A stretch of DNA of 64,000 nt from Atractiella rhizophila. Taxonomy: Eukaryota. The DNA lies in NCBI GenBank assembly GCA_021432655.1, contig MU271223.1, positions 62,001 through 126,000 of the forward strand, read 5' to 3'. The position numbers were made by a program, and so were the translations under genes. Of the stretch, positions 1-64,000 are shown piece after piece (position 1 is the stretch's first letter; each line of letters starts with the position of its first letter). Under the pieces are notes generated by a model. That model was not told the origin of the DNA. It was given only the letters and a program-made list of their open reading frames with translations, and made no database searches.

Positions 1-105
1 GCAGCGATGATTTTGGAGAAGAGATGGAAGGAGTGGGAGGAACAGAGGGAGTTGGAGGAGAGAGAGGGGTTGAGAAGTAGGAAGAGGAGAAGGTTCACCG
101 TTTGA
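1..105 (+). CDS. 3' end of an unidentified upstream gene (partial)
   Basis: Open frame from base 1 (AAMILEKRWKEWEEQRELEEREGLRSRKRRRFTV*), purine-rich and coding-like, stop at 103-105. Confidence 0.45.
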   Translation, partial: AAMILEKRWKEWEEQRELEEREGLRSRKRRRFTV

Positions 106-402
106 CCCATCTTCGTCGGCTCTTTTTCGTCTTGTTTGTTCTCTTGATGTTTTTGTGACACGAATTCGAGCACATAGTCGTATTCCTTCCATTTGTTGGG
201 TATGCTGTGCATTTCGGTACGTTCTTTGAGGCCAGTTGTCTGTTCCATTGGAGCTTTCTCATGCAATATGGATCTTGGGCTTTCTCTCTCACAGTCGTCC
301 CCTACTCAGACCTAGTACATGGAGCAAAATTGAGGTCCAAACAACATGGATTTCATGAAAGCACGAAGGAGCATGTAGGCATACGATTCATCAATCAGTC
401 GC

Positions 403-1771
403 TTAAGGAGCTAAACCACAAAATCAGCAATCCGCTTTAATGACTGAGACGGGAAACTCACCATGAAGAGTTTGCAAAAACTCTGCGCTCTTCTTAATCG
501 GTTCAACCTTGTGGCCCTTCTTCTTTCCGCCCTTCTTAACCCTCTCTTCTTCAAGGATCTCCAACCTCTTCGCGGTCTTAGCGTAGGGGTTAAGTCTGAA
601 GAGGACTGCGCGGTTCTTGAGAGGATTCTTCTTTTGAGTGTGAGGTCGCTTCGTGAATTTAGTTCCCTTGGGTGCGTTGAGGATGGACTGGATCTCAGTG
701 CTGTTAATCAGACGCGTGATATCGGGGTTTGCGATTTTAGCAACGGGAAGGCTTGGACGCGAAATCAGTCAGGTGATTGTAGGAGGAGGATGACAACGCA
801 CTTGAAGTCCTTCTTGAGGGTAGCAGCTTTCTCAAAGGTACCATAGACCTCATCGAGAGCAGCGAAGGCGGATTCGGTCCAGATAACAAAACGACCTAGA
901 TGTCCACCAGGAGCGAGTTGGAGGAGGTTGAGAGCCTTTACGCTCGCAGTCTCAACACCAGGGACGTTCCTGAAAGCCCTGACGATGCCCCTATCCTCGT
1001 TATAAATCACGAGGGGACCTCGTCGCTGCCTGTACCTTCTTCCCCTCATCTTGCCTTTTCCTGCCCTCATCTTCTTGCTGTTGATAACCCTCTCAATATC
1101 GTGGTAAGCTCCAAGAGTCTTCAAAAGTGTGACTGCCTCCTTGGTCTTGGTGGTCTCTTCGATGGAGGAGGCGAGGACGAGAGGAACCTCCTCAACTTCG
1201 GAAATCGAGTGACCGCGAGCAAGGACGAGGGAGGGGACGGCAGTAGCGGCGAGAGCGGAGACGAGCGCATAGCGCTTCTGTTGAAGAGGGACTTTGACAT
1301 GGAACTTGCGCCAGATCCTGGTAGGAGCAAACATGCGACCACCCCTGCACATGTTGCCAAAGGCAGCCTAACCAAACGTTGCAATCAGCCCACTGTCCAT
1401 CACATTACCCTCTCCAGCAATTTATCTTTCCAATAAGTGGTATAGAAAAGAAACATACCTGACCAGCTCGTTGAGTTCCGGATCCCCCAACCCTTGGAAT
1501 ACGGGCTACAGCCCTTCCCGTACCCCAAGACTCAGCAGAGGTCTGGTGACCGGCTTTTCTCGAGACGGCATATGGTTGTCTCCTATTCTTGGCGACGGAT
1601 TTGTGAACCGCTTGGACGATATCGTTACGGATGGGAGCGGTGAGCACAGATGGTAAGGGGAGGGTGCTGCTGGAGCTCCCGTCCGCTCCTCGGACATTGA
1701 CAACCTAGCAGATTCATGTTAGCTGACGGCTAGAAAGGAGCAACGGAACAACTTACTGCGCGGCTAGCCAT
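403..1771 (-). CDS. RPL4: 60S ribosomal protein L4 (uL4), multi-exon
   Basis: Motifs [66 protein letters not shown] at 1769-1771 followed by a GTAAGT donor; last micro-exon ends LHAP-TAA at 403. Confidence 0.97.
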
Positions 1772-2023
1772 TTGACGTACCTTCAAATTTTGGAGAGGAG
1801 AAAGTGAGCACAGGAAAATAAGGAAGCCTCACTTATTTTACCAGATAAGCTTTGACCAGTTTTACAAGGTTCCGATGAAGGTTCCCCTACCTCGAAGTTG
1901 TTACCTCGCGTCCAGAATCCAGACTGGTTGAAAGAGCCTAGCCCTGGACCTGGAGCAAGCACCATTGAAGGTTGACCGGATGAGTCTCACGAATTAAGCG
2001 CATGTAGTGAGTTTCTTGAAGGA

Positions 2024-4151
2024 ATGGCTGCGAACAACCGCTACGTTCATGTTTGTCCCTTAATTATGATTCGCCCTACTGTAACATTGCTGATGAGGTT
2101 CGCAGAGTTCAACATCTTCAAGCCCTTACCCCACTCAGAACCGGCCAGAAAATACGTTTGGCGTGGTGGCACCTACTCCCTGCTTCCCTCCGCCCAATCC
2201 GTCCGCTTCCCGTCCAGGAGCTCAAGTGCAACCCGCCCTTAATTTCCCCACTTTCAACGTCTGGGAATACGTCGGCTCGAGTACTTCTTCTAAAGGTCAT
2301 GAATATAACGCAAATAATCACATCAGGGGTCGAGGAGCTCCAGGCTCGAATAGAGGAGGCTTGAGAACTGGAAGCATGACAACTCCCGCCGCTACGCCAG
2401 CTGTTCCAAACTTTCAAAACCAGAATGTTCAACATCAACAACAGCAACGTGGTCATTATAGAGGTCATCAATCGACTTTCTACAATCCATCACCGCCCTT
2501 GCCTACCAGACCGCCGCTCTCAGTCCATATGCCACAAGGACGAGGACCGTCATCAAATCACCGCTGGTCCTCGAACCATGGTTTTCATCCTCCAGTCTCT
2601 CATCCTCCTCCCCAGCCCAGTATTTCTCAACCCGTGGCCTCATTTCCGCCGTGGCCGCAAAGAGGCAGAGGTCGACCTCCCCGGCACTTCCAATCTTATC
2701 ACCATCAGGAGACGCCTCTTCCCTTGCGCTCTGGACCTCCTCCACCTCCACCTCATCCTCGGCGCTCCCGTCCATCCAATCAATCTACCGCATCCAGCTC
2801 TACTACAGGTACCACCGGGACCTCCGAGCTTCTCGACCCCTTCTTCTCACTCACCCTCTCCTCCTCATCCTCCTCCAGATCCTCCAGCCCTAACCATTCC
2901 ATTTCTCCCTCCCCTCAGGCATGCACTCTCGATTTGCTCTCTCCACCCACATCATCTCCAGCTCTGCCTTCAGCTGTGAACTCTCAACTCGCAGGTTGGA
3001 ATGCGCTCTCAAAAGCTGAGGACAATGCCGTGGATAAAGGGTGGGAAGTGGATGAGGAAGAAGCGGTAGAGGAGGAATGGGAGGGACTGTGGTGGTCTAG
3101 AAATCATATTAACGCGCCTCGTCACACCGAGATGACAGAATCGCAAATGAAGAGACAGCGCCGCAAAGCTGCAAAAGATGCGAAGCTGCATTCGCTCCCT
3201 CCTCAGCCCGAATATCCCTCGTACGATCGCAGACCAGACTTCGAATTGGCGCCCGTGGCACTGGATTGTGAGATGGTGGGTGTTGGTGTGAAAGGACGCA
3301 CGAGCGTGGTCGCACGGGTTAGCATCGTTGGAGAGAACGGAGAGAAATTATTAGATACCTTCGTTGCCCCAAATAAAGGAGAGGTCGTGACCGATTATCG
3401 GAGCAAGTGGAGCGGCGTGAGAGAGGAGAACTTGATAGGTGGTCAGTCTCTCTTCATCCTTCTTCATGTGCATTAGTAATAGACAAACGCTACGACAACA
3501 GCACCCGGCAGGGAAGTGGTAAGGAAGCGCGTGCTTGAGCTAATCCAAGGGAGAATAGTGGTTGGACATGATCTCGGACACGATTTTCAAGTATGATTCT
3601 GTCCATTCAGGTCTAGGATTACAATCCTAATGCGACTTTAGGTGCTCAACATAACGCACCCGCCGCATCTCATTCGTGATACAGCATACTATCCCCCCTT
3701 CCGTGCCCTCCTACTCGATCCACCTCTTTATGAGCTGAAACAAACGAGTGAACACAAGGCATTTAACACCTCTGTCGTAGCTATTGAATCCGACTCGATA
3801 GCTCGGACATCTAGCGCGATTTCTGCGGTGCCCTTGAAGGAGGAAGACAAGAATACGCGGCGGCATCCAAACCTGCGACCGTCACTCAAGTTTCTATGTG
3901 CGACGGTACTAGATCGAAAGATCCAGGGAGGTGAACATGATTCATTCGAGGATGCGAAAGGGGCTATGGACTTGTATATCAAGCATAGGGCGATGTGGGA
4001 GGAGAAGTTGGGAAATAGAATCGCTGCCATAGCAGAAGAACCCGACTCGAAAGAGCTAGCTGGGTTGAGGCATTGTGTCGTGAAGTCTGAGTTTGTTCTT
4101 GTACGCAACGCATTCGATCTTCATCCTGTGAAAACTAACAGGTCTTCGTAG
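2024..4151 (+). CDS. REX4: REX4-like DEDDh 3'-5' RNA exonuclease with long Pro/Ser-rich N-terminus
   Basis: VALDCEMVGVG, VTDYRSKWSGV, IVVGHDLGHDF, IRDTAYYPPF, PSLKFL, IQGGEHDSFEDA; divergent from RPL4. Confidence 0.85.
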
Positions 4152-4582
4152 GTCGTGATTGTATCGTTCTCAAGCAGCAAGCAAAGTTGTATTGGTGGTG
4201 AACTGTGAAGTCGAATGTATGTTCTATTTCTTGGCCGTGCGAGGTTGTTCCTGCTCAAGCTCCACACCACGATCCACAGCAGAATCGAGTCGTGAGGCTC
4301 CTCAGACCAGCAACCAATCTCAGCATGGTAATTCCTGGGTGGTGCATCCATCCTTGACTGTGGCACGCAGAAAGACTAATTGATTGGAGGCGTAATGAGA
4401 ATAAAGTTAGGCAAAATCATTTCCCCCACGATCGGACCGCATTCTTCCACCCCCATCAACCTCAAATGTTCGGATAGGTTCGCAGGCACAGGCATATAAA
4501 CAACTGCTCAGCTCCCCTCCTCTCGGCTTCACCACAACAAGCCTGCTGATCTTGTGTCAAGTCGAGCGAAGAAGATCCAACG

Positions 4583-7500
4583 ATGACTTCCCACAAACAC
4601 TTCATCAAAGACCCCACCAAGCTCGTCGTTGAATCCCTTCAAGGGCTTACCTATCTCGATCCATCTCTCCAGCTCGAGGTGGAACAGAAGGTGCTGCATC
4701 TACCAAACTACGATAAAAGGGTACATTTGATTTCTGGTGGAGGATCGGGACACGAGCCCAGTGCGTTTTCGTTTAGAGAAAGCTGGATTTATCCTGATGG
4801 ATGCCTTTGGTGGATAGGTCACGCCGCTTTCGTGAGCAAAGATGGCCCACTTAGTGCTGCTGTCTGTGGAGAGGTGTTCGCCAGTCCCAATAGCTCTCAG
4901 GTGGAATGGGCAGTAGAGGACATAATGGGACGAGGCGGCGATGGGTGCGTATTTCCTGCTTCTTGTTGAAGGCACCGGACGCATTGGGAGTTACTTTTCT
5001 TCTTGATTCCTCTTTGGACTTGCGCATCGTAAAAGTTGCAGTAAGCCACCGGCATTATGACCAAGAATATGCAGTACTTCCTCTATTATTTGCCTTCCCG
5101 TGTGAAACGCGTTTATTTTCTTCAGCATTAATTCATGCGATCGATCTGAAAGGTCTATTACTTGGTTTAATCTTTTCATTTCTCCTTTTGTAACAAATCT
5201 CCTGTCTAATTCCGCTTGAGCACTCCTCGAACAAAATATTTAACAGCCTGTGAAGATATGTGATCGATTCTGTGCTGGATCCCTATCTCAACACAAATCC
5301 TCCAAATGTCTGTTCAGTTAGAAGGGTTGAGCGCCAATATCTTTCTCAGGGGAAGTTGAAGCAATGGAGGGAGGAGCAAACAACTACTTCAGATGGGACA
5401 ACCTGCCTTAATTCTGTGTCTCCACACTATTGGGTCCTCTGATCGAACCAGAGGCCACCTCACAAATTCTTTGCATCCACTCGATGCCAACGCACTTGAA
5501 ATGTCGCGAAATCTGCTTCTTTTTCAATGCCATCGACATGGTAACGCATGATCTAGTCGTGGTTTTCAGCGATCATGATAATCAGCACTGCAAAACTTCA
5601 CGAGAAGCTCGTGATTGGCTAACAAATCTAGTTGACAGCCCAACCCTACAGCAATCTTCAACTATTCTCGGCGTCACATTTACGTTTATTGAACAGCACT
5701 TTAGTTGCACTGAACGTCCTTCTATCTGAGATGACTGATCAGATCGTGGCGTATCTTGCACCAGTTCTTGTGCCCATATTCAGAGGTGGGACGGGATCTC
5801 GATTATCATCGTCACTGTCCTCTCCTGCTTTGAAATAACTACGCCATGATTTGGGAGATTAAACAAGCGTTTTGGCACTGTAAAATCCCATTGGAAAGAA
5901 TTCTGGCTTTAGCTCAGTTTTAATCTTCCCACTCGCCCCGCGGCTCTGCATTTGTTGCCTGTCATGGTGGTCGTTGTCAATCTTGTCGGACTCTGAGCTG
6001 AGTTTGAAGTGTGCCATGGAAGGCTTTGCACCTTACTTCCCATTAAAAACCATAATTTTATATAGAAGCAGTTGGTTCTTCCATCGCTGGAATTGACTAC
6101 CTTAAGCTTCTAGAAGCATGCTGATCCCTGACCGTTTTGAACAGTGTCATTCTGGTTGTGAAAAATTACACCGGTTTGTTGAGCCCTGAGCCCAAAGCGT
6201 TGGACCTAAAGTCACCGTCCAGGCGATCTCCTTCACTTCGGAATTGCGCTGGAACGGTTCACTGCTTCTCACCCTGACAAGAGAGATCGCGTTCGGATGG
6301 TGGTTGTTGGTAAGCATCAGATCGGTCTCCATTGTATTAGCTAAATTCGGTCTAGGTGATGATGTCGCGGTTGGAAGAAAACAAGTGAGGCTTCCAAACC
6401 CGAAAATCAAACGAAGTTAAACCGTTCGCCCAGGGTGGTCTAGTCGGAAGGCGAGGTCTGACTGGGACATGTCTTGTGTACAAAGTAAGTCGCGTTCACT
6501 TTGCTAAGTGCCTACTTAATTGGACGATAGATTGCCTCTGCAGCAGCTATCAAAGGGTTGGTCTAGTCTTTGATGGCTTGGAACAAGTCTGAACCAGTGT
6601 TTTAAAGATTTACGCTTGATCAAACTCAGTTCGTAGCAGAAGTGATCTCTCAACGATGTGTCACCTACGGTGTTGTAAGTTTGAGTTCTGCCCACTCCCA
6701 ATCTTTGACATTATCATGGAAAGTCCCTCGGCCACTGCCATGTTCCTGGAACTGGTCATTCAGGTTCGGGATTAACAGACGAGGAGATGGAGATCGGAAT
6801 GGGCAAGTGTCCTCTGATAGCATCTTTTCGAGGATCCTTATTCGGGTAAACTGACAGGTATTCATAACGAGCCGGGTAATAGGAAGACCAAAATCTCTAC
6901 CACCGACAAGGTTGTGGATGAACTACTTCGCGCGTTGACCACTTCTGCGGCGGACGACGTTGATAAGGGCTTCTCCAATTTCAAGAGTGAGACCTTTTTC
7001 GGTCCCATATACCTTTTTGACGGCTATCGCAGAGGATGGAACCGATGAGGTCGTCCTCCTGGTCAACAACTTGGGCGGTATTTCGGACCTCGAGTTCGGC
7101 CACATTGTACGAGAGGCTGGAGCTTGGTTGGAGAAGAGCGGTTACAAAGTTCGACGGTAAGCGTCATCTTGTTCTTATTCATCACCACTGATCTTTCTTT
7201 CGGCAGCGCACTTGCTGGCCCCTACATGACTTCATTGAACATGTACGTCCACCTTAAGGTTACATTGGCGTTTGCGTTGAGGATGTCTGCAGGCCAGGGT
7301 TCAGCATCACCCTCCTCCACCTTCCTGCTCAGCCCCTGGCCATTCCTGACGGTTTCCCATCTAACCTCACTCCGTCCGAATCTGTGCCCACTGGAGGCTT
7401 TTCTATCGATAAGGAGACGATCTTGGAACTACTCGATGCGCCGACTGCCGCCAGGGGATGGAAGGTTGGTTATCAACCCGGATCGACGAAAGATCAACCT

Positions 7501-8472
7501 CAACAAAAGGCGAAGAAAGTTGAAGAGGCAAAGTCAACAGAGATTGGGCTTAAAAGTATGATCTGACCTGGTCACAACTACGGAGAAACTGATGATCAAA
7601 ACTACAGTCGCGAACCCGGAGCTGTTCATCAAGGCCATCAAGACCGCTTGCGAGAAGGTCATTGCTGCTGAGCCTGAAATCACTAAGGCAGACACGATCT
7701 TGGGCGATGGGTGAGCTTTCTCTTCACCTCTCTAGATAACCGTACTCAACATTGTTTGCAGAGATGCAGGATTGACCCTAAAGGGTGGGGCGGAAGGTTC
7801 GTTCTTTTGGATATCTGACGGCTGCACACAGCGCTGAACAACATTGACACAGCAATGTTGCAGAAGGTGTCGGACGAGAGCATTTCGTCCACTGATCTGA
7901 TCGCTGCTTGTCTTACCATCTCCGACGTCGTAGAAACGAAGATGGGCGGAACATCAGGTGGCCTTTATTCCATCTTTTTCAATGGGTTGGCGAAAGGTTT
8001 GAGGACAGCGAAGGAAGAGAAAGGAGCAACAGAAGCGAACCAAGAAGTCTGGGCACGAGGTCTCGATTTGGCTCTCAACACCTTGTATGGCTATACGAGA
8101 GCTCGACCGTGCGTCTCATTCCTGTCAAACTGTGTTCTCGCACTGATGACTGATGATTTCCTGGGACTCAGACCGTCAAGGACGCTCATTGATCCTCTCA
8201 CTGCTTTCATCATCACTCTTTCTTCGGGTACCACAGACTTCTCCGGAGCTGTTAAGGCCGCGACTGAGGCGGCTGATGCCACCAGCACTTTGGAAGCGAA
8301 GGCGGGACGAGCAGCCTACGTTGAACAGGATACTGTTAAAGAGAGTAAGTTTCTGTCCCCCAACTTCGCAAGTATGCTTAGTATGAAATGTGTAGGCAAC
8401 GTCCCCGATGCTGGAGCTACGGGGGTCAAGGTCATTTTGCAAGCTATCGAGAGCACAATCCTCAACAAGTGA
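4583..8472 (+). CDS. DAK1: Dihydroxyacetone kinase (Dak1+Dak2 domains), many introns including a 1.2-kb intron
   Basis: ISGGGSGHEP, GEVFASP, VKNYTG, GDDVAVGR, GRRGL, LVNNLGG, MGGTSGGLYSIF, RTLIDPL, AKAGRAAYV, VPDAGA; TATAAA near 4495. Confidence 0.95.
4945..6144 (+). other. Unusually long (1200 bp) intron of the DAK gene
   Basis: GTGCGT donor at 4945, GCTGAT branch near 6120, AACAG acceptor at 6144; joining the flanks restores GGDG-VILVVKNYTG in frame. Confidence 0.85.
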
Positions 8473-9572
8473 ACGGAAATATTGAACTGTATCAGCCTGA
8501 AACGAACATGTTGCACGGAAATCTGGGGCCAAAGGACATCTGAAGAAACAAAGGAAACCAATTGCCTGTACTAACACCAATATTGCTATTGGAACTTATC
8601 GATGATGAATGAAAGATTGATGTTATTTCTCATTCGCCGTATGCGTTGGGCGATATTATACAAGAACAGAGTGTAAAGGAAAGCTTCTTTGAACGAGTAA
8701 TGGCAAAGGGGAGGAAGAACTGTACATAAACAAGTGTACATATGCGAAGGGAAAATTCGGCCCATCGAAACCATGGGGAGCGATTGGGTTTTTCGATGTC
8801 CTCTAAATTGAAGAATTACTAGAATGCCGGATCGTGGAGAAAGATGAACAGGTGGATGAGAAGGAAGAGGAAAAAGAGATGGGCCGAAGGGTGGAAGAAA
8901 TGGAAGAGGGATATTGAAAGTGGTCTCTGAGGTATATAGCAAAGTACTTCGTAAACTAGAAAAAATTCAATCAACAGGCATGATCTTTGGTCTTGAAACA
9001 GAACAAATCTTGATCGATTCAACCATCCAAACTCAAAGCAAAGCAATCAGATCAGAATCAAAGCAACCTGAGAATATAAAACTTTTAGAAGGGCGAAATC
9101 GGGGGAAAACACATAGAAATTTATCACATGTAAATCACATTGTTTGGTTGTGAGATTGGTTGTGAAGATGTGAGGGAGCAAATCAACACGGAATGGGATG
9201 AATGACCGATTGATGGATGAACAGATTGGAATTTTCGAGACGATCAAGCAGACAGGCACAACCATTTATTTTGAGGTTCCGATCGGCCGGCAAGAGATGA
9301 AATGATGGAGGAAACGAGGGCAGGGTCGAGGTGATGGCGCACCTGGACTCATGATAAACGTGTGAGAGGTGAGATCGGTCGAGAGATGATGGCACCAACC
9401 GGAAGCTGAGGTGAATGTGCGAGGCAGAAATGAATAAAGAGAATTGCGACGAGTCGGAAGGCTTCAGAGCAGGAAAGCCCATAGGCGGTTGATCACGATG
9501 GAGAGAGACCATTCTGGAAGAATCGTAGCGTGACAACAGAAAGGTGAAGTCGGCGAAGGACGACAGCGGAAG

Positions 9573-10109
9573 TCACCGTGGCGTCAAGATCGCTGCTTTT
9601 CCGGTGCAGACGAAGTGACCAGCCTGTCGAATGAATTGGCATCAGCTCTCATTTCGTCTCTTTAAAGTAATGTAGCGGGAGTCACACCTCGTTCATCCTC
9701 GTCTCCGCTTGCAATAAAGCGTTCCCTCCGAGCTGTGCGACCCTATCTCTCTCTTCAGTGCCTGTCACGCGAGAGGGAGAAAGTGAATGCACGAACCTCA
9801 GGCGAGCTTTTTTCATCGCCTCCTCTCTTCTCGCCATCATCGTGAGTTCTCTCGGGTCTACTCCGTGCACTGGGGTCATGGGCGTAAGAGGTCCAGTTGA
9901 CCAATGGTTGGCCGTAGATCTCTCGGACACGTCCCCTCTGTACTCCAGCACATGGTATCCTGGGGTCTTCGCGTCTCCATAAACGACTGCTGAGGTTATT
10001 AAAAGGACATCAAGGACGCACACTCAACGTTTCGAAGACCTGCAAGTCAAGATCAAGAGTTAGTTTACAAGTTCATAGGCGCTGGCATTGGAGGAACACA
10101 CCAAGACAT
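9573..10109 (-). CDS. YbjQ/UPF0145-like small protein (putative heavy-metal-binding family), multi-exon; start uncertain
   Basis: TPGYHVLEYRGDV ... ELTMMARREEAMKKA..AQLGGNALL ... HFVCTGKAAILTPR* resembles the YbjQ pattern (PGY.v.eylG.V / ReeA......lGaNAv / tGtAv). Confidence 0.6.
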
Positions 10110-10497
10110 TCAGATAGGACATCTACCCAGAATTGCATCAAGTAAGAGATCTGATAGTGAAGCTGATGTTACAATGGAGGGCATGAAAATATAAGCTAAT
10201 GATTTGCGATGTCCAGCGAGCGATGGTCGACGGGTGAAAACTTTGGAGCTGGGTGCGGGAGATTGTCGTGACAGGTTCGGCACCTTGTTCAGTATGCTTT
10301 CTCCTCAGCCTAATGACGCTTGCCGCCTCTACCCCGTCTACCCCAGCCTTTTATGCAAATGGGGCTAACCTTGTGCTTTCGACCAAAAGCTGTCATTCAA
10401 CGTCAAATTCATTCCAAAACTCGCAAAGAAATCAACAAAAACAAAAGTAAAGGCATATAAATCGTCGGCAAATTGAGTAATGTCATCAAGCACCGAA

Positions 10498-13400
10498 TCA
10501 CCAGCGTCCTCCACCTGATCCTCGAGCACCGGGGGGTCGGTATGCAGTCTTCTTCGCAACAGTTTGAAATCCGTCTTCCGCTGCATCATCATCAGAGTTA
10601 ACAAACCCATAAACACAATTTGCAACAGCAGAAGCACACCTTGATCCTTCTTGTCCTCCTTCTGACTTTGCTGAGCTCTGTTTGATGTCCATTTCCCACT
10701 GGAGGCGGAAGCAGGATTCTCCGCGCTGTCTCCTCCTCTCCGCCACTCACCGCCAGCACTAGCTGCAGCTGGCGTAGCAACCCTTTCGGGAGGGACAGGG
10801 CTCTCAGATCGTTGCGGCGTTGTCGCACCCCTTGGAGTATTCGCGCCAGACTCAAGTCTTGCCTTCTCCCTCTCCCTCCATCCGCCACCCTTGCCGCCAA
10901 ACAATGGCCTCCTCTCGCCAGTCCCAGTAGGAGTAGCGGTCCCAGATGAAGGAGCGGCTGCAACAGGCGTGACAGGCGTGACAGGGGCTGGCGAAGAAGG
11001 AGCATTGGAACCACGCCATGTTGCTGATCCGACCGTGTTTCGGTTGTTCCTTTCTTTCTCCAGGCGGCGCAATTCAGCCTCTTCTTCTCTCATCCGTTGT
11101 CGGGCGATCTTCTCTTCGTCCTGACGACGTTCTTCCGCTCGCTGTTCCGCCAATTTCCTCTTCCTTTCTTCAATCTCCGCTCTTTCCCGTTCTTCCTCTT
11201 CTTCCCGAGCTTTTCGTTCCGCCTCTTGACCTACAGCCAACATATGGTTAGTGTGCTAGACTAAGAAAGGTGGAGAAACAGACGTTCGGCCTCCTCTTTC
11301 CTCTTCGCTTCTTCCTCCGCTCTCCTCTCCTCTTCCTCCCTTGCGATTCTCCTCTCCTCTTTCTTTTGAGCAATAAACTGCTGTCTCCTTGCCTGCTTTT
11401 CCCTGTCCATCTCGGCCCACATCCTCTGTTCCCTCTCGCTTCCTCTCGCCTCTAGCTGACGTTTGAAAACAACATATTCATCCATAATGTCTTCCACAAT
11501 GGATTTCATCTTCAGGTTCTTCTCGTGTTTCTCCTTCGCCGATTGAAGAACTCTAATCTTCTCCCTCTCAAACGTCTCCCGCTCCATCGCCTTCTGGTGC
11601 TCGTAATCATCGGCCAACAAAGGCTTTTCCTCCCGGCGAATAGCTCGTTCGAAGTGATCTATACGCTTATGAGCGATACGTAACTTCTCCGCCAACTCTT
11701 TCCTCTCCTTCTCCATATGTTCGACCTGGATCTGTACCACTTTGGCAGTGTCGAGGGTATCATAGTTCTATGTTCATCATCAGTAAAACCTACACGGTAA
11801 CTCATGCAACTAGAAAACATACCACATTCTCAATCTTGATACCTGCCTTATCGAGGTTATCAACGAGGGCTTTGACATCCTGTTTCCTAATGTTCTCCAC
11901 AGTCTTCTTCGCTCTCTCGACTTCTGCTTTCCTCAACGCCTCCTTGGCCGCCTTTGCCTCCTGTTCAGCCCTCAACCTCGCAGCTACGGCTCTGTTATGA
12001 GCTTCTTCAGTCGCCCTTCTTGCAGCAAGCTCCTCCACAACTTCCTTTCGACGAGCAATCATCTTCTTCCTATTCTGGATCGTCAATCGATCTGCGGCTA
12101 CTTGAGTATCCAGAGCCTCAAAAGCTTTGGAAAGTCCAGCAGCGAGAAGAGATAGAGGACAGTCATCGGGATATACAGTATTGACGGTCTCTTCGAGGGT
12201 GACAGCAAAGTGTGTCAGGCGAGTTCGGAACGGCACAGTCGTCGAGTTGGGTAGAGGATCCTGAGAATAAGCAGACTCTTCAAAGCGGACCTCATCGGAC
12301 GAATGGTCGATAATGATCTTGATGTCCCCTCGCTTGCTGCTGTAAATCAAAAGCGCTTCGATCTCTTTCTCCGCCCCTTCTGCTCCATTACTCAAGTTGG
12401 CGAGTTTGAAGACCTTCGAAAGCTTGATGACCTTGTATATTTGTGCAAGCTCTTGGAAAAGTTTGATGACTGCAACCCTCTTGAGATGAGGAACGTAAGG
12501 GGCCAGTTTCGGGTTGGAGGAGATGGAGTCAAGGATGGGCGACAATCTGCTAGCAAGGGTAAGAGGATTGAACTGATCCTTCGATTCCAGCAGTTTGTAC
12601 GCCTCTACTAAAGCAGAGGGTACCCGCTTCATAACCAGACGGCTCGACTGCTGCAGCATTAGCACGGAGTCTAAAACAAACATAGCCATCTACTTACTGC
12701 TTCTTTCAACAATCGCTCCCTCGTCAGATTCCCGACCTCTCCTCCAAGTCCGACCAGACCAACATTCTTGCCTCCCTTCTTTCCATCTGCACCATCTGCG
12801 GTATTCAAGTAATTCGGAACGGCGAGAGCGCTGACGAGGACCAGAGGAGCAAGTTCGTCGAGTTCCTTTTCAATCTTTTCGCCTCCCCCAGCGCTCTTGA
12901 GGATTTCGAAAATTTTGGCAAAGCAAGTGGAGTGGAAAAGCATGTTCTCCCCAACGAGGAAGATCTTGGACATCTTCGAATAAAAGGTGATGAGGAGATT
13001 GGTCGATGAAGGAAGGGAATCAATCGTAGTGCTAGCTGAGGTCTTGACTTCCTTCTCCCCATCTTTTCCCTTCGGACCATGAATATTTGTTGCACCTCCC
13101 TTTTCCAAAAGTGCCCATAAATCCTCTCCAATCCTGTAGCCCTCAGCCCACATCTCCATACCCTCCTCCAAAGCACCATCGAGCATTCCAAATCGAATTT
13201 CGACCAATTTCGACAGTGTCTCGGTCTCAGAAAAATCGAGGGAATGGGTTTGATTCTGGTACTTGAGCGCAGAGGAAAGGTGGGACCTCAGAATATCCGA
13301 AAGGCGACGGAATTCAACTCGTCGCTTGTTGTCTAACAGGAAGCGGAGGGCTCTCAGGGCAACGGTCTAAGTAATCACAAACCACCCTCTCAACACTGAT

Positions 13401-14128
13401 TGACAAGGATTGAAAGAGGGACCCACAAGGTAAATACCCTCCAACCTGTTGTTGTTCCTCAAAACATCCAAACAATTTCGGTATCCTTCCCAGCAAAACC
13501 TCATCCAAGGCATAACCTGGTTTCTATAATCCCTGTCCGTATCCTTGTCCTCGCTCACTGTTCCCATCAATAAACTCTCCGGCGTCTGTGGTGAATCCAA
13601 ATCTTCTACTTCGACGGCAGCTTCTGGAAGAGTTCCGTCTGCCGCTGCAGCAGGAGCCGACGTCTCGGATGGAGGATTGGCAGCTAGGAAAGCATTGGTA
13701 GCCTCCTTCAGGCGCTCCTCTGACTTATTAAGGAAGTGTTTAATTATGGTTTCGACGGACGCTGTGGAAACATTCTATGTCCACATTCTCCATGAACTCG
13801 TTGCAGGCCGGTAAAGGAGAGGTAAGACGCACCTGAGCGACATTTTTGTAAGCATGCAATCCTTCCTTCGCCAGCCTTCCTTTCTTGAGAATGACGCAAA
13901 GGTCAAGGAACTTCAGCAGTATCGGCTCTAAGGTAGAGATGGGGGTGGTGCGGAACTTCTTCGAGTTAAAAATCGAAGAAATGTGCGACAAAGCCGTCGC
14001 AGTCTGCCCTAAAGACAGTAAAGAGTCCGTGCGCTGTTCCAACGCCACATCAAACCCACTTGACAGAGACAACAGAACTGGCACACCTTAAGCACGTTCT
14101 CAGGACGTGCAACTAAAGATGGAGCCAT
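10498..14128 (-). CDS. TIF32: Translation initiation factor 3 subunit A (eIF3a), full-length
   Basis: MAPSLVARPENVLK, KGRLAKEGLHAYKN, QTPESLLM, VMPWMRFCWEGYRNCLDVLRNNNRLE, EFRRLSDILRSHL, PCI-like region, RIDHFERAIRREE coiled coil, Gly/Arg-rich tail. Confidence 0.95.
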
Positions 14129-17100
14129 GATTTCTTTTGTCTGGTTCGCTAAGTTCTAATCAATTTGATGTTCTCCTGGTCTGTGCAAGCGTTATTGAGT
14201 AATCCAGCCAGCTTGAATAGGTATTGTAGTGAGGGGCTTTGTTGCCTGTTCCGGTTGGGAATAGACGTCAATGAATTTCTCGGTTCAAAAACCTGCCTGA
14301 AGCCAGCATTAGTGTCAATCCTGACGCTGTGAGGAGTAGCACGAACTAATCTGGAGTCGCTTTTGCCTCTTGCAACTTTCTCGCTCGTCGTTGAAAAATT
14401 TTGGCTAATGTTTTTTTGCTGCGGATTTCGGGGGCGAGTCAATGACAACGAGGATGACAGCTTTACGATTTGAGAGATACTGTAATATGCGAAGTTGTAG
14501 AGATAGACTTGAGGAGGGTGAAGGGGCTATTACTAGGCCGTATCTAGGATATATATTTAAAGGACCACTTCGGTGAGCAATTGTTTGGAACTGCATGGAA
14601 AGAGGAGTGCCTGGATAGCCCTAAATTCCTACATGACCGTCGAATAGCTCGTTCGAAGTGATCTATACGCTTATGAGCGATACGTAACTTCTCCGCCAAC
14701 TCTTTCCTCTCCTTCTCCATATGTTCGACCTGGATCTGTACCACTTTGGCTGTGTCGAGAGTATCATAGTTCTATGTTCATCATCAGTAAAACCTACACG
14801 GTAACTCAAGCAACTAGAAAACATACCACATTCTCAATCTTGATACCTGCCTTATCGAGGTTATCAACGAGGGCTTTGACATCCTGTTTCCTAATGTTCT
14901 CCACAGTCTTCTTCGCTCTCTCGACTTCGGCTTTCCTCAACGCTTCCTTGGCCGCCTTTGCCTCCTGTTCAGCCCTCAATCTCGCAGCTACGGCTCTATT
15001 ATGAGCTTCTTCAGTCGCCCTTCTTGCGGCAAGCTCCTCCACAACTTCCTTTCGACGAGCGATCATCTTCTTCCTATTCTGGATCGTCAATCGATCTGCG
15101 GCTACTTGAGTATCCAGAGCCTCAAAAGCTTTGGAACGTCCAGCGGCGAGAAGAGATAGAGGACAGTCATCGGGATATACAGTATTGACGGTCTCTTCGA
15201 GGGTGACAGCAAAGTGTGTCAGGCGAGTTCGGAACGGGACAGTCGTCGAGTTGGGTAGAGGATCCTGAGAATAAGCAGACTCTTCAAAGCGGACCTCATC
15301 GGACGAATGGTCGATAATGATCTTGATATCTCCTCGCTTGCTGCTGTAAATCAAAAGCGCCTCGATCTCTTTCTCCGCCCCTTCTGCTCCATTACTCAAG
15401 TTGGCGAGTTTGAAGACCTTCGAAAGCTTGATGACCTTGTATATTTGTGCAAGCTCTTGGAAAAGTTTGATGACTGCAACCCTCTTGAGATGAGGAACGT
15501 AAGGGGCCAGTTTCGGGTTGGAGGAGATGGAGTCAAGGATGGGCGACAATCTGCTAGCAAGGGTAAGAGGATTGAACTGATCCTTCGATTCCAGCAGTTT
15601 GTACGCCTCTACTAAAGCAGAGGGTACCCGCTTCATAACCAGACGGCTCGACTGCTGCAGCATTAGCACGGCACTTAAAACAATCGTAATCTCTACTCAC
15701 TGCTTCCTTCAACAATCGCTCCCTCGTCAGATTCCCGACCTCTCCTCCAAGTCCGACCAGACCAACATTCTTGCCTCCCTTCTTTCCATCTGCACCATCT
15801 GCGGTATTCAAGTAATTCGGAACGGCGAGAGCGCTGACGAGGACCAGAGGAGCAAGTTCGTCGAGTTCCTTTTCAATCTTTTCGCCTCCCCCAGCGCTCT
15901 TGAGGATTTCGAAAATTTTGGCAAAGCAAGTGGAGTGGAAAAGCATGTTCTCTCCAACGAGGAAGATTTTGGACATCTTCGAATAAAAGGTGATGAGGAG
16001 ATTGGTCGATGAAGGAAGGGAATCAATCGTAGTGCTAGCTGAGGTCTTGACTTCTTTCTCCCCATCTTTTCCCTTCGGACCATGAATATTTGTTGCTCCT
16101 CCCTTTTCCAAAAGTGCCCATAAATCCTCTCCAATCCTGTAGCCCTCAGCCCACATCTCCATACCCTCCTCCAAAGCACCATCGAGCATTCCAAATCGAA
16201 TTTCGACCAATTTCGACAGCGTCTCAGTCTCAGAAAAATCGAGAGAATGGGTTTGATTCTGGTACTTGAGCGCAGAGGAAAGGTGGGACCTCAGAATGTC
16301 GGAAAGGCGACGGAATTCAACTCGTCGCTTGTTGTCTAAAAGGAAGCGGAGGGCTCTCAGGGCAACAGTCTAAGGAATCACAAACCACCCTCTCAACACT
16401 GATTGACAAGGATCGAAAGAGAGACCCACAAGGTAAATACCCTCCAACCTGTTGTTGTTCCTCAAAACATCCAAACAATTTCGGTATCCTTCCCAGCAAA
16501 ACCTCATCCAAGGCATAACCTGGTTTCTATAATCCCTATCCGTATCCTTGTCCTCGCTCACCGTTCCCATCAATAAACTCTCCGGCGTCTGTGGTGAATC
16601 CAAATCTTCTACTTCGACGGCAGCTTCTGGAAGAGTTCCGTCTGCCGCTGCAGCAGGAGCCGACGTCTCGGATGGAGGATTGGCAGCTAGGAAAGCATTG
16701 GTAGCTTCCTTCAGGCGCTCCTCTGACTTATTAAGGAAGTGTTTAATTATAGTTTCGACGGACGCTGTGGAAACATTCTATGTCCACATTCTCCATGAAT
16801 TCGTTGCAGGCCGGTAAAGGAGAGGTAAGACGCACCTGAGCGACATTTTTATAAGCATGCAATCCTTCCTTCGCCAGCCTTCCTTTCTTGAGAATGACGC
16901 AAAGGTCAAGGAACTTCAGCAGTATCGGCTCTAAGGTAGAGATGGGGGTCGTGCGGAACTTCTTCGAGTTAAAAATCGAAGAAATGTGCGACAAAGCCGT
17001 CGCAGTCTGCCCTAAAGACAGCAAAGAGTCCGTGCGCTGGTCCAACGCCACATCAACCCCACTTGACAGAGAGAGGAAAGAACCAGCGCACCTTAAGCAC

Positions 17101-17648
17101 GTTCTCAGGACGTGCAACTAAAGATGGAGCCATGATTTCTTTCGTCTGGTTCGCTAAGTTCTAATCAATTTGATGTTCTCCTGGTCTGTGCAAGCGTTAT
17201 TGAGTAATCCAGCCAGCTTGAATAGGTATTGTAGTGAGGGGCTTTGTTGCCTGTTCCGGTTGGGAATAGACGTCAATGAAAAATTCTCGGTTCAAAAACC
17301 TGCCTGAAGCCCCCATCAGTTTCAATCCTGACGCTGTGAGGGGCAGCACGAACTAATCTGGAGTCGCTTTTGCCTCTTGCAACTTTCTCGCTCGTCGTTG
17401 AAAAAATTTGGCTAATGTTTTTGTGCTGCGGATTTCGGCGGCGAGTCAATGACAACGAGAATGACAACTTTACGATTTGGTAAATTGAGAGATACTGTAA
17501 TATGCAAAGTGTACAGATGGACTTGAGGAGGGTGAAGAGACTGTTGCTGGGCCTTATCTATGCCATAGAATCAAAGGATCACTTCAGTGAGCAATTGTTT
17601 AGAACTGCATGGAGAGAGGAGCGCCTGGGTAGTCCAAATTGTTACATG
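11633..17648. repeat. Head-to-tail tandem duplication of about 3.0 kb (11633-14635 and 14637-17648)
   Basis: Direct alignment with offset 3004-3013; junction ACATG-A-CCGTCGAATAG at 14631-14647; exons nearly identical, some introns and the promoter more diverged. Confidence 0.95.
14544..17133 (-). CDS. TIF32: Second, C-terminally truncated eIF3a copy (tandem duplicate; possible pseudogene or haplotype artefact)
   Basis: Near-identical to the 11633-14128 part of the full copy; homology stops at ...FERAIRR and the frame runs about 30 codons into the other copy's promoter, stopping at 14544. Confidence 0.8.
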
Positions 17649-17854
17649 GTAATGTCAGGCTTAGTGTATCATGTTTCTGCACGCTGATTGGCACTCGGAA
17701 ACCGTTGAAGAAGACGTCGCTTGGATCCAAGTCTATTCTCAATATTTTGATTCCCATGTCGCAGCTATGTTCATGTTAAATTCGTGGAGCTTTGGATTCC
17801 ATTGTTGTGCTGCATCATGTAACTTCATTAAATTCTTCAGGTTCATCAAATTCT

Positions 17855-18470
17855 TCAGAGTTTGCTGAAGGGATTAAATCCTTCTCTGCGAGGCAATGGT
17901 TTGTTAGCTGTGATCCACGCTTTTAACTCCTCCTGTTCCGCTGCATCTCCAACCGGCAGAGGGGGGTTTATTCCGTTTTCCCTCCATCCCTCCCTATCCC
18001 AATGTCTATAGTTAGGGCCTCATCATAAGTGATGACGGTGAACGCACCTAGGAGTGTCTGAAATGCTGATCTCCCAATCATACCCTTTCGCTTTAATCCA
18101 CGGGGCGATTTTAGTTTCATAATGGCTTGCGAAGTTGTACATCTGCTCTTTATTTTGGAAGTGGATGTGCAGATGTTCGACAGTAATTCGAACGAAGTTG
18201 TTCGTGCTTTTTCCACCGATGAAAAACTGCTCAACTCATTCATCAAATCTTTTCAATGTTGTTGAAACACACGTTGTTGGCTTCTACGGGTAGGAAGAGG
18301 ACTGCAGGATTGTTAAGCAGAGGATGGAATAAAGAACCTTAGGAGGTCTCACCGACAACGAAGAAAGCAGGCATCATACGTGCGTAAATGGACGTAATAG
18401 AGTCCGCCAACTCCTTCTTGTCCTGATCCGTGAAGGCACCGGGAGTATGGTAAATCCTGTGGAGAGGCAT
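17855..18470 (-). CDS. Putative oxalocrotonate tautomerase / cis-CaaD-like protein (Tautomerase_3 family)
   Basis: Not in the ORF track. Manually spliced: MPLHRIYHTPGAFTDQDKKELADSITSIYARMMPAFFVV..FIGGKSTNNFVRITVEHL..KGYDWEISISDTPREGWRENGINPP; catalytic Pro directly after Met. Confidence 0.85.
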
Positions 18471-19369
18471 TTTTGATCGTATTTGCGATATCAACTAACG
18501 CCTTGAGGGAATCGTTTATGACTGGCAATGTTCCATTTTATGTGCACAATGGATCCGGTTAGTTTACCGAACCCTCGCCACGGCTGAAGCTCGTCTGTCA
18601 GCCCGCGGATCGTCACCTGGACGGTCCAGGGGAGTATAGCGACCCTGATGTACAACAGAGGTGGAGGTGGGAGCGTTGAAAAGATTTTAAGTGTTAGTTC
18701 CATGGGTAGACCACGGTTCCAGCTCTTTCTCTCCCTCGGATTGTATCTAACGCGGAGAAGCAAAGCTTCACACTTGTGCAACAATATCGCCCCATACTGC
18801 ATCCGAAGCGCGAGGCACGGAGAGAAGATGTTGTGATGTTGTACTGGAGGTATCTATCTAATGCCTGACGGCCTGAAACTTCATGCATTTTCAGAGAACA
18901 AAAACAGACTGGGCGGAATGGCGCGGATGGGGAATAGCATATTCTTCATGTTGTTTATCAGTGTTCCATGATGGCCTTTAGGGACTCAACAATTTTGGAG
19001 GAATTGCGGCCAACACTCTACGAAATCACAATGCGAATGTTCAAGCAGCAATGATAGCAGAAGTTGTCCCTCCAAATTCACGCTTGCTAGACCTGAAGAT
19101 GATTGGGTACCTCCCTACAATTTCGCAGGTCGAAGGTCTACTCTCAAAGGCACTTTTTCGGAGCACAACCACCACCAGAGCTTGTGATTTTCTAATGTCA
19201 CTTTGTGGTCATACATTTCAAGTTTCGACCCATTTCATTAAAATGTGATAAGTTGTGCGAACTCAGCAGACGCAAAGGATATTCAGAAGTAATTTAAGTA
19301 TTTGCGAGACTGTGAGTTTATTGTCACAACACGGGATACACTATTCGCATATGAATGACATCTGAACCT

Positions 19370-21215
<1,846 letters not shown>

Positions 21216-21663
21216 TCAGGGTTAGGTAAAGATCACGGAACGATGACAATGAGATGAACACAGTGTTCTGCTTTTAAGAAGTGGCTGTTATTGCAAAATG
21301 GATGCAAATGGTGCAATGAGGGGACAGGATGGCGAGTCTTAGATATCTTTGATGCCACGGTGACCAGCATGGCCCTTTTTAAAGGCTAGAGAATAGACTG
21401 AGCACCGTTCTGATACGAATATCCACTGGATACTCGTGTTGTAAAAGGCCTGATAAAGGAGTCTGTTTGGGCACCAGAGAGAATCAAGGACATGAACGGG
21501 CATTCCAGCAACAATGAATCTGTGGGCTTGCTGTGAGCGCCACTCCTAGGACCCGTGACGGGGAGAAGCAGCGCCTGGACATTGTCTCATCACGCAGACA
21601 GGAAATCTTTGCCTTGAACCAGCTCAAGCTGCCCATGAAGTTCGGGATGGGTCCAAACGTGTG

Positions 21664-21671
21664 CACGTGAC
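21664..21671. promoter_or_regulatory. CACGTGAC E-box (Cbf1-type) in the MET17/YJU2 divergent promoter
   Basis: GTCACGTG on the minus strand about 480 bp upstream of the MET17 ATG; Cbf1 sites regulate MET genes in yeast. Confidence 0.4.
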
Positions 21672-21785
21672 ATGGGCACCTTTGCCACCAACCAATCCAT
21701 TCGACCAGTCTACCACTTCAAAGGTCAATTGCGCCTCTTTGATCCTGCAAAAAATCCGCTTTGTCGACGACTAGATTAGCCCAAG

Positions 21786-22970
21786 ATGTCCGAGCGAAAG
21801 GTTTTGAACAAATACTTGTGTGTCTCTCCTTCTGCACTCAGGGAACATGTAGGTCTAACTGTGATTGCGTGCGATACAGCCCTCCGGATTTTGATCCTAC
21901 GAAAATCCCACGGCGAAAGTTAGGGAAGGAGAGGCAACAGGTTGTACGTCTCATGGCTCCATTTAGCATGCGTTGCAAGTAAGTCACCTCTTCTTCTGCT
22001 TTACGGGACGAAGCGAGGTGCTAAGTGCTATGAACGTTGGATAGTACTTGTGGAGAATACATCTATAAGGGCAAGAAGTTCAACGCGCGCAAGGAGACCG
22101 TGCATGGAGAGACGTATTACGGCATCAAGATCTTTCGTGTTCGTCCTCCCACTCCTCCCTTCCTTTCAATGCTAACCAGCATTTACATGCCACGAATATC
22201 AGTTCTACATCAAATGCACACGCTGTTCCGCCGAAATAACGTTCAAGACGGACCCCAAGAACACAGACTATGCAGCCGAACATGGAGCGCAGAGGAACTT
22301 CGAGCCATGGCGGGAAGAGGAGGCAACGGAGGAGGACAAGCTTGCTTTACTCGAAGCTGAAGAACTGGCACAGGAAGCGAAGGATCGTCCAAACGCTGCA
22401 GGCCTGGACAATCCGATGGCAGCTCTGGAGGATCGAACAGTAGAATCGAAGAGGGAGATGGACATTTTGGACAAGTTGATGGAAATCAAAAGTCGGAATT
22501 CAAAACGCGAGAAGGTGGGAAGAGGGGATATCGATGCTGCTATTGAGAGCTTGCAGAAAGGAGGACTGATTGCGAGGGAGGGAGAGGAGGCGATGCGTTT
22601 GATTAGGGAGAAGATGGAAGAGGAGGAGATTGACGAGGAGGTGCGGAGAGTGTTCTACAAGCTTGATCAGCCACAGCCTGGCCCTTCCAGTGCCCTTCCA
22701 TCCCTACCGCAAATCGAACTCGACGAGGAGCCGCTCGCCGAACCACTTGCTACCACCTCAACCTCAACAGAACCCTCTATTATCTCAGCCACCATGACTT
22801 CGATATCAGTTAAACGCAAGCTGGCAGATGTGGAGCCAGAGGCGGCAGAATTGTTAGATGATGAAACTCGCAAGGTGGTGGAGGGTGTGACGTTCGGTGG
22901 AGGTGGGGGTGGAGCGAAGAAGAAGAAGAAGAAGGAGCTGGCGATGAAATTTGGACTGGTCAAGAAATAA
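21786..22970 (+). CDS. YJU2: Splicing factor YJU2/CWC16 (CCDC94)
   Basis: [70 protein letters not shown]. Confidence 0.95.
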
Positions 22971-23479
22971 TGTCACCTCTTCCATCCTTTATTCACTGTT
23001 GGCCCTCATGTCCGTATGTGATGTATTTATCTTCGTGGAATGGTTTCCCTGTGATTGAGTTTGGCAATGAAAGATCCATGCCGCACCCTGGTAGACTACG
23101 AGGGGATTGTCATCAAAGCAGTTTACTCTGTTGGCAGCGGCAGTAGCAGTCCCTATCAATGTTCTGATCCCCTTTCTGGTCGGACTCAGGTCCCATCCTA
23201 TCACGAACTAGAGCTCCCACTCTAATCGAGCTGAAACAAGAAAGGTAGAGGTTTTCAAGCAGAATGTTGAACCTACTTTGCTCAGGACCCAGTAGTTTTA
23301 TGCTCGGACTCCATTTTTAATGTGATCAAATGTTTTCGCAAAAGGAGCTGCTGTCCCTTCAACTCTAGAGCCTTCGAGGACGGTGGTTGACACGGTGTTA
23401 CGCGCTTCTTCACACGCACATATTCAGCCTTCTGGCGTGGTTCAAGGAAGGCTCATCATTCCAGCTCGCTATATGGCTC

Positions 23480-25190
23480 CTACATCTTGCTGTAGATAAA
23501 ATCTACAATATCCTTCGTCGATGGAGTGTCAGGTACTTTCTGGAGGCGTTCCCCGTAAAGTTGCCCCACGAATATATCGACAAGCTCGTCCCCTAGAGCT
23601 GCCATTTTATCATTCATCTGAGGAGGTGCTGAAATGAGGGCAGAAGAAGTATCCGGCTTGACATCGACGGCGGTAATGAGGCCATGTTTTGAAGTTAGCC
23701 GTACTTCCTACAGAAGGGCTAAGCAATACTCAGCAGTGAAATGGGAATAAGTGTGCATACAATGTTGTCATGATGGAAGTCATGCGTGAACTCTGGTGTT
23801 TGACCATACTGCCATTCCCAACTCTAACTACCAGCTTCAATCGGAATATCATTTGTCAAGAAATGGGCTCACCTGAAGCTCTTGAATAGTCGTATTAATG
23901 TATTCTTCTGATCCCTCTGGGAGACAAGTTTCGTCCACCTCCTGTATTCCTGCTTAGTGACCATGATTCCGCCCAGCAAAGAAAATAACAAACCAAGATC
24001 TTGTCATCTGTACCATTGGTTTCTCTAAACTCGTCCGCAACGGCGGAAACAAATGTGTCATGGTCTAGTTGTGGATTGTACGACCGGAGGTTGGTGACTT
24101 TGGAAGAGACGGAGAGTACGCCTTTCGTTGTTATCCGATCCTAGAATAGCATAAGTTACAGGGCTAGTTATGGGACAACACAGGAAAAATGCACCCGAAG
24201 CGGCGACAAGAGACCACGTAAGGAAGAGAGGTCGGCATGGAGCAGCATGCTGCCGTGATGGTATGCCCTCTGCGTCGTCAACTTGTAAGCTGATCCGGAG
24301 ACGTGATGAAGGCAAACAGCTGTAGATAAGTATTATGAAGGAAGAAGCGACGGAGCACCTATCTTGAATTGCTCCACGCAGACATCGTGCCGTTCATTCA
24401 CGAAAGCTTGAATACCAAACTTTTTTTTCAAGGCGCGTGCAACCATCTCTGCATTCGTGTTTCGATCAAATGTGGCCCTGGAAGTGAGGACACAATAATT
24501 CGTGTTTCCCAAATCCTACTTCAAGAACAGTTGGTGCTGCTGCAAGGAGAAAACAAAGCACTGACGTGGTAAACAGTTCCTCCACCACTTTTGCGTCGAA
24601 TGAAGGGAATATTGAGCTTGGAGAGTAAGCGTAGATCAATTTCTTTCCATGGATTCTATAGAATGTCGGTTATCTGGAGCAAAAGAAGACTAAAGCAACA
24701 AACTGACTTGATTACGACCAATAACAACGCAGGGGTCATTTCTGTACATGTAGAGAATAGTGGTAGATGGGTCCGATTTCCGGAAGAGCCTGCAAAATTT
24801 GCGAGCATCACACTGAGTTTCACAAGATACTTTGTTTCAGAGGAAGAGAAAAGCACCAATCTTCAAAGGAAAGGTTGAACCATGGGTTGTGTGATTTCGA
24901 AGAGAAAATCCTGTGCAACTTAGGAACTGGCATGCATGGAACCTCAGTAAACGTCTACATCGCCAGAGAGAAGACCCACAAGCCATTCGAATGTAGAGAA
25001 TAGAGAATTAGGTATGGGTTGATGTGGTACAAGCACCGCGAAACTGACCTGAAGTTGCATGAACTCATAAACGCTCTGATTCAGTGAGTGCTCACCGATG
25101 GCAAAGGCAGCTGAAGCAGCAGAAAGTCACAGTGGAAAAGCAAAAGTTTGGTGCAAGAAGTATCTCGTGACCCAGCTGGACGCGTGTGCA
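23480..25190 (-). CDS. Lipoate-protein ligase A-like (AIM22/LIP3 family), multi-exon; start uncertain
   Basis: Manual translation: SKSHNPWFNLSFEDW, RNDPCVVIGRNQ, NPWKEIDL, FIRRKSGGGTVYH, AYHHG, WEWQYGQTPEFTH; stop at 23480. Confidence 0.85.
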
Positions 25191-26050
25191 TTCTCAAACA
25201 CGGAGGAACCACCAATCCAAATCTTCAACCTACAACCACTTGTCACCGACTATGTCCAACGAATTCTGCATGGCTAATCAGCGGATAAGAGCTTATTTCT
25301 CTAATTCTGGAGAAGGAATTTTGTTTGCCATGGCCTCCACAGCTAATTAGTGCGTAACCCTCTTTGGTGGGTAAAGGATGGGTATAATGCTTCGTGTACT
25401 GTTGCAATGTTTGAGCCGCGAAGTCTATCGGCGTAATTTGTGATGAGAAATGCATTTGCTTGCTTGAGCTGCGGCAGAAATGCATCAGAAAAGTTTGTCC
25501 TCTACACACATTCAAAGTTCGTCCAACCAGCACCAACAGGATTTGCACGACACGATGAGTCGCTTTCAAGGGAAATACCTGTGCTGGTTCATCACAGGGC
25601 TTCACTTTTCACATCAAGGCGGATATGAACCTACATGAACATGGAGGGTGGGCACGCCGTTATGCCGTACCTTGACTCCGCCCTGTCCTTACAAGTTCTG
25701 TTGTGAGGAGAAATCTGCAAAAGCTCATCTTATCCCTTCTTATATTGTGACTACCAGAAAATTCCCTTTTTTTCAGGTCGTAAATATCCGCGTAACGACA
25801 GAGCACTTAGCGATTGCTGCGAGCGATGATATTCGCATGTCAGTGTGTTGTCCACTACTGTTCCTTGCACCTGTCATGAACTCTATCATGCTATGAACGT
25901 ACAGACTGACACAAATCGGATGAGACATTAAAATCTCATCTGTGCCGTGTGGGCAGCGCCTGATAAATCTCTGCTTATTTACAGGCAGAGCCAGCTTCAA
26001 TACTTATCTCTTATCGCGGGAGTTCTGGCAAGCCCTCGAACCTCGTCTTC

Positions 26051-27358
26051 ATGGCACGAACCAACGCTGGCGCCTTCATGCCTATCCCAGACACCGAGGA
26101 GGTAGACTTCCATCCTTCCCAGCCCAAAGTGGAAAAAGTTGGTGGCAGGGGTTTCGATTGGCCTCTCAGTTGGGAGAGCGGCAAACATTCCAGCTCAAGT
26201 TTCCACTCGAAACACTCTAAAGTTCCATCGTACTCTTCAATCGAGGAAAGCGAAAGCTTGCAGCTCTTCCTCCTAGCCACTCAACTGCTCCAGTTTCAGC
26301 GCAGGAGGCGAACGCAATCGCCAAATCATGGCTTGATACCACCATCCCTTGGTATTTCACTCTTCTCGCAACTACCCTGCTTTACATACTCGTCCTTCTC
26401 ATCGCATTTGTCGTCTCCTACCGTCCAAAATATAACAGCATCATTCCGGAGGTTTCGTACCAGGATCTCACGAAAGATGGAACGCAGACCGTCAACTTTC
26501 CTATCTTTGTCATTGCAGCAGACACTTCCAGTAATACTACTTTGGCACTCAAGAGCAATTCAACGACTCTCAAGATCGTGCAAGGAAGTCCTGCCAACCC
26601 GAAGATTGTACCAGGGAGCGAAGGATGCGTCAAGCCATACACCGAGGAGAGATTAGGAAGTTATGATGTCGCCACTCTCAACCTCACGGCAGCAGGACCT
26701 GCATGTCGTATCTCAGACCCGTCGATGTACCTTGCTCTCTCGATCCCTTACACCCCACCGACTTCCTCGAATCCTTTCGCCATTCCCGACGCAGAACCGT
26801 GCCTCCTCGTCGGTTTGTACCCATGGTCTGACGACGCAGATACTATTAAGGAGAAGATAGGAGATGTTGAAACCTCTTCTTCCCTCCGTTTCGTGCCTGG
26901 TCAAGCAAGAGCATATCTTTCGGTCAGGCATACTACGCTTGAGAAGATGGATGGGAAGAAGAGTGTGGAATATGAAACGACGATTGACTGGATTCCTCAG
27001 CCTTCTTCCGCTTCTGCGCCAGGAACTTATGGCACTGCTTCCACGACTGAACAGCCAGTGTTAAATGGTGCACTCCCCTTGCATGTTCCGATTCTAGATG
27101 CTGACAGAGCCGGGGACAGTGTACATCAAATATGCGTCTCTCATATCGACAGCAACGAAGCAAAAGCGTCAGTTATCTCCCTTTATATTGGAAAAGTTGT
27201 CTGGTAGCTAAGCAGTGGTTTTAGGTCAAATGAGCTTGTCAGATATTTTCTTTGCTGCCATCGGGCTCTGGGCTGGTCCGGATGCTCTCATTACCGCACT
27301 GGCTTTTGGAGCGACCTGGTGGCTGCAGAGGAAGAAGGCAAGAGAGGCTGGAATTTGA
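26051..27358 (+). CDS. Hypothetical membrane protein (two predicted hydrophobic segments flanking a loop)
   Basis: Spliced ORFs 26051-, 26542- and a terminal exon ending in the hydrophobic FFAAIGLWAGPDALITALAFGATWWLQRKK; no family recognised. Confidence 0.55.
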
Positions 27359-28092
27359 TGTTATCAAACATTTTAGCGACAATGGACGCTTGTCTATCCA
27401 TGTATTCATAGCGATGATGATGTCCTAAACTTGATACCAAGTGTTATATACCTATTGGTCAATGCTGACGCTTTTTGCACCATTTTCTTGCGAGGGATGT
27501 CTTGACGTGATGAGATTGGGGTATGGATTGCATAAGAAATAGACCGACATAAGTAGTATTGACACTGAAATCCAAACTCCACTGAACTTCATCAAGTCTA
27601 GCCCAAAAACTAGGACTGCAAAAGGGATCACTGTTGGAGCTTCCAGACTGTCCGTCCCAAATTTTTGGAGATGGTAAGGGGAAAAGGGCTGAAGAAGAAG
27701 AAAGAAGAGGGAGAGTTTGTGAATTACACCGATGATATCGCATTCTTGGAAATCAAGGAAGAACTTAATTGAAGCAACCTTCTGAAGTGAAAGAGTGTCC
27801 TTCGGAACGGATGAACCAGCTCTAACAACTTGATTGATCGATGAATTGACTGAAGCAGAAAACGACCCTATTGTACCCTTTTGACTAAATCACCAAGCAT
27901 GTAAGGAGAATCGGATTAAATGAAAGGTGTTGTAAGTGGTCTGACCAGATTGAGGAAAGTGTACAAAATACAGAAAGTCCTGATGGTTATTCTTTGAGAC
28001 TCGCAACGCTATTGTTTTCTGTCAACATCCACCAAAGACACTGGAGAAATATCAGCTTACCGAGATCAACAAAAGTCCATTCATTTTTTGGT

Positions 28093-31000
28093 TCAGAGTT
28101 TCATTTCGTGTAGAACACGCCGTGCTATTCCGCCGCAAGCTCATCAGTGATTTCAATATGAGGTCCACAGAAGACTGACCAAGAGTCTGGTATTGCCAGC
28201 TATTGCCAGAAATGCGCCTAAACTGCAGTCCGTGTATCCCGGGGAGCCATGGAACCTTTACGATAAAAATCTCAAATCTGACAATCAGATCGCTATTCGC
28301 AGCCTGCGACTGTTTCCTTCCTGCGGAGGAGGGAGGGGGGGAGAAAGGCGGGATGATGGATGAAGGTTTAGTGGATGCTGGTGTCGGTGGGACTCTTGTA
28401 TCAGGCAGTGTCCCATTCGACGCGACGTTGAAAGACGAGGAGGAAGTGGTGGTGCGAGTCTGAGCAGTCTGGTGCAAAGAAGACTGTGAGTTTTCTGCAG
28501 AGCGTTCAGGGCGATGGGGGAGGTCTTTCTCCCTCTCTTTTTCTTTCTCTTTCCGTGAAGGCGTTCTCGGAGGCGATATCGCAAGTTTAGATGTACGACG
28601 AGTGACTGACGTCCGATGCTGTAGCGTCTCTCTCGGTGACGATGCCTCCTCCATTTCTGATTCTATTCCACTCGGTGCTCTCCCTCCTGCGGCTACTGAG
28701 GCCAGATCGATAGATGGGACTTTCGCGCATTCGAACCCGGACTTGATTTCGCGATGTTGCACGCCTATGCGATCAAGAACAGCGATGAGATCTCTCCGGA
28801 GGGTCGAGACTGACTTCGTCGTCGTCGTCTGGACCGAGAAGAGACCCTTGAGGTATACAGGCTTGATGGATTCGGAATTTCCTTGTGTAGGGCTAGGACT
28901 CCTCGCCACGAATCCCACCTTTTGCTTCGGCGTCCTCTCCAATTCCTCCTCCTCCTCTCCCTCTCCTTCCTCCCTAATGAAATTGACCGTCTTCTCCGCC
29001 ACAGCAGCAGTGTTGGGACGTTTCGTCTCTCCAACCGACATATGTCTTCTCCGTTCCGGACTGTGAAACAGACGATTCGAGACAGCGTGCCCTCCCACAC
29101 TCGCGCCGCGATAATGGCCCCTGCCCTCCGAAATAGTTGACATCGGTCTCTTAATTTCCTCGTCCTCCTTCTCCATCTCCGGAATCGCCGCACTGCCTTC
29201 ATCCACCTGGGGCAAGGTGCTCGCAGGTCCCTTATTGCTCCCCTTGTGTACTTGTCCACCAATACTAGCCCTCTGTCGATGTCTCTTGAAATCCCCATCC
29301 TGCAAGCTCGTCGCACGGCCAAGCAAGCTCCCAAACCTCCTCACAAAATGTCCAGTCGAAGGAGCAGGTGAAGGAGGTGGACCATCCACACCAGTCCCAT
29401 TCACATTCACATTCACATTCGCATTCGCACTGGCACCGGAAGGATCGATATGCACGCTCCTCCTAACCGTCCCAGTCCTCTCCTTCCTTCCGTCCCCAAT
29501 GCCAACTCCGAATCCCTGATTACCCACACCAGGAGCTGGCGAATTAGGAGCAGACATAGCCGTTGGTATCGGGGTCTGCAGCGACGTCCTCCTTCCCATA
29601 CTTAGCGAATGTCGCTTCGTCTCGCCCATTCCGCTGGACGTCGGCGTCATCGGGAGGGCTTCGGATTGATGAGCGCGGGAAGCTGGTGTGGAGGCGGAGT
29701 GAGGGAGGAGTTTCGGGATCGGGTCAGGAGTGTAATTGGATGGCGAAGCGGCGATCGTGCCCGACTGGATGTCCTCTAATACACCAGGCGTGGCTGTTGT
29801 CGCCCCGTACGCTTGGACTGGGGCTGGAGGGGGAGGAGGACCTGTGAGAGAGAGGGTGGAGGAGGCGAAGACGCCGGGACCGTAGATGCGTTCCCGTTCA
29901 ATCTTCTCCTTGACGAGATAATAGATGGAGATGAGGGGATGGAATCCTCTAGTGGGATCCCAATTTTCTGTACGATTGGCTGGGAGGCCATTCATCGGTT
30001 CCTTCCCATCTTCTCCCTTCCCGGGACTTCCCTGTCCTCCAATGCCATGAAAATGTTCTCCATCCTTCCCACCACCCAAAGCACCAGCGATCTTCTTGCG
30101 ATAAAAGTCAAAACCGCTAAACCTCCTATTAGGACTATGAGCATGCGGGCTCAACTTCCTCGCTCCAATCCCAATGCCCAATCCACTTCCAGTCCTCTCA
30201 AACCCAAAACTCTTCTCGCCACCACCACTACTAGGAAAGCTCTCCGTACTCCCTCCACCCGCGCCTCTCCGTCTCAACTCCCAATTCCTCAACGCCCTTC
30301 CATAATCCTCTCCCTCCAAAACCTCCACCAACTTCTCCCGTATCTCGGCGCTCGTCCCGAACTCAAACCCAGTCATTCCACTGATCACCTCTTCGTCCAA
30401 CTCTCCGACTCGCAAAGGTTCCCTCAAAGGGATGTGGGGATCGGGAGCGCCATCGAACCCTCGGACCATCCAGGGGTGGTGGAGGACTTCGGGGAGGGTG
30501 GCGCGGAGGGAGGGGGAGGTGACGAGCATGCGGGCGAGGAGAGACTTGCAATCTTTCCCATCAACACCAACACCAATCACCGTCAGCATCACGGAACAGA
30601 AGCAACAGCACTCGATCAGCTCTCGTCTGACCTTGACCATTGACGGAGAAAGAAGGGAGGGAGGACACACCGCCTGATAACCATGCCGGATACTCCACTT
30701 GTCCCCTCTTGATCTTTGCATGCAAAGCGGGCATACTCTGGTCATCGAAAGGAACCTTTCCACAAACGAGCACGTAGAGCACGATGCCAAAACTCCATAC
30801 ATCCACCTCCGGACCGGTGTAATATTTCGCGTTGAGAAGCTCCGGAGCTGCAAAGTAGAGAGATCCGCAAAAGGTGGTTAGATTGGAGTGGGGACTGAAG
30901 AGGTTGGAGAGTCCGAAATCGATTATTTTTATGTTTCCCGTCTTCGAGATGAGGATGTTTTCGATTTTTAGATCTGTCCCATCCCGTCCATTAGCTCTTT

Positions 31001-32062
31001 CGGCTTTTGAAGGGTGGAAAGCGCACCTCGGTGCACTATGCTGTTTGCGTGGCAGTATTCCAACGCGCTACCAATTTGTCGCGCGAATTTGCGGGCATGT
31101 CTCTCCCTCAACCGGCCGTGGGATATGATGTAATCGAGCATCTGACCTCCATTCACTGTCGCCACAACATCAAAATCCTTCTCCACATTTTCCCCAAGGA
31201 AACACAAAAGGAGGAAGGACGAACCATACTCGAAAACCATGTAATAATGACCGGAAAGACGAGCATGCTCTTCATTCCACAGACATAGGGGTGATGGAGC
31301 AAGAGCACGATCGAAGCCTCCCTGATGGTTCGAACTTCCTTGCTCACATCTTTCGCGTGAGCCTTGGCGATGTAACTCTTGGTGGGCATCGCCGGCGGTA
31401 TTTCGCCCTCCTTCATCGCGGCCGGATCCGCCGCCGCTGCTCTCGCCGCCTTCTCCTGAGCGTGCACGGAGGCGGTAGACGTGTAACGAGGCACAATCTT
31501 TATCGCCACCTTTCCCCAACCCTGTTCAGCACCGCACCAGACGCTGCACCATCCCTCGGCTGAAGCATGTGAGCATGTGATAGAGGAGACACACCTTGTC
31601 ACCCTTAGCGTTGACTCCTAGCTTCACCTTACCCATACTGCCCGCTCCAAGGGTCTTACCCAGCGTCCATTCTCCGAGTTGACGCGTTCGCTCTTTCCGC
31701 CTCTCCCTCTCCCCCCCTCCATCCCTCGTGCTCCTGCGCTCCTTCTCCTTCTCCCTCTCCCTCCTCTGAACAGCCGACGCTTCCTTCTCCCTCCTCTGCG
31801 ACGACTCCTTTTCCTTCCTCTGCGTCTGCGTCTGCTGCTGCTGCTGGGAGGAGGACGACTCCATCCCCACCTCCCCATCTAGGTCCCCTCCCTCTCGGTG
31901 CTGCGCCGACCTTGACGCCCTGGAGGTCGGCTTGAGGTTGAGCCCGCCGTCGAGCATCATCTCGAGTTCGGGCGTGGAGGACGAGCGGTCGGGGTGGGAG
32001 GTGGAGAGGAGGTCAGCGGGATGGGGGGCGCGCGGCGTGAGCGAGCCGTTGGTGCCGTTCAT
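28093..32062 (-). CDS. KIN1: KIN1/PAR-1/MARK family Ser/Thr kinase with C-terminal KA1 domain
   Basis: [124 protein letters not shown]. Confidence 0.96.
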
Positions 32063-32391
32063 GGCTGCCCGGCACTGATACGGAGGTATTACTGGTGCTA
32101 CTCTGGAGTAAGGAAATAAGGAATAGTCGATGAATAAAATGAGGAGATTGTGACGAGTGAAAGATTGGGGAATTGATGCGTGTCAATGATGACCCATCAC
32201 GTGATATTCCCATTTCAAATATGCAAACTATATAGTCAGAAAGTGCGGCTGAGTAAGCAATAGAACACGTTAAACAGAGTTTAAGTTGGCGAGTGAAGTT
32301 TGGAAAGAGCTCCGATCGCCTTCTGCCCAAAAGACTCCCGACCATCAGCTCTCCTCAGCCTCTTCCCCCATCAGAACAGCACACAGCGACC

Positions 32392-35300
32392 ATGGCCCTC
32401 ATCCTCTCCCTCGACTTCTCCGTCACGTGTCTCCGCGGCCTCCTGCTCGACGACCACCTCGAAGTCGTCTGGTCCACCGTCGTCGTGTTCGACAGAGACT
32501 GCAAGGAATACGGGTCAGCCCTTCCTCCTTTCCTCATGCTCTGTTGGGATACGTGTCCCGAATACCTCTCGTTCGTGTGGTGGATGCGCTGGGAAGGTGC
32601 AGCGCAGGAAGTGCCATGTCTTCGTTCGGAGCTGCCGTCGCGCGTCCTATCCTTTTTCAAAGTTCTTAACTGTCGGCTGTGGGCTGTTCAGGCGGGGAAG
32701 GGGGAGCTGTCCTTCCTTCTTCTCTCGTCTCTTCATTCAATCGTAGAGCTAGCAGGGCTTCGTGATGGTTTGACCGTCCTTTGAGATTCGTTGATCATTC
32801 TTGCAGCACAATGATCTGTTGATCAATGGAGGCCAACTACATTGCAAGGCGATATCATGGTGTTGCATGTTGGACACCTTGAAGATTGCAAATAGCATGA
32901 AAAGCTGGAGCGACCGACACAGCCTGTTGAGCTGTTGAGCTCAGCACGAACACCAATGATACGTGCAAGGACCTCTCTCGGCCGGAGGCCACCATGACTG
33001 AATAACCATACGCTTCACGTGTTCTACTTCGCCTGACGCGATTGATGTTCAAGCGAGGCGAAGAAGCATTCCTAGAGAGGAGACCTCAAAGAGGAGACAG
33101 CTCATCTGTCAAAGTTAATTCGCCTCTCCCTTCTTACCGCACGTTCCCGTACATGGACATGAAGCGGCCGGATCCATGAGCTCGATTCTGGATGTGGAAT
33201 TTGCGATGAGACTAGTCAGTCAACTAGATCGTTGGAGTTCAAGCTGCTTGGGAAACTGGAGCTTGCATGTTACATGGATACACGTGTGGTTAGGTTAGAG
33301 AGGCGTCCATGAATTGATCACTCATGATGTTATGTTTATCCATCTCCATCTCTACTCCTTCTGGCGGACGTTTTGCTGACATGATGGTTTGTGGGATCTT
33401 GGGGATGTAGGACAAGAGGAGGCTGCCATGCCTTTGGGGACGAAATCACCTCTCCATCGGAGATGCACATTCGAGCGCTCGACCTCCTCCTGAGTCGATT
33501 AGACGGTCGACACATCTCTCGAATCGTAGCCGTGACAGGGAGCGCACAGGTCTGTCTCCTCCGTCCCGTCGCACATGACACGCCTCTACATGATCTAAAG
33601 CTAATAGAGGACACAGCAACACGCAGCCGTCTACCTCTCCTCGTCAACACTATCGAAACTATCTTCCCTGCAAAATACCCCAAACGCTCAGTTGTTGCAG
33701 CACCTCGCTCCTTTTACCACTCTCCCGAATTCTCCGAATGGTCAGGACACTTCGACAGCGAGTCAGGCGAGAGAGTTGGGCAGGATCTTTGGTGGGGAGA
33801 GGGGGGAAGAGTTGGTATGGAGAACCGGTGGGAGGGTCCATCATCGCTATACTGGTACGCTTCCCGTCTCCTCGTCGATTTGTCGATGTGTTGGACCTTG
33901 TTGAGGTTGATGTGCATGTATACAGGGTTACAGATCATGAAGCTCCGTCAAACGAAACCCCAGATCCTAGCAGACACAGCTCAAATCTTGCTCCTCTCGA
34001 CTTGGATCACTTCTCTCTTTTTGGGACGACTAGCTCCGACGGACGAGTCGGACGCGTGTGCGACCGGTTTGTGGAATGTGAGGGAGCGGAGGTGGGACGA
34101 GAAGATCGCCGGTGTGGTGTTGGGAGACTTTAAGAAGGATGGTGTGTCCGGCGCCGCGTTGATTGAGAGGTGGTTGGGCGGAGTGAAGAGGTTTAATGGC
34201 GAGAGTGTGAGTGTCCAATAGTTTGTATGTGACGTTCAGAAGATGTTGAATGAATGTATGGGCGTAGGCAGGGACAATAGGACGATACTTTGTCCAGAGG
34301 TTTAACTTCTCGCCAGGTATTTACTTCCTCATTGATTTCGTCATTACTGAAGTCGCGCCGTCTAAAGACTGCAAGGTTTTCGCTTTCACGGGAGACGTCC
34401 CGTCGACCGCTCTTTCCTTCACTCTTTCCCCGACAGACGCCATCATCTCCCTCGGCGTAGGCGATGCGGATACAGTCATGCTACCCATAGACAAGTTTCA
34501 ACCGTCGGCCGCCCATCAGGTGTTCCCTCACCCTGCAGAAAGGGAGGACGGCAAATGGATTGCTGCCATCCCGTGACTATTATTCTGCTCTGTTCGATGG
34601 AGAAATATTGACAATGGTCGAACAGGTACAAGGATGCGTCCATGGCGAGAAGCTTTGTCCGCGATATTTACTGCAATCACTCTTGGGACGTCTTCAACAC
34701 CTTTGTCAACCAAATTGCCCCCGGTGGTTCCATAGGGTACAGTCCCTTTTGTACTATGACAGTCGGAAACTGAGATGGTTTGTCCATGCAGGCTGGATGA
34801 CAAGCTCTTTTCTTTCTTTTACCCTCACGGCGAGTCCGGAGTCTGGCAAGGAATCAGCCGATTCGAGCGTGGACAGCGGGTTACAGACTATGGGGATCGT
34901 CGAGCGAACCCGAGAGCGATTCTAGAGAGTCAGTTCCTTTCGATGCGGATACGTCTTTCCGCACTCTTCGAACCGAAATCCAAGAAACCGAAAAAGGACA
35001 ACAACGACCATTCCGCCCTTCCCCAACGCATCATCGTCGTCGGTCCCGCTTCGGAGAATGCAACATTGCTCCAGACACTCTCCAACGTCTTGGGAGCCCC
35101 AGTCTTCAAGGCCATGAGCTGTGCTGGATTCAATGCCGATCCATCTACACCTACCAGCGCGAAGCGGAAGATCGACAATACGACTTCGATTGGAGCGGAA
35201 GGTGATGGGACGGAAGCAGGGGACGAGGAGGAGGAACGATCAGCTTCTGCTTTTGGAGCTGCCTACAAAGCCCGTTGGGCGTACGAAGGCACGCGTGAAT

Positions 35301-35638
35301 CCTTCGAGGCGTTCACAGCCAGGCAACTACGGTCGAAATCTACTCCATCCAACGGACCAGCTTTCCTCGAACCTCAACCTCTTTCCAGAATCCCGTCGTC
35401 GCAGAACACCAGCCTCACCATCCCTTCAACCGTCACCCCACCAACGGCAGCGGCTACTGCTGCTGCTGCGAGTGGTGCGGGCAGCAACTTGATCGTTCCG
35501 ATCTTGACGGACGACAAGGACGCAGAGTTGGGATTGAGAAAAGTCGCGGAGCCCGATGAGGACGCTTTCAAGTTCTATGGGGCGATGATCGAGGAATTCT
35601 TGAGATTAGAAGGCTTCGTTCAGAAAGGTCTACTTTGA
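32392..35638 (+). CDS. Xylulokinase-like FGGY carbohydrate kinase (divergent)
   Basis: LSLDFSVT.LRGLLLD, FDRDCKEYGTRGG, ALDLLL, VTGSAQ, GLQIMK, DESDACATGLW, FTGDVP, RAILESQFLSMR, RIIVVGPASEN, AFGAAYKA. Confidence 0.8.
32514..33410 (+). other. Unusually long (897 bp) first intron of the xylulokinase-like gene
   Basis: GTCAGC donor at 32514, GCTGAC branch near 33375, TAG acceptor at 33410; joining gives KEYG-TRGG in frame. Confidence 0.8.
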
Positions 35639-36299
35639 TTATTCGCCCATGTTCTCTGGACCGGCATGCTTTATCATTGGATGATCAGATCAGCCCTAGA
35701 CCGCAACCATTTCATACACCGTCAATCCCATTTTCACCACTCTTTTCCTCGGAGTATGGAACAACCATCAGTTTCGCCCGCCTCTATCCCCCCGCTCCAC
35801 ATGGATCGCCCCCTCTATTTTCTTTGCAGAGGCAAAACAACTTTCACGATACAACGTCTTGCTCGTACATCGTTTCGTTTTACATTCCTCCGTTTCGTTT
35901 AGCATATTTTCGGGATTTTCTTTTCGTCTAGCAGTTGGACGTGCTCAAAAGAATCACTTACAAAGTTCAACCATGCACAAGGATGACGGTATCGATGTCA
36001 AAAGCCAATCCAACTACATAATGTACCACTTCAACTTCATCTACGTACTCAAAAGAAGCACATCTTCTGGATTTATATACTCTGGTTTTAGGTCAAATTT
36101 CCTGGATCGTTTCATTCCCCAAGATACCCACTAAAAGGTATATAAATTTTACTTTCACTTCTTTTTACTTGAAGCTTCAAGGCCACTTGTGAACTGCCTT
36201 TGCGATTCTGCGCCGTCAAAATGTGGTGAATCCTGTGGTGATAGGGGTACGGACGGGCGCTCTTGTATAGTTGTATACTTTTAGCCAGGCGTCAGTTGA

Positions 36300-38560
36300 A
36301 AGTGATGATGACACTAACGACAATACAAATTGCAATTCAGAACCACTACAGTACCTTCACGCGACTTGAACGCTAGCCAGAGGCAAATTTGTCAAGCTCA
36401 ACGAAGACAATATATCAAGATACGGTTTCATTGTGAAGCAGGCATGATGGATCGCAAGTCTGGTCACTCTGCAATAGTGTCAAATGTGAGGATTGTGGAA
36501 GGAAGATTGGGACAAAGGGATCTTGTACGGCTATGGCAAAATAAATAACGAAATGGAGCAATTAATTTGCGTTCAAAAGGCAACAAGTTACAAGCCCTTG
36601 TTGCACAAAGGGATCTTCATCACTAGCTCTCCGTTGCTCTGGCAGCAGTCTTAATGGACATTGTTTGCAAGTTATGGCTACATACAAGGGATCTACTTTA
36701 CGCAGATCGCATAAAGCCTGTTCTGCTTTGGAAGTTCCTCACCAAGAACCCAAACCTATTGCACTGTCAGAAGTTGCTTGCGACATAGCAGAACGAGAAA
36801 CCCACAGAATGCCTTGGCTCCACTTGCATCCCCTTTATTCCAGCAGACTCACCAAATCAAAGCGATGGTTCGTTCTTACAACTTGCTTTGTGTGTCTTCC
36901 TCATCCCATCACGGTCTCTTAGGGTAGCACGTAAAGAACTAGTCACATTGCTCAATGGGGAGATCCACGATCCTAACTTGCACCAACATTATGAAGCTAA
37001 GGATGCAGAACTATATCCTTGGACATCTTCCACATTTCCAAGGCCAAAGGATGGCAGCATTGATGAACGGCTACGGGAGCGAGTCACATCAGAGCACCGC
37101 GCGCAGCGCCGTGCGAATCCAAGCAAAGGAAACAAATATGGATTCCGTGAAGGCGTAGAACCAGTTTACGGTCCAGAAAGACCGCGAAGTAACTTGCACC
37201 GTAGGTGGCTTTCAAACTGTGTAACGGGTCAATGATATCCATTGCTCAGCACGAAGAATCATTCAACAAAATATCCGTGCTTTCCCAGGGCTGGGTCGAT
37301 GGGGTTGAGGGCCGCTGATCCTGTTACTTTTGTTTCCTGTTTATAAGTTTTCATGATACTTGACGCGGCACGATTTCGAAGGCGGAACGATAGTTTTATG
37401 CTCGGTATATAAAATGAATTGAGAGTATTGATAACATGCTACGATCTGGAGGAAACCAAGGATGTATGGCGATGACTCAGCTCCGCATTTATCAGGATGC
37501 AGTCCACAGGCCATAACCAGAATGTGAGCCTGAGCTTGATACCATCTGCATCTCACAGTCATGTGCACACTCATCAACAGGAATAAAAAAGTCTAGAGAA
37601 GACCATGGAGGGATTGCCACTCAGCTGCGAGCCTTTTCAACAACATCTTGGAGGAGTTTTGAAAATAGTTGACTATGAGAACTTTTCGATCGAATGCTTC
37701 AAGTGCACAGGTAAATTTCGTCTACTATCGTACATTTGCCAACTAAACAGGCATAGAATACAGATGAAGTAGCCGAAATTCCTTCGGGATCTATGGCGAA
37801 GCAGAAGCTGAGAGGTGTGCGGCTCATTGCTCTATGTCTAGTTTTAATTCTTGAGCAGGCATGACTTGGCAGCGATGTGACGGAGTCCCCATTCTAGGAT
37901 CTCGAAAAGTCCGCCAGGTTCTCCTTGGCGCCTTTTTTCCAGAATTTTACACAGCACAAGAATTAGATCTTCTACACAACCTCCTAGACGAAGAATGGAG
38001 CGCGAAATGTGACTTCTTTGCGGAAAAAAACGTCAACCCGCATGAGAACAAACTGGCATGGAGATTTGAAGCGGGTTACTTCGATGCCATTCGGTGGACT
38101 GGTTCTCGACTCGTTGACCCTTTTGGTCTGTCTCCATGGTGGGCTGGCGGCATCTCATGCGCATTATTGAATGAAATGCCTCGAGAGTATAAGAAGCACG
38201 ATAGTGCTTATATGGAGGTCAGAATTGTGGTTAATCTCATGATTGGAGTGGAAAAAAGGCCGTTGCGCTAAAAGCTGACATTGCTGAAGGAATATGAATT
38301 TCGTTTCAAAAGATGATGACCAAGTCTAGGAAGATTATTGCCGACTCATTTTAAGGTCACAACTTCGAAGCGCGCACAGGCTGTTGCCTGCGTCGTAATC
38401 CAAACCAGCTGTAACCCAAACAGAAAGACGCACAGTTCTTCTCCTGTGCGCCGAGAATATAGGGAAAAGGTCATGGGAAGATTTGAGTGACTCACAAAAG
38501 GCTTCAATCTTTGTGAAAGATGACTTAAAGAAAGGTCGGATGCAAATTCAGTTGAGTATA
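36300..38560 (+). pseudogene. Fragmented coding-like region, probable decayed gene or transposon relic
   Basis: Protein-like ORF pieces (36888-37235, 37861-38271) separated by intron-like gaps and stops; no family recognised. Confidence 0.3.
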
Positions 38561-38935
38561 CCTAAGAGAAGAGAAGAGAATAACTTGGGTAGAGGAACGC
38601 CTTTAAGTGCAAACCACTCGCCCAAGCATCGCTTTGAAAATCGAGGATAGAAAAATCTGACCGCGTCCCCATATGTAAGACCACCACTCCCTTTCAGCCG
38701 CTTCCTATCATTCATGACAACAGCATCACACAGGGATGCACTGGCACCACAAGCGAATTTCAAATTGTACCAATCGTTATGCGTATGCCACGTGCGTACT
38801 AGCCCCTTACAGCTTTGCACCTTGTTGACGACGAGTAACGCCGCGTTTAGAGACATAAAGCAGAGCATAAAGCTAGACAACCACGAGATTAAATCATCGT
38901 AGAACTCATAGAGACGACTAACATTCAACGCTGGC

Positions 38936-40373
38936 ATGAGGGCCTTCTACCTTCTCTGTGTCACTTTCCTCCCTTCAGTCGTTCAAGCGTTTGGCGCTGC
39001 TGGTAGGCTGTCATTATCATTGCATTGTCACTGTTGCTGATAATCAACTGTACAGGACACGAAATAGTAGCCACTGTATGCGTAGAGCTTTCGAATGGAT
39101 GCATCAGGTTCTCAAACAGGAGCGCAGATTGCCCAGATCTATCTTTATCCGTCCACCCTGCAGAAGATTCTCCCTCTCTTACCAGAACCCCAGCATCGCG
39201 GTGAACTTGCCTACGTCGCTGCTTGGGCTGACAAAATCAAGTTTGCTTATCGGTCAGTCTCATTTCCTGTACCTTACTTGAGATTGACGCGTTTGGAGGA
39301 AACAGGTGGTCTAGTCCTTTGCACTATGTGAACGGGAAGGACGACTATCCACCTTCTAAATGCTATTTTGGAGAGCATGGATGGATGGATGACGAAACGA
39401 ATATCTTTAGTATGCTCGTTCCAGAGCTTTACCCTATTTGTTGATGTTTGTCGCCGTTAGCTGCGATCGCCAATTACACGGAGAGAATGGGAGACGAGAA
39501 CCTTCCAACCTGGGATCGTTCATTTGCGCTCAAGTTCCTCATCCACTTTATTGGTTCGTTTTACTGCTTCAGTCAACCCTGGTGAGATTCGAGGGTATGA
39601 GGGGTCAGGTGATCTTCATCAGCCTCTCCACTTGACGGGACGCAATCGCGGCGGAAACAGCGACTACGTCCGTTTCGAAGGGCGAAAAATGTCCTTGCAC
39701 TCTCTTTGGGACGGACAACTGATTGCTAAAGCCATTCGCACTCTTCCCAACTACACTCATTCTGTCCCTTCGTGCGTTCTCCCTCTGTCCTGTTTTGACG
39801 TTTGATAACTTGGACCATTTGAAGGCCTGCGATCGAAAGTGTTCTCCAAGGCGCAATTTATGATCCATACGTACGATGGATGACGTACGAGTTATTAGAG
39901 CAAGAGAAGGGATGGAGTGCATCCGAAGTTTCCTCCTGGCTCGTCTGTCCCCAAACTACCGAATCTCAAGTTTCGGCCAACTTCAAGTCTCGTCCTCCGC
40001 TCTCCGGAATCGACGAGCAGCTCGTTCTCTCTTATTCTCATGTAGGAGGAGGAACCAAGGACCCGTACCCTTACCTCCCTGTTTGTCCCTACGCTTGGGC
40101 GGAGGAGACCCATAGAAGTGTCACCTGCCCCCTTGGATTCCCTGGAATGGAGGAAGAAAGTTTGGATACGTTTGGCAAGCCCAGGGAGGATTTGCCTGTT
40201 GTTAGTGAGGATTGGTATAAGCAAGTGAGGGGCGGCCTTGTGCTTGAGAAACTGCTCGTTATGGGTGGTAGGTCGTCTTACGGTCTCCCTCGTGATGCAC
40301 CTAATTCATGATGGATGGATGTGTAGGGCTGAGGCTGGCTGGCGTACTTAACGCTGTGTTCGGCGACGAGTAG
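38936..40373 (+). CDS. Secreted S1/P1 nuclease
   Basis: Signal peptide MRAFYLLCVTFLPSVVQA then FGAAGHEIVA; AAWADKIK, LHYVN, ALKFLIHFIGDLHQPLH, GRNRGGN, SLHSLWD, GLRLAGVLN. Confidence 0.92.
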
Positions 40374-40832
40374 TAGAGCAGTGGAGAGTGGTAAAGAGCG
40401 CATCGTAGAAATACATGACATACGGTGGGTCGGCTCTATTTTGTTTCAGTTCTCACTCGGTGTTCGATTGAAGTGATGTGTATGATTGTAAGACTATGAG
40501 CAAACACAATTCTTACATGCTTTTTCACAGTTGGTCTAAAGGTTGCAGCTGCAACTTGGCCGAGCTGAGATTTCCCCATAACCACTGGACGCTGCAACGG
40601 TTTTTGAGCTATGTGTTAAACGTCAGAGCCAAATGAGTAGAACTTCCCCTTAAGTATTCTCTCTCGTCGTAATAAGCGGTAAATATCCCCAACATGTCCT
40701 CGATTGTATGGTATGCCCTATGAACCTCTCAACCCCGCAGCTTTCTAGGCGCTTGCTAGCTGATGCCGTCCTACTCTGTGATTGAGGTTGCTGTCCGCTG
40801 TCTTTGGCACAAGCTCAAGCTGCGGATAATTA

Positions 40833-42035
40833 ATGTTTCGTCGCTTCCTAACAATGACCATTTCTTCAAACGCAACAAGGGCCACGACCCTTCTGGCAGC
40901 TGCGAGACATCAAGCGAGACGTCGCGCCGCTGCTACAAATGCCCGGTGGACCTCTACCAAGGCAGGGGAAGGAGCGACTCCCGGTCCATTGAGCGATCGG
41001 TTGGCAGGATGGGTCGAGCAAACACTTGCAGAATCAAAGTCGCGTCCACTCTTCACTTACAAAGGACATCTTTATCCGAACCTCGCCCTTGCGCTATCCA
41101 AGTCTCTCCCACCTCCGTTTGCCGACACCCGACCTCTGGCTCAAAGTCCATTTTACAACCTCTCACTACGTGATGAGTCTACAGCCCTTCCACCTCTGTG
41201 GGAACTCATCTATCTGAATGAGAGCGAGGTTCAATGCACGGAGGATGTTAAAGCAGACGGTTCCGACTCAATGGTTACCGAGCCACCATCACCCGGCTCA
41301 GAGTGGGAAAGGATGTGGGTTGGTGGATCATTCGAGTATCCGTCTGCAACGAAAGGCTTGATGGTGAACAAGTTTACAAGGGTCGAAATAGGTTTGGAAA
41401 AAGTGGAGTTCAAGACGGGAAAGGATGGGAGGGAGGGAATTTATGTTACGCAACGGAGGAGCCTTAAGCAGATTGAGCGAGAGGAGGAAGATACTGAAGC
41501 AATTTGGGACATGAAAGCACCGCTTAGCATTGATCGTCGAACCCATCTCTACAGACTCCCTCTCGAAGGTACTCCTTCCTCCTCCGCCTCTAGCCAGAAA
41601 TCCGCTATTCAGCCTTCCAGCTCAACATCTCGGAAGCCTCACAGCCACTTCAAATGCGTAGCCAACTCTATGCATCTGTTCCGCTTTTCTGCTTTAACCT
41701 TCAATGGCCACCGTATACATTGGGATGAGAGATATTCGCAAGAAGTAGAACGCAGGGAAGGTGTGTGTTCCGGTTCACGTCGATCCTTCTAAAGCAATGT
41801 TTGTCCAGGACCATTGGTTCATGGGCCGCTTACATGCCTTCTCTTGGCGTCGTCTATCATCAGTTCACATCCTGAGAAGCGGTTGAAAAGCTGGAAATAT
41901 CGAGCCACTTCTCCCTTGGTCGTCGGGCGTCCGTTCTCGCTCAATGGAAGAGATACCGGCGACGGTTTCATTGAAGGCTGGGCGGAACATGAAAATGGAG
42001 GAGAAATCATGAGCGGGGTCGCTAAATTCCATTGA
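40833..42035 (+). CDS. Double hotdog-fold dehydratase (HTD2 / mesaconyl-C4-CoA hydratase-like), probably mitochondrial
   Basis: LPPLWELIY, ADGSD, RMWVGGSF, LFRFSALTFNGHRIHWD..Y...E, LVHGPLT, YRATSPL; Arg-rich N-terminus. Confidence 0.85.
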
Positions 42036-42272
42036 GTCAACTCGGCAGTCTTCTGCATCCAAATATTCAAAAGCTATTGCAATCTTTCTCAAAAATGTGT
42101 TGGCATTTGCCAATGAAGAATTGATGAAGCAGTCGCGGCTACAGCAGTGTCTCCACTGGAATGCGCCATCGGCTAAACTTCGTCGCGATGATATCTGCGA
42201 TGATTTAAAGCGCGATCTCCTCACCATTAAGCTCCCGCCGAACCACCAACAAAGAAGGTGTTACCAACAAAG

Positions 42273-43347
42273 ATGGTAGCAAAGATCCCCAGCCCAGATG
42301 CCGTCATCCCATACAAGCAATCACCTATCGAAATGAACATTGAGGTGTATCTCCCCAAAGGAGTCAGTGGAAGCAGTGTGGGAGGAGTAGTATGGTTTTG
42401 CGGAGGAGGTATGATGGATATGACAACCCAGAGAGCAGATGTTAACCTTTAGCTTTATGCGCAGGATTCATTTCAGGGACAGTGGACGATCTTGCGCCTG
42501 TAGAACACCATTTTATCACCGGAGCAGGCTACGCCGTCTTAGGCATCGAGTATCGGAAGGCACCGCAAGCAAAGTTGTCCGAGATAATCGAAGACGCCGT
42601 GGACTCGTACAACTTCGTAAAATCAGGGAAACTGAACGCGGCTCTAGCTGGGAAAGCTGAGATCGACTTGGATAAACTAGTCGTGTCAGGTAGGCAGCTC
42701 TGTCTTGCTCGTCTCCATCAAGCTCAACTTGGAATGGCATAGGTTCAAGCGCAGGTGGATACCTCGCTCTTTCACTCCTTCCCAACATCTCAGCGCCGTT
42801 GCCTCGCGTCGGATTGATATATCCATTGTCCAAAGTTTACTCTCCGAATGCTGGACAGCGCGTTTCCTTCCCCACCAACTTCCCTGAGCCTCCAGCATCA
42901 GAGATTGATCCGAATGGACCAGTCACCTGCCGTTCGCAAGGCACCATCGACTTTGGGACGTTTACTGCAACGGGAAGAAAAGCTGTGACCATGTGGGCAG
43001 TTCAAGAAGGGAAAAGTCCCGAATTCCTGTTCGGGTCTGGGAAGGAAGAACAACAGAAAAGGGCAAAAGCTTCCGATACCAAGTTAGATGACTTCTTCGC
43101 CAGCTCGGAGACTGGGAAGATTGCAAAGTTTGGAGTTATACACGGCGAGGCCGATTCAATGGTGCCGTTTTCGGGAGCAGTCGAATTAGTCGAGAAAGCT
43201 TTATTGGACGGAAAGGCGGAGAAGGCAAAACTTTTCAATATTCCAGGTGTCAATCATGGCTTTGATGAGTTATTATTAGACGAAAAGGAATGGCATGGAG
43301 AGGTGGGACAAAGACTGAGCGAGGCGTGGAAATATATCTTGAATTAG
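42273..43347 (+). CDS. Alpha/beta-hydrolase (esterase/lipase-like)
   Basis: WFCGGG oxyanion loop, EYRKAP, spliced G-S-S-AGG nucleophile motif, IHGEADSMVP, HGFD. Confidence 0.85.
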
Positions 43348-43392
43348 ATGATAGCAAAGAAGCAGACAGCAATCATTTGAGATCGTGACAAA

Positions 43393-44641
43393 TTATTTCG
43401 TACAGTAGCGTTCAAGTTCCTCGAGTCGCATGCGCATCCCAGAAACTCCTTTTTCTAACGCACCAATATCCCCGGCAGCCTTGATCTTAAGCAGTTCGAT
43501 TTCTAATCGCAAAACCGCATCAGTGTAAGCCTGTTTACTGAGTGGTTCCATGCCCAAGTCTGCTGGGATGTTGACTCTCCCCAAATCAGATGACGGCCCA
43601 CCCTGCTTTTCAGACAATGCATTGACCTGCGCCAAACCAGGATTGCGACCAAGATTCAATACTCGTAAAGCTTCAACCCGTTGCCGATACTCCTCCGTCT
43701 TTCCAAACGTCGCTAGCGCCTCGACTCTCATCCTATCTTTCAACATTTGCCTAAAGCTTTTACCTTCTGCTTCGTCCTCGCCAAAATATTCCAAACATCT
43801 TCCGCACGGTTTGCCAGAGGCCAACGCTGCGTTGCAGTAAGCGACGAAACCCTGAAACATTGCTCGATTACTACGAATCTTGTACTTTCGCTTTTGGAGG
43901 TCTTCCGGAGAGGTGGAGCGAATAAAGGCGTGGTAGCAAAATAAAGGCGACGTAGAGATCCAGGAGAAAAGAGAGTCCTGAGTTGTGAAAGGTGGAACTA
44001 GAGATGGTCCAGGAACGGACGGAAGTTGCATGAAGGTCAAGATCTCCCGAGGAGACGTCGTGAGCATCAACGCAGGCGACTGGGGTATTTTGATCTAACA
44101 AAATTAGAAACAACGTCAGCCAAGAGCCCTGCCATGAGAGGGAGCAAGTGGAGCCAACCCTAAGACCTTTAAGACCCACAGAAAACCCCAGGGAAGCACC
44201 AAAGCTTCCAAGTATCATCGCAAAATCACCGTAGCTGGCCCAAAAGACCTCACCCTCAAAATCCGACTCCGAAGAAACGTGAACATCAACTTGATAGAAT
44301 TCCTCCAGACTTCCTAGCGGTACGGCGAAGTTGCTAGTCGGTTTGCCCACCACAAACGCAGTCGCTCCCAACTTCTGACCAACAAAGTCCTCCTTCACTT
44401 TCCGCACTACAGACCCGTAAGAATTCACCTCCACGTCGACCGTAGGCACACTGTGGTCATCGAGCGGTGCGGAAACGATGAAGTCCAAATCGCCGTGGGA
44501 ATCCTTTTCTGGGGCTTCAGGTGGAAGAGCAACCTTCTGATAGAATGATCGAAGAATAGGTGCAACTTGAGAAGTCAAAAGTTGATACTCTTGTGGTGAC
44601 AGTCGAGGTGTTGACAAAAGTGGGAAAGCCCTGCCTCCCAT
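43393..44641 (-). CDS. Pol-beta-superfamily nucleotidyltransferase-like protein (MGG.AF...HGD.D family), one intron
   Basis: MGGRAF, PEKDSHGDLDFIV, FYQVDV (third acidic residue), YGDFAMILG, LTTSPREIL.F, FTTQDSLFSWI; an intron near 44097-44160 joins GLR-IKIPQ. Confidence 0.65.
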
Positions 44642-45543
44642 ACCGACGCAAGCCCTGAAGCTGGATAGGACGATGAGAAAGCCTGGACCAACTTAACCAA
44701 GTCACGTCAAATCAGCTTGACTCCTTTTTCTGTAAGTCAGAGTCACAAATATGCACTGAGCCATTGTGAACATGCTAAAGGTTAAATGGACAAAGTTTGG
44801 TTCATAAACACTGCTTTCTTTGTCAAGCAGACAGTCCAAGGTCAGGTTGCCTGCGATGCCTCATTTCTTCTACCTCTATTGACCTCTACAAGCTTTCTAT
44901 TCTGCGACACATGGGGAGAATATTTGGTAGTGTAGCGCGGACGGTCCTTTGGCAAGGAGCAGAATCAGAGTTTATCGAAGGCATGCTTTGTCCTTCGACG
45001 AGAAAAGCTCTCGCAACGGAGTTGAAGTCATAGGAGACACTTTTTTTCCTACCCAGCAGGTGTCCCCCGCACTAGATGCACCTTAGTGTGAGCCATGGCC
45101 TTCAATATTCAGCCCACCATTCAACTCCCATGCAAATCACCCACTCACGGAGATGAGTTGCCGCAGTCAAGTAGAATTGAACGGAAAAGAATGGCAAGAA
45201 TAGGATAGGAACCAGAGGCTGGAGAAACGAGTGGATACAGGTACAAGATCACCGCTCCCTCTTCATATCCAGGAATTCTTGAACTTCTTTGGCAGATCAG
45301 CTGTGTAATACTCTAGCAGTTGATGACCCCTGCCCAGCTATGGCTTTGTTGAGGGATTCCGAATGAGTTCCGTAGTGAAGAACGGTGGGGGTCAGGCATT
45401 ACGGTGAAGGTTGATTGCTTCAAGCAACCCCAGTATTCACTTGCTCTGCCTGCTAATGTTGACCTTGCGACTTTCCCACGCTTAGTCGCCTCTTATAAGG
45501 CCTTCGGGATGCTTTTTGCTTTCATTATTGGATCACAGTAAGC

Positions 45544-46351
45544 ATGGAATTTGTAAAGGATCCAAGTGGAGCAAAGGTCGAATTAACGATAGAAAAGGCA
45601 AAAGAAGGCAAGCAAGCTTTCAGTCTTAATTCCAGTTCCAGGACATATCTTGATCCTCTTTTTTCTAGCCTTGGACCTTCTGTCCAATCATTTGCAAAAG
45701 AATACGTCTTATGGACAGAAAAGACGAGATTTCTTCGTTGTGGGAGGGTTCGTAGCAATCAAAATTTCTGGGAACCGGCAGGCGACGAAGGACATCGATT
45801 TCTTCGTCGGCTGTGCGGAAGATGCGTCAGTTGCACACCATCTCACCGACAGCAATTTCGATATCAGTCAGAAGCTTGGTATAGATGTCGCTTGGCTCAA
45901 CTCTGGCTCAAAGGTACACGTGTTGAAATCAAGAGACAAGGTCGTCGAGCGGACCAAGGCTCAGCTGGTCGAATTGCCAGAGCTTGTTCTTTACGAATCG
46001 TCCATGTTCAGGTTGATAGCAGCCGACTTCGCATTTCAAATGATCATGAAAATCGATCGCCTCAACTCCGATAGCAAATCTTTACGAACTGCGAAGGATA
46101 TGGATGACCTTATCCACTTTGCGAACCGCGTCAACACGCTTAGAAAGGGGAAAGGAGAGCCGATAATCTCATACCAAGACCTAGTGACTCTTTATCCCCA
46201 GGAGTTGCAGAAATTAGAGAAACAGACGCTCATCAGCATCAACAACGCTTCGATGCTCAAGTTCAACTGCGATGCCATTTCCCTTGCTGGTTTTGAGGAG
46301 AAGAATACCCCCGGTTCAGGCACAACTATCCAGGAGGAGGATGAAGAATAG
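45544..46351 (+). CDS. AbiEii/MenT-like nucleotidyltransferase-fold protein, copy 1 (two exons, GC-AG intron 45608-45668)
   Basis: VVGG...GNRQATKDIDFF, WLN, MKIDR...RTAKDMDDL; exon 1 MEFVKDPSGAKVELTIEKAKE joins in frame to ALDLL; TATAAG near 45494. Confidence 0.65.
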
Positions 46352-47318
46352 TGCTTGTGGCTTTATCTGCATATTTCCTTGGTCACGACAGCTTCCGATT
46401 CTGATATTGTTAGCACGCAATGTATTAACGAAATATGTGGTTAAGTGAATGAATTTGTACCGACATATTCTGACATATCGAACATAATCTTTGTTCTAGC
46501 CTTGGACCTTCTGTCCAATCATTTGCAAAAGAATACGTCTTATGGACAGAAAAGACGAGATTTCTTCGTTGTGGGAGGGTTCGTAGCAATCAAAATTTCT
46601 GGGAACCGGCAGGCGACGAAGGACATCGATTTCTTCGTCGGCTGTGCGGAAGATGCGTCAGTTGCACACCATCTCACCGACAGCAATTTCGATATCAGTC
46701 AGAAGCTTGGTATAGATGTCGCTTGGCTCAACTCTGGCTCAAAGGTACACGTGTTGAAATCAAGAGACAAGGTCGTCGAGCGGACCAAGGCTCAGCTGGT
46801 CGAATTGCCAGAGCTTGTTCTTTACGAATCGTCCATGTTCAGGTTGATAGCAGCCGACTTCGCATTTCAAATGATCATGAAAATCGATCGCCTCAACTCC
46901 GATAGCAAATCTTTACGAACTGCGAAGGATATGGATGACCTTATCCACTTTGCGAACCGCGTCAACACGCTTAGAAAGGGGAAAGGAGAGCCGATAATCT
47001 CATACCAAGACCTAGTGACTCTTTATCCCCAGGAGTTGCAGAAATTAGAGAAACAGACGCTCATCAGCATCAACAACGCTTCGATGCTCAAGTTCAACTG
47101 CGATGCCATTTCCCTTGCTGGTTTTGAGGAGAAGAATACCCCCGGTTCAGGCACAACTATCCAGGAGGAGGATGAAGAATAGTGCTTGTGGCTTTATCTG
47201 CATATTTCCTTGGTCACGACAGCTTCCGATTCTGATATTGTTAGCACGCAATGTATTAACGAAATATGTGGTTAAGTGAATGAATTTGTACCGACATATT
47301 CTGACATATCGAACATAA
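45663..47318. repeat. Tandem direct duplication, period 831 bp (45663-46487 and 46494-47318)
   Basis: No differences seen by eye; junction AACATAA-TCTTTG-TTCTAG. Confidence 0.95.
46494..47182 (+). pseudogene. Second copy of the NTase exon 2, lacking promoter and exon 1
   Basis: Apparently identical to 45663-46351; begins at the intron acceptor TTCTAG. Confidence 0.7.
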
Positions 47319-47944
47319 GGATGGGGATTATGAATCTGATCCTGTAGATCGAGAACAACAATATTCTGTCAAATTCTAAATATGTCTCAAAATATGCGAG
47401 CCAGGTCCACTTGGAGCAAATGAAGCACCATTATCGACACCTATAATAGAAGAACTGAGAGAACAAGCAACGCATTGGAATCAAATACGACTTCTCAAGC
47501 CAAAAGGGAGAAGGAAAACAGTCTGCCCCACGAAGTCTTCTCCATAGCCATAGCCAGACATCCCTGGAGAGGCCAGAAACTGCAATCAAGCAGACCAAAG
47601 AAGCACCCGAGTATTGAGAGCCTACTACAGGGAGCATTTTCTCTAAGACAGCTCTAGCGTTTTAACACCGTCTGGGTTAATGAAAACAATGCAGAAAGTA
47701 AGGTCATTCCTCAGGACGTTGGAGAAGAAGAAAACAACAGCTTGTTCAAGCAAAGTTAACAGGACGAACCTCTATAAACCAATAAACTTGGTGCGTAAGC
47801 CAAAAGAGACAAAGTCTGGCCTATTTCCGGGAGGAGCTTTCCAAATGTTTGTTTCGGACCCGGGTAATGAAATGTCTTTGTTTGCTTGATGTAGATAAGG
47901 TTACATTACAATCTTTCTTTCACTACGTCTATATTTTCTGCAGA

Positions 47945-50900
47945 ATGCCGCCGAAGAAAAGAGGAGCACGACGTTCATCCACCAAGACAGCAAACGAATC
48001 CTTAGAAGACGTGTCAATGGCGGATGTCCCTGTCGCTTCCACTTCCACCGCACCAACTCCAACGCTCATGAGTTCGTCCACGCTCACACAGGCTACCTTT
48101 AGCCTTATCCCTGGACTTTCCTCCACTCCTTCCTTCAACATCGCTGATACAACATATCACAAAATTCTCCCGTCGTTGCGGGACACTCTTCCTACACTGC
48201 TGGAATTAGCAAGGGCAGGGGAGGGGAGGAAGCTGAAGGAAAGTGTGGAGGCATGGGGCGATGAATTTGGATGGGAAGTAGAGGTTGATCTGGACGACAT
48301 TTTCATAGAGGATGAGGTGAAGGAAAGGGAGCTAGAACGGCGGAAGAGGAGGGAGGAAGAGAGTGCAAAGGCGAAGGAGAGGAGATTGAGAAGAATGGAG
48401 GCGCTCAGAATGTTAGTAGAACAAGAATTAATGGCTTGGATATTAGCCATGGTACGTAGCATTCCTTCCTTTACTGGGTATCGAACAAAATGGTTTGAGT
48501 AGGCCAAGAATTCAGAAACCCCGCCGGACGTGCACCACGCCCTCGATGTAGTAGTCGCGTTTCGCGACTCCTCCATGACCGAGTTATCCTTCCTCATTCT
48601 CGCAATCGAACACATCTTCGAAAACTCGTCGGTCTCGACGGTCTCCTTCCTCTTTTCTTGGCTGGAGACGCACACTGCAGACGTTACCAAAGGGTTCCGA
48701 CCATTCAAAGCACCAGGCATATTCCTCCTCCGTTTGCTCAACGAACTATTACGAAGAGTCAGCAGGACGAGGGACACAGAGTTCAGCTCACGCATCTTGC
48801 TTTATTTAAGCAAAGCCTTCCCACTAAATGATCGGAGCGGATTGAACGTTGGCGGGAAGTCGAATACGGAAAATACAACGGAGTTTGAAAGGATGGAATT
48901 GGCGGCGGATAAGGAGGAAGGAACGGCTGAGAGGGATGTGGAGATGAAAGCTGAAGATGAGAAAATGACAAGCGAGAAGGTTACCAAAGCTGGAGAGTCG
49001 GACCGAGACAAGCCTGCGACGAAGGAGGAAGGAGAAGATGAGGGGGAGAAAGGAGCGCCGGACATTGTTATTGTCGAGCCTCCCGTCGAACCATCATCTG
49101 AAGCAACCACGCCTCCGATACGTGCCAAAGCAGCGACTACACCACCCCCACCTTCAAAAGCCGCCACCCCATCCGCAACAGCCAAATCAACAACCCCTTC
49201 TACTCCCAAGCCCGAAGAAGACTCCTACACGCGTTTTTGGACGCTTCAGACCTACTTTTGCGATACTAAACGACTAATAGGGAGACTTGGGACGAGTGGA
49301 GATGACAAGGAAAACAAGAGCTACATCGTGTCACTTTCGACGGAGTCGAATATCCAAGTCGTAAAACCGCTCATCACTCACGTCATTGAACTGTTTAGGG
49401 TTGCCAATAGGAAAGATAAGGAGTTGAGAGGGGAGGAGGAGAAGGAGAAGGAGAAGGAGAGAGATAAGAAAGAGAAGAAGATTGGGACTGCCACCAGTTC
49501 CATGACTGTTCCTGCCGGGAGGAAAAGAGAAGGAGAAGGGATCGGCTTCTTCGCTCCTAAGTTCTTGACATCAAGAAGCCTATTCGAACTGCAGGTTCGT
49601 CTCTCCCCTATCTCCCGCCATGTCTTGGTTCATGGTTAACTGCTGCGATGTGCTCAGGTCGCGGACGTTTACTTCCGTCGTCAAATCCTCGTCCAAATAC
49701 TCATAATGGTGCAATACCTACGCGGTCTTGTCAAAGCTGAACACGACAAATGGGAGAGTGTACCCGTCCCTAACAAACAAGTGATGCCAAGCTTAGTCCT
49801 AGAAGAAGTAGACGACAGTTTCTTCAGCGTGGTGCAGAAGAATGCACTTCGGGAAATCATGGACTCAGGACCCCCAGGTGAAGGCTTCGCGTTTGTGGAA
49901 ACCGTGCGTGTAGTTTTGGCGAGGGAGAAGAACTGGACAGCGTGGAAGGCTGGAAATTGTTGGGATTACGAGAAAGAGTTGGCCGAGAAGGAGAAGGAGG
50001 AAATGGATAAGAAGGCAGCCGACCTGAAGCGGCGGCTAGCGCAACGGCCTCGTCCCCTGAAGTTGAGGTTTGGAGAGATGGTCTTCCGTCAGCCAGGGGT
50101 AGGGACAAGCGATATTAAGATGGAGGAAGAGGATACGGTTAAAAAGCAGTATGTTCTTCTTCCCTTCGCGAGAAGGAGGGCTGAAATGATGACCAATGAT
50201 TAGGCTGTACGATTTCAAACGACAGTTGGATGCGATTGATGAACGGACCGGATATCGAGACATTCCAGCAAAATTGGCGGAGATCAAAGAGAAGCAGAAG
50301 AAGATTACAGCTGAGAAACTGGAGAAGGAGAAAAAGGCAGCAGTTTTGACGCCACCAAAGGAAAGTGAGAAGGAGAAAGAGAAGGTGGCACCAGAGACGG
50401 CGAAGTCGAACGAGGAGACCATCAATACTCTCAAAAACAATATCACGAGCCTCAACGAGGAATCCAAGAAGCTTGAAGCGCGAAAGAGGGAGATTGAGGA
50501 TGTTCGTTTCTTTCATCCAATCTTATCCGCGCAGAGGATTTGCTTGACTTTGAAATTGTTTAGGAAAAGTCATCTATAACCTGGCGTGCTTTCCGACTTG
50601 CCTCCTCCACCTATCTGCGTCTGTTCTCGTCCGCAGTGAAGGAAGGCACTGGCGCAGATCTCGATTTGCTCATTAAAGCGATTGAGGCGAAAAAGAAGGC
50701 TCCTTCCAGCGCCAGTGTAGCTCAAGGTGTCGCCGCCCCAACAGAGGACAGGAGGTCGGTCACGCCACCCGTGTCCAATCAAGAGGACAAAGATGTGGAA
50801 ATGACATCGGCAGAAAAGGCAAAATCGGATACCGAAGAGCTGGATTTGGTGGAGATAGCACCTCCGCCAACGGACAGTGAGATGATGATCAAGAAGGAGC

Positions 50901-51061
50901 CAACTGTTGGGGAGAAGAGGGCGAGAGAGGAAGAGGAGGAAGAGAGACCAAATGCAGATGGGGAAACCCTGCTGAAGAAGCCCAAAATAGAGGCCGACCT
51001 CACAAACACGGATGAGCCCAGGAAGGAGGAACCTCCTGTGATTGTAGAGGTTGTTGATTAG
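47945..51061 (+). CDS. THOC1: THO complex subunit 1 (THOC1/Hpr1)
   Basis: LLRLLNELLRRVSR..DTEFSSRILLYLSKAFPLNDRSGLN..G..N..N.T, YTRFWTLQTYF, FAPKFLTSRSLFELQ..D..FRRQIL, REKNWTAWKA..C. Confidence 0.92.
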
Positions 51062-51239
51062 CCACTGTATCTTTATTTGTGTAAACAGCTTCGTTTTTCA
51101 CCATCGAACGCAGTTAAAGCTTCGCCCACGTGACAGAAATGGACGCGTTTTCCAGATCAGTTAAGTTACGCAACGACCAACCTAGCCTTTTCTGTCAGAA
51201 CATACTGTCAATATAGGATTTCCCAATCTCAAAGCTTCC

Positions 51240-54200
51240 ATGAGGTCTGTCGTCCACGATCTTTCCAAGCACACGAGAGCCATCGGCGAGGAAGCGAAGA
51301 AGGAGAAGCGACAAGAAATTTTGCAAAACTTGCACCATGTTGCAAGTGATCTGGCCAAAGTTGAGACCGGTAAACTAGTGAGTTTCCACAAATTTACACA
51401 TTATATTGTTTCGATGAATCCATCTAAGCGTACTGAAGACGGCAGCGTCTGCGATTTCCCTGCTTAAGCCGCTATATCAATCTTGTCCCGACATCTCCTT
51501 TTCCATTCTTTCCTCTCTGCTCAACATCGTGTTGAGAGGTACGGATGACGCGTGTCTGGAATTTATGGAGGCCAATCTTGGAGAAAGTGAGTGTGCAGAT
51601 GTCTGGAAGGGATTGAATGATGTCTTGGTGCGCTACTTTCGCTTTGAAGATGATATGTTGAGAGTGGTTTGCGCAAAGGAAATAACAATGCATGCGGGGA
51701 AAGAGGCGAAAACATGTTGGTTACAGCCTCCTTCTGTTGTTGCGCTTAATAATATGCTGTACAGATTATGGCAAGGTTGCAAAATATATGTACCCAGTTC
51801 TCTGTGATATGGTGGAGCCAGTGCAGCGAGGCATGGACATGCTTCCTTGGATAAAACGAAAGGTCCCATTTGTTGTTCTACTGCAATTCTTTTGCGCTGA
51901 ATTGCGGATCCCAGGCCCTTTCCATCATTTGGCACTCAGTTTCCGGTCACGCAGAGAACAAGAGGAAACTTACAAACAACCAGCTGTTGGGAGCGTAAGT
52001 ACCTTTCTATCTGATCTGATGCAGACTCACACATGGAATAGGAAACGACTAGGCTCGATCATCTTTGCCGGTCAAGGTGTATTCTTTCAAAAATCGCTGA
52101 ACTCTCACGCTAACTCAGGATTGGAGATTTGTCCACAACACAGTTGACTCTGGAGCTAGCTTTTCGCCTCAAAGATGTCCTCCCTACTGCAAGGGTTGAG
52201 ACATTCTGTATACCTCTCTTTGCGGAGTTCGGAAAAGGTCCAGCCGATACTCTCAAGCGTCGTTTCAACAATACTCACTCAAGGGACTTTTACGATGTGC
52301 GCCAGTTCCCAATGTCAGCGACCCTCACTTTCGAGTAAATAGGTTGAAGATTTAATTTTGGACGAAATCTCCCACCTTGATATTTCCAGGTTGTTTTCTT
52401 TCTTGTGCTCTGAAAGGGTGTTTATGGTTAATATGCAGATTTCAACGATTTCCTCTAGAAAGACTAACACTTTTGCCTTCAAAGTCCTTCCACGACATTG
52501 TTGGACTTCAACTGTCTGTCAACTCTCATTCATTCTCTGTACAAGTTACGACGGAAGAAGATAATGGGATAGATGGATTGCTTGAGTGGGAGTTCGTCAA
52601 TATCAAATCTCTTGACATTGTTCATGGCCTGGCAACTCTTCTCCATCTCCACAGCAACATCTTACATTTAAACAGGGGAAGATAATATCAATCTAACATT
52701 CAATCTCTACTCTTTGCCCACGCTAGACGACAGAGAAACTGTATATCCAGAGGGGAAGATGAGATCAGACATATTGAACGGGAAGGAGCAGACAAGCTAC
52801 TCGATTCATGCTGTTGTTGTTGGTGTGGAGGCGAAGAACCTTTTGATGGTTCTTCAGGCGAGAGGACAGGTTGGCTATCACTTCACAGTCACAAAGCCTG
52901 CGCTAAAAATTATGACTAGAAATACCAAATAAAACATGTTGGGAGTACCCAGCGATCTGCACTCGCCAGGCTACATGCCACCACCCCTGCCCCTTCAATC
53001 GCAACTGTACCGGACGGAACAGATATGGTAAAAACTCTCTTCTCATCTGTGTCTAGACCCCTCGCTGATTCACTTTAGAACGAACGATGGAGCACAAGTA
53101 GCTTGCATGTCGAGGAAGGCAATCAACCAGCGTTGAGTATCTAGGTACAATTATCCCGGATAGTCAGCTTGGCCATTTCGAAGATTTTTCTCCCGTTCCC
53201 GCTACACAAGCTGGTCAGTTGCAAAGGTCCAAGGGGAGGCAAAACATGGCAGACGAACAAGAGTTAAATCTTGTCGTTTCTTCTGCGATGGCTGCCGAAG
53301 TATCATTTCCTGCCACGATTTCCCCACAAACACGTCTAAAACGACCCTTTTCTCAAGTCGATAAAGAGGCCACGGATACAGGCAGAGCCACTTCCTCGTC
53401 CATACCACCATTGAAGAAGGCGAGAATCCCGTCTCCTTCAAGACAGCAAACCTACAGTGCTACAAGGCCGGATTTTATTGCACTAGAAGGTGCAGTCAAC
53501 ACTCCTAGCCACAAAGTGGTTATTGCTGTGCATTCTCTCATTCGTTAACTAGCGCTTTCTCTTGATGGCCAGTCAACGCTCAGCAGTGTCAAGAGTATCA
53601 CAGAACAATACCACGGAAAGATGCATAGTATTAGGCAAGGTATAGGGTCTGAACTATCATCTCCTTCGCCTTCTCCCTCGCCGTCTTCGTCTCCATCTTC
53701 TTTGCTGCTTCCCAAGAAACCTCTCCGCAAGAATAATGTTATCCGATCTCAGACACAAGAGCCACCACACACGCCAGCGTTTCCGCGGTCGAGTCTGCAT
53801 CCGTCAACAGAACTTTGTCCACCCCGCGAAGGGTCCCATCGTCTTGCTCAAATAGAAGACAGAGAAGACCACGCTTCTGTGTTTCAAAATTCGAGTGGCC
53901 AGGACGAATCTCGAGTTGTAAACCTGGACGAACCCAGCTCCAAGAACAGCTTGATGAACACGCATCAAGACAGAGTTCCCGGGGTCCTGTAGTAACTCCT
54001 CCTAGGGATCGCCAAGTACAACAACTTCCCTTGAATGATCTTACTAGGACTGTCGTTGCGACAACGCCTATCTCCTCCATGACACCGACGCATGGGCAAG
54101 TGGACGCAAACGGGGGACTTGGAGCTCAGGATGTCTATCAGTACGCGATGGATGTGGACAAAGAGGATGGCATGATTGAAGGTCGAGGACATGATATGGA

Positions 54201-54911
54201 CGCGCCGACTCTTGCCGAGATGAAACAAGTGAAATTTAGTAGGACAATTTACCAACCGAGGAGAGAAGAAAGCGTCAGTGCTAATGAAGCTCGAAGGCAA
54301 TTGGTGGGTAGTCATATACTATTTGTTGTATCGGCTGAGGCTTCGATTTTAGGGTAGAGTGATCCTAGCGAGTGAGCGGACTAGGCGTGTAGTAACTCAA
54401 CATCGTGAGACTGTGGTAGGTCTGAATCAGCTCTGTTTATGGGGATGCTGATTATCATATTTTGTTAACCAATTAGCCGCGGTCATCTGTGAATCCTCTA
54501 CCACTTGCAGAATGTTTGGAATCTGCCAGAGTGCGGGCAGAAATCTCTGAAGAAGAGGACGGATGGCACAAAAAGAGGTCTGTTCTGCTTTCATGTTTAT
54601 CAAGTGTTGCGGGACATCTCCAATAACTCGCATAGCAGTGTGGTGACCGAGAGCCTGAGATTACTTTCCAACCTCGCCCTACATTTCGCAGCGGTACTCT
54701 TACTTCTGTTGCTGTCACACGCCGCTTTCCGTCACAAGAAACGACTGGACACTTGGGACAATTAGCAGCCGCTCTCTCCGTTGCGAGTGAATTCACTATC
54801 GGACGGCTAGCTTCCAAGATGGAGATGGTAGAAGCGCGAGTTAAGCAGTCGAGGACGAGATTGTGTGCTGGCGTTGTCAATGCACTGAAGTCCGTGGAGG
54901 AGCAGACGTAG
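51240..54911 (+). CDS. Large multi-exon hypothetical protein; tentatively a SYCP2/Red1-like meiotic axis protein
   Basis: Helical N-terminus (LELAFRL...FCIPLF...RFNNTHSRDFYD), beta-rich middle, long Ser/Pro-rich disordered region, C-terminal helical segment; family call is by architecture only. Confidence 0.45.
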
Positions 54912-54915
54912 GTCG

Positions 54916-55173
54916 TGTGAGCTGGATCCCAGCGAAGTGTAAGATGGTGGAAAAACCGCTCATGGAATGCAATGGAAAGACGTACCTGGATCCCAGCGAA
55001 GTGTAAGATGGTGGAAAAACCGCTGGGGATCCAGGTGTCCGAGGGACAAACAAAAGCACACCAGTCACGTGCTAGTCACGTGACTATGGCTAACATGGAA
55101 GAAGGAAAGAAGGACAGGGAGAGACTAGGATATGCGACGTGGGCTGAGGGACAATGAGCGTCCAGCTCTCACA
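54916..55173 (-). repeat. 3' LTR (258 bp)
   Basis: TGTGAGCTGG...CCAGCTCTCACA; matches 63453-63710 except one substitution (55112 vs 63649). Confidence 0.97.
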
Positions 55174-55182
55174 CCCCCCCTC
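55174..55182 (-). promoter_or_regulatory. Polypurine tract (GAGGGGGGG)
   Basis: C-run on the plus strand abutting the 3' LTR. Confidence 0.85.
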
Positions 55183-55353
55183 GCTCAGCGCACAAAGCAG
55201 AGTGAAAACAAAAGAAATGAAACATGGAATGATGAACCGAAAAATTAGGAAGGGAAAAATTATTAAAAGACGATAAAGCAAGAAAACGAATGAATCGAAA
55301 AGCAATTATAGACCGAAATCCAATCTCTCTTCAAAAACAAAACAACTAAACTC

Positions 55354-58300
55354 TTATCCAGTAATCAGACCCATCTCAGAACACAATGTCCAATGTTGCA
55401 GGTGGGCTAGTCCTTTTGTCATCACGTCCGCGACCATCTGGTTTGTGGGAATCCATTTGAGGACTATCTGACCGTCTGCGACACGCTCACGAGTGAAGTG
55501 ATAATGCACTTCGACATGTTTCGTGCGACCATGGTTAGCGGGATGCTTAGCAAGTGTTAACGCACCTTGATTATCACCTCGAATCAATGTGGGGGACGTT
55601 TGAGGAAAACCTAAATCACTCATCAACTGTCGAAGCCAAACAGCCTCTCTTGCAGCAGTAGACAAGGCAATATACTCAGCCTCCGTGGATGATATTGCCA
55701 CCGTCGGCTGCATCTTTGATATCCATGAAACTGCTGATCTGCCCAACCGAAAAACAACGCCAGATATTGATCGGCGCGTATCCACGTCAGATGCATGGTC
55801 CGAATCGGAGTAACCGTCAACGGTTGTCGAACCCATTGCGTCCCAAACAAGTTTGAAGTGCTGTGTGCCGTTCAGGTACCGGAATATGCGTTGCACCTGT
55901 GACCAGTGTCTTTTCCCAGGGTTAGCACAAAATCTAGCAGCTCTGTTGACTGCAAACGCTATATCTGGGCGAGTGTTTACCGCTGCAAAAATGAGTGCCC
56001 CAACCGCTTCACGGTAGGGTACACGCTTCATGTAGTTGTGCTCCTCTTCCGTTGATGGTGCCCATTCCTTGGTGACTTTGTCGTCGATGTCACAAGGAGT
56101 CTTCACAGGTCTAGAATCCCCCATCATGTACTTTTCAATACACTTACGTACGTAGCTCTCCTGATCGAGAGTAACTCTGCTGTTCTCCTCATCCCATTCT
56201 ATGCGCATCCCAAGAAAATTGGAAACCGGAGAAGTAGTAATCTTGAATCGTGATCGCAGTAACGTGAACAATCGTTCGATGAGCTGGTGTGAAGACGCCG
56301 CAACCAGACCATCATCAACATGTAAACAGATAATTGTGAGCTCCTGTGAAAGATCAGTACCCTCACGCTTAACGTACACACCATGATCAGCGTTGGTACG
56401 AACGTAACCATTGTCTATGAGAAAAGAATGGAAGGTATCATACCAGCCCTTGCCAGCCTGACGAAGGCCATAAAGTGTCTTTCTGAGCCGAAATACCTTT
56501 TTAGGGTCGCTAGGATCAACAAAACCCTGTGGCTGACGCAGATACACCTCTTCGTCCAGCGTACCGTTCAGGAATGCGTTTCCAATGTCGAACTGTGCAA
56601 GTTTAAGTCGTTCCGTGGCTGCTATCGATAACGTGCTCCGCAATGAGGACATTCGGACCGTAGGGGCAAATGTCTCGGTGAAATCTATACCCTCCCTCTG
56701 CCGGTCACCTCTGGCTACAAGTCTAGCCTTGTATTTTATCACATTACCATCCAAATCGCGTTTGATGAGAAGGACCCATTTGCAGTCAATCGCACGCTTG
56801 CCCACAGGCAACTCTACCAAGCGTTCTTCCCACGTCCCCATCGCTTGCAGCGCAGATATCTCTGCCAATATTGCCGCCCACCATTTGTCGGCGTCTGGAC
56901 CTTGGAGAGCCTGACGGAAGGATGGTTCGTCTATATTCCCATTCCAGTTAACCCCAACGGCATATACTTCCCATTTCCTCTGCAGTTCAGGGTACCCCAC
57001 GCTCACAGCCTGCCCAGATCTACACATCTCACGATTCATAGTGGCGGCAGCCACAGAAGGAACGTAGTCCTTTGGTCCTACCCAAATATGAGAGTTGGCG
57101 TATAAAGATGATATCTGAGCCTGTAGAGTAGTCGAGGATTGTTCTGTGGGATCAGGAAATGCTTGCGTGCGTAGAATCGGTGGGGACGGAATTCGTAAGT
57201 TTCCTCGTTGTTTACCTGTATGCAGTACCTTGTAATCACGTCTAGGAACATTACGTCGAGGTCTTGCAGAAGGAGGAGGATAGGGGCGAGGAACAGAATC
57301 ATTTACCACTTGTCTGCGGTAGCGGCTCTGTATCATTTCAGACGCGCTGCCATCGCCCTCCAGATCATTCTCCTTTCCAGTAACATCACCCCCAATGTCA
57401 GGGTTGACCGTTTCAGAAGGAGGCGAAGTAGCATCGGTAGTAGAGGTCGGTTCAGGAAAGGATATATCCGGTGGTTGTAGGATAGCGGAAGGTTCTGGTA
57501 TGCTCACAGTCACATTATCAGCCAAGGCATCAAACTCAGAGGGCATAAAATCGTTCGTGGTCCACTTAGCCAAAACCCGTGTCTCCTCCTCTGTCCTATC
57601 TTTGTAAAACTGATCCTCAAACCAGCGTACCTCCTTCGATTGGACGAAACGACGCTCCTTCGGCAACCAAAACAGCCAGCCCTTCGATCCTTCGAGGTAT
57701 CCAACGAAGTAACCAATGGCACCACGCGGGTCTAGCTTTGACCTTTGCCTCTCGACAGGGATATGGATGACAGCCAGGCAACCAAAAGTGCGTAGGTGTG
57801 AGACATCCGGCGTCGATCCCGACCACAATGCCTCCGGGCATTTCCAAGTCCCATGGGAAAACGTAGGTAAACGATTCAAAGTGTAAACTGCAAATTGGAC
57901 TGCTTTTTCCCAGAAAGATAATGGCAAACCAGATTCAAAGAGGATAGTGCGTGCCACGTCAAAAAGAGTATACCAACGACGTTCAATGAAACCCATTTGG
58001 TTGTGAATATAAGGAATGGATGTTTGATGTGTAATACCATGCGAACGAACAAAATCCTGAAAATGAACAGATTTGAACTCACCCCCATTGTCGCTTCGAA
58101 TAACCTTCACTTTAATGCCTACACGTCGCTCAGATTGGCGTATCCATTCCTTCAGCGCCCCAGCTGCATCTGATTTCGCATGCAGGGGAATCCACCACAT
58201 CTTAGCGGTGGCATCATCGATGATCCCAAGTCCGTATCTCTCACCGGTCTGCAACGCAGAGACCGGGGCAGGACCCCACAGGTCACAATCAACTCGTTCA

Positions 58301-61300
58301 CCCTTGGTGTTCGAGGAAGACATTGTGGTTACACGATTCGGTCGAGCTTTCGATTTTCCGGCGGCACAGGCAACACACGGAGGTAACGAGGTCGCATTGC
58401 AATCGAAACCCGACACCCAATCCCCGTTACAAAGCTCTTTCCACCTCTTCGAACCTATATGGCCCAAACGTGCGTGCCAGGTTTGAGGAGTCGTAACTGC
58501 AAAGGCAGACGTGTGAGACAGAGCATTGGAAGCCTTCGCAGGCCGGGAAGGGGCACTCGCCTCCAATTCAATTTGTCCTACGCCAAAAACCGCTCTTCCA
58601 AAGTGCGCGCCAGCCTCGCGACGGAAGAACATGTTGCGGCGGTCATTGGTGAACTTGATCCCACGTTTCATGAGGTCGAGTTGGGAGATCAAGTTGACAC
58701 CGAGACCTGGTACGTAGAATCCCGTTCCAAAATCCGCTTCAGATATGACCCTGCCGGACCGGTCTTCCAATAATGGTTTGACCCGTCCGACGTGCGTTGC
58801 GAATCCGCCGCTGCCAAAAGCACCACCAACAAATATCGGAGGAGTGAGAGGTTGCATGTCGGTAAATAACTCTGGGGAACCTGACATGTGGACGGATGCG
58901 GCAGAGTCAAGGAATGTTGATACAGGGACGGTTTCCATTCCGGGGATATCACGGGAGAGGAAGCGGAAGGCGCCATCAGGGATAACAGCGTCGTAAGTTG
59001 TGAACGGAGAGTTGGAGGAAGTCGAATGTGAATTGGGAAGAGTATGAAAAGCCGAAGGAGGAGGAGTGGACATCGCAGCCTGAGCATTTGTGGCGACATT
59101 AACAGGAAGGTTCATATCAACAACGCAAGAAGGAGATCGTAAAGCTATGAGTAGATCAGAAGTCAAAGAAAAAGGCTGAAACGTTTGAGAATATAAAGCC
59201 ACATCAAATTGAGGGAGAGACAGAAGATAATCAATATTAGAAAGATGGTCAAGAGAAGATTTCGAAATTTTCTGATTTGAGCAAGTAAATGGTGAAGTAA
59301 CGAATGCAGAAGGTCGATGAGAAGGGGATAAAACTGAATCGGAGGGCATAGGGTCGTCGTGAGGATGTTCATTGTCGGAAACAGATTCAAAAGCGAGATA
59401 TTGTGCGTCAGTAATTGTATGAAGAGCTTCATCGAAAGATGTCGGGCTGCCAGTGGAGTAGGTCGTGTGAGTAAGGTAATGAGAATTCGCTTCAGGAACA
59501 CGTCTATGCCGAGTGAATTCTGGGAGGTAAAGCGGGTGGCATTCCAGGTCCATATGCGTGGTAGGGTGAGGAACATCCCATCCACGCTGTTCGTATGCGG
59601 CTTGAACGAAAGAGGGCCAGTAAGTCACGTCCCCATTCACGATCAACCTGCCATCTCCACCACCATCCCATCTGCCGTCCGGTCCAGGGTTCTCCTGATC
59701 CCGTTGCGATGGAGGGATACGAGTATCAGAAAGAACTGAAGTGGACGTATTGGTGGGACTAGCTATCAGAGCTGTTGACGGGGTCCTATAAAAATATGGC
59801 TGTCGATCCGTCTTGATAGTGATCCCAAGGTCACGAAAAGCTTGAAATCGAGCTCTAGGGCGGTCATCCGGGAGAACTGTGCATTGGTTCGCAATGTGGC
59901 CTTCCCGTAAGCAATATACGCATTGCTGAGGGCCAACAACAAAAAGTCCTGAAGGAGATATGGCCCCTGGCCAGAATTTCAAACCGTCGTAATCCCATGC
60001 CCGAGATCCAAAGGCATGTCGTTCGGGATGCGAGAATACGCGTCGAGTAAAACCCGGCCAGGCCTGGGAGACAATGCCCTTTTGTGGGCTACGGACGTTG
60101 TAGACATCGCGAACGCGGGATTCCGGCGGAGGAAGATCTCTCTGAATCCAACGGCGACGCGGTGTAACAACGGAAGGTGGAGCAGGCGGAGTCTGTGGAG
60201 AAGGTGTACGTGATCGATGATCAGTAGGAGGAGGTAGTAGAGTTTCAGAAGATTGGCGGGTAGGCGTAACAAAATCAGGTGTGGCCGGCGTCGGAGAATA
60301 GGAAAAACGTTGGCGGGTTGGAAATGGAGCCAAGGAGGGTGATGGGGAAAAACGAGGAGGAGTAGACGTGTATCGAGGAGATGACCAGTTTCGGGGATTC
60401 CCGGTGCGTGTGGCATACACACCAATGCTTGACTCCTTGGAGTAAACATCATTCCCCATTTTAGAACCTATATGGCCCAAACGTGCGTGCCAGGTTTGAG
60501 GAGTCGTAACTGCAAAGGCAGACGTGTGAGACAGAGCATTGGAAGCCTTCGCAGGCCGGGAAGGGGCACTCGCCTCCAATTCAATTTGTCCTACGCCAAA
60601 AACCGCTCTTCCAAAGTGCGCGCCAGCCTCGCGACGGAAGAACATGTTGCGGCGGTCATTGGTGAACTTGATCCCACGTTTCATGAGGTCGAGTTGGGAG
60701 ATCAAGTTGACACCGAGACCTGGTACGTAGAATCCCGTTCCAAAATCCGCTTCAGATATGACCCTGCCGGACCGGTCTTCAAATAATGGTTTGACCCGTC
60801 CGACGTGCGTTGCGAATCCGCCGCTGCCAAAAGCACCACCAACAAATATCGGAGGAGTGAGAGGTTGCATGTCGGTAAATAACTCTGGGGAACCTGACAT
60901 GTGGACGGATGCGGCAGAGTCAAGGAATGTTGATACAGGGACGGTTTCCATTCCGGGGATATCACGGGAGAGGAAGCGGAAGGCGCCATCAGGGATAACA
61001 GCGTCGTAAGTTGTGAACGGAGAGTTGGAGGAAGTCGAATGTGAATTGGGAAGAGTATGAAAAGCCGAAGGAGGAGGAGTGGACATCGCAGCCTGAGCAT
61101 TTGTGGCGACATTAACAGGAAGGTTCATATCAACAACGCAAGAAGGAGATCGTAAAGCTATGAGTAGATCAGAAGTCAAAGAAAAAGGCTGAAACGTTTG
61201 AGAATATAAAGCCACATCAAATTGAGGGAGAGACAGAAGATAATCAATATTAGAAAGATGGTCAAGAGAAGATTTCGAAATTTTCTGATTTGAGCAAGTA

Positions 61301-63351
61301 AATGGTGAAGTAACGAATGCAGAAGGTCGATGAGAAGGGGATAAAACTGAATCGGAGGGCATAGGGTCGTCGTGAGGATGTTCATTGTCGGAAACAGATT
61401 CAAAAGCGAGATATTGTGCGTCAGTAATTGTATGAAGAGCTTCATCGAAAGATGTCGGGCTGCCAGTGGAGTAGGTCGTGTGAGTAAGGTAATGAGAATT
61501 CGCTTCAGGAACACGTCTATGCCGAGTGAATTCTGGGAGGTAAAGCGGGTGGCATTCCAGGTCCATATGCGTGGTAGGGTGAGGAACATCCCATCCACGC
61601 TGTTCGTATGCGGCTTGAACGAAAGAGGGCCAGTAAGTCACGTCCCCATTCACGATCAACCTGCCATCTCCACCACCATCCCATCTGCCGTCCGGTCCAG
61701 GGTTCTCCTGATCCCGTTGCGATGGAGGGATACGAGTATCAGAAAGAACTGAAGTGGACGTATTGGTGGGACTAGCTATCAGAGCTGTTGACGGGGTCCT
61801 ATAAAAATATGGCTGTCGATCCGTCTTGATAGTGATCCCAAGGTCACGAAAAGCTTGAAATCGAGCTCTAGGGCGGTCATCCGGGAGAACTGTGCATTGG
61901 TTCGCAATGTGGCCTTCCCGTAAGCAATATACGCATTGCTGAGGGCCAACAACAAAAAGTCCTGAAGGAGATATGGCCCCTGGCCAGAATTTCAAACCGT
62001 CGTAATCCCATGCCCGAGATCCAAAGGCATGTCGTTCGGGATGCGAGAATACGCGTCGAGTAAAACCCGGCCAGGCCTGGGAGACAATGCCCTTTTGTGG
62101 GCTACGGACGTTGTAGACATCGCGAACGCGGGATTCCGGCGGAGGAAGATCTCTCTGAATCCAACGGCGACGCGGTGTAACAACGGAAGGTGGAGCAGGC
62201 GGAGTCTGTGGAGAAGGTGTACGTGATCGATGATCAGTAGGAGGAGGTAGTAGAGTTTCAGAAGATTGGCGGGTAGGCGTAACAAAATCAGGTGTGGCCG
62301 GCGTCGGAGAATAGGAAAAACGTTGGCGGGTTGGAAATGGAGCCAAGGAGGGTGATGGGGAAAAATGAGGAGGAGTAGACGTGTATCGAGGAGATGACCA
62401 GTTTCGGGGATTCCCGGTGCGTGTGGCATACACACCAATGCTTGACTCCTTGGAGTAAACATCATTCCCCATTTTAGCCTCCATAGCACCATGCATCTCC
62501 CTTTGTCGGGCCACTTCCCGAAGGTGCTCAAAGCACTTGGTGAGGTTCTTCCTAGGTACCTTGGCGGTGTCTAAAGCGTGGGCTCGCCAATCCGGATCAA
62601 GAGAGTTAACGAACATCACGAAACGAGTGGCTTCTGGTACCGTAAAGTCTTTGTCCGTTGCCACAAGGTCAGAATAAAGGCGAGACCAATGTGTAATATA
62701 CTCCTGGATTGAATACGTTCCGGAAGTTGAAAAAGAGCATCGGCTAAACGCATCCCAAGCAGTATGGCCACTGAGAGTGTGGGCGTCACCATACACTTCT
62801 CGAAGCTTCGCAATCATTTCTGAGGCAATTCGAATGGTGGTGGGTATTTCGTTGTTGGATACGTGGTCCAAATTCGCTCGAATAACAGCGATCGCGCTCG
62901 CATTACCCGCATTCCACTCAATCATCGCGTTTTCCCACGCCTTCCTCGTCGGCTCAGGAGCATTGTCAGGGGGACGCACAGGTTTCTCCTTAACGAAGTC
63001 CTCCCCATCCGGTCGGTCAATGCAGTACTGGTGGATCTTCATCTGCATCAGTCCACTGGACATCGCTTCCCACCAAGGATCAAAACCCCCTTGAACAGGA
63101 GGTACTCCCTCTATTTTCATGCTCATGCCGCCAATGTTAGGGTTGGATATGCGTATATCCATCGCAGGAAGAGGTTCGAAAGAATTAGATGGTGATGGAG
63201 GATCGGAATGGAGAAGCGGTTCAGTGGTGGCAGGGGATGGAGCCCGGGTTGATTGTGGGTTCGTGGTAGGAGTGGGAAAAAGACGATTATTTGATTGCGT
63301 AAAATGAGGTGGCGGTTCACGTTCGACAGGTGGTGTCGGATATCGAGACAT
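55354..63351 (-). CDS. Copia Gag-Pol polyprotein (2665 aa) with internal 671-aa duplication
   Basis: CCHC knuckle CVYCLREGHIANQC x2, protease FLDSAASVHM x2, WHARLGH x2 with one CxxC, integrase DLWGP/RSDNGGEF/ER, RT KARLVARG, LYGLRQ, LHVDD, RNase H YSDSD, EAEY, DNQGA, ADVMTKGL. Confidence 0.97.
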   Translation of the reverse strand: MSRYPTPPVEREPPPHFTQSNNRLFPTPTTNPQSTRAPSPATTEPLLHSDPPSPSNSFEPLPAMDIRISNPNIGGMSMKIEGVPPVQGGFDPWWEAMSSGLMQMKIHQYCIDRPDGEDFVKEKPVRPPDNAPEPTRKAWENAMIEWNAGNASAIAVIRANLDHVSNNEIPTTIRIASEMIAKLREVYGDAHTLSGHTAWDAFSRCSFSTSGTYSIQEYITHWSRLYSDLVATDKDFTVPEATRFVMFVNSLDPDWRAHALDTAKVPRKNLTKCFEHLREVARQREMHGAMEAKMGNDVYSKESSIGVYATRTGNPRNWSSPRYTSTPPHFSPSPSLAPFPTRQRFSYSPTPATPDFVTPTRQSSETLLPPPTDHRSRTPSPQTPPAPPSVVTPRRRWIQRDLPPPESRVRDVYNVRSPQKGIVSQAWPGFTRRVFSHPERHAFGSRAWDYDGLKFWPGAISPSGLFVVGPQQCVYCLREGHIANQCTVLPDDRPRARFQAFRDLGITIKTDRQPYFYRTPSTALIASPTNTSTSVLSDTRIPPSQRDQENPGPDGRWDGGGDGRLIVNGDVTYWPSFVQAAYEQRGWDVPHPTTHMDLECHPLYLPEFTRHRRVPEANSHYLTHTTYSTGSPTSFDEALHTITDAQYLAFESVSDNEHPHDDPMPSDSVLSPSHRPSAFVTSPFTCSNQKISKSSLDHLSNIDYLLSLPQFDVALYSQTFQPFSLTSDLLIALRSPSCVVDMNLPVNVATNAQAAMSTPPPSAFHTLPNSHSTSSNSPFTTYDAVIPDGAFRFLSRDIPGMETVPVSTFLDSAASVHMSGSPELFTDMQPLTPPIFVGGAFGSGGFATHVGRVKPLFEDRSGRVISEADFGTGFYVPGLGVNLISQLDLMKRGIKFTNDRRNMFFRREAGAHFGRAVFGVGQIELEASAPSRPAKASNALSHTSAFAVTTPQTWHARLGHIGSKMGNDVYSKESSIGVYATRTGNPRNWSSPRYTSTPPRFSPSPSLAPFPTRQRFSYSPTPATPDFVTPTRQSSETLLPPPTDHRSRTPSPQTPPAPPSVVTPRRRWIQRDLPPPESRVRDVYNVRSPQKGIVSQAWPGFTRRVFSHPERHAFGSRAWDYDGLKFWPGAISPSGLFVVGPQQCVYCLREGHIANQCTVLPDDRPRARFQAFRDLGITIKTDRQPYFYRTPSTALIASPTNTSTSVLSDTRIPPSQRDQENPGPDGRWDGGGDGRLIVNGDVTYWPSFVQAAYEQRGWDVPHPTTHMDLECHPLYLPEFTRHRRVPEANSHYLTHTTYSTGSPTSFDEALHTITDAQYLAFESVSDNEHPHDDPMPSDSVLSPSHRPSAFVTSPFTCSNQKISKSSLDHLSNIDYLLSLPQFDVALYSQTFQPFSLTSDLLIALRSPSCVVDMNLPVNVATNAQAAMSTPPPSAFHTLPNSHSTSSNSPFTTYDAVIPDGAFRFLSRDIPGMETVPVSTFLDSAASVHMSGSPELFTDMQPLTPPIFVGGAFGSGGFATHVGRVKPLLEDRSGRVISEADFGTGFYVPGLGVNLISQLDLMKRGIKFTNDRRNMFFRREAGAHFGRAVFGVGQIELEASAPSRPAKASNALSHTSAFAVTTPQTWHARLGHIGSKRWKELCNGDWVSGFDCNATSLPPCVACAAGKSKARPNRVTTMSSSNTKGERVDCDLWGPAPVSALQTGERYGLGIIDDATAKMWWIPLHAKSDAAGALKEWIRQSERRVGIKVKVIRSDNGGEFKSVHFQDFVRSHGITHQTSIPYIHNQMGFIERRWYTLFDVARTILFESGLPLSFWEKAVQFAVYTLNRLPTFSHGTWKCPEALWSGSTPDVSHLRTFGCLAVIHIPVERQRSKLDPRGAIGYFVGYLEGSKGWLFWLPKERRFVQSKEVRWFEDQFYKDRTEEETRVLAKWTTNDFMPSEFDALADNVTVSIPEPSAILQPPDISFPEPTSTTDATSPPSETVNPDIGGDVTGKENDLEGDGSASEMIQSRYRRQVVNDSVPRPYPPPSARPRRNVPRRDYKVLHTGKQRGNLRIPSPPILRTQAFPDPTEQSSTTLQAQISSLYANSHIWVGPKDYVPSVAAATMNREMCRSGQAVSVGYPELQRKWEVYAVGVNWNGNIDEPSFRQALQGPDADKWWAAILAEISALQAMGTWEERLVELPVGKRAIDCKWVLLIKRDLDGNVIKYKARLVARGDRQREGIDFTETFAPTVRMSSLRSTLSIAATERLKLAQFDIGNAFLNGTLDEEVYLRQPQGFVDPSDPKKVFRLRKTLYGLRQAGKGWYDTFHSFLIDNGYVRTNADHGVYVKREGTDLSQELTIICLHVDDGLVAASSHQLIERLFTLLRSRFKITTSPVSNFLGMRIEWDEENSRVTLDQESYVRKCIEKYMMGDSRPVKTPCDIDDKVTKEWAPSTEEEHNYMKRVPYREAVGALIFAAVNTRPDIAFAVNRAARFCANPGKRHWSQVQRIFRYLNGTQHFKLVWDAMGSTTVDGYSDSDHASDVDTRRSISGVVFRLGRSAVSWISKMQPTVAISSTEAEYIALSTAAREAVWLRQLMSDLGFPQTSPTLIRGDNQGALTLAKHPANHGRTKHVEVHYHFTRERVADGQIVLKWIPTNQMVADVMTKGLAHLQHWTLCSEMGLITG
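58451..62477. repeat. 2013-bp in-frame tandem duplication inside the retrotransposon
   Basis: 58451-60464 repeats at 60464-62477; two differences seen (His/Arg in PP.FSP, Phe/Leu in KPL.ED). Confidence 0.97.
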
Positions 63352-63439
63352 ATAACGGAAAACAAAGTGGTGTTACAAAAATGTTGCAGAGGGGCGGTCG
63401 CCCTCATGCTGATGCTTGGAATATGTTCAGTCGCAAGCA

Positions 63440-63452
63440 GCTCTCGCTACCA
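63440..63452 (-). promoter_or_regulatory. Primer-binding site TGGTAGCGAGAGC (initiator tRNA-Met-like)
   Basis: Immediately internal to the 5' LTR; starts with TGG complementary to tRNA CCA; TGGTAGCG matches the start of the Ty1 iMet PBS. Confidence 0.8.
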
Positions 63453-63710
63453 TGTGAGCTGGATCCCAGCGAAGTGTAAGATGGTGGAAAAACCGCTCAT
63501 GGAATGCAATGGAAAGACGTACCTGGATCCCAGCGAAGTGTAAGATGGTGGAAAAACCGCTGGGGATCCAGGTGTCCGAGGGACAAACAAAAGCACACCA
63601 GTCACGTGCTAGTCACGTGACTATGGCTAACATGGAAGAAGGAAAGAAAGACAGGGAGAGACTAGGATATGCGACGTGGGCTGAGGGACAATGAGCGTCC
63701 AGCTCTCACA
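63453..63710 (-). repeat. 5' LTR (258 bp)
   Basis: Direct repeat of 54916-55173; adjacent to the PBS. Confidence 0.97.
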
Positions 63711-64000
63711 CATCAAGGCCTGATAACCTGATGATGAAATTGCTAATCTCTCTGTGTTTGTCAGTATCTATGTATGCAAAACAGTGTGGCTGGAACGAAG
63801 ATTCAATCAATGTTGCCAAATATATCAATCATATCAGATACAACGGACGACTGACGATTCTGAACGATGTTCAAAATTAGCTCATTGCCATGAACTTTTC
63901 TCATGTTTGATCAACAGGAGAAGTTTACAAACGCGACAGTGTTGCGACCCCAAGAACGGCGAGCAATAACCCGTTCAATGTTCCTGAATGTCTTCCATCT

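Follow-up and report, generated by a model that had tools for sequence, protein, structure and literature searches.

Two nucleotidyltransferase (NTase) genes, here called A and B, lie head to head in a 64,000-nucleotide stretch of DNA from the fungus Atractiella rhizophila, the whole of which is referred to below as the window. Do they work together? A reading of the sequence alone had taken them for a co-regulated module, possibly a toxin and its antidote or a defence system. If so, a bacterial-style translation-poisoning system would operate in fungi. The caution is that a pair of orphan enzymes from one superfamily can mimic a module until the neighbourhoods of their relatives are checked.

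Layout of the locus

Gene A (minus strand) runs from an ATG at 44641 to a stop codon at 43393 and specifies 394 amino acids; gene B (plus strand) runs from an ATG at 45544 to a stop codon at 46351 and specifies 248. The divergent upstream DNA between them, first put at about 900 bp, is 902 nt from ATG to ATG. Each gene has one intron, supported in both cases by joints in contigs from public runs. The features are as follows.

42273..43350, plus strand: alpha/beta-hydrolase-like gene, convergent with A; start approximate; Peptidase_S9 match at E 0.0034, below cut-off
43393..44094, minus strand: gene A exon 2; the remaining Pol X C-terminal (thumb-like) subdomain and a helical extension, as predicted, through the stop codon
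44095..44158, minus strand: gene A intron, 64 nt, GT-AG, phase 0 after GLKGLR; joint in run X3
44159..44641, minus strand: gene A exon 1, 161 codons; predicted Pol X-type palm; identical to P0001
44642..45543, no strand: intergenic DNA, 902 nt, divergent; one DNA contig of run X1 joins both genes across it
45544..45607, plus strand: gene B exon 1, the ATG plus 21 codons plus 1 nt; spliced contigs in X4 and X5
45608..45668, plus strand: gene B intron, 61 nt, GC-AG; joint in runs X4 and X5
45669..46351, plus strand: gene B exon 2; predicted AbiEii/DUF1814-like NTase related to DUF7582/DUF6036
46488..47318, plus strand: second copy of an 831-nt tandem repeat (first copy 45657-46487), with B exon 2 at 46500-47182
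47943..50203, plus strand: THO complex subunit 1 gene (THOC1), 5' part; efThoc1 at E 7e-38 and 3e-18; ends approximate

Genes A and B are real, spliced fungal genes. They had been called intron-poor; the contrast drawn with their neighbours is weak, since the adjacent hydrolase gene has 2 spliced introns within ~1.1 kb and the intron of A is old and shared. The evidence for expression consists of contigs only, from which co-regulation is not readable. Contig depth in the RNA-like runs (94-265 over A and 0-5.5 over B in X3; at most 9 over B and at most 3 over A in X4) cannot rank the two genes. Positions 44813-45415 are covered by no RNA-like contig, which proves nothing. The intergenic DNA holds no open reading frame above chance: the longest closed ATG frame, of 49 amino acids, was reached by 394 of 500 shuffles. 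A small antitoxin hidden in the gap was considered and rejected, since frame lengths there lie within shuffle expectation.

The copies of the 831-nt repeat lie head to tail, with 1 mismatch between them. The unit begins at the acceptor end of the B intron, so the second copy of B has neither exon 1 nor ATG, and we reject it as a second gene. In DNA run X1, a contig of 2,975 nt omits exactly 831 nt—that is, one copy—and the junction between the copies is spanned by none of the contigs compared. The second copy is either an assembly artefact or a strain-specific duplication; the span originally proposed for the pair, ending at 47318, takes it in unmentioned.

The enzymes predicted for A and B

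The motifs picked out in A, EKDSHGDLD (residues 45-53) and QVD (117-119), are present as described, and a 394-amino-acid protein identical to its product is on record (P0001). The acidic triad D51, D53 and D119 is invariant, with K46 and G50, in 22 of 22 aligned rows; the family motifs are MGGxAF, EAPEKxx[HY]GD and YGD. An acidic catalytic triad in the palm is a defining feature of DNA polymerase X (PMC9226535). When the predicted structure of A was compared with known ones, all nine rows with Z of at least 8 belonged to the Pol X family (Thermus thermophilus PolX, 3au2: Z 11.3, rmsd 3.4, 165 residues aligned), and Foldseek gave E of about 5e-6 to Pol beta/lambda. PHROG 24943 matches P0001 over residues 18-249 (E 3.6e-9), with motifs well beyond chance, and matches fungal and viral relatives of A at E 5e-14 to 2e-32. 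A profile of A had 0 matches among the sequences of solved structures, and P0001 matches no Pfam family at E<=0.1. RlaP, a family of Pol-beta RNA-repair enzymes in jumbo phages (PMC7824862), was considered as the identity of A; in view of the same Pfam search, at most a distant link to it is conceivable. Judged from its model, A is a Pol-beta-superfamily NTase and specifically a Pol X-like one; judged from sequence comparison, its family is common to fungi, giant viruses and large phages, and is without a Pfam model.

The descent of A is best explained if the gene is old and was inherited vertically, as the common phase-0 intron, the tree and the single locus in its own genome suggest. Of the 34 clusters that span the intron site of A, 19 have a break there, and all 19 agree with A in its position and phase; in the tree A falls together with 10 Agaricomycete-type rows (support 98/96), a placement made uncertain by the long branch of A (1.84); and A has one locus in its own genome. 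Elsewhere in fungi, a zinc-knuckle gene stands head to head with the relative of A in 18/34 clusters, and where it does, genes for V-ATPase c and d and for ribosomal protein L6 are often alongside. Other neighbours include a NAP gene (3 scanned loci) and USP7 (one). None of these flanks matches the flanking genes of the pair in the window. Among the phage relatives, tRNA genes or RNA-end enzymes adjoin in 5 of 6 loci, and viral relatives are accompanied by tRNA arrays, RNA ligase, PNK and CCA-adding enzyme. The phage neighbourhoods hint at a role in RNA-end repair.

A would add a nucleotide to the 3' end of a nucleic acid by means of two metal ions, as a step in end repair. RNA or tRNA ends head the list of candidate substrates, tentatively; gaps or breaks in DNA come second, and other substrates seem rather unlikely. 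Independently of any pairing with B, the family might consist of Pol X-fold enzymes that repair RNA ends and have been retained throughout fungi, an idea we consider less likely than not. Were A to work on RNA ends, an unrecognised fungal RNA-repair activity would be at hand; in any case, A points to a family of fungi, giant viruses and large phages whose predicted catalytic core is that of Pol X and whose viral members have tRNA and RNA-end genes nearby. Work of Burroughs and Aravind from 2016, reportedly on RNA repair, may be relevant to it.

The motifs read in B, GG-x-R-x-T-x-DID and K...R..KD..D, also prove to be there, between G47 and D168 (G47-G48, R58-x-x-T61-x-D63-I-D65, K149-x-x-R152 and K164-D165-x-x-D168). 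Four motifs have been defined for DUF1814, motif II lying ~15 residues past motif I (PMC3985639). B has motif I (hG[G/S]; V46-G47-G48), motif II (an Arg before DhD; R58...D63-I-D65, 14 residues after G48), of which a similar pattern is seen in most full-length relatives, and motif IV (+DxxD; K164-D165-M-D-D168), in which D168 is invariant in 9 of 9 rows. In the motif III region all 9 rows keep K149 and R152, with a Lys-Arg spacing of 3 and not 7; motif III of COG4849 is KLxAaxxR (PMC3985639). The six top structure rows for the model of B are all NTases (MenT1, MenT3, Pb27, ANT(2''), MenT4 and a Helicobacter pylori NTase). Their Z values stay below 8—MenT1 at Z 7.6 (153 aligned, rmsd 4.2), MenT3 at 7.2, MenT4 at 6.4—and Foldseek returned nothing at E<=0.001.

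Relatives of B are few, with 8 matches in 1.84 billion proteins, the best ~30% identical. Seven of the 8 match DUF7582 at E<=0.002 and 3 pass its 27-bit cut-off; B does not, matching neither DUF7582 nor DUF6036 at E<=0.1, and is therefore a divergent relative, not a formal member. Nor does it match PF08843. Its neighbours by language model are DUF7582/DUF6036 clusters. Against the sequences of solved structures B has no match and its profile 3 at chance level, and a word-index search passed 0 of 122 candidates, giving no record of B. With B, P0038 and P0037 as queries, its own genome yielded nothing beyond the two copies in the window; DUF7582 and DUF6036 had 0 matches there, and the DUF7582 control also matched nowhere. 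P0038 matched no phage and 10 plasmid records, 9 of them annotated DUF6036; its single match in prokaryote genomes, of 17 residues, was dismissed. In one plasmid region a 359-amino-acid DUF6036 gene lies two genes from a ParDE pair, an uninformative arrangement.

B is best explained, on its model and motifs, as a solo, fast-evolving AbiEii/MenT-like protein akin to DUF7582 and Pb27, and would be one more of the AbiEii-like proteins of fungi, a divergent one whose gene is spliced. By analogy with MenT enzymes, it would transfer an NMP to an RNA 3' end. This role, probably on the CCA end of tRNA, is a reasonable candidate that stops short of being probable; transfer to a small molecule or protein is less plausible, and decay of the gene unlikely. 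Fungal DUF1814 (AbiEii-like) homologues have been published, not linked to antitoxins (PMC3985639), and their function is stated to be unclear (PMC13468701). The literature searched yielded no study naming DUF7582, DUF6036 or their accessions, and no description of the A family or of the A-B pair. The claim that such a system is 'not described in fungi' stands for the pair in the literature searched; AbiEii-like proteins as such have been reported as solo fungal genes (PMC3985639).

Structure comparison thus agreed with the sequence-only reading in giving both proteins Pol-beta-superfamily NTase folds, and in likening B to AbiEii/MenT (motifs I, II and IV; MenT1, MenT3 and Pb27 on top, at Z 7.0-7.6). 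The two genes had also been called unrelated, which is so at the level of family but not of superfamily. Of the kinds of Pol-beta-fold NTase brought up in that reading, MNT antitoxins and signal synthases (here CD-NTases), A appears to be neither, its model being specifically Pol X-like.

Partners or chance neighbours

Are the two families linked anywhere else? We compared 56 loci of A relatives (408 kb), which reduce to 36 dereplicated clusters, 34 of them fungal, with at least 2 kb of upstream DNA in 18 of the 34 and at least 4 kb in 13. No relative of B lies near A in any of the 36 clusters, the B profile giving no match at E<=1 over the 56 loci. Against the six phage loci, the profile gave one match only, at E 0.92; a widened, 13-row profile over all these loci together gave a best non-self match at E 1.7, and a scan for the B motifs found only the window's own gene. 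In leave-one-out controls all 9 family members and 17 of 18 half-sequences were retrieved, and a bacterial DUF6036 protein kept back as a further control reached E 1.7e-7. The test runs from the A side only and covers what appear, from tree and neighbours, to be mostly Agaricomycete- and ascomycete-type contigs, with no close relative of A. rhizophila among them; hence, an A-B pairing limited to the A. rhizophila lineage is conceivable.

A. rhizophila most probably acquired this arrangement by chance, through ordinary genome rearrangement in its lineage, because A relatives in other fungi adjoin housekeeping genes and none in the sample adjoins a B relative. A and B would then be independent enzymes. 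For any one genome the adjacency does count somewhat against chance, a head-to-head NTase pair being expected at only 0.3-4% under assumed gene counts; in a scan over many genomes, such pairs will turn up. The common 902 nt may couple transcription of the two genes somewhat, and nothing indicates that either product acts on or neutralises the other. Prediction of an A-B complex (B without its first 22 residues, alignments unused) scored 0.00 twice, which speaks neither for nor against binding.

The alternative that survives best, itself improbable, is a loose functional cluster: A and B act independently on RNA ends, and a bidirectional promoter is kept for co-expression, with neither toxin nor antidote. 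Both NTases are intact and spliced, and the relatives closest to them, whether characterised or known by their context, have to do with tRNA. A common class of substrate is conceivable, since tRNA-related genes adjoin the viral relatives of A and tRNA is modified by B-like enzymes. Against this, the conserved head-to-head partner of A in other fungi is the zinc-knuckle gene, from which it follows that A ordinarily shares a promoter, and not with B in particular; and a second example of the pair is absent from the sample.

Less likely still is the conflict system first proposed, now as a lineage-specific pair. In it, B would extend tRNA 3' ends in the manner of MenT and stall translation, and A, a former housekeeping enzyme under the common promoter, would neutralise B or mend the RNA ends. 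By motif spacing and fold, T61, D63, K149 and D168 of B parallel the catalytic positions T39, D41, K137 and D152 of MenT1 (PMC10435456), T61 standing in the place of the phospho-acceptor Thr. The high divergence of B, the head-to-head arrangement across 902 nt and the tRNA or RNA-end genes beside phage A relatives also fit. The absence of linkage in 36 clusters, the housekeeping neighbours and the Pol X-like nature of A leave the proposal unsupported; a lack of linkage in other genomes is among the outcomes that the sequence-only reading had itself named as refuting it, and within the loci sampled this is what was seen. A resembles neither AbiEi/MenA nor MNT antitoxins, and an enzyme that adds nucleotides seems ill suited to removing them. 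PADLOC and NCBIfam matched 0 of 9 proteins, Pfam matches over the whole window are to housekeeping genes and one retrotransposon, and the published fungal homologues of B are solo (PMC3985639). Its eukaryotic form, a lineage-confined poison-and-repair pair in which B would extend the CCA ends of tRNA and A guard or repair them, is just as doubtful; if true, it would give fungi their first AbiE-like system that comes with a partner.

Least likely of all is a B without current function, an orphan that is decaying or dispensable and came only recently to lie between A and THOC1: the 3 strain differences listed for B all alter an amino acid (R152, invariant in the family, is affected in one X4 contig), a truncated duplicate adjoins it and the word-index search found no record of it, but its frame is open, its motif residues are all present, it is spliced in two runs, three differences are too few (A also has 7 amino-acid changes among 16 coding differences listed), and the idea is compatible with chance adjacency, altering only the status of B.

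Comparison with known systems

In MNT-HEPN modules, a minimal NTase of ~100 amino acids lies beside a HEPN RNase. A, at 394 amino acids, is four times the size of MNT and has a Pol X subdomain, and neither neighbour resembles HEPN proteins in Pfam matches or in fold, B itself having a predicted NTase fold. CD-NTases and cGAS-like synthases have a two-lobe fold of the Mab-21/OAS type and an effector nearby. They match A at the level of the palm only (cGLR1: Z 6.1, 107 residues aligned; the Pol X rows score far higher), and no effector gene is seen near A or B. AbiEii, MenT1, MenT3 and MenT4 share motifs I, II and IV with B and differ in motif III, where the Arg follows the Lys by 7 residues and not 3; the Z values of B are below 8. 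AbiE and MenAT systems also differ from this locus as a whole, which has no adjacent AbiEi/MenA-type gene: the neighbours of B are the Pol X-fold A and THOC1.

The Pol X family (3au2, Pol beta, Pol lambda and African swine fever virus (ASFV) Pol X, 5hr9) shares with A the palm, the C-terminal subdomain and an intact D-x-D...D triad, in alignments of 162-183 residues (Z 8.4-11.3, rmsd 3.4-4.2). A is without the 8-kDa lyase and HhH domains, its residues 4-11 aligning to residues 135-150 of PolX/Pol beta; ASFV Pol X, likewise short there, aligns to A from its own N-terminus. The dNTP-binding motifs GSFRR and YFTGS of Pol X read EAPEKxxHG and xxSYGD in the A family (32 rows), and A has ~190 extra, mostly helical, C-terminal residues and no Pfam Pol X match. 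PHROG 24943 (Menderavirus, Acinetobacter phage ME3 and others) and giant viruses have MGGxA[FL], K-x2-[HYF]GD-x-D, Q-[VI]-D and Y-[GN]-D, as A does, although A is a spliced nuclear gene; the PHROG label 'DNA polymerase' is putative, and it is the phage loci of this family that hold tRNA or RNA-end genes in 5/6 cases.

For B, most relatives match DUF7582 (PF24483) and the language-model neighbours are clusters of DUF7582 and DUF6036 (PF19502), whereas B itself matches neither at E<=0.1. Pb27 of Paracoccidioides brasiliensis (5uvd) resembles B in being a fungal NTase of one domain and of about the same length (Z 7.0, 172 residues aligned), and is listed among DUF1814-superfamily NTases in a preprint (bioRxiv 10.64898/2026.01.19.700257).

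Gene structures, transcripts and repeats

The two genes stand head to head, 902 nt apart from ATG to ATG, and each has a single intron:

Gene A: ATG 44641 to stop 43393, minus strand; Pol X-like nucleotidyltransferase (NTase) gene; one 64-nt GT–AG intron, 44158–44095; 394 aa
Gene B: ATG 45544 to stop 46351, plus strand; AbiEii/DUF1814-like NTase gene; one 61-nt GC–AG intron, 45608–45668; 248 aa

Atractiella rhizophila is a basidiomycete of the rust lineage. A protein identical to the gene A product is on record (P0001, 394 aa), labelled by NCBI as a hypothetical protein of this fungus. A word-index protein search with gene B returned no record and no relatives, and so the gene, with its GC–AG intron, may be unannotated. 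The motifs that the sequence-only reading quoted for both genes are all found in the sequence. The region was compared with contigs from four of the 21 public runs listed. The gene A intron is skipped in a contig of one RNA-like run (X3), and the gene B intron in contigs of two others (X4 and X5); both genes are thus transcribed, and spliced as modelled. The head-to-head arrangement is present in real DNA, since a single 2,975-nt contig of the DNA run X1 extends from inside gene A, across the gap and gene B, into the flanking gene THOC1.

One X4 RNA contig (depth 8) turns the family-invariant R152 of gene B into Leu (window 46059, plus strand), which could be a naturally occurring inactive allele or simply an error. 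A single X3 contig (window 42751–43923) crosses the 42-nt gap between the stop of the flanking hydrolase-like gene and that of gene A, where convergent transcripts with overlapping 3′ ends are possible. About 3 kb from gene A lies an intron-rich gene (window ~38930–40380, plus strand), the exons of which presumably resemble S1/P1 nuclease.

The span first proposed for the pair contains both genes, but its end, 47318, is that of a second copy of gene B, which went unmentioned. Positions 45657–46487 recur head to tail as 46488–47318 with one mismatch. The repeat unit begins at the acceptor end of the gene B intron, and the second copy therefore lacks the first exon and the ATG. The X1 contig omits exactly 831 nt, and no contig among the four runs compared covers the repeat junction. 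Since repeats may collapse in contigs and X1 could come from another strain, the second copy is either an assembly artefact or strain-specific. Two further near-exact tandem repeats occur in the window. One is a partial duplicate of the eIF3a gene (10368–16777, minus strand), offset by ~3,004 nt, ~98% identical with small indels, perhaps a pair of alleles that the assembly has placed in tandem. The other, of 2,013 nt, is in frame within a Ty1/copia-type retrotransposon polyprotein (55357–63372, minus strand; a 2,672-codon open frame with RVT_2 and integrase). The gene for ribosomal protein L6 has equal matches on two contigs of this genome (G000:C1349:1941-2291 and G000:C1128:4720-5070), which suggests haplotype redundancy; together, the tandem repeats and the doubled housekeeping gene fit a redundant assembly.

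Two nucleotidyltransferase families

Gene A matches no Pfam family at E ≤ 0.1. A profile built from its first matches scored 8,000 candidates and gathered 32 proteins, of which those with names come from Agaricomycetes and ascomycetes. None of the 30 clusters returned by a language-model search has a common Pfam family; the first three are 95–97% eukaryotic, and the structural neighbours included Pol X palm/thumb clusters. The structure model (pLDDT 83.9, from a 22-row alignment) matches Pol beta/lambda in Foldseek at E ~5e-6, and all nine chains with Z ≥ 8 in a wide structure search belong to the Pol X family, Thermus thermophilus PolX being best (Z 11.3, rmsd 3.4, 165 aligned); MenT1 reaches only Z 6.8. 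D51, D53 and D119 are invariant in all 22 aligned rows. Gene A has no N-terminal lyase and HhH domains, and the Pol X motifs GSFRR and YFTGS, as described in the available part of PMC9226535, are replaced. It also matches PHROG 24943 (E 3.6e-9), and has relatives on two giant-virus contigs and among phages, where one search gave 28 records and another 25. With a Pol X fold, absent N-terminal domains and replaced motifs, gene A is Pol X-like rather than a formal Pol X.

Gene A has one locus in its own genome. A break at its intron position is carried by 19 of the 34 clusters spanning the site, in every case with a GT or GC donor, in phase 0, right after G-x-x-G-L-x codons shared with gene A. 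A tree of 32 rows (16 database proteins, eight intronless metagenome ORFs, two giant-virus and six phage proteins; fragments and intron-bearing loci omitted) groups it with 10 Agaricomycete-type rows (support 98/96), separate from the ascomycete-type and viral groups; the branch is long (1.84), and so this placement is not certain. On this evidence, gene A appears to be an old gene, inherited vertically.

Gene B has one sub-threshold Pfam match, DUF2204 (E 0.088). Exhaustive search found eight relatives (E 3.5e-8 to 8.8e-4), all unnamed metagenome proteins, seven of which match DUF7582, three above the cut-off; in the language-model search, its neighbours were clusters of DUF7582 and DUF6036. 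Foldseek matched the model (pLDDT 81.3, nine rows, first 22 residues absent) to nothing at E ≤ 0.001. The wide structure search is led by MenT1 (Z 7.6), MenT3 (7.2), Paracoccidioides Pb27 (7.0), ANT(2″) (6.6) and MenT4 (6.4): middling scores, although each of the six best rows is an NTase. Of the AbiEii/DUF1814 motifs defined by Dy et al. in the portion available (PMC3985639), I, II and IV are present; motif III has its Lys, but the Arg is nearer. T61, D63, K149 and D168 mirror T39, D41, K137 and D152 of MenT1 (PMC10435456, in part) by motif spacing rather than residue-level superposition. The original assignment of gene B to the AbiEii/MenT family holds on these motifs and structural matches.

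Linkage of the two families

In the window, gene B lies within 1.7 kb of the gene A start. We scanned 54 metagenome and two giant-virus loci of gene A relatives (408 kb; 36 clusters at 90% DNA identity), the upstream reach being at least 2 kb in 18 of the 34 fungal clusters and at least 4 kb in 13. Searched with the gene B profile, these 56 loci yielded no match at E ≤ 1, and six phage loci yielded one, at E 0.92. With a widened profile, the best non-self match had E 1.7; scanning for the motifs picked out only the window's own gene. As a control, the profile recovered 9/9 held-out members, 17/18 half-sequences and a bacterial DUF6036 protein. The test is one-sided: it covers DNA around gene A relatives, from sources other than close relatives of this fungus.

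What does stand head to head with gene A relatives, ~160–530 nt away in 18 of the 34 fungal clusters, is a zinc-knuckle gene, and these clusters often also hold genes for V-ATPase c, V-ATPase d and ribosomal L6. The conserved order at L036:6268-12129, a locus of this set, and in 17 other clusters is V-ATPase d, V-ATPase c, the zf-CCHC_3 gene divergent from the gene A relative, then L6. Other neighbours are a NAP gene (three scanned loci) and USP7 (one). In the window's own genome, the zinc-knuckle and L6 matches fall on contigs other than that of gene A.

The sequence-only reading was thus mostly right about sequence features and folds, while the co-regulated module it drew from them is unsupported, no gene B relative having been found at the sampled gene A-family loci. 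The best reading, which we consider probable, is that the genes are chance neighbours. Among the limits on this reading, a head-to-head NTase pair would arise by chance in 0.3–4% of genomes, a rough figure with assumed gene numbers. A loose, co-expressed cluster acting on RNA ends is unlikely. Slightly less likely again is a lineage-specific toxin/antidote pair: one nucleotide-adding enzyme is a poor antidote against another, and known AbiE/MenA antitoxins bind and induce auto-phosphorylation (PMC11375011, in the available text). Decay of gene B is the least likely as main story. Most of the interest lies with the Pol X-like family to which gene A belongs, which is unstudied.

Possible functions and known systems

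That the genes are intact and spliced is shown, as are their folds, their catalytic residues, the ranges of their families and their neighbourhoods; the mechanisms are inferred. Gene A would use two-metal chemistry to add nucleotides to a nucleic-acid 3′ end. Pol-beta NTases that serve in RNA repair are known from large phages (PMC7824862, in part). We examined six phage loci of gene A relatives (L063–L068), one for each distinct annotated phage group among the matches. In five, tRNA genes or RNA-end enzymes lie within 6 kb, and three of these have PNK, a CCA-adding enzyme, or RNA ligase with kinase, counts that stand without a background rate; an RNA-end repair role is accordingly a lead, somewhat short of even odds, with DNA gap or break repair a little behind.

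Individually, the relative adjoins 20 tRNA genes, a phosphoesterase and PNK in Moby; lies just ahead of a CCA-adding enzyme gene in DT01; has metallophosphoesterases on both sides and three tRNAs in BUDD; and is near RNA ligase 1 and a kinase in ZZ01, and three tRNAs in ME3. No tRNA or RNA-end gene is beside it in nACB2. At the giant-virus locus L007, it is flanked by an EEP nuclease/phosphatase and a DUF924–PP-loop fusion.

By analogy, the activity of gene B would most likely be transfer of NMP, either to the end of an RNA, for instance tRNA CCA, as with MenT enzymes, or onto a small molecule in the manner of ANT(2″). MenT enzymes add NMP to tRNA CCA (PMC7450476, in part).

The literature searched, supplements aside, holds no description of the gene A–gene B pair or of the gene A family, and the available parts of PMC2794190 and PMC9503650 add nothing further on either family. 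DUF1814 proteins are known from fungal genomes (PMC3985639; again PMC7450476 and PMC11375011), where, in the available text of the first, they are stated to be unlinked to antitoxins. In Colletotrichum, the AbiEii domain is reported to be expanded, with a function stated to be unclear (PMC13468701, in part). Pb27 is a fungal example with a solved structure (bioRxiv 10.64898/2026.01.19.700257; PMC7913102; both in part), and a table in PMC5434249 lists a role for it in yeast-cell morphology and glucose metabolism.
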